A DNA stretch of 60,750 bases, the filler included, from Sphacelaria rigidula (Eukaryota): the NCBI GenBank assembly GCA_964200075.2. It is 8 parts of 8 records of this genome, joined end to end, with 100 filler letters (N's around TTAATTAATTAA, not from the genome) between each part and the next. Parts side by side here need not be neighbours in the genome. Positions count along the whole stretch, not along the records: positions 1 to 7,507 come from CAXNAA020014591.1; 7 more parts are not named here. One strand, written 5' to 3'. The notes under the pieces were generated by a model, which had not been told where the DNA came from, made no database searches, and worked only from the letters and a program-made list of their open reading frames with translations. Both the position numbers and the translations under genes were made by a program. The first letter of the stretch is position 1; the number at the start of each line of letters is the position of its first letter. Shown here in pieces: positions 1 to 60,750 of this stretch.

Positions 1-54
1 TAATAGGAGGCGGTTCTACCAGTTTGACCACCGGGTGCCAGACAAAAAAAGTGG

Positions 55-324
55 ATGCTGTGGGTAATTCGAAGAGTTAGGCGCTGAAATTTTGAAACAG
101 CATGTTTATTATCACTGCGCACAACATCTCTCGAGGTGCATCCGTTTTTTTTTTTTTCACGGTGTTATAGCATTTCTATAGTTTTTACAAAAAGTTCGAA
201 TCGCTCCAACTTCCTGTTTTATTTTCATTTTTTGCGAATGCACCTCGAGAGCTGTTGTGCGTAGTGATGATACAAATGTTGTGTCAAAATTTCAGTGCCT
301 AACTCTTCAAATTACCCACAGCAT
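55..324. mobile_element. Foldback/MITE-like element with ~90-bp imperfect terminal inverted repeats
   Basis: 55-144 (ATGCTGTGGGTAATTCGAAGAGTTAGGCGCTGAAATTTTG...CTCGAGGTGCATCCG) is the near reverse complement of 235-324; AT-rich spacer; no TSD recognised. Confidence 0.7.
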
Positions 325-413
325 TGCCAAAATACATTTTTTAAAAGTCACTCTCAGCCGGCCCAGCCTGTATCTACTTCAAAAACAAATGCCCATCGTG
401 GCAGTCGAAGGAT

Positions 414-453
414 TCAGTTTTGCAACTCAGTTTTGCAACTCAGTTTTGCAACT
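414..453. repeat. 13-bp tandem repeat (TCAGTTTTGCAAC) x3
   Basis: Three direct copies visible. Confidence 0.9.
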
Positions 454-1069
454 AAGGCAGGGAGAGATGACGCTGGCTAAGGGTTTGGTGTAATCTGATC
501 CTTGGTGATACCCATAGACAAACGGAACGAACGCAACGAGGAGATAAAAGATGACAACGCCATTCTGTACTTTACAGCACAGCACAGTTGTACTGTGCGT
601 TTCAGGTCAGATTTGTCTCGGCCTATACAGTCACCCGCATGGTTATTCGCGTTGCAGTGTCACACGTTTGACGTGAAAATGAATCATGAACAGACCATGG
701 GGGTGATGCAATGCAGCAAGGATGTGCGTGTCTAGGTGCAGAGCTTGTGCGACGGGATGGTGTGGCTAATATTCATTTTTCAAGTAAAAATAATACAGGA
801 GTCCAGTTTGAGATAACTCCACCGGTTTCCGGAGAGATCCTTTTATCAGTTACGGGATGGGAAGAGTCGAATATAATGCTAGGATAGCGGGACGCCGAGT
901 TTGAAGTACCTCTAATACAATAGCGCCAAGCTGGCTTAAAGGTTTTTTTGGGGGAGTCACACCTGTGTTGAGGTTTTTTCCCTACGCCTTTACTTCTGTT
1001 AACTGAACCCCACCGTAGTAAGTGAAAAAACAGTTGGGGTGAATTTCGGCGATTCGATCGTATCATCTA

Positions 1070-1207
1070 AATTCCACCAAAATTGTTTATTCGCCTAGGA
1101 CCTTCACCATGTCGGTCATTACGAACCATATCTCAAAGACATGGTGTGGATACGAGGATTTGAATTCTCCGGGTTCTCATCCTCAATAAAATACCCATCC
1201 CCAATTT
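1070..1207. repeat. Degenerate dispersed repeat, homologous to ~50940-51135
   Basis: Shared blocks CCTAGGACC, GAACCATAT, TGGTGTGGATACGA, CTCCGGGTTCTCATCCTCAAT in two different contigs; family not identified. Confidence 0.65.
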
Positions 1208-2249
1208 GTAAAATCCCGTTACGTATGGTAAGGAGTATGCAGGGGTCGTACGCGATCTCGTCATGCAACTGACGTCAATCGAAGCGGACCACAGGGGCTC
1301 CACATTCCAAGCACAGAAAAATAATTCCAAGTACGAGAGAAATCAGACTCACGTGTCCCTGACCAAGTCATGTGGATCCGTCGAATGTTCCTCCGGCAAT
1401 TATCTTTCATCCATTCCATTGCCCTAGTGAGGACATATCGTCATGGGAATACAACAAACCGAGCCCCAGCCGCCGGGAACGTCATCAACTTCAGAGGTAA
1501 ACGCGATTAAGGAGTTCCGCCAGCGGCATCGAGAGTTGATTCCGGTCCAAACGCTACAAATCAATCGCAGTCTTCGGAGTAAACGGGTGCAGAGACCAAG
1601 TGTGTTACCACGAATCTCGAAAAATTAGATAAAAATAAGATTGCCTGAGCTCAACCAATACAGTGCGGTACCATGTGCCGGGTTCGTCACCCAGTTGTCG
1701 CCAGCTATCTGTACTTCGTAGATGTAGAGAAAACACAAACTTCAAGAGGAATTGCATCGTTACGATAGAAGATGGAATTTTTTGTCCTTCGTGCACGGCA
1801 GAAACGTTCCACCACCGGCAGGACACGTACTGACGCCTTTGTAGAACATACGTCGTGCCTGTCCCGTGCGCATGTCACCCGTTCGAACCGAACGGTATTC
1901 TACCGTCTACACTCACTCGTTATGAAGGGCGAAACAGACGTAAACTAGGCTAAGAAGCCGGAGTATCCCCTGTTCGTCAACAACTTTCGTCTAATTACCA
2001 CACCCCGTCGCCCCAACGCTAGGTACTACACTGACGCATGCTGCGCCCTAACCTCGATTGAACGGCTAAAATCAACTTCGATCATCAGCAGCTGTGCAGG
2101 AGTGAATCACCACACCGCACACGCTCCCGACTGCTTCCAGCGCCTCCGGTTTTTTTTCCTGAATAGCCGCGCCCCTGTCCCATTGGCTTTTATATGCCTT
2201 GGTTTTGTCGAGTTAGGCTTCAGACTATCGTGAGGATTGGAATGTATCA

Positions 2250-5200
2250 ACCATGGGTGAATCGCAGCCCAACTGGTTGAAGTATTCTCCGCGTGTTAGC
2301 CGCTGCAATACACATGCCATTCCACATCCTTTTCATCAGTTGGTTGAAGGAATAATCGAACACAACTGCTGCATCGACGCCGGCCATGTCACACCCTCGA
2401 TCGGTTGGTAGAAAGTATGTCCGAACAGAAAAATGCTGCCGTGACGCAGGCCATGTCACACCCTCGATCGACTTGAAACTGCAACGACAAAGATTATGCC
2501 ACACTTCCGATCGACACAGGTTACACCACACTCTCAATCGACGTGCCACTAGGTGAGACTTGTCCGAACGTCAGCTCCTGCAGTGACGGAGGCCATACCA
2601 CACCGTTGATCGCCTGGTTGAAGTGTATTCCGAACGTAAGCTGCTGCAGCGACGCGGGCCATGCAACGCCCTTGATCCGTTGGTTGAAGAATCTCCCGAA
2701 CGTAAGCTGCTGCAGCGACGCAGGCCACGCCACACCCTCAATCGACTGGTTGAATGATCTCGCGAACGTCAGCTGCCGCAGGGACGCCGGCCATACCACA
2801 TCCTCGATCGGCTGGTTGAAATGCCTCTTAAATGTGAGGCGCTCCGGTGACGCGGGCCATGCCACACCCTTGATCGGCTGGTCGAAGAAGCGTCCGAAAG
2901 CCAGCTGCTGTAGTGACGCCGGCCATGCCACACCTTCAATCGGCTGGTTGAAGGAATATCCAAACGCCAGCTGCTGCAGTGACGCCGGCCATGCCACACC
3001 CTCAATCGGCTGGTTGAAGGAATATCCAAACGCCAGGTATTGCAGCGTTGCTCGCCATGCCACACCCTCGATCGGCTGGTTGAAGGAATCCTCGAACGCC
3101 AGGTGTTGCAGCGACGCCGGCCATACCACACCCTCGATTGGTTGATTGAAGGAATTTCCGAACGTCAGCTGCTGTAGTGACACTGGCCATGACACGCCCT
3201 CGATCGGCTGGTTGAAGTAATCCTCAAACGCCAGTTGCTGCAGCGATGCCGGCCATACCACACCCTCGATCGGCTGGTTGAAGGAATTTCCAAACGCTAG
3301 CTTCTGCAGTGACGCCGGCCATGTCACACCCTCGATCGGCTGGTTGAAGGAATCCTCGAACGTTAGCTTCTGCAGTGACGCCGGCCATTTCACATCCTCG
3401 ATCGGCTGGTTGAAGGGATTTCCGAACGTTAACTCCTGCAGTGACGCCGGCCATGTCACACCCTCGATCGGCTGGTTGAAGGAAATTCCGAACGTCAGCC
3501 GTTGCAGCGACGCAGGCCATGTCACATCCTCGATCGGCTGGTTGAAGGAATTTCCAAACGCTAGCTCCAACAGTGACGCCGGCCATACCACACCCTCGAT
3601 CGGCTGGTTGAAGGAATTTCCAAACGCTAGCTTCTGCAGTGACGCCGGCCATGTCACATCCTCGATCGGCTGGTTGAAGGAATTTACGAACGTTAACTCC
3701 TGCAGTGACGCCGGCCATGTCACACCCTCGAACGGCTGGTTGAAGGGATTTCCGAACGTTAACTCCTGCAGTGACGCCGGCCATGTCGCACCCTCGAACG
3801 GCTGGTTGAAGGAAACTCCGAACGTCAGCCGTTGCAGCGACGCAGGCCATGTCACACCCTCGAACGGCTGGTTGAAGGAATTTCCAAACGTTAACTCCTG
3901 CAGTGACGCCGGTCATGTCACACCCTCGATTGGCTTGTTGAACTCTTTTCCCACTGTCAGGCGATGCAGTGACGCAGGCCATGCCGCTCTCATGACCGGC
4001 TGGTTGAAGGCATTTCCAAAAGTCAGCTCCTTCATTGTCGACGGCCATGTCACACCCTCGATCGGCTGGTTGAAGGAAATTCCGAACGTCAGCCGCTGGA
4101 GCGACGCAGGCCATGCCGCATCGTTGACCGGCTTGTTGAAATCTTTTCCCAATGTCAGGCGATGCAGTGACGCAGGCCATGCCACATTCTCGATCGGCTG
4201 GTTGAAGGAAGTTCCGAACGCCAGCTGCTGCAGCGACGCAGGCCAAACCATACCCTCGATTGGCTGTTGAAGGAATATCCGAACCCCAGCTGCTGCAGAG
4301 ACGCAGGCCATGCAACAACCTTGATCGGCTGGTTGAAGGCATATCCGAACGTCACCTGCTGTAGAGACCCAGACCATGCCCCACCCTCGATTGGCTGGTT
4401 GAAGCGATACCCATATTTCAGCGACTCGGGCCATGCCCAAGCCTCGAACACGTAGTCAAAGAAGTTTCCGAATCTCAGCTGCTGCAACGAGGCAGGCCAT
4501 GTCACACCCTCGATCGGCTGGTCAAAGAAAAGTCCGAACGTCGGCTGCTGCAGTAGTCCAGGCCATGCCACACCCTCGATCGGCTGGTTAAAGTACTGTC
4601 CGAACCACAGCTGCTGTAGTAGCTCAGGCCATGTTACACCCTCGATCGGCTGGATAAATGAACTCCCGAACGTCAGCTGCCGCAGTGACGCAGGCCATGC
4701 CGCACCCTCGATCGGCTGGTTGAAGGCATCTCCAAAAGTCAGCTCTTTCATTTACGACGGCCATGTCCTACCCGCGATCGGCCGATTGAAGGAATATCCG
4801 AACACCAGCTGCTGCAGGAACGCGGGCCAATTCCACATCTTCGGTCGGCTGCTTGAATGAACCCCCGAACGTCAGTTGCCGCAGTGACGCAGGCCATGCC
4901 ACACCCTCGATCGGCTGCTTGAATTCTTTTCCGAATCAGCTGCTGCAACGACGCAGGCCATACCACACCCTCGATCGGCTGGTTGAAGGAATTCCCAAAC
5001 GTCAGCTGCTGCAGGGACGCAGGCCATCCTACACCCTTGATCTGCTGGTTGAAAGAATATCCAAACGTCAGCTCCTGCAGCGACACAGGCCAGACCACTT
5101 TCAAAATGGGTTTGTTAAAGCCCGCCGCCACGTATTCGTTCGAAAACACTATCTCCCTGACTTGCGGGGGCCAGACAACAGATTCTAGACCGCGATTGAA

Positions 5201-5558
5201 CTTCCTGTTGAAGTAAATGCTTCGCACGCTGGCCAAATGGTTGGTCGCGCAAGACATCAACGCTGTGTCAGCAGTCGACATCCACCTAATGCCACGTGCT
5301 CGTAATATCGGCACTCGAGTTACTCCAGTGCGGCCTCTATTTCCAGCTATCAGAGTCGGAGATTGCTCGGTCGTATCCGCCCATAGCCTGCGCGGCGTAG
5401 ATCCATCACACTTCACAAACAGAGTACATAGGCTGCGACAAGCGATGCAAATATGTATCGAAGCCAGCTGTAACTGCTTCGTCGGTAAATACGGCTCATC
5501 CGCGGAGGAAGTCTGGTTGAAGACAATGGTGGAAATCTCCAGACAAAAGTAGCTCCCT
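2250..5558 (-). pseudogene. FNIP-repeat (LRR-like) protein gene, disrupted by frameshifts and a nonsense codon
   Basis: ORF pieces 4748-5416, 4155-4751, 3913-4440 and 2521-3855 all encode 22-aa repeats FGxxFNQPIEGVxWPASLQxLx. TGA replaces a Trp codon at 3913-3915; 1-bp deletion near 4263; further shifts near 4750-4940. A non-repeat N-terminal region stays open up to a possible splice acceptor (TTTTTGCCCCAG) at ~5559. Ends are approximate. Confidence 0.85.
2560..5200 (-). repeat. Coding tandem array of 66-bp FNIP units (~40 copies)
   Basis: Recurring + strand core GACGCCGGCCATGTCACACCCTCGATCGGCTGGTTGAAGGAA at a 66-bp period; 20 units counted in ORF 2521-3855 alone; total estimated from length. 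Confidence 0.95.
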
Positions 5559-7507
5559 GGGGCAAAAATATGGAACGAGCACTTTGCTCGTTCAGCTCGT
5601 GTAGATCATCACAAGCGAACACATTAAACGCGACTTGATGACGCAGTCCTAGACCATTGCATATTCTGCACGCACGGCGCAGGAACTGAGGGTTCATCGT
5701 GATGCGAAATCTAACATCGCCGGCATTTATAATCCCGTTTCAGCCGCCACGTGTCTGCAGGAAGGTAATAAGTCCACTTACCGTCGAGTTATCACCTACG
5801 ACATGCGATAATTATCCGTACCACTTCAGCTTACAGCAGGTCTGTTCATAAGAGGTGAGGTGGACTGAGTTTTCAGCTCGTGGTATGGGTAGCTACGGCC
5901 TATCGAACACTTGCACTTGACTCCTCTCATATGCGCGTCACCATGCCAGTCAACCACAAATCGCCGTAGTAGGAACACTATTTTGCGCAAAGTCTTTCGT
6001 GCTCGGCAATGTGACAACACGCTGAGCTGTAAGTCCTCTACAAAAGTTCCAACCGTACGCGATATGTTCCTTATTACATGCACAAATTCCACTGCTCTTG
6101 GAACACCCTCACTTGCTGCCGTGTCAACAGCCTCAGCGACGCCACCCCCTGCAGCTTTGGAGTCGTCAGCGGCTAATATCTTGCGGCGAGTACGCACCAT
6201 CGTTCAGCAACTCTTTACTGTAGGTCACAAAGCCTCGGAAGCACGTGGGAAACCTCTCGTGATGTCTTCCGCTCGTGCGCACCTGAGATCGGAAATATGA
6301 GAAACGACATCGCGCGGGTGACTGAGTTACAGCACATTATGTAACGATCTAGAGCGCTCGAGTGCGCATCGTGCCGCTCGCTTGTTGTCAACAACTCGAA
6401 GCAAACTCACATGCGCACGATTCCACTGGACCGAAATCGTGGGGGTGAAGAAGCTTGCTTCGTATCGATCGTACGCGATCATGATCGAAGAAACATGAGA
6501 AAAAAATGTTCACCCGCGGGGTAAGTGAACACCACTAAATTCTTCGTCTGTTCAGTCTGCCCGTTCGCGTCTTTCTGCTCAGTCTGGGTGACTGCTGACA
6601 ACATACCAAAAGCTGTACCCAACTAAAGACCAAACCGGTCGCAAGCTGATCCTGTCTTTTGTCGCTCCTCGTCATATCTCTTGCTTTTCCCATGTTCTGT
6701 CCGTGGGCTCAAGTACTTCTTCACTGACCAAGTTCATCACGGAGATATTCGCGACATCTTGACCGTCAAAGAACAATTTCACCCAACACATGAACACTTG
6801 AGGTTTGGAATCCAACGCAATCCAAGGATGAAATTCAGTAGAAGCCATGACAGCGTCGCGGATACTCGTCTTTGGAGTTCATCTAAACAGCAACCCCTGA
6901 CGCAAAACATAAGAGACGTTGATGCATAGGTTTGCAAAAGTTGTATGAGATGATGTGCCTCTTGAATTTTGCGTTGTGTTTGGTACCAATTTCGGGTTTT
7001 AGGGTCGGGAAACACCCAATTGAGTGATCGATACCCCTCACTCTCATGTGCACACGCAGGGACGCCATCATGTTTGGCTTCCTTGTTTACCTGATATTTC
7101 TCTCTCACCAACCAGGGGCTTACAAACAGTACAAAACCGTTTGGGTTTGAGGGACGGTTATGCTGCGAGAAAAAACGCGACTTGCGTCTTTCCTACATTG
7201 TGCAGCGTATCACATTTCCATGTTTTGTACACCCAAGGGAATGATGTTACATTGACGCCGTATTGATGACGGCTTCAGTACCTTCATGACGGAAGCCCCT
7301 CACTAGCTATTCGGGGTGCACAGCAAAGTTACGAGACCATCGGGGCGGGGCGATAGCCTAAGCGACACCCTAGATGTGTGTTGCCGAAAAACACGAGAAC
7401 GTGCTTTTCCCGCGCAATTGCTCCGCACACCACATAACAGCAGATCCTATGTTTTGGGGTTGAAACATAATATGAGGTTGAAGTCCCATCCCTCCATTGC
7501 ATGGAAG

Positions 7508-7607
7508 NNNNNNNNNNNNNNNNNNNNNNNNNNNNNNNNNNNNNNNNNNNNTTAATTAATTAANNNNNNNNNNNNNNNNNNNNNNNNNNNNNNNNNNNNN
7601 NNNNNNN
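7508..7607. other. Artificial 100-bp contig linker (N44-TTAATTAATTAA-N44); same linker at 15115-15214, 22721-22820, 30327-30426, 37933-38032, 45539-45638, 53145-53244
   Basis: Identical linker with stop codons in all six frames; intervening segments are 7506-7507 bp. Confidence 0.97.
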
Positions 7608-7917
7608 ATCTATAGTGGCAGAATGTGAACTATACAAGGAGGAACGGGACGTGCTAGAGGGGGGAATGCGGGACGTGAACGAAGATAACATGGATCGTTT
7701 GATGTATTAGACAGTAGGGAGGAAACGATGGCTATACTAGGAGATCAGTGGTGGCCAGAGACGGCGAAACGGGACGGGGACAAGGTATGAAGAAGGTTTT
7801 TGCGTAATGTATGGAAGAAGCGTAATGAGCGCCGGACTGTTGGAGGTGGCTCCATTAGGAGTAGGAACGGTGCTCCGTCTCGAAAGGGGTGCGTGGTAAA
7901 TGGTCAAACAACTAAGG
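7608..7917 (+). mobile_element. Degenerate 3' end of a LINE-like ORF
   Basis: Translates (with frameshifts) as IVAECELYKEERDVLEGGMRDV...AILGDQWWPETAK...RNVWKKRNER, resembling the HxxxxC/C-terminal region of non-LTR ORF2. Confidence 0.5.
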
Positions 7918-8202
7918 NNNNNNNNNNCACAAGGTGTGGGGTGTGGTTGAGCAAACAACAAAGTTTAGCAAAAAAGCTTACCTCCCCCCCCCCCCCCCCC
8001 CCCCCTTCGTCAGCTCCGCCCTCTTTCAGGCCGCGTTTTTTTAATTTTCGAGTTCAATATATCTGTTGTCTTGACATTAAAAACGCTCCGATATCTGCGG
8101 AGTACTCTGTACTGGGCATCTGATGCGGACGCCTTCATTGGTCACAGGCTAACTACCCCAAGCTAGGGTAGAAGAAAAAATATGAAATAAGTCGAACCCA
8201 TC

Positions 8203-8285
8203 GTACGTCTATCATGAGACCACGGCTGGACCCCCGGGGGGTCAGTTCAAGTGCGACAATCAATCGATCGATCAATCAATCATCA
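8203..8285 (+). mobile_element. Family A retroposon 3' end, (CAAT)n tail, heavily 5'-truncated
   Basis: GTACGTCTATCATGAGACCACGGCTGGACCCCCGGGGGGTCAGTTCAAGTGCGACAATCAATC; matches the copies at 21527, 32683, 33407 and 50109. Confidence 0.8.
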
Positions 8286-10861
8286 GAAACAGTTCACCCA
8301 CACGCGATACACATGAAAATAACGAATAAAATGAAAATATATAAAGCAAAAATAGGGGGAAAATACTGCTTGCCCCCCAAGATCTGATACCGTATGCGAT
8401 CATTCGGGCAACTGGAGGCAGATCCCATTGGTCCACTCAAGACGCGAAGCCAAACAGAGGAAGGGAGCAGAACTCAAGGACCAAGATCACCAGTCATAGC
8501 GATCACAGGGTTCTATCTTCGTACCTCTGGAGGAAAAGTAATGTGTACGGATATACTGTGCTAGGCATAACAGGAAAAATACCACATAGCAACACACCAC
8601 CTCGGGGGAGGGGTGCATGGAAGTCTGCAATAAGTAGTAGGGAAAAATAAAAGAGAAGACGATGCAAATACATTCGGGAACTTGAAACGAGCCCAAAAAA
8701 TTACGGATAGGGCAAAACGTCACACAGACAACATGGGCGAAGTCGGATTTGGGCGACCGGTACATAGCGCAGAGGACGAGAAGAATAGCCCTCCCTAGGG
8801 ATGCTTTCTACCATAAATTCAGGGGTGGTACCCACCGTTTTCGCCCATACCATGCGAGTGGCAATACGTTTGGGTTATATCAAAGTTTTCCGGGATACTT
8901 GCGAGATATGGAAATTATGAAAAATATAAACATTTCCTCATCCAGAAATCTACTGATAGTGCCCCCCCCCCCCCCCATTCCCAATCACATGTCACACTGG
9001 TGGTATCTACCGTTTTCGCCTGTTGTACAAAAATGGTCATGCACCTCAACACCCAAACGCACTGAGAAAATGTGTAAACAATGAAGCATTTGACCTATCC
9101 CCCCCCCCCCGTTTCTCCCCCCCCGGGGATGGAATTGTATTCCTTCCCTAGATATGATGGGTGTGCTATCTATCGTCTTCGCTAGTGTGGCATCGTACAC
9201 ACGAATGACGATGCCCCCGAACACCCGGGGAGCATTATTATCCCCTACCTGAACAGTCTCAGCGGGAAGGGAATGTTATATAACGTTTTAGTCGTTTGCG
9301 GCCGGATGTTCATGAACCTGAACATTTGACCAGCACCAGGAGAAAGGGTGCGATCTACCCTAACTAGTGATACATATCGCTATTCTTAACGAGACTGTAG
9401 ACACGCGGGGGAGATGCTGTTCCATCCCCTGCCAAAACACGCGTAGCGCATAGCGGTCAAAATGCACCGCCAGGACCTGTTTTAGACGCGGGATTTTACA
9501 AGTTGAGGATGGTATTTTGTTGAAAATGAAGCTTGAGAACCTTCATAAGCATTGAAATCTTTTCGAAATGTGAATGCAAATCCACCCTCCGGACGCGATG
9601 CGTGGCCCCGCTCATCCTCCATAGAATTCATTCGCAAGTTGTACAATCCCGTGTTTACTCCCAAATGATCCGTCCCCCGTTCATTCCCGTACTCAAAAAC
9701 TGTTGTTGTTTGTCATGAATCCTCTGTTACCGCGGAATCTTACAAGTTGCGGATGATTTTTTTTAATAAGAAGGAGCAAGGCCACACACCACGGCCGGAT
9801 AGTGCATTTGCATTTCATTTTCGAGAATATTGCGATGCTTACTAAGGTTACCAAGGTTCACCCTCGAATGAAAAAAGCCTCCTCAATTTGTAAAACCCTG
9901 CGTTTATGTACGAACAGTGATACCCCTGAACACGACGCGGGAGGCATCGTTCCAACGCACCCACGCTATCCTACTGCTTTAGGACTCCCTACCTTCCTCG
10001 CCCCTTCTCCCCGAGGATGACTTCAGCGCATCGCCTCCCCGAACAACGACAGCGGAAAAGGGGTGTCATCCGACGTTTGGGTCATTTGCGACCGGGCAAC
10101 AATGAATCTGAACACGTGACCGCTACAAATGGAAACTCTACAACCTACCGGAAGTAGCATAATCGTTTTTGTGTTTCTTGACGAGACTGGAGACACTTCT
10201 GGGGAAACATTGTTACACCCCCTCCCCAAGTACGCCCTGGGATCAAGATACCGTCAGGACTTGTTAAATACTAATGGCGAGGCCCCTGAACACGCGAGTC
10301 GTGACTGGAACGCATGCACCCTACTTGCTGATTTGAGAGCATCCTTCCCCCCTCCCCGACCATGAGATAGGCATATTTCCTCCCCGAAAACCCTCGCCTA
10401 GGGAGAGGGTGTTGTTTGACGTATTGGCCATTTGCGGGCGGACTACAGTGCACGCATGAGAGTTATCGTACAAACACGGAAACTCTCGCTATAGTATGTA
10501 CCCCATGAATAGTCAACAACACTGTGATAGCTTTCGTTTGCGACAGGACAAAACGGCGGATACCACTTCGGGGACGGTTACTTTCCTATTCCTGGAAAGA
10601 CCACGGGCCTTACCTCCACATGAGCTATGAATACATTTGCAAATGTAGTCGCACTTACCACGCGGAAAATGTTCGACTCTTAATGACGTGTTGGATGTGT
10701 GCTGAAACAACCGAAACAAGAGCGGGGCAACATTAGCCCGTAGGCTGTTCTAAATTCAAATGAATTGGTCAGGACCTTCACATGGCATTTGCCACGACTG
10801 ACATCACCCGATTCGGCCGCAGATTACGCCTACCCCCCCTGATTCGATAACGTAGAGTACC

Positions 10862-11180
10862 GCGCCCCGGTGGTGTAATGGTCCGACTGTCGCAAGAAGG
10901 GTGGACAGAAAGAGGGTTTGATTTGCGATGCGTTGGGATTTTTCTTCGCAATGTCTGATTTCCGCCGTGGAAAGCGTGAGAACGTGAGTAAACAAAGTAG
11001 TCGGCTGCATTTGTTTGAGGTAAGTTGACGCGGTGCGGGAGTGCTGATAGTCATGACCCAACCCGCGAGACCAAAATGCAAGGTGTGTGCCGGGGGAGAA
11101 AGAAACGCGTCGATCCCTTGAGACCACGGACTCATCCCAAGGAGGGGGGGGGGTTCAAAGTGCGACGAATAATAAATAGT
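10862..11180 (+). mobile_element. Family B tRNA-derived SINE
   Basis: Head GCGCCCCGGTGGTGTAATGG (A box), degenerate B box GGTTTGATTTG, body homologous to 17399-17724, A-rich tail. Confidence 0.75.
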
Positions 11181-12524
11181 AAGATTCGATATCCGAGGTT
11201 GCCTTCTATGATAACATATGCCGTGGATACCTGAATTGGGAGTGCGATTTTTTCAACAGTCATTTTTCAATGAAGGGTTAATATCGCAGAACGCACCTCA
11301 GATTCGGTGTCTACACCGAATTTCCAGTCGGAGAATACATATTTTTCTCGATTTAAGTAAGAAATGAGCCCGCGACAATTCGGCCAAAAATAGCCGAGAA
11401 CCGCCCCCCTGACATACACGCATGTAGAGGCTGCGTTTCTGCGGATGAATCAACATCAGATATGGACATGCGACTGAAAGCAAACAGCGGCACGAACACC
11501 CTGATGTGGACTGCGACAGAAACATCACCACTAGGCGGCTCTCCGTCGCTCCCTCCGCCTGTTACGTGGCATGACCCTATGCTTTCGACGCCTTGTGCGG
11601 CGCCTCTGATGCGATGTGCCGTACGGCGACAATCGGAAAGGATCACAGACAGCAGCAAACTTGGTATTCAGTTGGCACAAGCAGATGCATCAGTAGATAC
11701 ACGTATACACACACAAATATATACACATGTATACATATGAGTAGACGGGGGAACTGCGTAGGGGTCCGCAGGATGTTTAGCAAGGTCAGGATAGCAGTGT
11801 CGGATTGCCCAGGTCAAATCTCTGCGTGTTGTTGTGCGCGAGAGATGGCGCGAGCCGGTGGCTGTGTGTCTACGGACAACGTCAAATCAGAGTGTGTCCG
11901 TGTGCAAGCTTCGTGTAGAGGATTGGTGTACATTGCTTCTCCGTGTCCTCGTAACAAATACGAGTCCCGCGCCGCGCAATTATTGAACTCGATTCATGAT
12001 AGCTGGACCTCATTCGTTTTGAGCTTGAGAGATCCACAGGGCAAAATAGCGCGTCATGATCGGCTGAAATTGCATGGCATTTGATTTGATTGTACGTACC
12101 TACGGGAGGTCTGCTAAATTCCATGCGCACTATGCCGAAACTCGACGCTCCAAGCTTCAAACTTGAATGAAATCCTGGGGGCTATTGGAAAAAGTGACGG
12201 CGAGAGCAACTCGAATCCTGCGAGTCATTTGCAAAATCATAACAGTCCTGAGTCGAATGATTGATTATATCGTTCATGGCCAGTAGGATATTTTCCCCAT
12301 GAGACATTCGAACGAATGGCTACTCGTACGGTAATCGTGAAGTCAACGAGCCCGAGTCACGCGAGTCAAACTGGGTCTGGTTCCAATATCTGAAAGACTG
12401 GACCGCTTTCCAAAACACACACACACACACACACACATCTACACACACTTGCGGCGGAGAAAGCCGACAACACCATGGAAGTACACCTATCTTGCAAGTT
12501 GTTCTTTCTCGAGCGGTGAACTTT

Positions 12525-12755
12525 ACATCGTTGAACGCTCATGCCGTCCTTTCGGCCGCATCGTTTTGAATGTGAATGCTTTTTCTCTCCTTTCGGAACC
12601 GAGGTAACCTCGTAGGGACCAGTTTTGAAGTCAACGTGTCGGGTTCTATCAGGTCGAAATGGTTTCAGAAGCCCGCTGTCATTTCTAGTAGGGTTGATTC
12701 CACGAAGATGTACATAGCAGACCGTTTCAGGCGGTACCGACGAGCCCGCGGGGTC
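12525..12755 (-). mobile_element. Possible degenerate Gypsy integrase C-terminal fragment
   Basis: Minus frame reads VDFKTGPYEVTSVPKGEKSIHIQ (GPY-like motif); stop codons present. Confidence 0.3.
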
Positions 12756-13351
12756 TAAGCGTGCCTTTCGGCGTGATTGGTGTCAGGTTAGGGTTGGTGA
12801 ACGGCGAACCAAGAATCACCAGGTGTACAGGTTTGACTGGACCAGCTGGGCTACACTAACCTTGTTGTTTATCCGGAGATTGGGTTGGTGATGTCACTGT
12901 CGTGGTGAGCTACAAAACATAACATGTTCGACGGCATGAGGCAAGGGAATACAGCAGGCAACAGAGTTTACCGAATGATCGGAAATCATGATTGCTACTT
13001 GATTTTGAAATGGACGCCGATATTTGGATCTTCAGAGGAGCTGTTAGTCCCAAGTGCTCCTAGCTCGCTCACAACGGGTGTTAGTCCAAATCCGTGCCGC
13101 AGGTACCGATTAGAGGTCTGCCAACTCCCACTTTGCCTAGGCCACCCTCTGCACTCCCGTGCCCGAGAGAGTTCTCTTATGCCTTTGCGGGGGGTTGGGG
13201 CTAGGGTTAGGGTTAGCATTGGCGGCATCTTATTCATAGTACCAACCTTGGTTTCGGACCATTTGATGAACATCCCTTAAATGAAAAGTACCAATAAATG
13301 GTCGGGCGAGTCTGGGTTCCTGTGACGCGAAGAAGTATGTCCTGTAGGTAG

Positions 13352-13767
13352 TAAAGCTCGGAAATGGTACCAGTTTTAACTGGCCATTATCATTATAATG
13401 GTAATAACGGTAATGGTTATATGAAAAACTTGGATAATGGTTTCAAACCATTATTTACCGTTACCGGCTTGAGAAGCTATTACCGGCTACGTACGCTACA
13501 TACAGCCCTTGATAATTGGCCAAACGTTTTCGTGTTTTTCAGCTCTAGTGAGGCCAAATTGCGTGAGAATATGTCTCCGGCACGGCGCCTCCACTGGGGC
13601 CCTCCGGGGGCGCCTCCGGCTGGGCCCCCTCTGCCGGGAAGAGCTTTTTGGCTCGCGGTTGCGCCCCCCGATGACCAAACCATTATGTACCATTTAACTG
13701 GTTAATGAGTGCGCTACCCGTAACCATTCAACTGGTTACTGGTTGAACAAACCGTTCCCGAGCCCTA
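13352..13767. mobile_element. hAT-like MITE
   Basis: Left end TAAAGCTCGGAAATGGT versus reverse complement of right end TAGGGCTCGGGAACGGT; 8-bp TSD GTAGGTAG (13344-13351) / GTAAGTAG (13768-13775). Confidence 0.75.
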
Positions 13768-13954
13768 GTAAGTAGCATATGCACAGACACCCAATTTCGT
13801 CCTGCGGTCCAACCGCCGATGTTCTGCGGGGTGCTCCTATGATTGGACGGCCAAATCACCCCCACCCCCCATGTATGAATTCGACGGACAATTGCGTACC
13901 TCGGAAAATCGATTTGACGGATTTTATGTACTGACAGATAACTACATTAGATAA

Positions 13955-14428
13955 ACTTTTGTGGCAAACAATATCGATTTTCATAAATATGAGTATTTCA
14001 GCTCTTTACTACAGGCGATTTTCTCCCGTGGATTTCTTTATCGGACCCCAGTCCGTCGGGCAATGTTTTTCGGCTAGCTGTGAGCAAACGAGATTAAGTC
14101 TCTGCTTCTCTGGAGGTTTACCTTTGGTATACCATCTTTCTGCTCAAATCGCGAGTCTTCACCGATTTGAGCAGAAGGATGGTATACCAAAGGTAAACGT
14201 CCAGATAATAGGAGAGTTGATCTGCAGTGTCCCGATTTGAGCAGAAAGGTGGTATACCAAAAGTAAACGTTCAGAGGATCGGAGAGTTGATCTCGTTTGC
14301 TCACAGCTAGCCGGAAATCGTTGCCCAACGGACTGGGGTCCGAAAAGTCAATCCACGGGAGAAAATCGCCCATAGACGGGCTGAAATCCTCATACTTGTA
14401 AAAACCGAGATTGGTTGCCATAAACGTT
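13955..14428. mobile_element. Foldback element with ~200-bp inverted arms and an internal ~70-bp duplication in the right arm
   Basis: e.g. GGCGATTTTCTCCCGTGGATT / AATCCACGGGAGAAAATCGCC and GCTAGCTGTGAGCAAACGAGAT / ATCTCGTTTGCTCACAGCTAGC; CCGATTTGAGCAGAA...GGAGAGTTGATCT occurs twice. Confidence 0.8.
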
Positions 14429-17398
14429 GGTCTCATAATCGGGAAAAAATGGGCAAGCTATTGGTCTAGTTTTGTAAGGGGTCGAAATTCTCGTGTGTAT
14501 TTGTTCAAATTACAGTCATTTCGCTAGCCCGCGACAGCGCTCCCGCACGATGACGCCGAAGGTCGAGCAATGGGCTGATGTAGAGTACTGCTGTGCAGTA
14601 ATAAAGAGACTCCAGGCTCGGAGATATGCGTTACCATGTTTTTTCTTATAACGGGGGTATTGAACCTGAAGCTACTGCAGAAATCAGAGGGAGGAGACTC
14701 TATTTACGCGAACGTCAAGTACCATAGCCACATTGTGGTGCTTGTGCATGGTCGGCATATGGCGTGCCCCGTACCTGTTTGCTCAGCGTTCTGCCACAAT
14801 ATCATATTCGAGCCATACACACGGAAGCAGACAACACGTACGGAGCTTTAAGCACGGGGCTTGAGGTTAGACTCCCTCTGGGCGGATTTATGAGCAACGT
14901 TCGGGAAAACGGAATGTAAGCAAGGTTGGTATGATGATGGCCCAAAGCGGGTCTTCTGGGCACTGTGGACCATCGGACAACGTTTGTATATGATCAGGTA
15001 CCACATTGAAAAAAAAGAACCGATGAGGTTGAGGGGGGGGGGGGGGTTGTGCGTAAAAATCCCCTGGTCAGTCATTTCGGTGGAGATCCAGCTTTTTTGT
15101 ACCCAGCGACGGATNNNNNNNNNNNNNNNNNNNNNNNNNNNNNNNNNNNNNNNNNNNNTTAATTAATTAANNNNNNNNNNNNNNNNNNNNNNNNNNNNNN
15201 NNNNNNNNNNNNNNAAAAAGAAAAAACAACGGAGCAAATAGAAACCCCCCCCCCCCCCCCCCCCCCTGCTTTTAACGTCCGCGAACAATGTTTCCAGCGA
15301 TTTTTTCACACCCTTGACAAGGGATTGTGTTGTCAAAAAATGTACTGCGTACAGTGTGGGATATATTGTGTGCTGCAATAGGCGCAATAGTCGATACCGT
15401 ACGCAGTACACTTCATGACTTGTGTATTCTTTTGTTCAGGGTGTGGATTTTTTCACCCATGAATTGCTTGAAAAAAAGGGGAGGCTGATACCATGGATAT
15501 CTGTGACGGATCAAGTCACAAGATACTGCATCAACCCATTTGCGGTAATATTAATCGGACAGCAGCCGGCGTCTTGTCAAAGAGTGCCCAAACGACAGGC
15601 TCGGTCCCCTTGTTAACTGAGCAGATTTTTCCATGCAACGCTTGGTTCGTCCAAGCCAGGTAAGGTCATTGGGGTCTGCAGATCATGTCTCGCGAAAATT
15701 CAGGCAAGAACCGCCAGAAATCGTGGGTGCCTACGCGTTGTTGGGGTGCCGCACACGTATCGTGCATTTTGAAGCCACCGTCTATCGCGCTTGGGGTCCG
15801 TCCCGATCGATGCACACCGGGTTACGCGTTTCTTGTCACTCGTTGGCGACACAACCCCAACCCCGCCCTACAAGAATTACAATCTGCCGCAGAAACCCGT
15901 CACGTCCTACGCACAGAAAGCGATAGATCGCGCCCGTTGCCACAAGGCCATCACATTTTTCTGGTTCCCCCGTCAGTTCCCCCTCCTTCACAAGGCCCCC
16001 GGACCAATATGCCTGCACAACATTTCAGGGCAAAACCTCCTCGTCCCTACCGTGATTCGGCGCGTGGTTTGGACCGAAGTAACATTCACAGTCAACCTAC
16101 CCGAGGGAACCGGGGTGTAGAACGCACTGGGAAAACGACCTAGCCATGATTGGGCGAGGCAGTTGCTGCCGCGCTGGCGCCGGCCTTGGTACATTTCACG
16201 GCTCATCCCGTGGCAAAAGGAGACACGCGGGATCCCAGTGCTACGCCAAAGTTCCATGCCAGCGGCAGCGGTGGGGGCGGTGACAGCGGCGGCGGTGGTA
16301 ACAGCGAAGGCGAAAACAAAACGCAACGCAACGCAGACGACGACGACAACGACGTCGACCAGGAGTGATGATGACCGGCGAGTTCTACGTCTAAGCTCGT
16401 CGGGATAAGTTTATCCCCCGGTTCACTGATTTGTAGAGAGGAAAAAAAAAGAGAGTGAGATCTCGAGACGTCGGCAACGAGTCGTTGCTTCCATCTCCTG
16501 GGGTGGGTGCGCGAGTGTCCCGTCCTCTGCGCCCGGCGGTACACATAACCCGTGGCATGATTCGCACATCGTACGTCGACATGATTCGCCCAGTCGTTTA
16601 CCGCGCTGAGAAAGACGACCCATCCGCCCGAGATTTCCGTCCAACCCAGGAGGATGGAAACCGTGTCAAACCCCCGCCATCATCGCCCATTGCAGACCAA
16701 GCATCGCTCGATGATTTGTTCTCGGGAACGAAATTCCAGCTTCTGCTCCCATCTTGATGCCCCAAGACTTCGGTATCAAGTTCGGATTGTCCGTGACCAC
16801 ACGCTCGCTCGCGGGGATTAGCCAGAACAGAGCCTGTCACGGTAGCGCGGAGGAGAGATCACAGCGCTTCGTGGTTTCCCTCATCGCCCTCAAAATCGCG
16901 TCCTGTCTCACTTCACCAAGCTCCCGGGAGACGGCATAATCAGCCACCGCTGCTGATATCACGTTTGGATTGTTCGTGATCGCACGAACAGATTATCACA
17001 CACCGCAGTGTCCGGGCAACGTACGCCAACCGCTATTTTCCCGTACCACCACTCAGTACTCGAAGAGTACCCGCCTGGTTGTGGCCTACGGTGTTACGTC
17101 AACGCCTTATCCCCATGTCCAACGATGACAGACTAGTATCGTGCGATAAGTCCTCTCGCGGAGATCTACCGCGTTCCGTCCTCCTAGATATCGCGACTCG
17201 TTGGTCCTTCAAGGTAGTCCCGGAAATTATGTACTGGTACGTGCCTCCTCCCGTGTCCCCTCAGTGCTTCCTTCTGCAAAAACCAGGTTTCTGGTCAGCA
17301 AGGACCGCCACCCGCCCGGAGTACTCGGCATCTTCAGAGGACACCTGAAGCTCGCTATTCCGTTTCTTGTGTTCCTACTGCCCTATATCTTTGCCGTC

Positions 17399-17724
17399 GC
17401 GCCCCGGTGGTGTAATGGTCCGACAGTCACCATCAGGGTGGAGAGAACGAGGGTTCGATTCCCGACGAGTTGGTTTTTTTCTTCGTAGTATGTGATTTTC
17501 ACCGTGGAAAGCTTGACAAGGTGAGTAAACAAAGTGGTCGACTGAGTTCGTTCAACGTGAGTTGGGGCGGTGTGGGAGTGCTGATCCAATCCGCGAGGCC
17601 AAAATGCAAGGCGTGTACCGGGGAGAGACGGGTTGATGATTGATCCCTTGAGACCACGGACTCGTCCCGAGGAAGGGGAGGGGTTCAAAGTGCGACAAAT
17701 GAAATAACAAAAAAATAAAATAAA
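17399..17724 (+). mobile_element. Family B tRNA-derived SINE (best-preserved copy)
   Basis: A box TGGTGTAATGG, B box GGTTCGATTCC at ~17452, 3' motif TGAGACCACGG...TTCAAAGTGCGAC, A-rich tail. Confidence 0.8.
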
Positions 17725-18531
17725 CGTATATATCGTCATACTGCACTCACCCACGATACACCGTGCGCGATGATTATGTCATTGATTCCAGTAGAGGTAA
17801 CCGGAGTTGGGCTACAACCTGCCCATAGTTGATATTACTTGACTTGAGTGTAAAAAACGAGAATCGGAACTTCACTGGGGCTTGACAGTCCCGTGCGCTT
17901 CTCGCGTGGGCAGAACACGTTTTCAGATCAGCGCTACAGACGCCAATTATAGGTCTATCAACGCCACACTTTTGCCTTGGGAACTTTACGCACCTCCCGT
18001 GCGCAAGGGTTCTCGTTATGCCCTGGGTTGGGGTTACGGTTGGGGGTTAGGGTTAGCGGTAGTTATAAAGTGGGCCAACCATGGATAGAAAGTAGCCCAA
18101 CTCCGGTTGACCCACCTCATGTAGTTCTGTCCGAATCCGTGCTGTCTAGTAGATGGCTACTAGTAGTCTCCTCGGTGATCGTGTGCAATACTACACAGGT
18201 GCCTGTGTGGTCAAGCAATCGCAATTATTGCTTTTCTCGGGAGGTTTTGTCGGTCGTTGCGTTCCCCTGGTTTATACCAGTATGTACGTACCAATGTCCG
18301 CCTGCATGCAGTGTCAACCCTGCGTCATGTAGCGTGTCTTGTCGGGTGCTTCAGTATCCTACTTCCTGTGACGGTCGTCTGGGGTAGACTTAAACGGACA
18401 GCAACACTCTCTCATAATTTAGTGTGTGTTTCGTTTCGAAGTTTGTCGATATCGTCACGCGAAATAGTTTTTTTTCCTTCTTGTCTTTGGATACCCTTTC
18501 GTTTTGTCCTCGTCAATATACCATATCCATA

Positions 18532-18780
18532 GGTCGCCCCGGTGGCTCCTGCGGTGACCTCGAACCTTCTGACGGTCGGGTCGTGGGTACGAATCTCGGT
18601 GACACGATCTGGGATTTATTCTCACACCATGCTCAACAGTGGAGAGCGACCATGTCGCGGGTGTACAAAATTCGACTTTACGGTCGATGAGGGAAAGGGA
18701 CCGCTGAACCCCTTTCGCGATAAAAAATAAGGCAAGCACCGCAGAAGGGGGGTGGAGTACTGGAACAAAATAAAAAAGAG
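18532..18780 (+). mobile_element. Possible second tRNA-derived SINE
   Basis: A-box-like GGTGGCTCCTGCGG, B-box-like GGTACGAATCTC, A-rich end; single copy in the window. Confidence 0.4.
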
Positions 18781-20149
18781 AAAGCTCCTGTGCTGGCCCT
18801 CTTCCTGTGTGGACCCGGCTGATGCTGCTGCGCCCACACACTTTCCGAAGGGTGTAGACTGGCGTCCAGAATAAATGGAATGGCAACACATACACATACG
18901 AGGTGAAGCGTGACAACTTGCATACTGATGCTAGATTGTTGTGAGAGGTTGTTTGATGTGACATAGTCTGCTTGGCCCTGCAGAAATATCAAATGCTCAT
19001 TAAACACAGTACGAACGAGTCTTGTCTACAGTAGCGCAATTACCCCGCATGTACGTGAATGTCGTACATAGCTCATCACCGACTCATTTGATTTGTCCTT
19101 TTTCATTGTCAACTATTTGTGTTGCTCGAAAACGCTGGCCAATCAAGATTTAAGCTTCATCACTGGTGTTACCGCGCCACATCACCATCGTCACAATGGA
19201 TCAACTTTAATGGTTCAAAAACACCACTCGTCATAGAACGACCTGATGGTTGAAAAATACCGCTGGTCATGCTGAAAACGAATGGTTCCGTCATGCAGAG
19301 TTTATAAGCCCTGAACAGATGTTAGATTTTCCCATTTGGGTCATGCTTTCGACACGCAGCAAATCGAACAGTGGTGCAACATATCGCGCCACTACTACCT
19401 ATGTTTATATGTACACGTATCGCTTCACATTTTTCACCACTTTTGCCGAGTTTTCTCTGGGCGGCAAGGCATTTTTTCCCGCGCTTCCTTTTGCAGCGCA
19501 CTAACAAGACTCAGCGGTACATTACCGTTCAGGTTTGGGTGTCATCTGGTACCTGTGGCGCGTGTTCTGGCCAACGAACGTCGCTCAAACTGGCCCTCTT
19601 TCGCAGGGTGTCGATCCCGAACCACAAATGCCTTTTCAAGATCATGCAAAACTTGAAACAGGAACCCGAACCACAGATCCTGTTGAAGATAATGAAAACC
19701 TTGAAACAGGATTATTTTTCGCGGATTATTTTTCGCCCGTGTTCCTCTTTGTCGTGCCCTCGTTAATTTGGGAACACGAACACACCGGTTATGCCACCGA
19801 TGTCACGAGGACATGAGAACAAAGTATTTGAACACAAATGCATATTGCCTTGGTCTCCCTCAGAAGCAAACACAAGACCGTGAAATGGGTCGTTGGTGAG
19901 TTGAACGAGGCACAGCAGCAAGGCAGCACGGGAATGCTTTGCCGCAAAAAACAATCACCGTGTTTCAAAAAAAGACCCGGTGATGTGGAAGCCACCGTGA
20001 TGTGCAATCGTTTCAAACAAGAGTCACCGCTCTTATGTCCAGGGAAATGCAAATTCTCATGTGAAGCGAAGACCCGTCAGAAAGAATGGCCCGGTGAAAA
20101 AAAGGACTGATGAAAAAGACCCGGTGAAAAGTTCGGCCGGCTTTTGAAA

Positions 20150-20400
20150 AGAAAATGCAACTCTCATGTGCAAAGGAAAAGCGAAGCACTGAAAGAAAAT
20201 ATCCCGCGAGATCCTAACCAAGTGAGAAGGAACATGGCAGGAATGTTCCACGCATTCCAACAACAGCCAGCCAAAGCCACTCTTTTGTCCAGAGAAATGC
20301 AAACTCTCATGTGCAACGAAAAAGCGAAGCACTGAAAGAACATACCCGCGAGCTTATCAAGTGACAAAGAGCATGCCAAGAACGTTCCACGCATTCCAAC
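20150..20400. repeat. Degenerate ~140-bp direct duplication
   Basis: AAATGCAA(A)CTCTCATGTGCAA..AAAAGCGAAGCACTGAAAGAA...GTTCCACGCATTCCAAC occurs twice. Confidence 0.8.
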
Positions 20401-21526
20401 TCTTCGGAAAGTGCCTATCGCTGTTATGTCTTTGTGGCACGAGAGCTACTTCGCACTCTGGCACCTGGGAAATACAACACATGTCCTACGCCGGCGGTTC
20501 CGCCGTCGTCCTCCGTCCGTTTCCCATATTTCGACTTGCGTCCACCCCGGGAGGCCCGTGCCAACCTTCCGAAAGGGAACCTTGTATAAATATATATTCT
20601 TCTCCCATCGTTGAAGCCTGAAAATATGCTCTGTATTCCAACACAGTCGCATTCACAACCAGGGGTAGATCGCGCACTACTACAACCGTCGACGACTAGA
20701 CCATGTATCAGTTCCCATCATATTCCAGCTCATCCTGCATACTGCAACGCATCCAATCCAGCTCTTACATGAACAGTTATGATATCTCCTGCTTTGATTT
20801 TGAATTTTGATTCCAACTTGATATTTGTATGACTCATGACTGCCAGTCATTCGTACAAGAATCTCACTGGTTTCAATCATCATCCATCCATTTCACTCAT
20901 GTTCACGGGCAAACGTAAGCGGACAGATGGCGTAGGGTATTTGAGATAGCCATACCCGCGAGACACCCTCGTTTACAAGAAGGGATATGATATGTTGAAG
21001 GTTCCTGAAAATAAAATTCCGGGAGAGTTCCCTGTGGGCGCGCATTCCATATTTCTGGCTCAGGGCCTGTCTTGGCGCATGAGTTTTCCATCGAAAAAGT
21101 GCGGTAGAAAACAAAAATCCTGATCTGATAGATCATGATTTCAACCATCTTCAAAATAAACCACGACGGTTGAAATCACGACCCATCAGATTGAGATTTT
21201 TGTTTTCCGCCGCAATTTTTCGATCGAAAACCCATGTGCTAAGACAGGGCCTTATTGTTCGTTCCTTCTCTATGATATCGTAGTGCTCCAGCGAGGGTCA
21301 TTCCCGAGGGGTTGCCCCTCCTCTCTCGCTCCCGTGTACCCAACCTCCACAGAAACACGGATGTGCGAATGACCGCGTCACTGGGGTCCACTTCTCCGGC
21401 CCGCGTGACTATTGTCATCACTCATGAGAGTGGTAGCCTCGATACCTTGGTTCGGAATGACACGTTGGCGCTATTCGTACTTGCTTCTGCTTAGGGCCGA
21501 AATTAACGGGCTTTATTCTTCATCCA

Positions 21527-21944
21527 TAGCCGGTGGCTCTGCGGTGCCCACTGGTGTGTGTCTGTATCTACTCTGCTGCCCTGAATCCCTCGGGCTTTTC
21601 ACTTTTTTTACTATATTATTCGTTTCATTTTTATTCTATGTTATTTTATTTTATTATACTGTAGTTTCATTTATTTTTCTCTTTCCTTTGCTCCTATTTT
21701 CCTTTTCTTGATCAAGATCGTCCTTTTGTTTCTGTGCCTTGCTTGTGTTGACTTTTTATTTAATTTCATGTATTTTCTTACGTCATAGTCTACTAGTCAT
21801 TTTTTTCGACTATTTTTCTGTTCCTTCTTGTTCTTCAGCGAGCGTTTCAGTTTTGTTTTTCTTGGGTAAGTCTATCATGTGACCACGACTGGACCCCTGG
21901 TGGGTCAGTTAAAGTGCGACACTCAATCAAATCAATCAATCAAT
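21527..21944 (+). mobile_element. Family A retroposon (non-LTR 3' region or SINE-like), (CAAT)n tail
   Basis: CGGTGGCTCTGCGGTGCCCACTGGTGTG head, T-rich middle, conserved 3' end; homologous to 32683-33017. Confidence 0.8.
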
Positions 21945-22820
21945 TTCATCCATTCTCAACAGTACGAACATATGGATGAAATTGGATGAAAACGGATGCA
22001 ACGTACGAGAAATAAAACCCGTTCATAACGGCCCTTCGTACAGTATTTGCAAATTACCAAGAGAAGCAGGAAGGGTAGGGTACCCGGTCTCTGTGTTATA
22101 CTGTGGATCCCTGGTCCACGGGCAAAGGATCGGGCATGGTCTGCGAGGCATACTGTAGAGCGGGTGGTGTTTCTCTTGATCGCAATACTCATGGTAAACA
22201 ATCATATTGCGCACCACTCACGAACACACCCACGAACGAAAACATTCTAAACCAAAACACTTTTCAACCTAGGATTCCGGAAGCCCTCCCCCCCCCTCTC
22301 TATCAGGGCTGCCGGTTCACTCGGGAGCGGCTTGCCGAGGGGTGGGATAGGACTGGATTTTTACCCGCCGTTACGCCTCCTACATTTTTCTACTACAAGC
22401 AGGGAGTGCTAGCTACTGAAATTAAGTGGCAAACTGTTTTCAGGCTATTCCGAAGTCATACCAGTTTATGAGCCATGCTACGAAGAGGAGGGGGGAAGGG
22501 TGTTTGATTCCACGAAAAAGAAGACTCATGGATGTATCAGACGACCTACAGCCCTCGCGGTGCGCTTGTACTTGGGTCCAAGCGGCGTCAACAAGGATGA
22601 ATGAGCATTAATTATTCGTAAGAAGTGCGTTTGAACAACCCAAGGGTCGGACAAATAATGAGTCGTCTGGAAATTACTTGGTTTTAGTAGAATTGATTCG
22701 AATCGTACAAATCAATCCCTNNNNNNNNNNNNNNNNNNNNNNNNNNNNNNNNNNNNNNNNNNNNTTAATTAATTAANNNNNNNNNNNNNNNNNNNNNNNN
22801 NNNNNNNNNNNNNNNNNNNN

Positions 22821-25800
22821 GTGGGAGCACTGCTATGTCAGGCTCGCGTACGTAGTTGAGATACGCACTAAACTCTTTGCGCTGTTCTTCCTGGAGTCGG
22901 GCAGGATCGAGCACAGGGAATAACGAAACGGCACTAGAAAACAATTCCGTGTCGTTTTGCACTATGTCAATCTCGTTTAACGAGTCGGCGGAAATTTCGT
23001 AGTCACGCGGCCCAGGTGAAAAGTACGGACGATCACTCGGCACGTTACGGCAGATAGACGCTAATGCCGGTTGATGTGCCACTGGTTCAGTTCCAATTTC
23101 GCCGAACAAACGAGATAGTGCGTCGGGGACTACATTCAGTTTCCCGGGTACATGCTTAACAGTAAAGTCGTAATTTTGGAGAGCAATTGCCCAACGAGTA
23201 AGCATGTTGCTAGTATCTTGCATGTAGTACAAATGTGTGAGTGCGGAGTGGTCAGTCATCACGGTGAAATGCCGTCCAAAAAGATAAGGTCTCCAGTGCG
23301 ATAAGGCATGCACTACTCCACAACACTCCTTCATCGACGCTGAATAGTGTCGTTGCCCATGTTTAAAACGGTGGCTATAGTAAGCAATGATGTTAAGGGA
23401 CTTGTCATCATCCTTCGACGGCTGGGCAATGAAAGCACCACACCCGACTTCGGACGAATCAACGTGGACGACAAACTCTCTGGAAAAATCCGGGAAATGT
23501 AAAACGGGGGCTGAAACCAACAGACGCTTGATGTGCGCAAATGCCACATCGTGGTTGACATTCCAAGCCTTTTTGAAACGAGATTTTGTGGCATACTCTT
23601 TCTTTGTGAGCTCCACCAAGGGTGCAGTAACTTCGGCGTAATCAGGAATAAAACGGCGCACAAAATTAACTACCCCAAGCACTGAGCGAAGTTCTTTGAT
23701 GCAGGTGGGCGTCGGCAGTGCATTGATAGCTGTGATCCGATCCTCCCCAACAGACACGCCGTCTTTGGAAATTACGTGCCCAAGGTATTCAATCGATTTA
23801 GGACCAAACGCGACCTTCGACGGTTTCAATGTCAGTCCGGCTGCCTGCAGAGCTACGAACATGCTCTCCAAAGACTTCAAATGATTCTCGAAATTCGCCG
23901 ACAAGACACAGAGATCATCCATGTAAATCAACAATTCGGGAATGTGGCCTAACGTTTTATGGGCCATCTCAGTGAAAATCCATGGCGCATTACACACCCC
24001 AAACGGCATTCTCTTATAACAGTATTTGCCCTGGTTGGTAACAAACGCCGTACGCTCTACGTGGTCTGACCTCACTGGAAGCTGCCAGTACGCGCTCTGT
24101 ATGTCGGCAACGGAGATGAACTGTGCGCTGCCAACGGTGTCGAGGTTGGACTCCATGTTCGCCATCGGCCACGTCTTGCGAATCAGCAGCTTGTTCAACG
24201 TAGTACGGTAGTCGACGCAGAAACGAGGTTGACCATCTTTACGAGCGACAATCGTGACGGGGGAACCCCACGGGCTAGGTAGTTCTTCAATGATCCCGTC
24301 AGTGAGCATATCCTTCACGCACTTATTAATAACGGCTTCGGCGCGAGGGTTGGCACGATACGGTCGGCGGCTCACAGGTTTAGTGTTGGGCGGCAAGGGA
24401 AACGTTGCGTCATGGGTGGTGCATTTTCCGAGTTCACCCCGGTTCAACGAAAACACGGGACGGTATTTTGCACACAAATCCAACACTCGAGCTTGTTGCT
24501 CAGGGGAAAACGTGGAGTCAGCGAAAGCTTTCTCTAACGGTTCTGTGAGTTCTTGGCGTGCATGAGCGATTTCACCTACGGTTTTGGGAGTCGCTGCAAC
24601 GGCATGCACGCAAAGTTTGTCAGGTTGTACGATCTCAACTGAAGACAGTTTCCCAAGAACTAGGTTGTCATGCAATGCGAGAGACTCCGAAGACGGATTT
24701 GCAACTTGTAAGTATACTGCGCCATCCCGAGCATGCCAAGTAGTCAGAGTACGCGCGACGAGTACACGTTCAAATTCGATGGGAAAGTCGCCGGATTTGA
24801 TTTCTTCAGTTGTCAACAAACGAGGTTCAACTACAACGGTAGTATCATGTAACGGTATGGCCTCCGAGTACGCTTTTACGATTGCGTTATGCCCGGGGGG
24901 AATGTTATAACGTCGGTGCAGCGTGATCGAATGCTCCCGTGCTTTTTTGTGTACAGCAGCAACGGTGAACGTGGATGGTGGCGTGCTGCTGGTGCGTGGT
25001 ACTTTACGATGTAACGCAGGGAGAACAGTATCATTCGATGCAAAAGTCAGCTGTTCGTTCTTCCAATCAAGTACTGCACCGAAACGAGACATTGCGTCAT
25101 TGTCAAGCAAGATTTGATCAGGGCCGAGGGAAGGGATCACCAAGGCATCAATACGGCGGGAGACGTCTCCCAAACGAACGTTTAACGAAAGATAACCCAA
25201 CACTTGAAGTGGCGCTCCATTTGCGGCATTTAGCTTCATGTGAGAGGGTGGTACGGGCTCGAGTTGAGCAAACGATAACGTAGGATGTCGTTTCAAGTAC
25301 GAAAGTGAAACGCACGTGACATCACTTGCAGTATCAATGGTCAACTCCGGAACGAAGTGATCATTAATATATCCAGGCGTACGGACACGCTTGGACGAAA
25401 AAGAAAAAAACAACGAAGACTTCTTCCGCGATAGCGAAGAAAGATAACGGGAAACACGGGTATTCTCATTAATTCCGCCATGATGTTCAATTTTTTTCCT
25501 CTTACGGCCGCTCGAACTACGATTCGATGCCAGTTCTACCTGAACCACTCTGCTGGCCTTTAGTTTTCGAGCACTTCGAACACCAATAGACTCGCTACTG
25601 TCCAGGGGGGAAATGGCTGCGCCAACGGGGCACTCTGACTTACTAGCGGGGACGCTCACGGGAGAATCTACCCTGACACCAAGACGGGTTACAGCAGGCA
25701 ATGACTGACTCTCATCTACCGAATCTCTACAGTCATGCTGGCTACGCGGAATGCTTTGCGACTCACGACTCGCAGGCAACGAATTAGCAAGTGACGCCAA

Positions 25801-25893
25801 ACGACTACGGGGTCGTTTAACGCCCTTCCTACCAAGCAACACGGTACTGGTAGGTTTTATCCCAAGTGCTACGGGCACAACACCTGGGCACCC
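22821..25893 (-). CDS. pol: Pol polyprotein (aspartic protease, RT, RNase H), 3'-truncated
   Basis: Uninterrupted >1000-aa frame: LTIDTASDVT (protease), SPWGSP...RFCVDYR, MPFGVCNAP, YMDD (RT), VHVDSS...KECCGVV...TDHSAL...NVVPDALSR (RNase H). Confidence 0.95.
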
Positions 25894-26805
25894 CTACTCG
25901 GAGCCGGAATCCTCTCGCCGTGTGCGCCGACGGCGGCGCTTGGACAGTGCAGTCCCAGCGGCGATTTCAGCAGCCTCAATTTCGTCATCCTCCCGGCGCC
26001 AGCAATGGTCGAGGTCGTGTGAATTCCGCGATTCGCACTTTTCATAAGTACAATCCGCGCGGTCGGGGTCGAGGCGGTGACTGTATCGAGCGCGCGACGA
26101 ACGAGCGCCGTTGCGGTGGCGGTTGCTACCTCCCAACGAGCGACCAGGGGAGTTGTTTCTGTTTTTCCCGCCACGGGCGATGGTGTTGCTGTTGCGGTTG
26201 CCCCCAGCAGCGCGCGTGTTGGGGTTGCTGTTGCCCCTGGTCGCTGCGGACGCGATCACTATACGTGAGGATGGACGATTGGCTGCGGCACGAGCAGTTG
26301 ATTGCTGCGTGGCAGCTTGCGCGTGTTGGAACGCCTGCGCAGTTGTAGTGCCGGCCACAGCGCCATATGCTGCAGAACTGGCACTGAATGGCACGGGTTG
26401 ACGACCCTCCCGAAGAGCAAGGATTCGCGCCTGCGTCTCTTCTTCCCACAGGATCCGCACGAGGTCTCCGGGTTCGAGGGGAGTAAGAGCATCCTCGTGG
26501 CGTGCTACGGACACGCTGGCTCTACTCACAGTGCTGGCTCTACCAGCAGCGGCACCATGAGGGGCGGCTCCATCAGCCACGGCTTCGGTTGCGAAGTTGA
26601 CGACACGGTCGTCATCGCTGGCGCCACTGACGCCACTATCGCCATCATCTTGGTCATTGTTGTTAGCGGCACGGCCACTAACGTCTGCCTCAGAAGCAGA
26701 GTCGGACTCCGGTTCGAAATCAACCTGGTCGTCCTGGTCGGCGATTGCTGCCACAGTCGCCTCTTCAGCATCCTGGGATGCCGTGCGTTTCTTTTTTCTC
26801 TTCAT
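25894..26805 (-). CDS. gag: Gag-like ORF with variant zinc knuckle
   Basis: Position between PBS and pol; CTYEKCESRNSHDLDHC (CX4CX5HX4C); basic C-terminus; start taken at the ATG of MKRKKKR. Confidence 0.7.
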   Translation of the reverse strand: MKRKKKRTASQDAEEATVAAIADQDDQVDFEPESDSASEADVSGRAANNNDQDDGDSGVSGASDDDRVVNFATEAVADGAAPHGAAAGRASTVSRASVSVARHEDALTPLEPGDLVRILWEEETQARILALREGRQPVPFSASSAAYGAVAGTTTAQAFQHAQAATQQSTARAAANRPSSRIVIASAATRGNSNPNTRAAGGNRNSNTIARGGKNRNNSPGRSLGGSNRHRNGARSSRARYSHRLDPDRADCTYEKCESRNSHDLDHCWRREDDEIEAAEIAAGTALSKRRRRRTRREDSGSE

Positions 26806-26877
26806 CACGCGGCCAAGCAATTGTAGGCCGCAATGCACGATCACCAACGCTTGCGTGTTGATCAGTCGACGCCACTA

Positions 26878-27175
26878 TGGAAGGGATAAGCCCCTTCGTA
26901 GGTTCTACAAGACGTTGGTCTCTTCTTCAGCGGTTTGGTGCGGAGTACACACCGGGTTGTGTCGTGTGTGGGCGAGCCAGCTGGGCTGAATTTGCATAGC
27001 AAAGATGCCCCGCGTTTATCCGAGGAATGTTCCTTCAGGGGTATTCCTCCGAGGTATTCCTCCGAGGAATTCCAGGAACGGTTCTGACTCTATCTGTGTA
27101 ACCCCGGCCAGAACTACGGTTCTGGACGGCCATCTGACGTCACTCTACCTGTCAATCTATGGTGGCATTTACACA
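26878..27175 (-). repeat. Putative 5' LTR of the Gypsy element (~300 bp), followed by PBS-like TGGCGTC
   Basis: Minus strand begins TGTGTAAAT, ends CCTTCCA, then TAG-TGGCGTCGAC; the second LTR is absent so boundaries are unconfirmed. Confidence 0.55.
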
Positions 27176-27359
27176 ACGACCAGTAATATACTTAAAGAAG
27201 AATCAAAAAGCCTTTTTTTCTCCTCTTGGCATATCAGTACCCGCATCTCTTTGGAATTGTGTTTGAACAAGACGGCTAACCTTCATAAAAAACAGTTGAA
27301 CCTACATTTGGGAATAGAGTGAAGACTTCTCCCACGACACTGGCGATCGACGGTACTCT

Positions 27360-28295
27360 GTGAGGAAGGTTCAGCAAGGTCTGCACAGCACAGTTCTTCG
27401 GTTCGACACTCCGACTACCAATATGTCCGGTAAGAGCAATCGCTCCGTGCGTGATGTGCAAAATACGAAGGGGGTCCGAACAAGGTCACAGCGTCGGGCA
27501 GATGATCTGGCACGAAATACAACTTTGACTTTTGCGGCTAGTTCACATGTGTCGCATGTATCAGAGACACATGTGTCGGAGGTATCAGAAACAAGTGAGA
27601 GACGAAATGAGGAGTCAGTTGAAAGCGTGTCGGATTTAGAACCGAGGCTTTCAGCAATTTCAGGTATAAACACTGGGGGGGAAAGAAGCATTACCGAAAA
27701 ATCTTCGGCGCTTCACCCTCATCGGGAGGATGACAGGACGGAAGTACAGAGTAATTCGCTAATAAATAATGAAAACAACTCGCGTCGTGCATCAGATGTA
27801 GAACCAGTGTTTATCCCTGAAGGAGGTCGAAGCCTTACCGATGAAACAACGTCGGCGTTTCATGCCTCCAACACAGACGACATGAAATGTGTTGAGAGCC
27901 TGACGGTAGCAGGGGCAAAAATTCACATCACAAATGTTGTGGACAGAGAGGGACAAAAGCGGTCCGTAGAAACGCCGTGTGTCCCAGCCTCTGTTGCTCC
28001 TGACAGTGACGTGCTCACTGTGCTAAACCATGATATTGAAACTTCACAACTGCCCAGTGCTGTGTATGACACGCTGGTGGGTAGCAACGTGAGGATGCCC
28101 ACGGATCGAAATGAAATGCTTGCTGGTAGTAAAGTTGAATCATCTGGTGATGTGAACAACATGCTTGCTGGTAGCAATTTGCAGTCGCCCACGAGAACAA
28201 ATGACATAGTTGTGGGTGATCAGGCAAAAGGTGGTGATGATTCCAAAATGATAGAAGGTACCCAAGTACCACTGTCCAGCGTTCATGATAAATAG
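27360..28295 (+). other. Ser/Glu-rich ORF of unknown function, probably retroelement-derived
   Basis: 311-codon open frame with low-complexity composition, overlapping tail-to-tail with a gag-like ORF. Confidence 0.35.
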
Positions 28296-29378
28296 GTTGC
28301 GAAAGTGGTTCCCGGTTCCACTGTAAAATTCACCAACAAACCCATGACACCTGCCGGGGTCACTTTGCTCAAAACCCTGCTTAGCATCCGGAGTACATGT
28401 TCAACAGCCTCCGGACCCTTTGATCCCCTATCTTGCATCCTAATCGCTTCATTGGTGACGTCAGCAATTCGTGTGCGCAGTAGTGATGCTGCCTGAGTCC
28501 CTTGTGGGGAGGATTTATTGCCTCGGATAGATTTCAGTAGATGTTTTTGTAAACATTTTACCCAACCCGGGTGCCAATCATCAGGGTCGGTATCCCCCAC
28601 TATTACCCGCATGTCATTCACGGAGTCTCTTAGAGCGGCGCCAAAAGCTACCAAATCAGCCACATCATGATTCGGACTGAGCGGCAATTTTGGCAACTCA
28701 ATTAAAATAGAAGTATCCATTTTGGCATACTCTCTTGCAATATCCGTGGCCGACTTGCCCGATTGGGGGGAGTACGGACACTGTGTTCACTATTTGTGGT
28801 GGGACCGGCTGTGTGTTGTCAACAGTTGATTCGGCGACTGACCTTTGCTTAGCGTGATAAAGCGGCATGTTCCCCCGGCCTCTGCCCCGGCGACCTCTCG
28901 GAGACCGCTGCTCGTGCCAGCTGGACGAGCTGCTTCCACCCTCAGAATTAGATTCTTCCCACCTCCGTGGCTCTCTGTCCTCGCCTCCCCTCGCAATCCC
29001 CCCACCTTGATTGCTCGGATTCGTCCGCATTAAGTGGAATTCCACCCAATCTGACAGGGGTCAATCCTCCGGGCATGTCCTTTTTATTTCCAGGTACTCC
29101 GAGAAAGTCAATGTATTTGTAGCCGCTTGCACTGGTGGCCGCGGTTGCTGATCCGAGCGGACCGGCGCCATCTCAACGGCTGGCTGCCGTTGAACCGCGG
29201 GGACCCTTTCCACGGTTTGCTGCCGTTGCACAGTTTGGGTTTCTGGCATCGGAGAGGCAGGCGGAAGTGGCGCGACTGGCGCAGGGTGCTCTGTCGAGGG
29301 GGTGACAGCCCCCCCGGGGGGTTTGCTGAGCCCCCTCTGATATTCCGCATATTCAGCTGGCCCCATATGCTGCGGCAA
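28283..29378 (-). pseudogene. Frameshifted gag/capsid-like fragment of a second retroelement
   Basis: Helical-looking segment 28283-28720 ending NFTVEPGTTFATYLS (MHR-like), preceded by Pro/Gln-rich broken frames. Confidence 0.45.
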
Positions 29379-30498
29379 AATGTTTGCCTCAGGAACCTGA
29401 TCGACCGTGGTTGTTTCCCGGGCTTTCCGGGCCTCTAACAGTTAGCACTTCAGCCCGTATTAAGTATCGGAGGACCTGTCCCTCCTGCAGAAACTGCAAA
29501 TACTAATATCGACACTGAGTCAGTCCGCTCAGTCCAACTCGCTCGTCATTGCATGGGGCGACTACGAGTCGGGGGAACGGGGAATTAACGTCCCCACCGG
29601 GTAAGAATTGCGGTGCCGACGGAACAATGAAATCCAACGTAAGGACTGATCATCCGAAGGAAGGAAATTCAAATGTTGGAAAGTCATCACAATCCTGTAC
29701 AGATAAGAATGTGACCCAGTCTGTAGGCACTTTAATGCAGATGGGGGCAAGAGGGGCTTTCGCGTGGAAATCTTGTACAACATTTCAGTCTGGCCGTCGG
29801 AATAGTGCATCAGCTGAGGGTCGCTCCCCTAGTTGCGCACAAATTCTAAGCGATGTCTTACGTGAAAAAGAAGCATCGAGTGCAAAGGCACACAGCCGAG
29901 ATGAATCATGCGAACCGTCGGTCGTAGCCAGGGTTTTGGATGGACCCGATGCGATTGTACAGTCGCAAAGTAATGAGCACCCAGTAGAAAAAGTAGTCAT
30001 CCAGGGTGAGGCAGGTGAACCGCGTGCTCGAGTTAGCACTGAACGTAGCCCTCGATACCCACTTGGACCGGGGAAAAACACGCAAAGATCACAACGCCGC
30101 AGGTTCTACCGTGCGAGATTAAACAATCCGCATCGGCAGGAACAACAGAAATAGTAGGAACCTGGTTGATCGAAGTGACATTACTCCTGCTGAAACTGGA
30201 TCTTCGATTGCTCACGGCAAGTCTGCCCGCAACATTCGGGATAATAGTAATGCTCCGGTAGGGGAACAAAATAATTGTCCCGCCGAGATTTCCACTGTGC
30301 ATGAAGAAACAAAACGCACCAGTTCGNNNNNNNNNNNNNNNNNNNNNNNNNNNNNNNNNNNNNNNNNNNNTTAATTAATTAANNNNNNNNNNNNNNNNNN
30401 NNNNNNNNNNNNNNNNNNNNNNNNNNTCTGTGTGGTTTTGTGGGTTGTCATGTCGTTCGAGGATGTGTGGTGTGAGAAGAGATTCGGTTCTGAGGATG

Positions 30499-30529
<31 letters not shown>

Positions 30530-30789
30530 TTTAACCATCACTAGCTAGTACTTCCTGTTTATCCCTTTTGAAAAAAACATGAAAGTCCCATTTTCGGTTT
30601 TCCAGGATAAACGTAAACGTTTCCACGATGTGGGCGTCAAATTGAAACTACGCGGTCGCCGACGACAATCCTGAGGGCTAACCTCTCTCGATGCAATACA
30701 CTGGAAGCTTAATCGAGACCTACTTGTGTCGTATTACGACCGCTGCACCTGATTTGTCTGTCTTTTCTGTCCGTTGCTGTCCGCATCAG

Positions 30790-30927
30790 GTCGTCAAGCT
30801 GCTGGTGGGGATGTATGGTGCGGAATTCGCCGTTCCTGCAGGAAACGGATCGACACCCCTACACTGGGCGGCCTCGAAAAACCGGAGAGCGATAATACGA
30901 TTGCTGGTGGGCACCTACTGCGCCCAG
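30790..30927 (+). CDS. Ankyrin-repeat protein, internal exon A
   Basis: CAG|...|GT boundaries; VVKLLVGMYGAEFAVPAGNGSTPLHWAASKNRRAIIRLLVGTYCAQ. Confidence 0.9.
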
Positions 30928-32682
30928 GTATATTCTTCGGCCGCCGGTAATAGATATGTGCGAGAGAGTATTTCCTTCACCAGTACTTGACGTGGGCATG
31001 CATGGCTTGTGAGCACGCCCAGCGTGTTGCTGAGTGACTTGATGTGCGATCATCAGTCAGTTAATTCATCAACAGTATTCGGCCGCGTCATTGCCCCGCG
31101 TTTCGAAAACTTGAACGATACGTTTGTTTGAAGCCGTGGTGTTGGATGCACACAGAAGACGATGGCGGCATGGTTTGTACCGCTGTAAAGCTGAGGACTG
31201 CTCGCAGCTACCACACGGCGTACGTTTTTTGTGATTGATGAATGTTCGCTGCTATCGTGGCACGTGAGCCCAAAATGAGCTCAAACCAGATTGTCGATAT
31301 ATGTGAATTCCTTTTGTGATCAGCGTGTAGCGGTCATCCGCCAGAGATATAAAACTTTTTAATAAATATCTCGAGGAGTCCAACCAGTTTTACTCGCTTA
31401 TTTTCCAGGACAATCCCACTGTATTCACCACACTCACCGCCATTTTGTGCCCAAGTATGTCAATTGACCCTCACTATTTGGCGAGATGGCAGCATGTATC
31501 CTTACCTGTTATTTTTTGTATTGAGATGCGGTGGAGGCCGGTGCTTGGTCCGTAAAGAGCGCCGGTGATCGCACTGGTTTGGTCAGGAACTAGTTGGGGC
31601 AGACTTGCGGGTTTCAATGTCGTTTAGTTACGGTTTTCAACGTCCCAGCACGTACGAGCGAGATTTGGTTAAACAGTCTCATGAATAATCCACAGACAGC
31701 GAGAATACTGATCCAAAAGTCGGAACAGTATTGTTCACGAGTAAAGTGCCAGAGATGATGAGCTGATTGATCCCTAGAGACTGCACCTGCCTCGACGAGA
31801 TGGGGCGGGGGCGGTATGGAGTACGACAAACGAAAGCAAAAAATGATCATGAGGGAGACGACAGGTGATGCTCAGCTGGCGACAGCCCACAAAGCATGCC
31901 ATGCTATGAGCTCTCGTCTGGTTCGGACACTTGTAAATCACGCGGATATAGTGGGGAATGGAGACCCGATCAGCGGTCGACAGCATGATCAGCCATGGAG
32001 ACGGTATGCCACAAGAGTGACTCAAGTGACGGTGTGCGTAGAGGTTATCTTCAACAAACGATTGCTCTGTTGCAGCCGCCGCGCCCCGTTGGTGTCCTGT
32101 CGTGGTACAACTTCGTCATGGAGTCGGGAAAAAAACGCAGGTTTGATTTTCCCGGCGGGTGCATCTTTTTTATTTATTTGAAAAAAGTGTCAGGCTTCCA
32201 TCGTTGAAAATGTGAGAACGCGAGGAGCGAAATTATTTTTCCCTGGCGAGAGTTAGGCAACACGGTGCGGGAGTGTTGGTCATGATCCAATCTGTGGTAA
32301 AACACCAAAATGCAAGACGTTTACCACGGAGGGGGGTGTACCCATCTTGCATACGATAGCCATAAGACCATTGACCTCGCATCCCTGCGAAGCCGGGAAG
32401 GAGCACGCCAGGTTTTCGCCGGACCAGGCTCGCGATCAATCACCAAACCTGAAGCGCTGTGGTATGCTCGGCGTTTATCGGGGGAGGGGGGGGGTTACGG
32501 TGTGATTCCCCGATACTGCGGACTCGCCCGCGCAAGAGAAGGAAAGGGTTTGAGGTGTGATGAGTAAAAACAATCATATATGGATTGATCGTCGCACATT
32601 TTAAGCAACCTGCTATGCGTGATGAAGGTACCCAAGGTAAGTAAAACGGATACACTCGCATATCGGTTGTTTATTTTGTCAT

Positions 32683-33017
32683 TAGTCGGTGGCTCTGCGG
32701 TGCCCACTGGTGTGAGTCTGTTTATACTCTGCTGCCCTCAATCCCTTGGGCCTTTTTTTTCTTTTTCTTTTTCTTTTCTTCGTTTTTGACCGGTGATTTA
32801 TTTCTGCGCTTTGCTTTTCTCGACTTTTTTTCTCGACTTTTTTTCACGTCTTGTCCACTAACTATGTCGTTCTGTTCGACTCCTTCTGTTTCTTCGTTTT
32901 CCTCAGCGAGTTTCTCAGTTTTGTTTCGTCTTGGGTACGTCTATCATGTGGATAATGACCACGGCTGGATCCCTGGGGGGCCACAACCAACCAATCAATC
33001 AATCAATCAATCAATCA
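32683..33017 (+). mobile_element. Family A retroposon in ankyrin-gene intron
   Basis: Homologous to 21527-21944; (CAAT)n tail; lacks the AAAGTGCGAC part. Confidence 0.8.
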
Positions 33018-33159
33018 CTACCCTTGACGGAAACTCGATAAAGAGGGGAACAATGAAGGGGAAGGGAAGAACCAGAAGAACCCGAAAACTGAAGGGAAAA
33101 AAAACAATGGAGAAAACATGGGAAAAATTAAAACCGTCAGGCTAAGAGCTAGTACAGCA

Positions 33160-33645
33160 TTGATGCCGCCGAAGACACCGGTGTAGGCTCGCAACTTTTG
33201 GTCGTCGTAATAATCGAAATCGAGATTGAGGATAATTCTGATATGCATTGGGCTCAGACGATAGTCTCGTGGTTGGTTATCTCAGGAGAAATATCGGAAA
33301 ATTTCGCGTTGATGCCGTCAAAGACACCGGTGTAGGCTCGCAACTCTCGGCGTTGTAATCATCAATATCAAGATCAAGGATAATTCTGATATGCATTGGT
33401 ATTGGCTTTTGTTACGACTTGGTCTGCTATGTCGTTCTGTTCGACTTTTTTTTTTTCTTCATGTTCCTTTTTTTCTTCAGAGCGTGCTTTCAGTTTCGTT
33501 TTTCTTGGGTACGTATATCATAAGACCACGGCTGAACCCCTGGGGGGTCAGTTAAAGTGCGACAATCAATCAATAAAAAAAAATTGGCCTTAGACAACAG
33601 TCTCAAGCTTGGTTATTTCAGGAGAAATATCGGAAACTTTTCTTG
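33160..33645. repeat. ~150-bp tandem duplication, second unit interrupted by a family A insertion
   Basis: TTGATGCCG..AAGACACCGGTGTAGGCTCGCAACT...GGATAATTCTGATATGCATTGG...CAGGAGAAATATCGGAAA occurs twice. Confidence 0.8.
33407..33582 (+). mobile_element. 5'-truncated family A insertion with candidate TSD ATTGGC
   Basis: Conserved 3' end plus CAATCAAT-polyA; ATTGGC at 33401-33406 and 33583-33588. Confidence 0.75.
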
Positions 33646-35092
33646 ATGACGCGAAAATGTAACTGTTCGGAGAATGCGATTTTTCTTCAAATTTGTACGT
33701 GATCGAGAAGTTTCAAAGCTGCCATTACATGTCACACGGGCATTCTTTTTGATGGATCTCACGAACAACTAAGGCATCGCCCAAGGATGTTGAGATATAG
33801 GCAATGAGAGATGGCCCACTTTCCTTTTGGTGTGGGGCACAGGTGTTGAGTTTCCCGTTTTGTTTCAAGTCCCTTACCTCTTGCAAATAGCCGGACCCCT
33901 ACTACATCCTGACTGTATCCTCAACCGCCCTCTTTGTCGTCGGTACTATTCTCTTTCTATCAACTGTGCTTCTGACTCGAATATCATGAAGACAATAGCG
34001 GGATACTACGGGGTATGGCGCGCCTCCTGTACGACGAGATCTATGGAAGTCGTGACATCATGGCAAGGAGGCATAGTTTGCAAGTATTCACAGTCGCAAG
34101 TGCCAAGAGATCAGTACGTTGAGGCTGATTGGTCAACGTGGCCTCTCCGTTGTGGGGCAATATCATTTTGTACCCGCAGTAGTCTTCACACTTGCATTTT
34201 TCATGTGTATTATCCTTGACAAAAAATATAACGATCCCGACCGAGTATGAAAACGAGGCGAGAGGGTCCCACCGCCAAGCTTCATTTTTCAGCACGTTCA
34301 TGTGAATCCGGTTTGTTTTCGAGATCGTTGTGTTCCTTCCATCCCCGGGCTGCACCATGGAACCGTTGATGTGCGCTATTAGGCCGCTGTTTTTTTTTTT
34401 TCTGTCAGGCGTTTGGGCTGAAGACTACAGTAAATGTGCGAGATAATCGTTCACTTGGTTTCTGTGTATCGCTACACTCTCCGATTCCTCGTACTGTTTA
34501 AACAAACACATACACACATACACACACACACACATACACACACACTTGGTTGCATTTTTCGGTCGTGTGATATGAACTGCAGCGTAGGTGTATATTCCAT
34601 GGATCGAAGCGAGGAAGTATAGTAGCCCGAACATGAAATTTGGAAGCACCCCCTTTTTTTGTCGTGCACGATTCGAGGGATACGATTATTATTGTAATCT
34701 TACAACGGTACCGTCGAGTATGCCTGTAGTTTCTTGTAACTGTACACCGGTACCGTTGTAGTATGTATGTAGCATGTACTCCGTCAGAGTGGACGCTGTA
34801 CCACTTACTTACGTACGTACGTCTCAGTAACGCCTTTACGAACTCCAATTTTATCTTCGAGACCATGGAACGCCAATATATGCTTGGGCATCAGCCATTT
34901 TCGATCTGTGGATGACTGATACATGAAGTAAAATGTACGTGGAAATAGGGGGTTTTAATACCCCGTCACACCTATACAGAACGGACATCAGCGGAGTTGA
35001 CAAGAGATATCTTCGATTTTATTCTTCTTCATTCTTTTTTCTCCGTTCTTTTTTTTCCCCCGTCTATGCGTGTGTGTTTGTCATGGGAACAG

Positions 35093-35194
35093 GTCGATGT
35101 GCGGGACGATAAGGGGTGCACTCCGACCCTTATCGCTGCGCTGAACGGGCACATCCAAGCGGTCGAGCTTTTAGCGGACCGCTTCGGTGCGAAG
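35093..35194 (+). CDS. Ankyrin-repeat protein, internal exon B
   Basis: CAG|...|GTGAAT; VDVRDDKGCTPTLIAALNGHIQAVELLADRFGAK; continues exon A in frame. Confidence 0.9.
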
Positions 35195-35493
35195 GTGAAT
35201 GTTTGTACATGTATGCATACTCTAGTCTCTCGTGTCAGACTCTTGTCTCGCGAGTGATTTCGTTTTTTTTTTTTTCATGACTTCGTAGGTGACTACACAC
35301 AGCAAGACGAAACACTCATGCTTCTGCGAGTCAGCGTGTCCTGATGCGAACATTTACGAGTTGAATTTCATGAGAGTGCTTGTGCAGAAAGGTCCCAGAA
35401 TATCTCGAATAGTGAAATATTGAATGTGTGCATGTGAACATGTCTGTGTGTGTGTGCGTGTGTGTGTTTTCATACTCGTGTTATGTTTTGCAG

Positions 35494-35655
35494 GTAACGA
35501 CACACGACAAGCGACGCACCAACTTGCTGCACGCAGCGTGCGAGATGGGACACGCGGACATGGCCACGTTTTTGATAGAGCGCTACCACATGTCGGTGGA
35601 GGAGCCTGACCGGAGAGGGCTAACTCCGCTGGCGAGAGCCTCCCTGCGAAACCAT
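35494..35655 (+). CDS. Ankyrin-repeat protein, internal exon C
   Basis: TTTTGCAG|...|GTAAGC; VTTHDKRRTNLLHAACEMGHADMATFLIERYHMSVEEPDRRGLTPLARASLRNH. Confidence 0.9.
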
Positions 35656-37396
35656 GTAAGCCGAGCATGGGAAAGAAAAACGAGAGCGTGTCTTTTTCCT
35701 CAGTCTTTGAGTCACCCATACAGAGGGCTCTCTCTGTAAAATGATTTTCGTCATACACGCAAAGGGCGGTAAATGTCAGAAAAGTTGCATCACGCCCACG
35801 CGTCTTTCGTCAAGCCTGAATTTGGCGCACGTGGAAGGGGGAACAGGGGACACGTATTGCAGATCCTAGAAGTTCGGCTTCCAGGCGTCGTCAGAGTTTT
35901 GAACCTGAAGTTGGTTCATGTCTGGAGAGATTTTATGTCTGAAGAGTACGCTATTGAACTCGGGGCAAGGATGAACACTGCTTTCGAAAGGTTAGTGCGA
36001 GTTACCTCGGGTCAAACAATTGATGCGGGGAAGGTTACGAAAACAGCGAAGCGGCTGCGGCCCGGAGATTGTGCGGCACCGTTTTTGGGAGAGTGTAGGA
36101 ATATATCAGTTTTCTTGATCGTTGTCCTTTGTACGTTGAATCGCTCCTGAAGCTAATTTTGTTGCGAGCAGAGACTCTCATGCAGCTTTTGTGGCGGTTT
36201 TAGATCCATGGGTGCAATGTTTCTGTAGAGTCAAAATGGGAGGGAGGGAAAGGGGGTAATGAGGAGGCGGGAGAGTGTGGTGCCGTAATGGAGACATACG
36301 CCGAGTCTTGCCCCATGACGCATTCGTGGGGGGTTCGGAGGTATACATTTTCCCACAAGCTTATGTGGAGGTGTGCTGATACTTTTTACCTGTGCGCAGG
36401 TGCCTGTAGTCCCGCCATTCACGTCAGCTGACCCCATGTGCTGGATAAATAGTGAATCGAAGTGTTCCCAGCGTTCAACACTACCCTAGAGTATACCATT
36501 TGGGAAGGATTTTTTTCGTTCTCTGCCCGGAAAATGTAATGACTGACTGTACTACACCGGATTATACGATTTGGAGAAGATGTTTTTTTGTTTTTCTTTT
36601 CTTCCACCTGGATAATGTAAATGGCCGCGCCAACGGTAGTCTCTCGTGTTTACACGGCTGTTATCCACCGTCATCATACGTTTGCGGAGCAAACGTTACG
36701 TTTCTGGTACCCACTGGGCGGTAAGTACACCGGTTCACCTGTGCATCACATTGACTGGGAGGAAAACTGTTTCATGCATTTCTAGCTTGTTGCCCTTGGG
36801 AGGCTTGTGTGCATTTATCATGTCGAACTTGCGTGGTCGCGTGGTTAGGGAGGGTTGGATGAGGGACACAGACTTCTTCGAGATCGAGATCGAGATCGAG
36901 ATGGAAGAAACATCGGTGGCCTCGGCCTGCAACGACGGCCATGACCTCACCCTCAGAACTCGATGTCTTCGACACGGAGGTTATCATAATTTTGAAGTTG
37001 AGTAGGGCTCATGGCGTGAGTACAGAGACGACTAACTAGTAGAATAGAGCATGCAACCCCGGACACGTTTCAAGTATTACTGCGACATGTTCAGGCTTAG
37101 GCGTCTCCGATGATTTTCGATCACCGTGTGATGACCGCAAAACAGCACATCTCGTTTTGTGCCTTTTCAAGGGGGGGGGGACAGGTTTTTCATATTTTTA
37201 CGTCACCCACCAACCAACCCACCTTTTTTTTTTTTTTCTGCTGGTACCGCGGAATTAGAGGGATAGCTGTTGCTTATTTGACCTTGGTATCGCTCGTATC
37301 CGTCGCGCTTGCTCTGCTGCGCCTCCCTCTTCTTTCGCTTTTCGTCCTGCTCTGCCTCCTCTGCTCTCTCTGTCCGACACCGAATTTGTCCAAAAG

Positions 37397-37533
37397 GTGG
37401 ACGTGTTCAGGAGACTAGTGGACAAACACGGAGCGCGATTGGACGCGCTGACGTGCCGTAGCAGTAGCTTGCTGCACGTCGCCTCCGAGGGTGGGGCTGT
37501 AGACTGTGCCAGGCTTCTCCTGCACGACTATGG
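37397..37533 (+). CDS. Ankyrin-repeat protein, internal exon D
   Basis: AAG|...|GTGAGG; VDVFRRLVDKHGARLDALTCRSSSLLHVASEGGAVDCARLLLHDY. Confidence 0.85.
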
Positions 37534-38032
37534 GTGAGGAGGAAGTGGCCATTCTTTGCGGGCTACCTCTTAACTTGGTTTGACAACTGTACTGCTGCTG
37601 TTTATGTTGTTGTCGTTGTGGTCGGCGCCGTCACTGCTGTAGGTGCTGCAGCCACCGCTGATGTCTTCCTTGTTACCTGTGGCCGGTGGTCGGTTGTTTC
37701 GAACGGAGAAGTGTGCTCCCCGACATGCCAGTCGTTCGCTCAAAGCTACAAGGTGTCCTCCCGCGTTGAGAAATGATGAACGAAGAGAAGCAAGCTTGGG
37801 AATTTTGCACGGTTAGGACAAATCATCACGACTCATAATCACCGAATCCACGATTTCTTCGGCCTGATCGCCCAAAAGGGAGAAAAAAAATGATCGCTGG
37901 TCCGAGGGGTATCCACGCAACTTTTGCGCCATNNNNNNNNNNNNNNNNNNNNNNNNNNNNNNNNNNNNNNNNNNNNTTAATTAATTAANNNNNNNNNNNN
38001 NNNNNNNNNNNNNNNNNNNNNNNNNNNNNNNN

Positions 38033-40521
38033 ACAACGAGAAGCTGGGAATTCTCACGCTTGGGTTCGTTCTAGCCAATGCCGCCAATATCACATGCTTT
38101 ATGCAGCCTGAACCCGAACATCAGGCGATGTATGGCCATTTTTTTCGTGACACTTTTACCTGGTTCTGGGGGGGGGGCATCGTAGAAAGTGTTCCGACTT
38201 GTAGTAGCACTTGGGCATTGGGATGTCCGAGTCGCCGATGCCACGTGTTGGCCATCGATGTAGCCGTTGAGGTGGCACATGCTGCTTCCTTTCCCGTGTC
38301 CTGGATCAAAGAGGCACTGGATGCTATATTCGCTCTTTCAGGCGGCAGATTGGCGCCGGAGACGGTTAAAAACCGTTTTGAGTGCAGATGCTGTCCGGTG
38401 TGATAGCCAGATCCAAGTAGTACATGGTGGTGCAGGAGCTGTCCTGTTAAAGAGGCAGCTTGAAGTTCCCCATTCTAATGAAAAGAGAAATAATAAAAGA
38501 CCAATGACATCCTTCTTTGCACTGCTGTTCCTCCCGAGAACAGGTGACCACCCAGTCCTGGTGCGATGGTGCAGGGCAGCAGGACCTTGTGCTCGGCCCC
38601 GGTTTGGTCCCGTGTCACGACCTTCATTTTTGCTCTGCCGGTGCCGTGGAGTTTTCCCTTGCCGGTGACGTTGATGACGATCGGCGGATCGAACTTCTGA
38701 TACTCGATCATTCAGTGCTGAAGATTTGGAAGCAAGTCAGGGTCGACGAAGTGGTTGCTGGCGCCGGTGTCGACAGTCATGGTGAAGCGCGAAGGAGCAG
38801 CGGCGGTGTTGAGTCTGCTGGTGGCGACGAAGGAGTAACCCATTCTGGCAAGAGGTGAAGGGTCTGAAGGCGATGTATCTGAAGTCTGTTGAGTGGCAGA
38901 AGTCGCGGCAGTTGGAGTAGATGATCCGGCTGTGTTGTAGTGTCCTACCACAGTAGACTGCTGCCGAAATAACCCCCCCGAAACCGGCCAAAAACGTGCA
39001 CGGAGGCGATGATCATAACTGCCGTTACAACTGGTTTCGTGCCGCACGACGCGACTGATTTGGGCGTTATAGCTGATTTCGAACTGCTACACGTCTCTCA
39101 TGTGGGCAAAATAGCTGCAAACGAGCCCAATAGTGGGATCGCAGCCGGTTCGTTGGATGGTGCCGGTGCACTTTTTGTGGGGAGGCTATCTCGGCATTAG
39201 TCAGTAGTAGACCCCGGTGTCGCTGTTGCTGTGTGTGCTGCCGCGTTGGTGTTGTTGTTGTTACCGCCTTGTCCGCTGTTGTTGTTCACGCCTCCTTGTC
39301 CACTGTTGTTGTTAAAGCGGCCTTGTCCGCTGTTGCTGAAGCGTCCTTGTCCGCTGTCGCTGAAGCGGGATTGTCCTTGCTGCCGTGGTCCGCTGTTGTG
39401 ACGTGGTCCTCGGCCGCGCTGCCCTTGCTACCGCTGATCGTCAGGATCGTTGCCCCAGTGTTGTTACGCCTTTCAGGTCGAATTGTCGTGAAGACTGGTT
39501 TTGTGCAAGGAGCACCACCAGTTACTTTTTCCCCCTCCCTTGTTTCTTGTGCTCTTCTTGTTGTTTCGCTTCAAGCAGTTATTGATGTCATGGCCAGGCT
39601 TTTTGCAGCAGTTGCAGTATTTTGCCGTTGAGGCGGTCATCGCCGAGGTGCGACCCTTCGCTGCACGTGAAAGCCCGTTTTCTGCGACACGGTTTGCGAA
39701 CATGTTCCTCATGGTGAACATGGCGTCTTCAAGATTGAAAGTATCTTGCGATTCCGCCAGCAGTTGAATCTGGGCGTACTCGTCCGTCAGCACATCCAGG
39801 ATGATGTCCAGTATCTCGTCGTCCGTAGTCACTCGACCCATCTCCGCCAGTTCATCCCGCAACGAAAATAGCTCGTTGCAGAAGACGTCCGGGTCTTGAC
39901 CTTGCTGCATTCTCATGTTCGACAGCCGCTTGCCGTAATTCGACGCCGCTGGCGTGAAGGGTTCTTGTATTTTTCCGCCAGACCCTTCTAAGCGGCGATG
40001 CCGTTAGGCAAAATACCTGCTCTAGGCTTGTACTTAAGGAGAAAGCTTGCTGCCGGTCCTGCCGTACTCAAGAACAGGAAGTGGACCAGGGTCTTGTTAG
40101 CCATATGCCACTCCCCGATGTCCTCGACGTTCTGGACGTTGTCATCCATCTCCCACATCACAGAAGTAGGAGTCTCGCCGCTTGTTGAAGTCGGCTCATC
40201 TTGTGCAGGCTGCTGCTGTTGCTCGGGACGCAGTGCTGAGTCTTCTGCTGCATCCTTGTCTTCATCCCCTTTTTAATCTTCGATGCTTGAGGTTGCTTGT
40301 CTCTTGTGCTTGCCAGCTTTGCCCGTGGTCTTCTTGTAAATGGTCGGCGGACATGGTCTGCCGCCCAGAATGTCTGCAATGCCCGAATGTCGCATGCTGA
40401 TCACGGACTGTGCTGTGCGGGACCAGACATCGAAGTCCGTCCCGTTGAACTTTCCGCCAACAGCCTTGACGAGCTTGTTCCCTGCGTCCGCCGCAGCAGC
40501 ATTTGTCAATGGCTCCCCCAT
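38033..40521 (-). pseudogene. gag-pol: Disrupted Copia gag-protease-integrase(N) coding region
   Basis: ORF fragments 40273-40521, 39473-39916, 38712-39047, 38475-38711 and 38121-38309 carry successive Copia motifs. Confidence 0.88.
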
Positions 40522-41178
40522 GCTGCGGCGATCCTGCTGTTGTTGTTGTTGTTGCTGTTGCCGTCCGGGTAGATGCCGTGTACTCGTACAGCAGTCGTAC
40601 GATGACGTTGAAAACTTCCAAGAAGACCTGACAGTCCCTCAACAGAAGATGATGATGCACCCAGGTGTGAGATATCTACGGGTGTTGGCTGCGAATGCCA
40701 GTTGATAGGCTTGATGGATCCGAAGTCCTTGCCTCTTGCCTAGTGCTGCTAGAAGAACCTACCGAACTGATGATGTCGTAGCTGAAGACGACGTAGCTGA
40801 GTGTCGTTGCTGATGACGACGTATCTCTCTTTTCTCGCAAAACCTCTCACGCAACAAAATTGCGGAGGAATAGCTCGGAACTTGCCGATGCAATGCGGTC
40901 GATTGTCGATCTTGTTGATGACCGAAGATGCTCACTAGCGAGATGAGCGTGGAGAGGTAGTCTTGAGCTGACTCCGTTGAACTGCTGTAGGATGATGCCG
41001 ACGCGCCTGATCTTGATGGAGCTCCGTAGAACTTGAATTTGATTGACGGGAAAGGACTTGAAGTTCCCGTTGGTGCGATGTCCGTCTTTTGCTTGGAAGA
41101 GCGGTGCCGATTCCCTTGAGAGCGTGTTGATCGCTGACGACGCTGTGACTCCTTGCTCTGCTTAATGATGAAGCTCGA

Positions 41179-41189
41179 GGCTCATAACC
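41179..41189 (-). promoter_or_regulatory. Primer-binding site complementary to the tRNAiMet anticodon region (half-tRNA type)
   Basis: GGTTATGAGCC immediately after the LTR 3' CA. Confidence 0.8.
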
Positions 41190-41633
41190 TGAAGGAATAT
41201 GGCGTCACTCTTGATGGTGTGCCGATGTGCCAACTGTCTTCTGCAGCTTATGCAGAGGTGTAGAGAGTGACGGTTAAGTCACTTGACTTGGGAATAGAGA
41301 TGTTGAACTTGGCGCTTATGTGGCCGAAGACGCTAACTCATGGAAGAGAAGAGTATGAGAAGAGAAGTAGTAGAGGAGTGATCAGGTGGGCGAGCACCAA
41401 GTGTGCGAGCCTACCGATCAGCTAATGAACTTCCAGAACTTCCACACGTCTAGAACACTCGCGGGATATTACAACCGATAACTCCCGATTAATCCCCCCC
41501 GTTCTGGAAACATTATGTACCGCAGAATATACCGCAGGCTATTTCTGGAACAGTCAAATGATTTCTCACTTGTTTACGATAACCTACGATAGATAGTAGT
41601 CGTTACCAATGACTGACATTGAATATTCCAACA
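41190..41633 (-). repeat. 5' LTR of the Copia element (444 bp)
   Basis: TGTTGGAATAT...ATATTCCTTCA imperfect 11-bp inverted termini, abutting the PBS. Confidence 0.85.
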
Positions 41634-41922
41634 AGACCGCCCCAGGGCATCTTCACGTTTTCGGTGAGTCACGGTTCTGTTTTTGGCCATAACAACTTGT
41701 ATTTTCGAACCCAAGCGGTCAAGTTATCAATGAAACTGGTAATATCCTCCCTGTCTTTTGATATCTTGACCGTTTGTTGTTTGAAGATGCAAGTTTGACC
41801 AAAACAAAACTGTGACCTACGGAAAACGCACAGGTGCTATGGAACGGTCTCAACGAGTAGAGCGCAAGTTATTCCAAGGTGTCAACATTTGCCCAATCCC
41901 CTTTACGGGCGAAAAACGGCGC

Positions 41923-42102
41923 AGAATGAAAAAAAAAACACTTTTCAGCGAGTTGTGTTTTTTACACATAAGAAGTGACCTGAGGGTAATCTCTGGTTTC
42001 GGTTCCCGTCATAGAATGAAAAAAAAAACACTTTTCAGCAAGTTGTGTTTTTTACACATAAGAAGTGACCTGAGGGTAATCTCTGGTTTCGGTTCCCGTC
42101 AT
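41923..42102. repeat. Near-perfect 90-bp tandem duplication
   Basis: AGAATGAAAAAAAAAACACTTTTCAGC...GGTTCCCGTCAT twice. Confidence 0.9.
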
Positions 42103-43357
42103 ACCCTAAGTGCCTATGTTTGTGGATCGTTACGCCATGTTGGAGTTTGCGCATTGCCAGAGGATAGCGGACGTGTACAGATTTTGTCGCGTACATTGCA
42201 AAGCCCTCCCTCGACGCCGAGGGGAGCGGCGCCAACGTATCGAGAAAACGCTGGCACGAACTCGACGAGACGAGATGTTTTATAGCGAGCGCGGTGATCG
42301 AGGTCGAGTACCACTAATGGTAGTTCGGGCAGTTCGAAATGCTTGCCGGAAGCGTCGGCCGAATACCATCGGGTTTGTTTTTTGGCACATCCTTCTAGGC
42401 ATTGCCGCTGCGGTGGGCGCAGGAGCGGCCACTCTTCGAACAAGATTGGAGTTCCTCGGAGCACAGCTCGAGGCCGAGGGTGTTCTGTCAGATAATCCGT
42501 CCGGCAATAATAGTAGTGGCGGGATTGGTGAGTGGATCACATCCTGTGCCCCGATTTTTCCAACGCCAGCACGAAATTTATCAGAGTGTTGAGAGGACTT
42601 TGTCGCCAAGACGCGACCGAAGCACGAAGAGGCGGTGAAAACGATTCATGGGGGAATCAAGGATGGGCCTACACAAAATTAGCCGTTGTCGTTTCGAGCA
42701 TAGATTTGCTTTTTAGAATTCAGCGTTGGACACGTCCGTACTGGTGACGATGCAGTGTATAAGACGCTGCGGCAGTACAAATCAGCGGGTGAGTCGGCGC
42801 GGGGAGGCAGCATTGCGTCCATAGAAAGAGTTGATTCGTTGATATTTGCATTGTTTCTCCAGCCGTCTTACTTGGAGCACTGCCTTTGCATGATTGCAGG
42901 ATATTTCTGCGGCATGCTACTATCGGGCTTCCGGAAAAAGAAGTAACACTCGATTACATATTGTCCGTACGACATACGTTTAGTGGTGACACAGTCGGTT
43001 GCATGACACACCAAAAAGTTACAGAATTGTTAATCGCCTGCCGTTTGAGAATTAAGGCTCTCGAAATACCCGGTACGTGAACAAGTATACGTTTCCCGAC
43101 TAGTCCTTTCCGGCGACAGCACTCGAATGTTATCCCCAGATTAGCCGTGGAAGGGTCAATACGAACGGTACCGTTGTCATTCTAGAGACACTGAGATTAC
43201 CTAGCAGGAAACGTTTTCTTCAATGCATCACTAAAGACATGCGCGGCCGCCTCGAGTCTCACCCCCAACCTTGCTGCCGGCGCAAACCGATACTTACCCT
43301 GTCGATAGGTTCGAGCGCACGAAACTCCCTAGTGTTGAGCATATTCTTTGCATCAGT

Positions 43358-43438
43358 ACCGGCGAGAGATGGGTTGATCCCTTGAGGCCACGGACTCGGG
43401 CCGAGGAAGGCAAGGGGTTCAAAGTGCGACAAATAAAA

Positions 43439-43497
<59 letters not shown>
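43358..43497 (+). mobile_element. Family B-like SINE 3' fragment with (TAC)n tail
   Basis: TTGATCCCTTGAGGCCACGGACTCG...GGTTCAAAGTGCGACAAATAAAA then a (CTA)n microsatellite. Confidence 0.75.
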
Positions 43498-45638
43498 ATG
43501 ATAACAGTGAAAATATCAATGACTAATAATATCAGCACCTTTCTTTCGTCAAACTTACGGTAGAGTACTACTGGTCGTTAGAGACACCGGACAATGGGTC
43601 ATCTGCATTATGCTCTGTTGCACTTGGTTGTGGTGTTTCCTTGAACGGGATTTTGGCAGCTTAGGTACTCTTCCGAGAAAATATCAAGAATTGGAACGTG
43701 TGATGGCACGGAATGAACAGTTGTACGCTGTGAGTAATTTCTTGACAACCAACTCTCGAGCCTACTCTTATGTACTATATTTCAAGCAACCCATCACTAG
43801 TACCCAAAGCCTCACTTGATAGGTGCGCATCCATCGCTTCTCGCGATGTTTCACGTGATTCAACACTATGATTCGTCCTGGAGCACAAATTCACCATGGT
43901 TTCCGCGTTGGGGTGTGCACACTACCCCTTAGACCTATCCCCAAGCCTAGATCTAGCCCCAGTTGTAGTATGATATCTTCTATAGTTAGTCCCCGATCCT
44001 ATCTCGAACCGTGCATGATTGATCATTCTCCAGGTAGGATGGAGGCGACGACGGGGACGGTTCGAAAACTCGACGCACGGAGGACGGAGGCAAAACGGTG
44101 AGCGGGAATTCTTTGTCTACCAATTGGCAGTAGTTGCGCAACATGTGTAGGACGGTACTAATGCCATAACTGGCGACGATAACGTGAAGCTAAACGCGAG
44201 GGGAAATCAAATCTTTCTGGTTCAACTTCACACGGGAGAGTGACACGATTGGAAAACGCGTGCCAGAATTTTTATTTTCCACAATTTTAATGGTGTAGCA
44301 GGGTAGTACATTGTTACACGCATGGTTAGCTGCTTGATTTAACGAGTACTCCGACCACAGTTCTGTCACTTACGCTAGAATATGTTCCCCAAGAAACAGG
44401 TTAGCACACCGCGTGGAGGCGCTGAAGCGGGTGGAGCGATCGCTTCTCAACTGCAAGCGGCTGGGTAACCCAAATCTGCTGCAGGTATCTATGGCGAAGC
44501 CCTGGGTATTTCATATTTGTCTAGTATTGCTGATCTGGCCCAACGGTCTCTTTTCTGAGCCCGTGCTTTCTTGGAATCATTTACATTGCATCGTTGCTGA
44601 ATTATAGTATTAATGCTATATTATACAGAGTAGCCACCAAATGAAGTGTATTCATATGGCGTGTTTGGGATTGTCTGAAATACTCATCTCGGTCGACCAC
44701 ACAAGGCCATCGCTCATTTCGCCTTATCCCTGTGATGCTTAGTCCTGTTTTATTACTGCTACTGACGGCAGCACTGAAGAACCGCAAAACGCCGATCACA
44801 TTGAGTCTGTCAGACTTGTAAGTAGAGTTACAACCACATTATCTTGATCGTTCTCATGCTTGTTTTAATGAAATGAGTGATTCCGCGATTTGAGGGCGGT
44901 CTTCCAACTCGCGTGTTGCGCGACGGAGCCAATATAGAAATCCGCTGCAAGCACTAGACTTAAAACGGAGGGAGACAAGTCAATATAGTCATGGCCAAAA
45001 ATGTTCTGACCCCAAACAACATCAGACGAAGTGCGCAGACGGGAGGCAAACTGGATGAACACCCACACGGTGGAGCACCCACGTGCAATCAAAAAGCAAG
45101 AGACCCAACATTTCGGTAGCACTACTGTGAGATGCAGCTGAGACGCTGGTGGGCACAACATCATCGCCAAAGATAAACCAAATGGGTTTCGAGTAGAGAA
45201 CGTCTAGAAGAACGTGTCCAGGTCTATAAGGTCCTAACGACGTTCGGGTGAAAAAAACAGTACACATCCACCTGGGGCACCCTCGTTATGTAGGAACCTC
45301 AGCCCTTCAGTTCAGACTCGCGGTCAATCGACAGTGGTTTTTAACGCATCGAGGGCCGACAATTGGTTCCAAGATCACTATAAAAGTCGACATGCCCCAC
45401 CCAAGTAATTAGCATCGAATATATCACTTTGCACGTGAGAACTCACAAACATACATGTACGGACTCCCCCCCCCCGTTGGCCTAGTCCGGCGAGAACCCG
45501 GCGTGCTCCGTCCCGGCTTTGTAGGGGCGGACCCCCGANNNNNNNNNNNNNNNNNNNNNNNNNNNNNNNNNNNNNNNNNNNNTTAATTAATTAANNNNNN
45601 NNNNNNNNNNNNNNNNNNNNNNNNNNNNNNNNNNNNNN

Positions 45639-45712
45639 GGGATCGCAGCCGGTTCGTTGGACGGTCTCCGGTGCACTGTTTGTGGGGGGGCTATCTCCGC
45701 ATTAGTCGGAGT
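45639..45712 (-). mobile_element. Short Copia fragment related to 39135-39205
   Basis: GGGATCGCAGCCGGTTCGTTGGA..CCGGTGCACT..TTGTGGGG..GCTATCTC..CATTAGTC shared. Confidence 0.7.
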
Positions 45713-46173
45713 AACAACGTAACAAGGGTCCACAAATTAGGTGTCGTCAGCAGCTCTGAGACAGTTTTCAGAATGTCTCCCCTGAAGGTGCGTGGTCGAA
45801 GTGGAGCACATCTGCTATTTTTCTCCCACCTCCCTTGATCCTTATGCGGCTCTTTCGACGATTGATTGTATCTGGGTGTTCGTAGTCTTCGGTGTATGCA
45901 GGAAAACAGAGGCACGATTTTGTCCCAGGGGCACATTTCCAGAGTATCGACGACACACAGAAATATCTATCAATACACATACTCTCCCCTCCGTGCGTGC
46001 TGTCCTCAGAACACGCCCGTCGCTTGGGAGAAGCCGCGTCCATATTCCCCCCGGTTCCTGTCTCACGCTCCATCTACGAAGATCGTCTCAGCACACCCGC
46101 CACCTGTCGACTATCGTATATGTATACATACATATCACCGCGGTTGTATTGCGTGTATGCGTTCGACGCGTAG

Positions 46174-47369
46174 GTGGACCGGACATCGAATCGGCAGAGA
46201 TGGACGCCTTAATGGACGAAATTCTGCACGTTCCGTCCAGCACGTCCAGCCGTCACAACAGCCCCAGCCTCAGCATCGTCGAGGACCGCGGAAGCCGCAG
46301 TTCCCCGCCTGCGGATAGTGAGGACAGCAGGTGGATTGAAACGCCACGCACCGGAAGAAAGGGGTATTCTTCCACGGCAGGGATTGTAGCGGCTAATCGG
46401 AGGCGTTCTTCCACGTCAGTCAACTCCAGCATGACTCGTAGGCGAAGTGGATCCATCGCTCCCGATACCGGCAACCAGGCGGGAGGCACAGCGACAGCAG
46501 CAGCACATCAACAACATTCTCCCGGGACATTTAATGGCGATACCGCGGGGAGGGGGGCTGGAGGCGAAACGAATGGCGGTGAATGTCGGAGGAGATCTCG
46601 AGGCACAGATGACGATAGACGGTTGAGCCATCACGCCCGCAGTAGCGCTGGTAGCGCTGGCGGGAAACGTTCGAAGGTTAGCGCTGAGCGAGGCAATCAC
46701 GGGGCAAGCGCCAATGCGCTGAAGATGGGACAACGCGGCTCAAACCAGCTTCGTCCAACCGAGGTCTCCCCGAGCACCGCCACCAGTGGGGAAGGGAGGC
46801 CGTCTTCACGACAATACGCGGCCAGTGGCGTCAATGCCGATCATGCTGTGGTAGGATTCACGCACCCAGGCAATCGTCTCAATCGCGGAGGGGAGGTACC
46901 GGGTGATGGCCGTGAATCGAATGCTGCGGTGAGGGGGAATAGGAATTCAAGTGCAAATCCGAATGCGTCGAGCACAAGTGATGCCCCAACGGCCGAGAGA
47001 CATTCCCTGGCTAATGTCATCCCCCGAGTAACAGGCAAGAGCTTAATGGGCGTGGCGATGCGTACAAGGACGGCACCCGCGAAGAAGGACAATGCACACG
47101 AGGCGGAGGTGGCCGGGGCGGGGGGGGGAGGGCCAAAACGGGGAAGCGCGAATGCACATCGCGCTACGCCCAACAAGCCGAGAAACTCGAATGGTAATCT
47201 TGCTCGGAGGAAACTGCGGGAGAGCTTCACCATACGAAATAAAGCGGCAGCGGCTGCTGCAGACCGAAGCAGGGATGAGGCCGAGGCAAATGCCGAGGCG
47301 GATGCGCTGAAAGAAGAGGGCTCTATGAGCACCTGGACTCTCGAGTTTCACGACGCTATATTGGAAGAG
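46174..47369 (+). CDS. Large low-complexity exon of a host membrane-protein gene
   Basis: Part of the 649-aa ORF; Ser/Gly/Arg-rich; ends ...STWTLEFHDAILEE|GTAAAT in phase 0; 5' boundary (TAG| at 46173 or ATG at 46200) uncertain. Confidence 0.7.
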
Positions 47370-49479
47370 GTAAATACTGCTACTACTGCTGCTGCTGCTG
47401 CTGCTACTACTACTATTACTACTACTACTACTACTACTACTACTATTAACAATAATACCGAACAGGGAGAAATAGCACGAACGAGGAAACACAGATACTG
47501 TAGCTTGAGGCGCATACGTAGTCGTTCGCCTGAACAGGGAGTAGATACGACTGTTCAGATTGCATTCTACACCGCAACAAGCCATCCCCGACTCCGAAGG
47601 AAATGTAACAAAAGAAAAGCGAACACTCGCAGATTTTGGAGTAATATTCTGACGGGAGTATACCTTTTCCCTTCTTTCACTGGACAGCATTCGAGTAATT
47701 GTGGGAGGATGCGATGCGTCGGAACTCTAGGACCTCGTTGATACTTTTCTGCAAACCACGAAATGTACCATGCCACGATGTACACTAAACCGGGATTGAG
47801 ATACATAAATACCTGCATTGCAGGAAAGGTCATCATCCAGTAGATATTCGACAGAAAAAGATTTGCTCAGCCACGACCAATGTTGGGAATGAAGAAGGTG
47901 GTGGTGATGGCATGCCAGCTCTTCGGAAAGCCTTCAACGCTGTGTTTTTTTCTCCTGCAATAGTTGCAGTGCCAGCGCTTTTCGGTGGGTGTCCTGATAG
48001 GTGATGACACACACACGCGTTTGGCGGTGTGTGTGTGTGCGCGCGCGCGTGTGTGTTTGTTTCATACGCAGCGCGGAGTCGTCGAACACCTGCATCGAAA
48101 ATGTGCTGGTTTACAAATAGGGTAGACACGGGTGAATGCTACATGACAGACCGCAAGGCAAAAATACATGGCCGATGGGATGGTGGCGATTCTCGAACGC
48201 GAGCTTGCAATGCCACACGAGCCAAGTCAGTCGTAAATGAATATTAATTGACCGCCAATGCGGGTTCTCGCGCAAAACCTTCCGCTTACGACGCACTTTG
48301 TCGCCGCGTTTGTACTGACAAAGAAGCAAAACGGATACACGGCAACGAACGCATCATCTCTTTTTTACTGCAATTAAAGATAGCAGCCAGTAGCAGTGTC
48401 GGAGTCATCGCGCGCTACAATAAGGCTGATTAACTTCTCTCCGCCGACCCAACGTATACTATTGTTTTCAGCGTTGAGTCAGTGTGCAAAAGGAATATAG
48501 CCGTTTTGGCTTGAAACGTTTTTTTAGTTTGTTGGGTCAGCTGTAACAAGGTGCACAAGTGGCGGATGACAGTACTTGGTACGTGCTATTTTTGATAGGT
48601 GTCCCCTTATGAGAGACGAGATTCCGGAATTCCACGAGCCACAATACGACCACGCTCTCTCCGCGAAGTAGCCCCGCATACGCCCCGCCGTGGTACATGT
48701 CTGGTGCTTGTATCCGATGCCTCCGCCCACGATCATTTCAAAACAGCGTTTGCTCACAGGCTTCATGCTTGAACAAGCGATGCACAAATATCTCGTGCAC
48801 TTCACGAGCATTGTTTTTTTGAAGTTGTATGCTAGACATTGAGGAGGGGGGGGGGAGAGAAACTATTAATGGTTTGCCGTTCTAGGCCTGTTGTTTTGCG
48901 ATCTGCCAGCTACATGTTGCCTACTACATATATGGAATCGGCATCAGTGTGTGCCTTATTGAGATGTGTTGCCACCACGCCTCCTTTAGCATCAGGTAGG
49001 CAGCTGCGCTAGTTGCTCCCTAGAGTCCTATCATGCGATAGCGACAGTATTGATGCGATGGTGTTTCCCGCGCCGTGCAAGGCGTTCCACTTCCCTCGTT
49101 GACGTACCCAACCTTGCCAACAATCCCCATAGGTCGGGATACGACCTCAGATCCAGATGATATCTGCATCTACTTTCATGAGGCGGGCATCATCTCGGCA
49201 AAGTGATAAGATTACTTCCCATTGTGTCCATGGCCTCTTTGTCGAATGCAGGAGCTGAGCCGTGCGTCTTGTGCCGCCACTCACATTTCCCGACAAGACC
49301 TGAGCAGTAGCAATACATTTGTTCGTTTTTTCGCCGTGCTTCTCAACCACCTATCCCACCCACCCCCGCAGGACGGGGTAGTAGGCTTCATGCGATCAGC
49401 TCATCTCTTTCCGAGTATTCATTCTCCTGAAACAATTTTTCGTTCATTGGACCAGCGTTGTGGTGACATCTGACAAGAT

Positions 49480-49519
<40 letters not shown>

Positions 49520-49832
49520 ACCACCACAAACCACCATAACAACAAAACAAAACAANNNNNNNNNNCATTAAACAATTTTTCATTTTTTGGACGTCGTTGT
49601 GGGTGGCCTCTACCAACACCCCCCCCCCCCCCCCCCCCCCCCCCCCCTTGTGAATTGATCATGAGTACACCCCCTCGTGAATCATGACTATGGCATGCAT
49701 GATCATGAGTACACCCCTCGAGAATCCGCATGGGATATTTCAGTATATGTATAGATATATAGATTAATCTGACCCCCCGGACACTACCAAGCGTTGACGT
49801 CTAACCGTTACCCTCAACACGCCTTTCAACAG

Positions 49833-50075
49833 TCATTTCGACGGCATTACCGATCGTGGGTTATCCCGAGGATTCGGGTGGGAGTCCAGATCCAGATGGC
49901 TCTGAATCTGCTATTTGGGGCGCTGGAGGTGGTGTTTGGCTACACATCGGGGGCTATGATGCCGGTGCTGCTCCTGAGGCTGGCAATCTTGGTGAACCTG
50001 ACGTATTTCTCGTACAGGACAATGGACGAGAAGTCCCATAGGATTATGGACCCGTCCACACATGGGTGTTACATT
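49833..50075 (+). CDS. Next exon with transmembrane segments
   Basis: CAACAG|...|GTGAGT; SFRRHYRSWVIPRIRVGVQIQMALNLLFGALEVVFG...LLLRLAILVNLTYFSY; in phase with the previous exon. Confidence 0.75.
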
Positions 50076-50108
50076 GTGAGTAATCGATTACTCCTCCTAC
50101 CATTCAGT

Positions 50109-50228
50109 TTGATTGATTGATTGATTGATTGATTGTCGCACTTTAACTGACCCCCCAGGTAGTCATGATCCAGCCGTGGTCTCATGATAGACGTACGTAC
50201 CCAAGAAAAACGAAACTGAAACACGCTC
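50109..50228 (-). mobile_element. Family A retroposon 3' end (reverse orientation)
   Basis: (GATT)n-GTCGCACTTTAACTGACCCCCC...CCAGCCGTGGTCTCATGATAGACGTAC. Confidence 0.8.
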
Positions 50229-52221
50229 TAGCGAAAAAAAAGAAGAAACAAAGGAAAAGGAACAGGAAAAAAGCAAGAACAGGAACATAAAATAAAATAA
50301 AAAATAAAATAAAAATCAGTGGCAAAGCTGATTGCTGTGAGACGCTCTTTTCTGTAGCATATATGTTCTCGGGTGCATTGAAGCTTTACTATTGAACACT
50401 CGCAGGATCCTTGCTCCAGATGATATCTATTAATCCCGTTTTTTTTCTGATCCTTCCTCGTAGCTGATGCTGTTTCTCCGGGACCTCGGTGCAACCTACC
50501 CCAATCGGTATATTTTATTCAAAACCAACTCTCGCTTTCGAATACCCTACTACATTTCGTAGTATTTCCTCGGTCGTACGTGTAGCCTACGATTTTTTTA
50601 CATGAAAATTCCTTTTGCAAAACCATCGCTATATGTATGTATTCACTAGTACCATGGTTCTGTCGAGCGCGCTAGATTACTGAAAGCTGTACGCAGGGGG
50701 GGTAAGCATCACGTTACAGAAACTCCCCAGTAATTCCACTCGCGGCTGCGCTGCACGAATCTATTATCGCTCGCGTGCTATTTTCCCGAGGTAGTTCACT
50801 GCTAATTCCTACGCTATTAGTCTTTTGTTCCTCCCGTTCCTCGGAATTAGTTCGGTAGTCTCAAGGGATCAAGCCATCGCTGCCTCGGTAAGGCACTTGA
50901 CTTGCTCGTTATTTTCGCGCGTTTGATCGGATCGCCAAAACTCCCCGAAGTTGGTTTTTCACCTAGGACCCCAACATTTCGGTTATCGAAATCCATATTT
51001 ATATGATGTGAAGTACGTGTAAACAGCTACCAGTAGGTGAAGGAATGGAACCATATTTCGAAGATCTGGTGTGGATACGAAGATTTTAATCCTCCGGGTT
51101 CTCATCCTCAATGAAAAGCTCCATCCTCAATTTCGATGATTGGCTCTTAACCGTGGATGATTTATCTCATTTTCACCCTTACTTGTCGGCGCATCGGTTT
51201 CAAAATAGCTTTTCCTCGATCCTTTCATATGCTGCGTATCCGGCGGGTATACAGCAGCGCGTGGGGGCTAAGACTATCAGTCAACTAGGCCGCTTGCTGG
51301 TAGTAGTTCGTATCTATCGCTACGAGCTGGGCCAGCCTAGACACGGATTTAAGCTCTCAAGCAATATCTCGTCGACACGGACGAGTTGGGCCATGATTCG
51401 CATATTGCACTAATCATCCAATCAAGGGGAAGGCGCTCATCTGCTCAAAAGGTTGGGCCCATATTTTCTCGTTGATTGAATCCCATGTCTCGTAATACCT
51501 ATCCTAACGAAGATGGCGTCCATACTAAAATCTCTATGAAACCCCCGATCGAAGCATTCAGCGGATGACGACGAATTTTGGTGTGGACATTTCCTGGAGC
51601 ACGGGGAGACGATATATACCCTCATCTTCACCTACTAATTCGTAACCTATCTCGAGATATGGCGCACATAACTTTCCAAACTAAAATCAGTTTATTACGA
51701 GCAGATGCACTAGATGAACTAAACCTGGATATGACGTCCCAGTTTTTGAGAGTAATGCTATGAAATTTCGTATGGAGAACCGCTAGTGCGTTATACAGCT
51801 TGAAAACACAGCTTTTGCATTTTTTTTTGGTATTATTTATATTTTTTTCGGGTTGTTGGGGCAATTTTGAGGAGAAATGAATACTGCTCATGGGCCTTAC
51901 CTCAGTTTTTTAGCTCAATTTCTAGAGTTGTGATTCGAAACTCGGGATAAAGAACCACGGAGGTATGCTGAAATAAAAAAAAATGACCCTCATTTTTTTT
52001 TTTTGGGGGGGGGGGGGGTTCGGGCGTTCTCGGAATAAAAAAGGGGGTTCCCAACTTAAACCCCCCCACCCCGTGAAAAAAAAAAAGCTGATCCACTTTG
52101 TTTTCGTCAATTATGCCCCAGCCACGGCCCACACAAAGTTTCAATACACACACACCAAACGTGCGCCGGTAAGTGGCCTGCAAAATACTGTTCCGAATTT
52201 CTTCTGGCCCCGTCACTAAAC

Positions 52222-52491
52222 GGCCCATTGTACGTCCAATATTTAGGGTTGGACCCTGAAATTCGTTATGGACAATGAGTAGGGCATAACAAAAACGAAT
52301 ACCAGTGCATACAAGTTATTTTTTTCATGAGTCAAGGGCAATAATCAGTTTTCAGGTATCAGTAGAATGCCCCTAACTCATGAAAAAAATATATAATCTT
52401 GTGTGCACTGGTATTTGTTTTCTCTATGCCCTATTTATTGTCCGCACCAAGTTTCAGGGTCCAACTCTGAATATCGGCCGTACAATGGGCC
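52222..52491. mobile_element. Foldback/MITE with ~115-bp inverted arms
   Basis: GGCCCATTGTACG...GTTGGACCCTGAAA...TTTTTTCATGAGT versus ACTCATGAAAAAA...TTTCAGGGTCCAAC...CGTACAATGGGCC. Confidence 0.75.
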
Positions 52492-53033
52492 TGCAAACTA
52501 CAAATTCGCTTCTCGGCTGGCCCAGCTCGTACTGCAGCTTTACAGTAATCCCGATTTCGCCAGACGTTGAATGAAGGGTGCCGTTCTGTTGCTGATATGC
52601 TACACTGGAATCTGCCACTACTGTATTCCGGAGCCAAGCGTCTTAGACAGAAACTCTACTCCAAACGATACAACCAATTGTTCATTTCTAGAAAACGGCA
52701 AGTCCACCTTCAATGTATATAATCCACGAGCCCTAGTCGACAAAATCGGGGACTCGTACGGAGCTGAGGGTCCTCCACACTCGTCTCCAGGTATAACCTG
52801 TTGCTGTCGGCCACAGCCACCCGGGAGGCTGCGCTCAATCAGCCTCTGAGCATACCGCAAATATTGCGCGAAACAAACCGTTCGTAAAGCACGCCCCTCC
52901 TCCGCCACCCTCCCCAGACAACAACGTTTACTAAAACAGAACGGTAGGTGGAATGCGTTCCGTCACCCTTTGGATTTTAGGATCCGAACACGTCGATGAG
53001 GTAGGATAGGATCCAATGCGATGAGTCATCCTA

Positions 53034-53142
53034 CGATAGGGAGGGGGCGTACTCATTTGTTGCTTGCCTTAGTCGTTTGACCATTGACCACTCGATAGGG
53101 GGCGTACTCATTTGTTGCTTGCCTTAGTCATTTGACCATTGA
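53034..53142. repeat. ~57-bp tandem repeat at contig end
   Basis: GGGGGCGTACTCATTTGTTGCTTGCCTTAGTC.TTTGACCATTGA twice. Confidence 0.85.
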
Positions 53143-54096
53143 GCNNNNNNNNNNNNNNNNNNNNNNNNNNNNNNNNNNNNNNNNNNNNTTAATTAATTAA
53201 NNNNNNNNNNNNNNNNNNNNNNNNNNNNNNNNNNNNNNNNNNNNGTAGAAGCTCCAAAAAGACACTTTTCCAGGTTTTTATTTTTGTCCATTATAAGAAG
53301 CGGCCTAAGGGTTAAAAGGGCCGCCTTTGGACAAAAGTACGACTGAATCAGAAATGTGATGCCTGTAGTCATGCACAAGTTAAATTACCCGCAGAGACCA
53401 CATTTTTCCTCGAGCATGTTTTTGTCCAGAGGTCGTTCTCGAACCCTGGAAGAAAAACTTGGAGCGAATCGAATCTTGTGAATACCTGCAGACACCGCAT
53501 TTGATTTTCAGTCGCGTCTTTGTCCAGAGGCCGTTCTCGAAAACTCGGAGCCAATGAGCGAACATGGAAAATGGGCTCGACTGCTGTCGGTGAGGCGATT
53601 CAAAGTGTACACGACGTGTGATGATAGTATTCTCCATTGCTTGTTGGGGCACAACTCGAAATGTTCTGAACTTGGAAAGTAAACCCGCCCAAAATACCAA
53701 CCGCACGTCCTTCCTCTCCGGAATTTCAAAACTTGGCTCGTGATGCTTGGTTCATTGTATTTGTCACTATTCTGCAACTTTCTAGTCAGGGGAAGAGGAG
53801 TAGGGTGGTTACGTTTACATCGAGGTGTACGGCAAAGCTAGCTGCACCTTGCTTCTACTACCGTTGCTGCATTGCTCTGTACACCGCACATGGAGGACCG
53901 CGACTCGCAAAATTTATTCCCTCCGAAAGCGAGAGTCACCTTCAGGAGTCCAGAATGTTTGTGCGATGCATGCTGTTTACAGCCGGACGTCGAATCGCGC
54001 GCACGAACAAACTACTGGAATGTGGCGGGATTCTCTCAGGTAGCCCAGAAAGTCGTTCCGAGGTGACCCACCTGGCCTTCATCTGGCGCAAAAAAA

Positions 54097-54612
54097 CAGG
54101 GCTATACAATTTACACGTTCACGTTCACGTTACGTTCATCACGTAAGAAAAAATAACTTTCACGTTGCGTGACGTGTGTCACGTGAAAAAAATACAACTT
54201 TATTTACGTTGACGTTACATTTAGAAATTTACCGTTACGTTCACGTTACGTTCATGACGTGGAATGAAATTAACGTTACGTTCACGTTACACTCCGGCCA
54301 AAACGTAACGTGAACGTAACGTGTAATGCTATGGCACGTGTAACGCGAATAGCCCTGGCCATATATTTACACGTTCACATTACGTTTATCACGTCAAAAA
54401 ATTAAACGTTCACCCTACGTGACGTATATTACGTAAGAAAAAAAATCACGGCACGTTAATCTCACGAAAAAAAAATCAGGTTACGTTAACGAAATATTTG
54501 AAAAATTGGAGGTTACGTTTACGTTACGTTCATCACGTAAAAAAAAAACGTTCATATTACGTTTCGGCCGAGTCGTAACGTGAACGTAACGTGTAACGCT
54601 CCGGCACGTGTA
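54097..54612. mobile_element. ACGT-rich MITE (54097-54357, TIR CAGGGCTAT) plus tandem terminus-less second copy
   Basis: CAGGGCTAT...ATAGCCCTG termini; dense ACGTTACGTTCACGTT subterminal motifs in both orientations; 54362-54612 repeats the interior. Confidence 0.7.
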
Positions 54613-56023
54613 CGGAAGGTCCAAAATAGGTACCGTAGATCAACACTCTCTTCGCCCCATCAGAAGAAGGTACCCTACAATGATGGAAACTGCGTGTGCG
54701 CAAGAGTTCTCTTATAGCATGAGTTCGAACATGCACTGCATATGCACAGTATGTACGGGCGCGACAGCGTTCAAACGTTACTCTCGTACGAGACCCGCGG
54801 CGCGTGTTTGCGCAACTCCACCCAGGCAGCTATGCTGTCTGTGTCAGGACATTTACTTGCATCCTGGACAAATACACTCCGGCGTCTACAGTATGACAAA
54901 GAGCGCACCATACAGGCCGCCTGAACGAAGGTGGGGCACATCGTGTATGATGAGCGGATACACCACCAACCGATATGCCTCGACTCGCCGGAAATTTTCA
55001 GCAGCTTCAGCGCTGACAGAATGGAATCAACCAAATCGCAACGTACGCTGATCTTCGCTGCGCGCGTGTTCCAACGGTGATTTTTGAAAGAAAGACAAAA
55101 CTGTTCTGGTACTTGGATTCTGTAATGATGTGGGAGAGGGAAGGTGTTGATCCCATCATGCCACTGAGTGTCTGACTCGTGTAGAAAAAACACCAGATAG
55201 AGTGATAAAAGTCACTCGGATCGACAAGAAAGCGCGGGCAAGGAAATGTACATCCAACAGTTGATATTCCACACAGCACCTTGGAGCTGACGATCCCATG
55301 ATGACCAGGCATGGAGGAAATCATCAGCTCTTCTGTCCTCTGGCCGCCGCGGCAAGCTGGCCTGCCGTCGTAGCAGTTCCCACATCCCCTCTCCAACCAG
55401 CTCTGGTTTCTTCCAGGCGATATTGAAGGAAAGTCCACAACTGCTGTAGAAGTGGGGAAGGCGAACCTTGCCGCCTGCTATAATATTATTACGTGGTCGT
55501 TTGTTCTTCGGCTCTTGTGGACGGTGAAATAATTTCGTGTTGTCGCGTATTCTACAGCTTTTGAAGCGCCACAGCCGCTTCCAGCGTTGGTTCATCGACG
55601 AGGAACAGACGAGTGAGAGGAATTTCCTCCGCCGACAGTTCAGTTAGTCGATGCTTCTCACGTTTTCCATGCTGCCTCTCTTCGGAGTACTGCACAATCA
55701 CCGCCTGATCCCGCGGGGTTATTTCTGAAGGCCTCGTTAGTCCTCACCACATACATGTCTTCATAAGATCTTGCGTTGTGTTGTGCGTAGTTTGTTCGTA
55801 TTGGTCGTGGAAGTGATTCTTCGGGAACAACCTTTGCCTCGCGTCGTTTTTGATAAGTCGAAATGGCGCCATAACCTGAGGGACCCATCGCATCTTGGCA
55901 CGACCATTGGACATTTCGAAGCAACAGGTTTTTCATTTCGTGGGCGTGACGCTCTCACTATTGACGTTACATTGCACATAACAGTACAGTTTGGTTCGGT
56001 GGAACAACTTCTTCAGGGGAATA

Positions 56024-56236
56024 TTGTAATGCGTGAGAGGACCGCGTGCTTAGAGGATCGCATCGGAATTTGAACACCCATGTGGTTATGGTTATGGTTA
56101 GGGTTAGGGTTGGGGTTAGGGTCAGGGGCGTGGTACCTGCAGGGACTAACCCGATTGGTTTCGAAAAACATCGATCCTGAGGTATTTTGAACTACGGCCC
56201 GGTCCTCTAAGCACGCGGTCCTCTCACGCATTACAA
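56024..56236. mobile_element. MITE family C with ~35-bp TIRs and internal telomere-like repeats
   Basis: TTGTAATGCGTGAGAGGACCGCGTGCTTAGAGGA...TCCTCTAAGCACGCGGTCCTCTCACGCATTACAA; internal GGTTAT/GGTTAG run. Confidence 0.85.
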
Positions 56237-56384
56237 TGTAACGGAAGGGTGTTCACGTCATGTCGGAGTGCTCCGGCGGGAAACGACACTATCAACTACA
56301 TGTATTCACACGCGCGGATGTTACCTGCTACTGGACCAACTCTTATCGGACACCTATGGCAGGTTGAGGGCATAGCCCGGTTAA

Positions 56385-56482
56385 CCCTTAGACCGCGAGA
56401 TTAGTCTTTCTGGATCATGCATACTTTTTTTCACTTGAAATTGATGCCGATTCAACAGCAGACTAACCTCGCGGTCTAAGGG
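56385..56482. mobile_element. 98-bp piggyBac-like MITE
   Basis: TTAA-CCCTTAGACCGCGAG...CTCGCGGTCTAAGGG-TTAA. Confidence 0.85.
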
Positions 56483-56560
56483 TTAAGGGCATTTACCCGG
56501 ACCGGATGCCCTTGACCGCAAAAAAAAAGGCCCCTAACCAGGCGATGCCATTATCCTGCC

Positions 56561-56634
56561 ACCCTAACCCTAACCCCAGCAATGTTCAAATTCAGATGCG
56601 GTCCGCTAAGCGCGCGGTCCTCTCACGCAATACG
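56561..56634. mobile_element. Partial MITE family C (one end)
   Basis: CCCTAACCCTAACCCC...TTCAAATTCAGATGCGGTCCGCTAAGCGCGCGGTCCTCTCACGCAATAC. Confidence 0.7.
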
Positions 56635-59020
56635 CTGTAGTGATACTGTCATGTGTGCTAGTCAGTATTCGACCGTGCGGGGAAATACTTCATATTGCAT
56701 TAGCGCATCGCTGTCTAGAGTGCGACTGCAAACGCAGGGACGCCGCCTGGAGAGAAATTTGCATTTGCATTTCGTTGCACGCATTTCTTATACGCTCACC
56801 GTTACCAGGGTGGTATCCCACGTCTCAAATTATGTAAGACCTGGGTGGTGTTTTCATACAGCAGTGAATTTACGGTCGCGGTATCCTGGTGCGTGTGCAA
56901 CACATTTTGTGCGTGTGCGAAGATTTTTGGGCGTGTGCAGCAGATATAAAGCATGACAACATGGGCGGAGCCAACACTAGCGAATGCAGGGACCCTGCCG
57001 CGGTCCGGTGTGCTCTATTATCAGACTAGCCGTTGTAGTTCATCTTTGTTTTGGTTCGGAACCAACTCCGTGAACTGGTGCGTATTGGGGCGAAAAGATA
57101 TTGGATTCTGTTCCGAAGTTTTGTTATTTTTTTTTTTGGCGTAAGACTGACTGTGGTACCGTCGTACCCGCACTATGATCGTTTTTTTGCCATCAGCAAT
57201 CGATCACAAGATCCGAATAGATGGTCAACCGTAATCTTCGTATAAATATGGTTGAACAATGCTGCCGACGTATCTCTGTTCTATGCAACAGTTTCGGTTA
57301 TCGGCTCACTCGGTAGTTGACGGATAGTTCTCGGAAATTTCCGGTGTGTGGACAGGTGCAGTATCGGATTTTAGTGTGGACACCGAAATCCGGATCTTTG
57401 GAGGGCGCTATGCCCCTGGCGTGCTCCTAGCGTGCGCAGGACGCGTTCTTGTCTAATTCGGCGCCTGGGGTGCCGATTTGAGGTCTGGCAACGCACACTC
57501 TGTCTACGGAAGACGTTGTACCTCCCTTGCCCGAGAGTTCTCGGTATGTCTTCGTTGGGGTTGGGGTTGGGGTTAGGGTTAGGGATAGTGTTATTCGATA
57601 TGCATCAGCACCTGCATAAACCATGAATTTCCGAGAAACATCTGTCAACTACCCGGTGGTAATAAAGTGACCTCTACTACTTTGTGTATGCCCCAGTACG
57701 TGTCAAAGTAGTCGGAGAGGTCACACGCAAGAACTGATTCCAGTACAAGTAGATCTCCTGTANNNNNNNNNNATGGGTATATTGGTGGCATGCTCCTTGC
57801 ACTCTGTGACCACGGATTCGAGAGATTGAGCTAATGTGATCGGTATAATAATAAATAGTAATAATAGTAATGTGGTCCGCACCTCATTGTACATATCAAC
57901 CATTTTCCCGGCTATCTAGTAAACAGCCCTCTATACAATACAAATGTAGTTACGATCTGGATTGGATTTGCACCGCGTCCCATTTGCTATTCGTGTTTTT
58001 ATCGTACCACATTCAAGAGAGGAGCAAAATATTCCTTTCGTGGGAAACAATTGCCGGGTAGTGGACAAACACATCAGTTGGAATACCCAGCAGCCCCCAG
58101 AAAATTATTTTCAGCTGTCAACCATGAATATACGCCCGAAGCTACAGGTGTACAGCGGAGCATTCCGACATGCCGGAACACCTCCTCCCTGGTCCCCTAG
58201 AGGAAGTTGTTCCGCGGGACGGCTTTATGGCAATATAATACCAACGGAGAGCGTTGCGTTTGCGAGAAACAAAACGCACTATGTCGTACTTCTTCGGAAA
58301 ACCAAACCGCCGTGCCTAAACGCGACGGCTTTCCCTGGTTATGACACCAATTCAACTTATGAACAATCAATACGTAGCAGGCGAAAATTGTTCCCGTAAA
58401 ATCCTTTAGATGACCACTACGATAAAATCACCCACGAAACAACCCAAGATCCACCGAAAACGTGTGGTGAGGACTAGAAGGGCCGCGAGAAGGCCAGATG
58501 TGGCCAAGCGGAATCCGACGGTGATTGCGGGGAATTCATAAGAGAAACAGCAAGCAGTGAACCGTAGGAAGCATCAACTACAGTATACCCGAAATGCTGG
58601 GGTAGGAAATAGCGCTCGACTGCTTTTCATTGTCAACCAAAACGAGGCGGAAGCGGTTGTAGCGTTGGAAAAGCCCAAAAATAGACACTATACTATCAGA
58701 CCGCAAGGTTTGCCGTCCCCAAAAACCGCAGAAAAACGACAACATCGTAAAAGTAGAAGGTGGCAAGGTTAGCCTCCCCCACTACTACTACAGTGTAGTG
58801 CACTCGTCCTCAATATCGCCCAGAGGGAACCAGAGCTAGGCGGAGGGGAGATGTGGGAACAACTGCGACGGCAGGCCAGGTCGCCGCGTCCGGAGGACAG
58901 CAGGCCTGGTTTATTCCTCCAGGCCTGGTCATCATGGGGTCATCAGCTTCGAGGTGCGGTGTGGTATATCAACGGTGGTGTGTCCTCGGTCGATCCACTT
59001 GACCTCCCGATATCCATCGT

Positions 59021-59252
59021 ACTGTAATGCGTGGGAAGGCCGCGTGTTTAGGGGACCGCATCGGAGTTCAATTCATCCTATGGGTCGGGCTAGGGCTAGG
59101 GTTAGGGACGACTTGGGGTTGGGGTTGGGGTTGGGGTCAGCGGCGTGGTCCCTGCAGGGTCTAGCCCGATTGTTTTTGAAAAACGTGGGTCCCAAGGTGC
59201 TTTGGACTACGATGCGGCCCTCTGAGCACGCGTTCCTTTCACGCATTACAGT
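59021..59252. mobile_element. MITE family C copy
   Basis: ACTGTAATGCGTG...CACGCATTACAGT; same interior as the 56024 copy, including GGGTTA/GGGTTG repeats. Confidence 0.85.
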
Positions 59253-59254
59253 CG

Positions 59255-59309
<55 letters not shown>

Positions 59310-59356
59310 CGTTGTCGTTGTCGTTGTCATTGTCGTTGTCGTTGTCATTGTTGTTG
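59253..59356. repeat. (GTT/GTC)n microsatellite
   Basis: Directly visible. Confidence 0.95.
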
Positions 59357-59395
59357 CCGTTCCGATATCTGCACAGTACATTTGTACTGGGCATC

Positions 59396-59619
59396 TTGTA
59401 ATGGGTGAGAGGACCCCGTGCTCAGAGGACCGCGCCGTAGCTTAAAACATTCGCCTCATGATCGACGTTTTTCAAAACCAATCGGGCCAGTCCCTGCAGG
59501 TACTACGCCCCTGACTATAACCGTAACACTAATCCTAACCCTAACCCTAACCATAGGGATGCTCAAATTCCGATGCGGTCCTCTGAGCACGCGGTCCTCT
59601 CACGCATCACGCATAACAA
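59396..59619. mobile_element. MITE family C copy, opposite orientation
   Basis: TTGTAATGGGTGAGAGGACC...GGTCCTCTCACGCAT; internal CCTAACCCTAACCCTAACC. Confidence 0.85.
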
Positions 59620-59901
59620 TCCGATGCGGACGCCTTCCGTGGTCACAGGCTAGCTACTTATAATAAGGTAATACCATGAAGAAATCAAACAAAAAAGAAG
59701 AAACAAAATAGACCTACCGTAGATGAAAAAAGTCATCAAAACCTCATACAAGCAAAACAGGGACAAATGACTGAGAAGGAAGAGAATACCAAGGGTAGGT
59801 CGAGTAGGGTATACTCAATTGCGGGGGATTTGGGAAGTCGTACTTGAAGTACAGTAGTCAGCGTCAAAAGTATGCAGAATCCGTAATTTCTTAGTTCTTA
59901 A

Positions 59902-59999
59902 CCCTTATACCGCGAGGTTAGTCTTATGTTGAATCGGCATCAGTTTCAAGTGAAATAAAGTATTCATGATCCAGAAAGACTAATCTCGCAGTCTAAGGG
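59902..59999. mobile_element. 98-bp piggyBac-like MITE, second copy (inverted relative to 56385)
   Basis: TTAA-CCCTTATACCGCGAG...CTCGCAGTCTAAGGG-TTAA; interior is the near reverse complement of the first copy. Confidence 0.85.
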
Positions 60000-60750
60000 T
60001 TAAAGACGGTCCAAATTTGTTTTGCTTGCCACCGCTAATCACAGTGACTGTTGGATGCCAAAAAATGGGGATCCGGAGATATGTTAATCCTATTGACAAA
60101 TTTTGAAAGAAGAATGATCTGCGATCAATCATGAGTGACTTACGGGCTTGACCGATCTTTGGGGGTCCTCCGAAAATACGACCCCAGGCTCTAGCTTTCC
60201 AGTATTCTCGGTGGACCGACTCGATTCGGATTATATAAGTGAAGACTCGGAAATGATTGTTTTTTTGAAACTCCACCTAGTCTCTGCGCTAAAGCAGGAA
60301 AACTATGTTTCTTGGGCCATTTGCGGTCAACAACACTCTCCTCATAAACGGGGTCTCTACCCGGTATCGCCCCCACAACACCAACTTGAGCAATTGTGAA
60401 GTAAGCACGGTTTGCTTATTTTGCCAAAACTATCGACGCTAGCGTTTTCGAGTGGTCATGGAAAATGTTTTGCGAAAGATAAAATAAAATAGGCCATCCG
60501 CAGAAAGTGCAAGACCGAGGTCTGTGCAGTATGGGAGGGAAACACGATCTCGATCGTTATTGTGAAGAATTTGATACGTTTTAATTCATCTTAATATTTA
60601 CGCATTTTACCTCGGTGATAGATGGATCTGCCTGATGAAAACCCCGTATTCCCGCGTCGACGAAACTAAAACAATATACAGTGGATAACAGCCGATTTTA
60701 TATTTTGGGGTTCATACAAAATATGGGGTTGAAGTGGCATATCTCTCTTT

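What the first reader, a model, noticed from the sequence alone, without database searches (positions are those of the whole stretch)
2560..5200. FNIP/LRR array with a near-invariant DNA scaffold and hypervariable codons: candidate variable-receptor system
Seen: about 40 units of 66 bp in which FNQPIEG and WPASL are largely fixed, while the positions in x-L-x-F-x-x-x vary widely (RLTFGVS, ELTFGNP, ELTFVNS, KLAFGNS, KLTFEDS, QLAFEDY, YLAFGYS, QLAFGRF, RLTFKRH, QLTFGIH, QLWFGQY, RLTLGKD). Established: FNIP is a 22-aa LRR-like repeat, and in LRR solenoids the residues alternating with the L/F core of the beta strand form the ligand-binding concave face. Inference: diversifying selection or unit shuffling on a binding surface, analogous to VLR/NLR-LRR diversification, but within one continuous array with no introns between units. 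It could be an algal recognition repertoire or a virus-derived effector family.
Basis: partly seen in the sequence, partly recalled or inferred. Interest (0 to 1): 0.75.

Follow-up and report, generated by a model that had tools for sequence, protein, structure and literature searches.

The report
Decayed FNIP-repeat gene, brown alga
This is a long run of 22-residue FNIP leucine-rich repeats from a large, already described brown-algal gene family, but this copy is broken by frameshifts and stop codons, so it is an ordinary dead family member and not a working variable receptor.

Summary
The repeat array is real. It lies on the minus strand, about 45 units of 66 bp from 5235 to 2273, behind a family-specific N-terminal module (5605-5240). 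It is a Crov539-type "WP" FNIP/FGxxFN leucine-rich repeat (Pfam E 1.5e-98; solved CroV588 and CroV539 at E 6e-120 and 6e-65). Its relatives are brown-algal proteins.

The array is not one reading frame. It carries three frameshifts and three premature stops, has no usable ATG, and ends in decayed units. Short-read contigs from three runs of two studies reproduce five of the seven lesions.

However:
- The profile matches the family-wide one (rho 0.93) and is already published, VLR comparison included (PMC9525666).
- Only 2 of 66 DNA columns are invariant, and synonymous change is common in the scaffold.
- dN/dS at exposed codons is 0.8-1.6 and never significantly above 1.

A recent five-unit block duplication shows ordinary unequal crossing-over.

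Verdict: a pseudogenised member of a known family, of low interest. The one open lead is weak: the N-terminal module may be F-box-like.

The parts
5240..5605 (-). Remnant of the family-specific N-terminal module (CLxA..VAL.Q...WY.ST..LQLASL..C.ACR...TPR.L...RVP.LRA..V.W). It is in frame with units 1-4, has no ATG, and has in-frame stops just upstream (about 5620).
   Evidence: tblastn of 120 homologues reaches 5605. Translation is and alignments. The module is found in 104 of 120 homologues and in 168 cluster representatives at E<=1e-3. The conserved 'WY.ST' reads 'PYLPT' here.
2273..5239 (-). Array of about 45 FNIP/FGxxFN units of 66 bp. Units 1-2 are irregular, units 3-41 are well formed, and units 42-45 are decayed.
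   Evidence: TRF; unit-by-unit alignment; Pfam PF05725 on all four ORF pieces with E 1.5e-98, 2.9e-29, 9.6e-29 and 1e-18.
2521..3855 (-). Longest open piece, 444 codons covering units 22-41. It contains no ATG. It starts just after the TGA of unit 21 and ends at a TAA that replaces the Trp codon of unit 42.
   Evidence: AlphaFold2 gives pLDDT 93.2, pTM 0.88 and 20 strands at a 22-residue period. Foldseek matches 6nyr_B (E 5.6e-25, TM 0.74) and 7zal (E 1.8e-14).
4935..4936 (-). Frameshift 1: 2 bp missing in unit 5, between 4936 and 4935.
   Evidence: It lies in none of the contig pieces listed, so reads did not verify it.
4830..4832 (-). Frameshift 2: 1 extra base at the end of unit 6, which is 67 nt long.
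   Evidence: It lies inside gap-free contigs 4696-4910 (X1, X4) and 4665-4910 (X3).
4752..4754 (-). In-frame TAA at codon 4 of unit 8. The sister unit 19 has ACA there.
   Evidence: The same contigs of X1, X3 and X4 carry it.
4266..4267 (-). Frameshift 3: 1 bp missing in unit 15 (TTCAA-CAGCC).
   Evidence: It lies inside gap-free contig 4216-4352 of X3.
3913..3915 (-). TGG>TGA at the Trp codon of unit 21.
   Evidence: unit 21 against unit 23. The listed read contigs do not cover it.
2521..2523 (-). TGG>TAA at the Trp codon of unit 42. Units 42-45 downstream carry further indels, and no C-terminal cap follows.
   Evidence: Contigs 2200-2734 of X1, X3 and X4 keep the TAA. No match to homologues' C-terminal tails outside the array beat E 0.015.
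3190..3849 (-). Recent duplication of a five-unit block: units 22-26 (3849-3520) and units 27-31 (3519-3190).
   Evidence: Unit identities are 22/27 95%, 23/28 95%, 24/29 91% and 25/30 100%.

Best explanation
The locus is a pseudogenised copy of a brown-algal FNIP/FGxxFN leucine-rich-repeat gene of the Crov539-type WP subclass. When intact, such a gene encodes an N-terminal family-specific module followed by a curved solenoid. In that solenoid W1, L5, L8, F10, F14, N15 and I18 build the core, while the residues between them (positions 7 and 9 on the beta strand, 12-13 in FGxxFN, and 22) are free surface positions.

The fixed-scaffold, variable-codon pattern is the fossil of ordinary purifying selection on the core and near-neutral drift on the surface. 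The array grew by unequal crossing-over of single units and multi-unit blocks, including a very recent five-unit block.

This copy has since lost its start, taken three frameshifts and three premature stops, and has no recognisable C-terminal cap. It most likely makes no protein.

Shown: family membership, fold, the lesions and their presence in independent read sets, the codon statistics, and the block duplication. Inferred: that the gene is not rescued by splicing, and the ligand-binding role of the surface positions in living paralogues.
For: Family and fold:
- Pfam FNIP E 1.5e-98. PDB sequence hits are CroV588 at 6.1e-120 and CroV539 at 5.7e-65.
- The model of the open tail has pLDDT 93.2 with 20 strands on unit positions 7-10. 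Foldseek puts 6nyr and 7zal on top.

Host family:
- 665 proteins score E<=1e-5 among 7,998 scored candidates. The named ones among the best 120 are mostly Scytosiphon, Ectocarpus, Pylaiella, Ascophyllum and Hapterophycus.
- 104 of the 120 share the N-terminal module.

Lesions:
- They are listed unit by unit.
- There is no ATG in the N-terminal frame, and stops lie upstream.
- No C-terminal cap was found.
- The +1 in unit 6, TAA in unit 8, -9 in unit 13, -1 in unit 15 and TAA in unit 42 lie inside gap-free contigs of other runs. No indel against the window is listed in any of the 4 runs.

Selection:
- Overall omega is 0.66. Core codons give 0.35-0.40. Exposed codons give 1.2-1.9 with no significant excess: the smallest per-site P is 0.023 over 22 codon columns (21 informative; the invariant Trp column gives P = 1), and the pooled P is 0.11.
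- The open tail gives 0.77-1.00 at exposed codons.
- Core-codon omega is higher in the broken head (0.48-0.49) than in the open tail (0.21-0.24).

Polymorphism: of 16 cleanly mapped differences in other runs, 13 are non-synonymous and 3 synonymous. Only 2 fall in the five hypervariable codons, where the codon share predicts about 3.6. Several hit core residues such as P2, S4, I18 and V21.

Family-wide identity of the pattern: rho 0.93.
Against: - The 444-codon tail is still open and its core codons show a clear purifying signature (omega 0.21-0.24). Inactivation may therefore be recent, or the tail could be used as an exon.
- The open frame is partly explained by how young units 21-31 are (85-100% identical).
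- Two lesions, the -2 bp in unit 5 and the TGA in unit 21, lie in none of the listed read contigs.
- Splicing around the lesions cannot be excluded without transcript data.
- The best-holding run may be the sample the window was assembled from, so only X3 (another study) and X4 (another sample) are independent.
- My dN/dS is a home-made parsimony count on a poorly resolved tree of 66-nt units.
Confidence: 0.8

Rival explanations
1. The array, or the family it belongs to, is a recognition repertoire whose concave-face residues are under diversifying selection. This locus would be a recently dead or still partly used member, as happens in birth-and-death receptor families.
For: - The variable codons sit on and next to the beta strand.
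- Point estimates of omega at exposed codons exceed 1 when all units are used (1.2-1.9).
- Among 13 recently duplicated unit pairs, the five hypervariable codons carry 19 non-synonymous and 0 synonymous differences.
- The family is large: 665 hits, 121 genes in Saccharina japonica (PMC4421812, passage read) and 104 sequences in a brown alga (PMC9525666, Discussion read).
- Multi-unit duplication occurs.
Against: - No test is significant: P = 0.11 pooled, P = 0.92 in the open tail.
- The five codons were chosen because they vary, and the 13 pairs overlap.
- Entropy at variable sites is exactly the family average, as expected for unconstrained surface positions.
- This copy is broken.
Confidence: 0.15
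2. The gene is functional. The apparent lesions would be removed by introns, or they would be assembly errors.
For: - Brown-algal genes are usually intron-rich (recalled, no call).
- The 444-codon piece is open.
- Two lesions are not verified by the listed read contigs.
Against: - The 66-bp register continues straight through every lesion, so any intron would have to remove whole or partial repeat units.
- Five lesions are reproduced in gap-free contigs of other runs.
- The start is missing and stops lie upstream in the homologous frame.
- The 3' end runs into decayed units without a cap.
Confidence: 0.1
3. The locus is part of a recently integrated giant-virus (Nucleocytoviricota) segment, that is, a virus-derived effector gene and not a host gene.
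For: - The nearest solved and viral relatives are CroV proteins.
- One IMG/VR locus on a 617,453-bp viral contig matches at 52% identity over residues 1-433.
- The literature regards brown-algal FNIP genes as virus-related (PMC4421812 passage; bioRxiv 10.64898/2026.04.27.720984 section 8). An FNIP pseudogene sits inside a viral fragment in Ectocarpus (PMC2373305 passage).
Against: - No viral hallmark gene was found. Of 119 ORFs of at least 100 codons outside the array, none matched a viral family in Pfam, and none in 1-7507 matched anything.
- The closest relatives by far are brown-algal proteins that share the N-terminal module. The named non-algal hits lack that module.
- Only 7.5 kb is surely contiguous with the array, so this test is weak.
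Confidence: 0.07
4. The units are diversified somatically or by a template-driven mechanism, either VLR-like cassette copying or retroelement (DGR-like) mutagenesis.
For: - It shows a fixed scaffold with variable codons.
- The consensus of the most variable codon is AAT.
- A reverse transcriptase ORF lies in the window at 22765-25878.
Against: - The RT carries RNase H domains typical of LTR retrotransposons, lies at least 17 kb away, and is beyond linkers that may separate unrelated pieces.
- Only 5 of the 14 most variable nucleotide columns have consensus A, so there is no adenine bias.
- Contigs from three runs are identical to the window, apart from point differences, wherever they are unique.
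- The gene is dead.
Confidence: 0.02

Closest known systems
Crov539 (PDB 7zal), the WP subclass of FGxxFN/FNIP LRR proteins of Cafeteria roenbergensis virus (Huyton et al. 2022, PMC9525666)
   Same: It has the same 22-residue consensus, LxxLxFGxxFNQPIExVxWPxx. The window's unit is WPASLQQLTFGNSFNQPIEGVA. The sequence match is E 5.7e-65. Foldseek E is 1.8e-14 for the 444-aa model and 1.1e-5 for the N-terminal model. The paper notes that the xx of FGxxFN is the most variable position and that a brown alga has 104 such sequences, mostly of WP type.
   Different: It is a viral protein of 12 repeats with its own N-cap and a cap-swapped dimer. The algal family has a different N-terminal module of about 100 residues and many more repeats. 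This copy is broken.
Crov588 (PDB 6nyr), a closed circular FGxxFN LRR
   Same: It is the best sequence match (E 6.1e-120) and the best fold match (6nyr_B, TM 0.74, E 5.6e-25). It has a long regular array of 25 repeats.
   Different: It belongs to the LP subclass, without the Trp spine and without Pro at the FNQP position. Whether the algal array would close into a ring was not examined.
The FNIP gene family of brown algae: 121 genes in Saccharina japonica (PMC4421812), and one of the largest orthogroups in brown algae (bioRxiv 10.64898/2026.04.27.720984, section 8)
   Same: The best protein hits are brown-algal FNIP proteins at 36-63% identity. The N-terminal module is shared (104 of 120), and the per-position variability profile is the same.
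   Different: No hit is nearly identical, so this locus has no annotated product in the collection searched. It is a pseudogene.
FNIP-repeat pseudogene in a viral DNA fragment of the Ectocarpus genome (Delaroque and Boland 2008, PMC2373305, passage read)
   Same: It is a decayed FNIP-repeat gene in a brown-algal nuclear genome.
   Different: That one lies between EsV-1-like ORFs. No viral neighbour is seen here. The sequences were not compared.
LRR-ROCO and NB-ARC-TPR candidate pathogen receptors of Ectocarpus with exon shuffling (PMC3341825; PMC11378527; search listing and start of abstracts only)
   Same: They are brown-algal repeat-domain families proposed as fast-evolving receptors that diversify by reshuffling repeat units.
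   Different: According to those abstracts and my recall, each repeat there is a separate exon and the repeats are joined to signalling domains. Here the units are contiguous, of a different LRR class, and joined only to a small N-terminal module.
F-box plus FNIP proteins of giant viruses (Megavirus baoshan, cited in the PMC9525666 Discussion), and F-box-LRR receptors TIR1 and COI1
   Same: The architecture is a small helical N-terminal module followed by an LRR solenoid. The Atlas feature search on a homologue's N-terminus lists F-box and F-box+FNIP clusters at 0.77-0.81. TIR1 (Z 9.8) and COI1 (Z 9.4) are among the few structural matches that extend over the N-terminal helices.
   Different: Pfam finds no F-box in 0 of 16 proteins, even at E<=5. 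A profile of the module finds nothing in the PDB at E<=10. All the signals that favour an F-box are below the level those tools call reliable.

Membership tests
FNIP / FGxxFN LRR (Pfam PF05725) | Pfam model score above the curated cut-off | tested here: met
   323.2 bits against a cut-off of 21, E 1.5e-98, 11 stretches on the 444-aa piece. The other three pieces score 101.4, 99.7 and 67.6 bits.
FNIP / FGxxFN LRR (Pfam PF05725) | 22-residue period with the FGxxFN motif (double Phe spine plus Asn) | tested here: met
   Period 66 bp. F10 36/39, G11 33/39, F14 38/39, N15 31/39.
Crov539-type WP subclass | WP in place of LP/IP at the end of the repeat, together with Pro in FNQP | tested here: met
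   W1 38/39, P2 37/39, P17 33/39. The definition comes from PMC9525666, section 12.
Crov539-type WP subclass | Solenoid fold like the solved structures | tested here: met
   Model pLDDT 93.2 with 20 strands. Foldseek gives 6nyr_B E 5.6e-25 (TM 0.74) and 7zal E 1.8e-14. VIA gives 6nyr Z 11.7 and 7zal Z 11.4 for the first units.
Brown-algal FNIP family (N-terminal module plus WP repeats) | N-terminal module with the invariant L-Q, C..CR, RVP and W | tested here: met
   All ten invariant columns of A3 are kept in the window's copy, although the conserved 'WY.ST' has decayed to 'PYLPT'. The module is present in 104 of 120 homologues.
Brown-algal FNIP family (N-terminal module plus WP repeats) | Intact reading frame with start codon | tested here: not met
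   Three frameshifts, three premature stops, and no ATG in the N-terminal frame. Five of the seven lesions are reproduced in other runs. It is therefore a pseudogene of the family, not a functional member.
Receptor family under diversifying selection (NLR-LRR-like) | dN/dS significantly above 1 at solvent-exposed repeat positions | tested here: inconclusive
   Omega is 1.2-1.56 (P = 0.11) over all units and 0.77-1.00 (P = 0.92) in the open tail, for seven codons chosen a priori. This is a home-made parsimony count between units of one locus, with no orthologue data.
VLR-like somatic assembly | Incomplete germline gene flanked by donor LRR cassettes; unit order differs between cells or individuals | tested here: inconclusive
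   No indel against the window appears in contigs of 4 runs. However, contigs break inside the repeats, and the joints seen (for example 3218/3816) cannot be told apart from paralogues. No genome was available to look for cassettes.
F-box proteins | Match to an F-box profile | tested here: not met
   0 of 16 proteins match, counting the window's N-terminus and 15 homologues, at E<=5. The profile of the module finds no PDB chain at E<=10.
F-box proteins | Three-helix F-box fold in front of the LRR | tested here: inconclusive
   The model shows two helices (18-32 and 42-58) at pLDDT about 60-70. TIR1 and COI1 alignments span them at Z 9.4-9.8, tied with many plain LRRs. Atlas feature scores are 0.77-0.81, below the 0.9 bar.

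The most novel reading that the evidence does not exclude
The brown-algal FNIP family, which is hundreds of genes sharing an undescribed N-terminal module of about 100 residues, could be a virus-derived and massively expanded set of F-box-like substrate receptors. Their concave faces would diversify by unit duplication and birth-and-death. The locus studied here would be one of its corpses, caught shortly after a five-unit duplication.
Probability: 0.2. Interest if true: 0.5.

Novelty: new member of a known kind. Interest (0 to 1): 0.15.

Why it matters
It matters little for this locus. It adds one more dead copy to a gene family that is already known to be very large in brown algae. The family's fold, repeat consensus and variable positions are published.

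The useful outcome is negative. A fixed scaffold with variable x positions in an LRR-type array is the default signature of any solenoid repeat. It is not evidence for a diversification system by itself.

The only point that might repay work is at family level. These genes share a conserved N-terminal module that no Pfam or PDB search could name. If it proved to be an F-box-like adaptor, it would give the first functional handle on one of the largest brown-algal orthogroups.

Tried and rejected
- **Own genome:** none is held, so paralogues could not be counted.
- **RNA evidence:** no RNA holder is listed for the stretch. The run guessed to be RNA (X8) gave only short contigs, 95-99% alike, on repeat-shared parts and none on the unique flanks. 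This says nothing about expression.
- **Joints in read contigs** (3218/3816 skipping 597 with 3 letters between; 4596/4153; others): their sides are only 18-34 letters and they fit paralogous units equally well. They were not used as evidence for or against unit-order variation.
- **N-terminal module:**
  - The word-based protein search with the window's own copy found nothing (49 candidates, none at E<=1e-3).
  - Pfam at E<=5 named no domain in the module (the only hits outside the repeats were far below their cut-offs).
  - The PDB profile search found nothing.
  - The Foldseek and VIA lists are filled by the LRR part.
- **Viral relatives:** The search for related loci with alignment A1 was not run because no conserved stretch was found. 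It was repeated with the single protein.
- **C-terminal cap:** tblastn with the last 80 residues of 120 homologues gave nothing better than E 0.015 outside the array. Only 16 of 120 homologues have the GIEWP-like cap motif, so its absence is weak evidence.
- **DGR-like mutagenesis:** rejected, as there is no adenine bias.
- **Rfam on 1-12000:** no family.
- **Earlier findings of this scan:** nothing relevant.
Full report
**What is there**

Tandem Repeats Finder reports one array at 2563-5092 with period 66, 38.5 copies, 76% matches and score 2334. The coding sense is the minus strand. No single ORF spans the array. It is split into four ORF pieces: 4748-5416, 4155-4751, 3913-4440 and 2521-3855. 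All four match Pfam FNIP (PF05725), with E 1e-18, 9.6e-29, 2.9e-29 and 1.5e-98.

Aligning the region to a tandem consensus cuts it into 45 units, from 5235 down to about 2273. Units 1-2 are irregular, units 3-41 are well formed, and units 42-45 are decayed.

**Family and fold**

The unit WPASLQQLTFGNSFNQPIEGVA is the Crov539-type consensus LxxLxFGxxFNQPIExVxWPxx described by Huyton et al. 2022 (PMC9525666; sections 3, 12 and 15 read).

- The 444-codon piece matches the solved CroV588 (6nyr, E 6.1e-120) and CroV539 (7zal, E 5.7e-65).
- Its AlphaFold2 model, built with 31 sequences in the alignment, has pLDDT 93.2 and pTM 0.88. It has 20 beta strands at an exact 22-residue spacing.
- The strands cover unit positions 7-10 (x-L-x-F).
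- Foldseek puts 6nyr_B (E 5.6e-25, TM 0.74) and 7zal (E 1.8e-14) on top.

Positions 7 and 9 alternate with the core L/F on the strand, and positions 12-13 (the xx of FGxxFN) follow it directly.

**Whose gene it is**

The protein search found 665 proteins with E<=1e-5 among 7,998 scored candidates. Among the best 120, the named ones are mostly brown algae: Scytosiphon promiscuus, Ectocarpus spp., Pylaiella littoralis, Ascophyllum nodosum and Hapterophycus canaliculatus. One Durusdinium and one Dictyostelium protein also appear. Identities are 28-63% and none is near-identical.

tblastn of these 120 proteins on the window matches only 2228-5605.

Upstream of the repeats, in frame with units 1-4, lies a module of about 100 residues. 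It aligns with the N-termini of the algal proteins.

- An HMM of the module finds it in 104 of the 120 homologues. The 16 without it include the Dictyostelium and Durusdinium proteins.
- The window's copy finds 168 cluster representatives at E<=1e-3, 15 at E<=1e-10 and none at E<=1e-30. The match is almost always at the target's N-terminus.

In IMG/VR the only relative found lies on a 617,453-bp viral contig, at 52% identity over residues 1-433. By that length I recall this to be the CroV genome.

The literature already reports this family as large:
- 121 FNIP proteins in Saccharina japonica, with CroV as the nearest relative (PMC4421812, passage read).
- 104 sequences, mostly of WP type, in a brown alga (PMC9525666, Discussion).
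- FNIP as one of the largest brown-algal orthogroups with a putatively virus-derived domain (bioRxiv 10.64898/2026.04.27.720984, section 8 read).
- An FNIP pseudogene in Ectocarpus (PMC2373305, passage read).

**The copy is broken**

Relative to the unit register:

| Unit | Lesion | Window position |
|---|---|---|
| 5 | 2 bp missing | 4936/4935 |
| 6 | 1 bp extra | about 4830 |
| 8 | TAA at codon 4; sister unit 19 has ACA | 4754-4752 |
| 13 | 9 bp missing, in frame | between 4423 and 4422 |
| 15 | 1 bp missing | 4267/4266 |
| 21 | TGA for Trp | 3915-3913 |
| 42 | TAA for Trp, then further indels in units 43-45 | 2523-2521 |

The shifts (-2, +1, -1) never cancel.

- The N-terminal frame has no ATG before the repeats and has stops just upstream, where a homologue still aligns.
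- The 444-codon piece contains no ATG at all.
- No C-terminal cap like that of some homologues follows the array. That motif is present in only 16 of 120 homologues, so this is weak evidence.

**Are the lesions real?**

Logan contigs of three runs from two studies were laid on 2200-5800, along with one run guessed to be RNA. The kind of the three runs is not on record as RNA.

- The +1 in unit 6 and the TAA in unit 8 lie inside gap-free contigs 4696-4910 (X1, X4) and 4665-4910 (X3).
- The -9 in unit 13 lies inside 4329-4517/4520 (X1, X3, X4).
- The -1 in unit 15 lies inside 4216-4352 (X3).
- The TAA at 2521-2523 lies inside 2200-2734 (X1, X3, X4).
- No insertion or deletion against the window is listed in any run.

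The -2 in unit 5 and the TGA in unit 21 fall in none of the 32 pieces listed (1,081 more are not shown), so they remain unverified. X1 may be the source sample of the assembly.

**Differences in other runs**

One search lists 24 point differences at 23 places. Sixteen map cleanly to codons of units 2-41. I dropped 8 rows: four in decayed units 42-45, three in unit 41 from its 6-base insertion onward, and one in the N-terminal module.

- 13 are non-synonymous and 3 synonymous.
- Only 2 of the 16 fall in the five hypervariable codons.
- Several change core residues.

This is what a neutrally drifting sequence would show. Some of these differences may come from paralogous contigs.

**The variable-codon pattern**

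In the 39 well-formed units, amino-acid entropy is highest at codons 12 (3.07 bits), 13 (2.24), 22 (2.06), 7 (1.99) and 9 (1.60). It is lowest at W1, F14, P2, L8, L5 and F10. The DNA, however, is not a near-invariant scaffold:

- 2 of 66 columns are invariant.
- The consensus FNQPIE 18-mer is exact in 14 of 39 units, and the WPASL 15-mer in 4 of 39.

A parsimony count of codon changes on a FastTree tree of the units gives 87 synonymous and 184 non-synonymous changes, for an overall omega of 0.66. Synonymous change per synonymous site is at least as high in scaffold codons as in variable ones. The scaffold was therefore kept by selection on the protein, not by a DNA-level copying mechanism.

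**Is there positive selection?**

| Codon set | Units used | Omega | Test result |
|---|---|---|---|
| Five most variable codons (chosen post hoc) | all 39 | 1.4-1.9 | smallest per-site P 0.023 over 22 codon columns (21 informative) |
| Seven exposed codons chosen a priori (3, 7, 9, 12, 13, 19, 22) | all 39 | 1.20-1.56 | P = 0.11 |
| Same seven | broken head, units 3-21 | 1.19-1.24 | P = 0.14 |
| Same seven | open tail, units 22-41 | 0.77-1.00 | P = 0.92 |
| Remaining 15 codons | broken head | 0.48-0.49 | not tested |
| Remaining 15 codons | open tail | 0.21-0.24 | not tested |

The seven a priori codons are those with family entropy of at least 3 bits.

Among 13 recently duplicated unit pairs, the five variable codons carry 19 non-synonymous and 0 synonymous differences. 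This looks striking, but the sites were chosen for being variable and the pairs overlap. Measured against all 18 synonymous differences, the excess is not significant by my rough estimate, which was made by hand and not in a call.

The data therefore fit neutral surface positions. They neither show nor exclude diversifying selection.

**Is the pattern special to this array?**

No. I cut 715 clean WP-to-WP units from the 120 homologues.

- Their per-position entropy correlates with the window's at Spearman rho 0.93, and at 0.92 against the mean within-protein profile of the 49 homologues with at least 8 units.
- The window's mean entropy is 2.19 bits at variable sites, against 2.14 +/- 0.35 within homologues.
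- It is 0.70 bits at scaffold sites, against 0.70 +/- 0.19.
- Positions 1-2 are fixed by my way of cutting the units.
- The family consensus printed by MAFFT has x at the same places.

Huyton et al. state that the FGxxFN xx positions are the most variable, propose concave-face binding, and compare the repertoire with VLRs (PMC9525666, Discussion).

**How the array grew**

Units 22-26 and 27-31 are a recent five-unit duplication, with identities of 95%, 95%, 91% and 100% for the first four pairs. Units 18, 22 and 27 are 92-97% alike. Units 8/19 and 17/20 are 86% alike. The overall mean identity is 75%.

This is the footprint of unequal crossing-over in a tandem array. It also explains why a 20-unit stretch is still open: much of it is too young to have collected stops.

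**The N-terminal module**

No Pfam family names the module: 0 of 16 proteins have a credible domain hit outside the repeats at E<=5, and none matches F-box. A profile of the module finds no PDB chain at E<=10.

The model of the window's N-terminus plus four units has pLDDT 75.4. It shows two helices (18-32 and 42-58) in front of the first strands.

Three weak leads point to an F-box-like adaptor:
- The Atlas feature search on a homologue's N-terminus lists F-box and giant-virus F-box+FNIP clusters at 0.77-0.81, below the tool's 0.9 bar.
- TIR1 (Z 9.8, model range 11-223) and COI1 (Z 9.4, model range 15-223) are among the few structural matches that extend over the helices, but they are tied with many plain LRRs.
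- Giant-virus FNIP proteins with F-boxes are known (PMC9525666, Discussion).

I rate this at about one in three. It is not needed for the verdict.

**Context**

Every 7,607 bases the window carries a 100-base linker of 44 N, TTAATTAATTAA and 44 N. Only 1-7507 is therefore surely contiguous with the array.

In that piece, no ORF of at least 100 codons outside the array matches Pfam, and Rfam finds nothing in 1-12000.

Elsewhere in the window there are a retrotransposon RT/RNase H ORF (22765-25878), copia-type gag fragments (38124-40003), and ankyrin exons (30682-30987 and 35416-35736). No viral hallmark gene was seen.

**Verdict**

The interpretation as a variable-receptor system is not supported for this locus. 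The locus is a pseudogenised member of a known, very large brown-algal FNIP/FGxxFN family, and its fixed-versus-variable pattern is the family's ordinary structural signature.

Noticed in passing
window 7508-7607, 15115-15214, 22721-22820, and so on every 7,607 bases: There are 100-base linkers made of 44 N, TTAATTAATTAA and 44 N. They look like six-frame-stop spacers between joined pieces, so the window may not be one contiguous stretch of genome. Three further 10-N gaps lie at 7918-7927, 49556-49565 and 57763-57772.
   Followed up: partly
window 5240-5605 (-) and homologues P0001-P0120: The brown-algal FNIP proteins share an N-terminal module of about 100 residues, with invariant L-Q, C..CR, RVP and W. 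No Pfam or PDB sequence search names it. Weak signals suggest it is F-box-like.
   Followed up: partly
window 2521-5092 (-), codons 14-22 against codons 2-13 of the unit: Synonymous third positions are about twice as conserved in the second half of the unit as in the first half. The match to consensus is 0.91 at codons 17 and 20-22, against 0.69 at codons 2-4, 8, 9 and 11. Codon bias, or conversion tracts anchored in FNQPIEGV, are possible causes. It remains unexplained.
   Followed up: no
window 2543-3145 (+) and 3278-4270 (+): Antisense ORFs of 200 and 330 codons run across the array. They are by-products of a repeat whose reverse frames lack stops, not genes.
   Followed up: no
window 2524: Three different letters occur at one site across three runs: C in the window and X1, T in X3, A in X4. 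All three are synonymous (GTG, GTA, GTT) in the codon just before the terminal TAA.
   Followed up: no
window 2684-2804, 4499-4619, 4862-4982: Summed contig depth is 40-70 times the single-copy level in all DNA-type runs. Tens of paralogous FNIP units elsewhere in this genome therefore share stretches that are at least 95% identical.
   Followed up: no
window 22765-25878 (-), 38124-40003 (-), 30682-30987 (+), 35416-35736 (+): There is an LTR-retrotransposon RT/RNase H ORF of 1,037 codons that runs into a linker. There are also copia-type gag and gag-pre-integrase fragments, and two ankyrin-repeat exon-like ORFs.
   Followed up: no
window 55-144 and 235-324: A 90-nt inverted repeat, 89% complementary, has its arms 90 nt apart, about 2 kb downstream of the array's 3' end. 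It may be a small foldback or MITE-like element.
   Followed up: no

Follow-up and report, generated by a model that had tools for sequence, protein, structure and literature searches.

A Ty3/Gypsy LTR retrotransposon of the brown alga Sphacelaria rigidula ends its gag gene at an in-frame UAG, and comparison with related copies strongly supports this codon as a programmed stop rather than a private mutation. We put the probability that Pol is made by programmed readthrough of this stop, stimulated by a downstream RNA cassette, at about 0.73. The readthrough reading draws on the in-frame continuity of gag and pol, the lack of an AUG, the lack of a slippery site, and helices held at a fixed distance from the stop. 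The cassette is predicted to contain two hairpins, S1 and S3, and a short strand that could pair either with the S1 loop, forming helix S2 of a three-stem pseudoknot, or with sequence further downstream, forming a fourth hairpin, S4. The window analysed here is a stretch of 60,750 nucleotides in which several contigs of about 7.5 kb each are joined with N spacers between them. The element lies on contig C14594 (22821-30326), and its features are collected in Table 1.

Table 1. Features of the retrotransposon and its gag-pol junction, in window coordinates.
Feature	Position	Strand	Remarks
5' LTR, about 297 bp, starts TGT	26876..27173	-	Same segment found twice in copy C7834
Putative primer-binding site, begins TGG, after the LTR	26858..26875	-	Proposed from position and TGG start
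gag ORF, 303 aa	25897..26805	-	From sequence; window copy without the capsid-like middle part
Exact in-frame exon-exon junction in gag	26322..26323	-	1065-1072 nt GT..AG segment of other copies absent
Gag zinc knuckle, C-x4-C-x5-H-x4-C	26002..26052	-	Read directly from sequence
TAG ending gag, in frame	25894..25896	-	8/8 family A copies
5-nt spacer	25889..25893	-	Conserved context stop-NNN-YGC-CC begins here; family comparison
Stem 1 (S1) hairpin, 10 bp	25861..25888	-	Strands 25879-25888/25861-25870; loop 25871-25878 contains the S2 5' strand (25873-25878)
Stem 3 (S3) hairpin	25828..25854	-	Strands 25848-25854/25828-25834; different sequence but present in F, G, H, C, C2
Shared strand	25820..25825	-	S2 3' arm or 5' base of hairpin S4
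Hairpin S4, 13 bp	25793..25824	-	Strands 25812-25824/25793-25805; conserved, covarying; absent from first reading
pol in gag frame: spacer, protease, RT, RNase H	22822..25893	-	Ends at contig edge before integrase

The Ty3/Gypsy assignment follows from the LTR pair in copy C7834 and from an integrase after RNase H. In C7834, the two LTR segments lie at 492-788 and 8201-8497, about 8 kb apart and 94% identical, and no long ORF (env) was found 3' of the integrase in this decayed copy. The window pol carries the protease motif DTAS at 25335 and the RT motif YMDD at 23925. Pfam confirms its RT and RNase H, while the protease is identified by motif and alignment, with weak Pfam support (E 0.019 on P0005). 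An integrase is present downstream of RNase H in copy C2877 and in protein P0001, and the combined order of protease, RT, RNase H and integrase fits Ty3/Gypsy. The part of a listed 1042-aa ORF that extends beyond the contig end is N padding between joined contigs. Among named proteins, the closest relatives of Pol come from Ectocarpus, with 81% identity over 53% of the searched region, and the genome holds 11 DNA matches to the element, 8 of which cover the gag-pol junction. Upstream of the LTR, at 27318-29441, lie more ORF fragments; those tested have no Pfam match, and one is helical and gag-like by eye. Elsewhere in the window, 2273-5605 on the minus strand contains tandem 66-nt repeats encoding FNIP repeats.

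Comparative analysis shows that the gag stop is widely conserved. The original prediction had read a single UAG where gag ends, and the minus strand indeed reads GAG TAG GGG TGC CCA there. Alignment of other copies gives TAG in every family A copy that spans the junction, family A being that of the window element. A protease search of the genome listed 150 matches, from which 92 protease-anchored loci were taken; with one duplicate removed, 59 of the remaining 91 align across the stop site. Stop codons occupy the site in 54 of these 59 junction-bearing Gypsy loci (44 TGA, 8 TAG, 2 TAA), and the remaining five carry sense codons that are all single-base variants (3 TGG, 1 TCA, 1 TTA). The stop-bearing loci fall into eight family groups, whose protease identities go as low as about 35-52%; family A uses TAG and the seven others use UGA, and all eight share the context stop-NNN-YGC-CC after the stop. 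C20887 seemed to end its gag in TAA, but this was rejected as an upstream nonsense change.

The same end point recurs outside this genome. Among five Gag homologues from other assemblies, three (P0141, P0142 and P0144) stop at the acidic tail that also closes the window gag, one is truncated earlier and one is frameshifted. Among 20 longer proteins there is no close relative, identity reaching 40% at most, and this argues weakly against a fused form. The case for a programmed stop thus rests on its presence throughout family A, its recurrence across the eight groups, and the homologues elsewhere that end there. The junction is missing from 32 of the 91 loci, which are short, truncated or rearranged. 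In a comparison of 30 of them, the two large groups carry unrelated shared sequence at the join, which is neither a sense codon nor a splice join. L153-L158 (C18532, C13293, C12833, C1088, C18742 and C650) form two derivatives of families B and E, each in multiple copies, which have unrelated shared sequence instead of gag and the stop and are likely non-autonomous. A loose genome-wide search for the stop context gave no enrichment (160 matches against 244 control matches), and 18 of 20 sampled matches lacked a protease. Protease-alignment scans of metagenome and viral contigs returned no relatives.

Beyond the stop, pol stays in the gag frame for 1024 codons, as far as the contig end at 22822, which bears out the earlier claim of more than 1000 codons. 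No AUG precedes the protease motif, as had also been proposed: DTAS is at codon 187 and the first AUG is codon 219. The 164 codons from stop to protease in the window are open, in frame and AUG-free, and only 2 of 5000 base shuffles of this spacer are stop-free. The spacer is likewise stop-free in frame in copies of families A, B, C and F without indels, and AUG is absent upstream of the protease in families A, C and F. A search of 25800-26100 found no slippery heptamer.

The three stems of the original prediction are all present in the window, with 10 of 10 pairs in S1 (two G-U, starting 5 nt past the stop), 6 of 6 in S2 (two G-U) and 7 of 7 in S3. Compensatory changes were sought across families with a sequence-only MAFFT alignment of 16 junctions (A 5/8, F 4/4, G 1/2, H 1/2, C 4/5, plus C2), which leaves out families B, D and E. 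In this alignment, S1 is 90% paired with two-sided changes at 4 of 9 pairs, S2 is 85% paired with two-sided changes at 2 of 6 pairs, and S3 is 70% paired, owing to a register that varies from family to family; pairing in slid controls is 35-40%. RNAalifold recovers S1 unprompted, and S1 and S3 are well supported as conserved helices. By eye, the decaying copies of family A show no two-sided change, and Rfam returned 0 matches for the junction element at E up to 5.

The three-stem arrangement as a whole was scored with a descriptor and structure derived from these sequences and written after inspection, and relatedness inflates the shuffle controls; with these limits, none of 300 dinucleotide shuffles attains the window score, nor does any of the 339 other in-frame positions. 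Across families, the shuffles reaching the score number 0 of 300 in A, F, G, H and C2 and 1 in C, while the in-frame positions reaching it number 0 of 339 in A, F, G and C2, 1 in H and 3 in C. The compact model beats shuffles in 6 of 10 family representatives. It fails in B (15/300 shuffles), E (80/300), and D and D2 (no model), where the stop is nonetheless retained. L076, L094, L134 and L087, from families E, D, D2 and B, keep the stop and its context and share a CCCUCG about 18 nt downstream; this B/D/D2/E subclade, which misfits the three-stem model, may adopt a different fold.

For S2 the evidence is real but modest. Taken alone, S2 is marginal in the window, where 110 of 2000 loop permutations do as well, and the six families range from 4 to 131 of 2000 (110, 20, 4, 126, 83 and 131), with loops placed by hand in A, H and C2. 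In C and C2, the highest-scoring S2 uses a more distal partner than the aligned one. A four-fold synonymous G in the S1 loop is kept in six of six families, as is its S2 partner C, compared with 105 of 292 such sites (36%) identical in the protease, although the loop site was chosen after inspection. C-G and U-A also exchange at two S2 pairs across families. On the protease tree, G groups with F and not with A, and the C-G form at one S2 pair therefore implies at least two changes.

The fourth hairpin, S4, complicates this picture. It uses the 3' strand of S2, so the two helices are mutually exclusive. In A, F, G and H, S4 belongs to the nested minimum-energy fold, and in seven copies from these families (C and C2 excluded) it is 88% paired with two-sided changes at 5 of 13 pairs, covarying more than S2. 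The energy needed to release the shared strand from S4 is 5.0-11.5 kcal/mol in 10 of 11 copies from six families and 0.9 in one, while S2 stacking yields 11-16 kcal/mol before any pseudoknot penalty. Such a penalty is about 7-10 kcal/mol, and with it S4 would be favoured at equilibrium. The claim of a three-stem pseudoknot is therefore well supported for S1 and S3 but is not established as a stable fold, since S2 has modest covariation and a rival hairpin.

One alternative keeps readthrough but assigns its stimulation to hairpins S1, S3 and S4 together with local context, leaving the pseudoknot absent or irrelevant. The energetic and covariation standing of S4 favours it, S4 accounts for the conserved shared strand without S2, and B, D and E retain the stop and context without the three-stem model. 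What S4 leaves unexplained is the conservation in the S1 loop, namely the synonymous G and the exchanges at two S2 pairs, along with the repeated change implied by the placement of G. This alternative is serious but, on balance, rather unlikely. Judged by sequence, the S2 and S4 pairings both appear to be selected; either the RNA switches between them or S2 represents a minor state. We give slightly less than an even chance to part-time formation of the pseudoknot in competition with S4.

Under the readthrough model, most ribosomes would terminate at the stop and release Gag, while a few would insert an amino acid there and continue into Gag-Pol. S1 and S3 would form in both states, the shared strand would pair with either the S1 loop or its downstream partner, and the balance between S2 and S4 would set the readthrough rate. 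Readthrough with the pseudoknot competing against S4 is a tentative proposal, a little short of even odds. Of the original claim of a readthrough signal, the programmed stop is strongly supported, readthrough is the most likely route to Pol, and a stable three-stem pseudoknot stays tentative. Among the points against the readthrough model is the spacer: at only 5 nt, it would leave the base of S1 inside the ribosome channel. The channel holds 11-12 nt, and shortening the MuLV spacer by one codon impairs readthrough, according to the available text of PMC13517186.

The gag gene itself has a second peculiarity. Four copies (C266, C2877, C237 and C27073) carry a gag segment of about 1.07 kb with a capsid-like region; it is bordered by GT..AG in C266 and C2877, while the donor is changed in C237 and absent in C27073. 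The window copy and C7834 lack this segment exactly and in frame, and C15791 lacks it plus about 80 nt. Because the segment is missing exactly at the GT..AG boundaries, the window copy probably derives from a spliced RNA and is without capsid; C7834 and C15791 likewise look like products of spliced RNA. A Retrotrans_gag signal, below the curated cut-off, occurs only in intron-containing copies and not in the window copy, and the AlphaFold model of the intron-encoded region has a pLDDT of 40. P0145, from another data set, shows the same gag exon join as the window copy.

Of eight sequencing runs, none is on record as RNA and four were guessed to be RNA; two of the run studies look like one data set filed twice, with X1 = X5 and X3 = X8 in their figures. 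In putative RNA contigs covering about 25400-27173, depth over the gag exons and some 400 nt beyond the stop greatly exceeds that over the intron or pol. Contig depth cannot rank these parts, and the deep gag exons give a hint of a short capsid-less gag RNA. A loose end at 25498 has one near match, C74, which diverges and is unrelated to the element.

The intron makes room for an alternative in which the stop truly terminates the protein. Pol would then be translated from a rare RNA that is spliced or has a start of its own, and the helices would act in packaging, RNA stability or the choice of 3' end. A pyrimidine-rich AG lies just upstream of the protease, in phase with the gag intron donor, and P0037 joins Gag to protease without the zinc knuckle, the stop and most of the spacer, although this protein may reflect a deletion, a splice or a gene-calling artefact. 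Splicing regulates Ogre (PMC6317226) and plant Copia elements (PMC5580714), and a weak promoter is described at the Tca2 junction (PMC2194720), as far as the available parts of these sources go. No joint that skips the stop appears among those listed in the putative RNA contigs, but this is not evidence against skipping because contigs drop rare forms. The spacer, however, stays open and in the gag frame, for which the model has no need, and in six families the helices keep a constant distance to the stop. In the junction-less subfamilies the join shows unrelated sequence that has no AG and is no gag exon, and a Gag-Pol without capsid would be hard to package. Together these points make a spliced or separately started pol RNA unlikely.

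Very unlikely is a third alternative, in which Pol arises when ribosomes reinitiate at a non-AUG codon once they have terminated, or some RNAs carry the stop edited to UGG. GUG codons lie shortly after the stop and TGG occupies the site in 3 of 59 loci, but the TGG copies are explained by single substitutions and reinitiation would produce free Pol without a Gag tether. One contig from run X1 spans the stop without any mismatched letter, although this run is not on record as RNA and contigs drop rare variants. Finally, a private nonsense mutation with stems arising by chance is refuted: most copies are decayed and hold many random stops, yet this stop recurs in 54 of 59 loci, in two codon forms across families, and at the ends of homologues in other assemblies.

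Compared with known systems, the predicted readthrough at this junction resembles that of MoMLV, a Beier-Grimm type III case with an in-frame stop at the end of gag followed by a pseudoknot, the same layout that is predicted in the window family. MoMLV has a UAG, an 8-nt spacer and an H-type pseudoknot (available text of PMC13517186 and PMC3835772), and a three-stemmed model has been proposed for it too (PMC13517186, in part). Family A fits UAGGGV and shares spacer positions G1, G2, G5 and C7 with the description in that source (PMC13517186, likewise in part). The algal spacer is 5 nt long, whereas that of MoMLV is 8 nt and purine-rich, and so lies outside the type III pattern. The earlier reading of a MuLV-like UAG-G is correct for family A but not as a conserved context: UAGGGV is absent from the seven UGA groups, where the base after the stop is A, U or G, mostly A or U. 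The algal element also differs in its large separate S3, its competing S4 and about 165 spacer codons before the protease, and it is known from sequence only, whereas readthrough is established for MoMLV.

The original prediction also held that Ty3/Gypsy elements more commonly use frameshifting or a single ORF; stop-separated members have already been described. The fission-yeast Ty3/Gypsy elements Tj1, Tosmo1-3 and Tcry1 have an in-frame gag/pol stop and no AUG for Pol, as does the algal element, and the Tj1 stop is required for transposition (PMC4600332 and bioRxiv 10.1101/2022.12.06.519325, from their available text). They belong to the Tf1/sushi group, and no downstream structure is described for them in the available portions of PMC4600332 and 10.1101/2022.12.06.519325. 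Their conserved context in those portions is GAA-TGA-CT, unlike the algal stop-NNN-YGC-CC.

Two further systems share parts of the predicted architecture. Tca2 of Candida albicans is an element of the Ty1/Copia type. It has a gag-UGA-pol arrangement with a predicted downstream pseudoknot, a likeness to the algal junction, but gave no readthrough in S. cerevisiae, a failure that advises caution here (PMC2194720, available text). The second is the SARS-CoV three-stem pseudoknot, a recoding stimulator for frameshifting (PMC1110908, in its available part). It acts in -1 frameshifting at a slippery site, unlike the algal case, in which the genes are in frame, with no heptamer and no Rfam match. The strand order in SARS-CoV is S1, S2, S1', S3, S2', as in the algal model.

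The general layout, a gag stop with a MuLV-type pseudoknot, is thus known, while the two-state structure appears to be new. Readthrough in brown-algal retrotransposons is not reported in the literature searched, a scope that did not take in the Gao et al. 2003 survey. The main text of the Ectocarpus transposon paper (PMC12477816), in its available part, does not contain 'readthrough' or 'stop', though its supplements could annotate the clade. Gammaretroviruses and a few RNA viruses are the main settings in which structure-stimulated readthrough has been characterised, and the sole tested retrotransposon pseudoknot in the literature searched, that of Tca2 as described in the accessible text, failed. 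If true, the algal junction would be the first recoding signal for brown algae within that literature.

In its widest form, the proposal is that a brown-algal Gypsy clade sets its Gag:Gag-Pol ratio by a two-state RNA switch behind either UAG or UGA. The strand would take part by turns in a three-stem pseudoknot like that of coronaviruses and in a hairpin further downstream, and the window family would additionally possess a capsid-removing intron; this full combination is doubtful but possible. For annotation, Gag and Pol stand as separate protein entries, and the stop between them could pass for decay. The clade offers a natural series of at least six diverged signals that show compensatory changes, use both stop codons and have a short spacer. 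This series could reveal what a readthrough stimulator requires and whether switching between conformers sets the rate.
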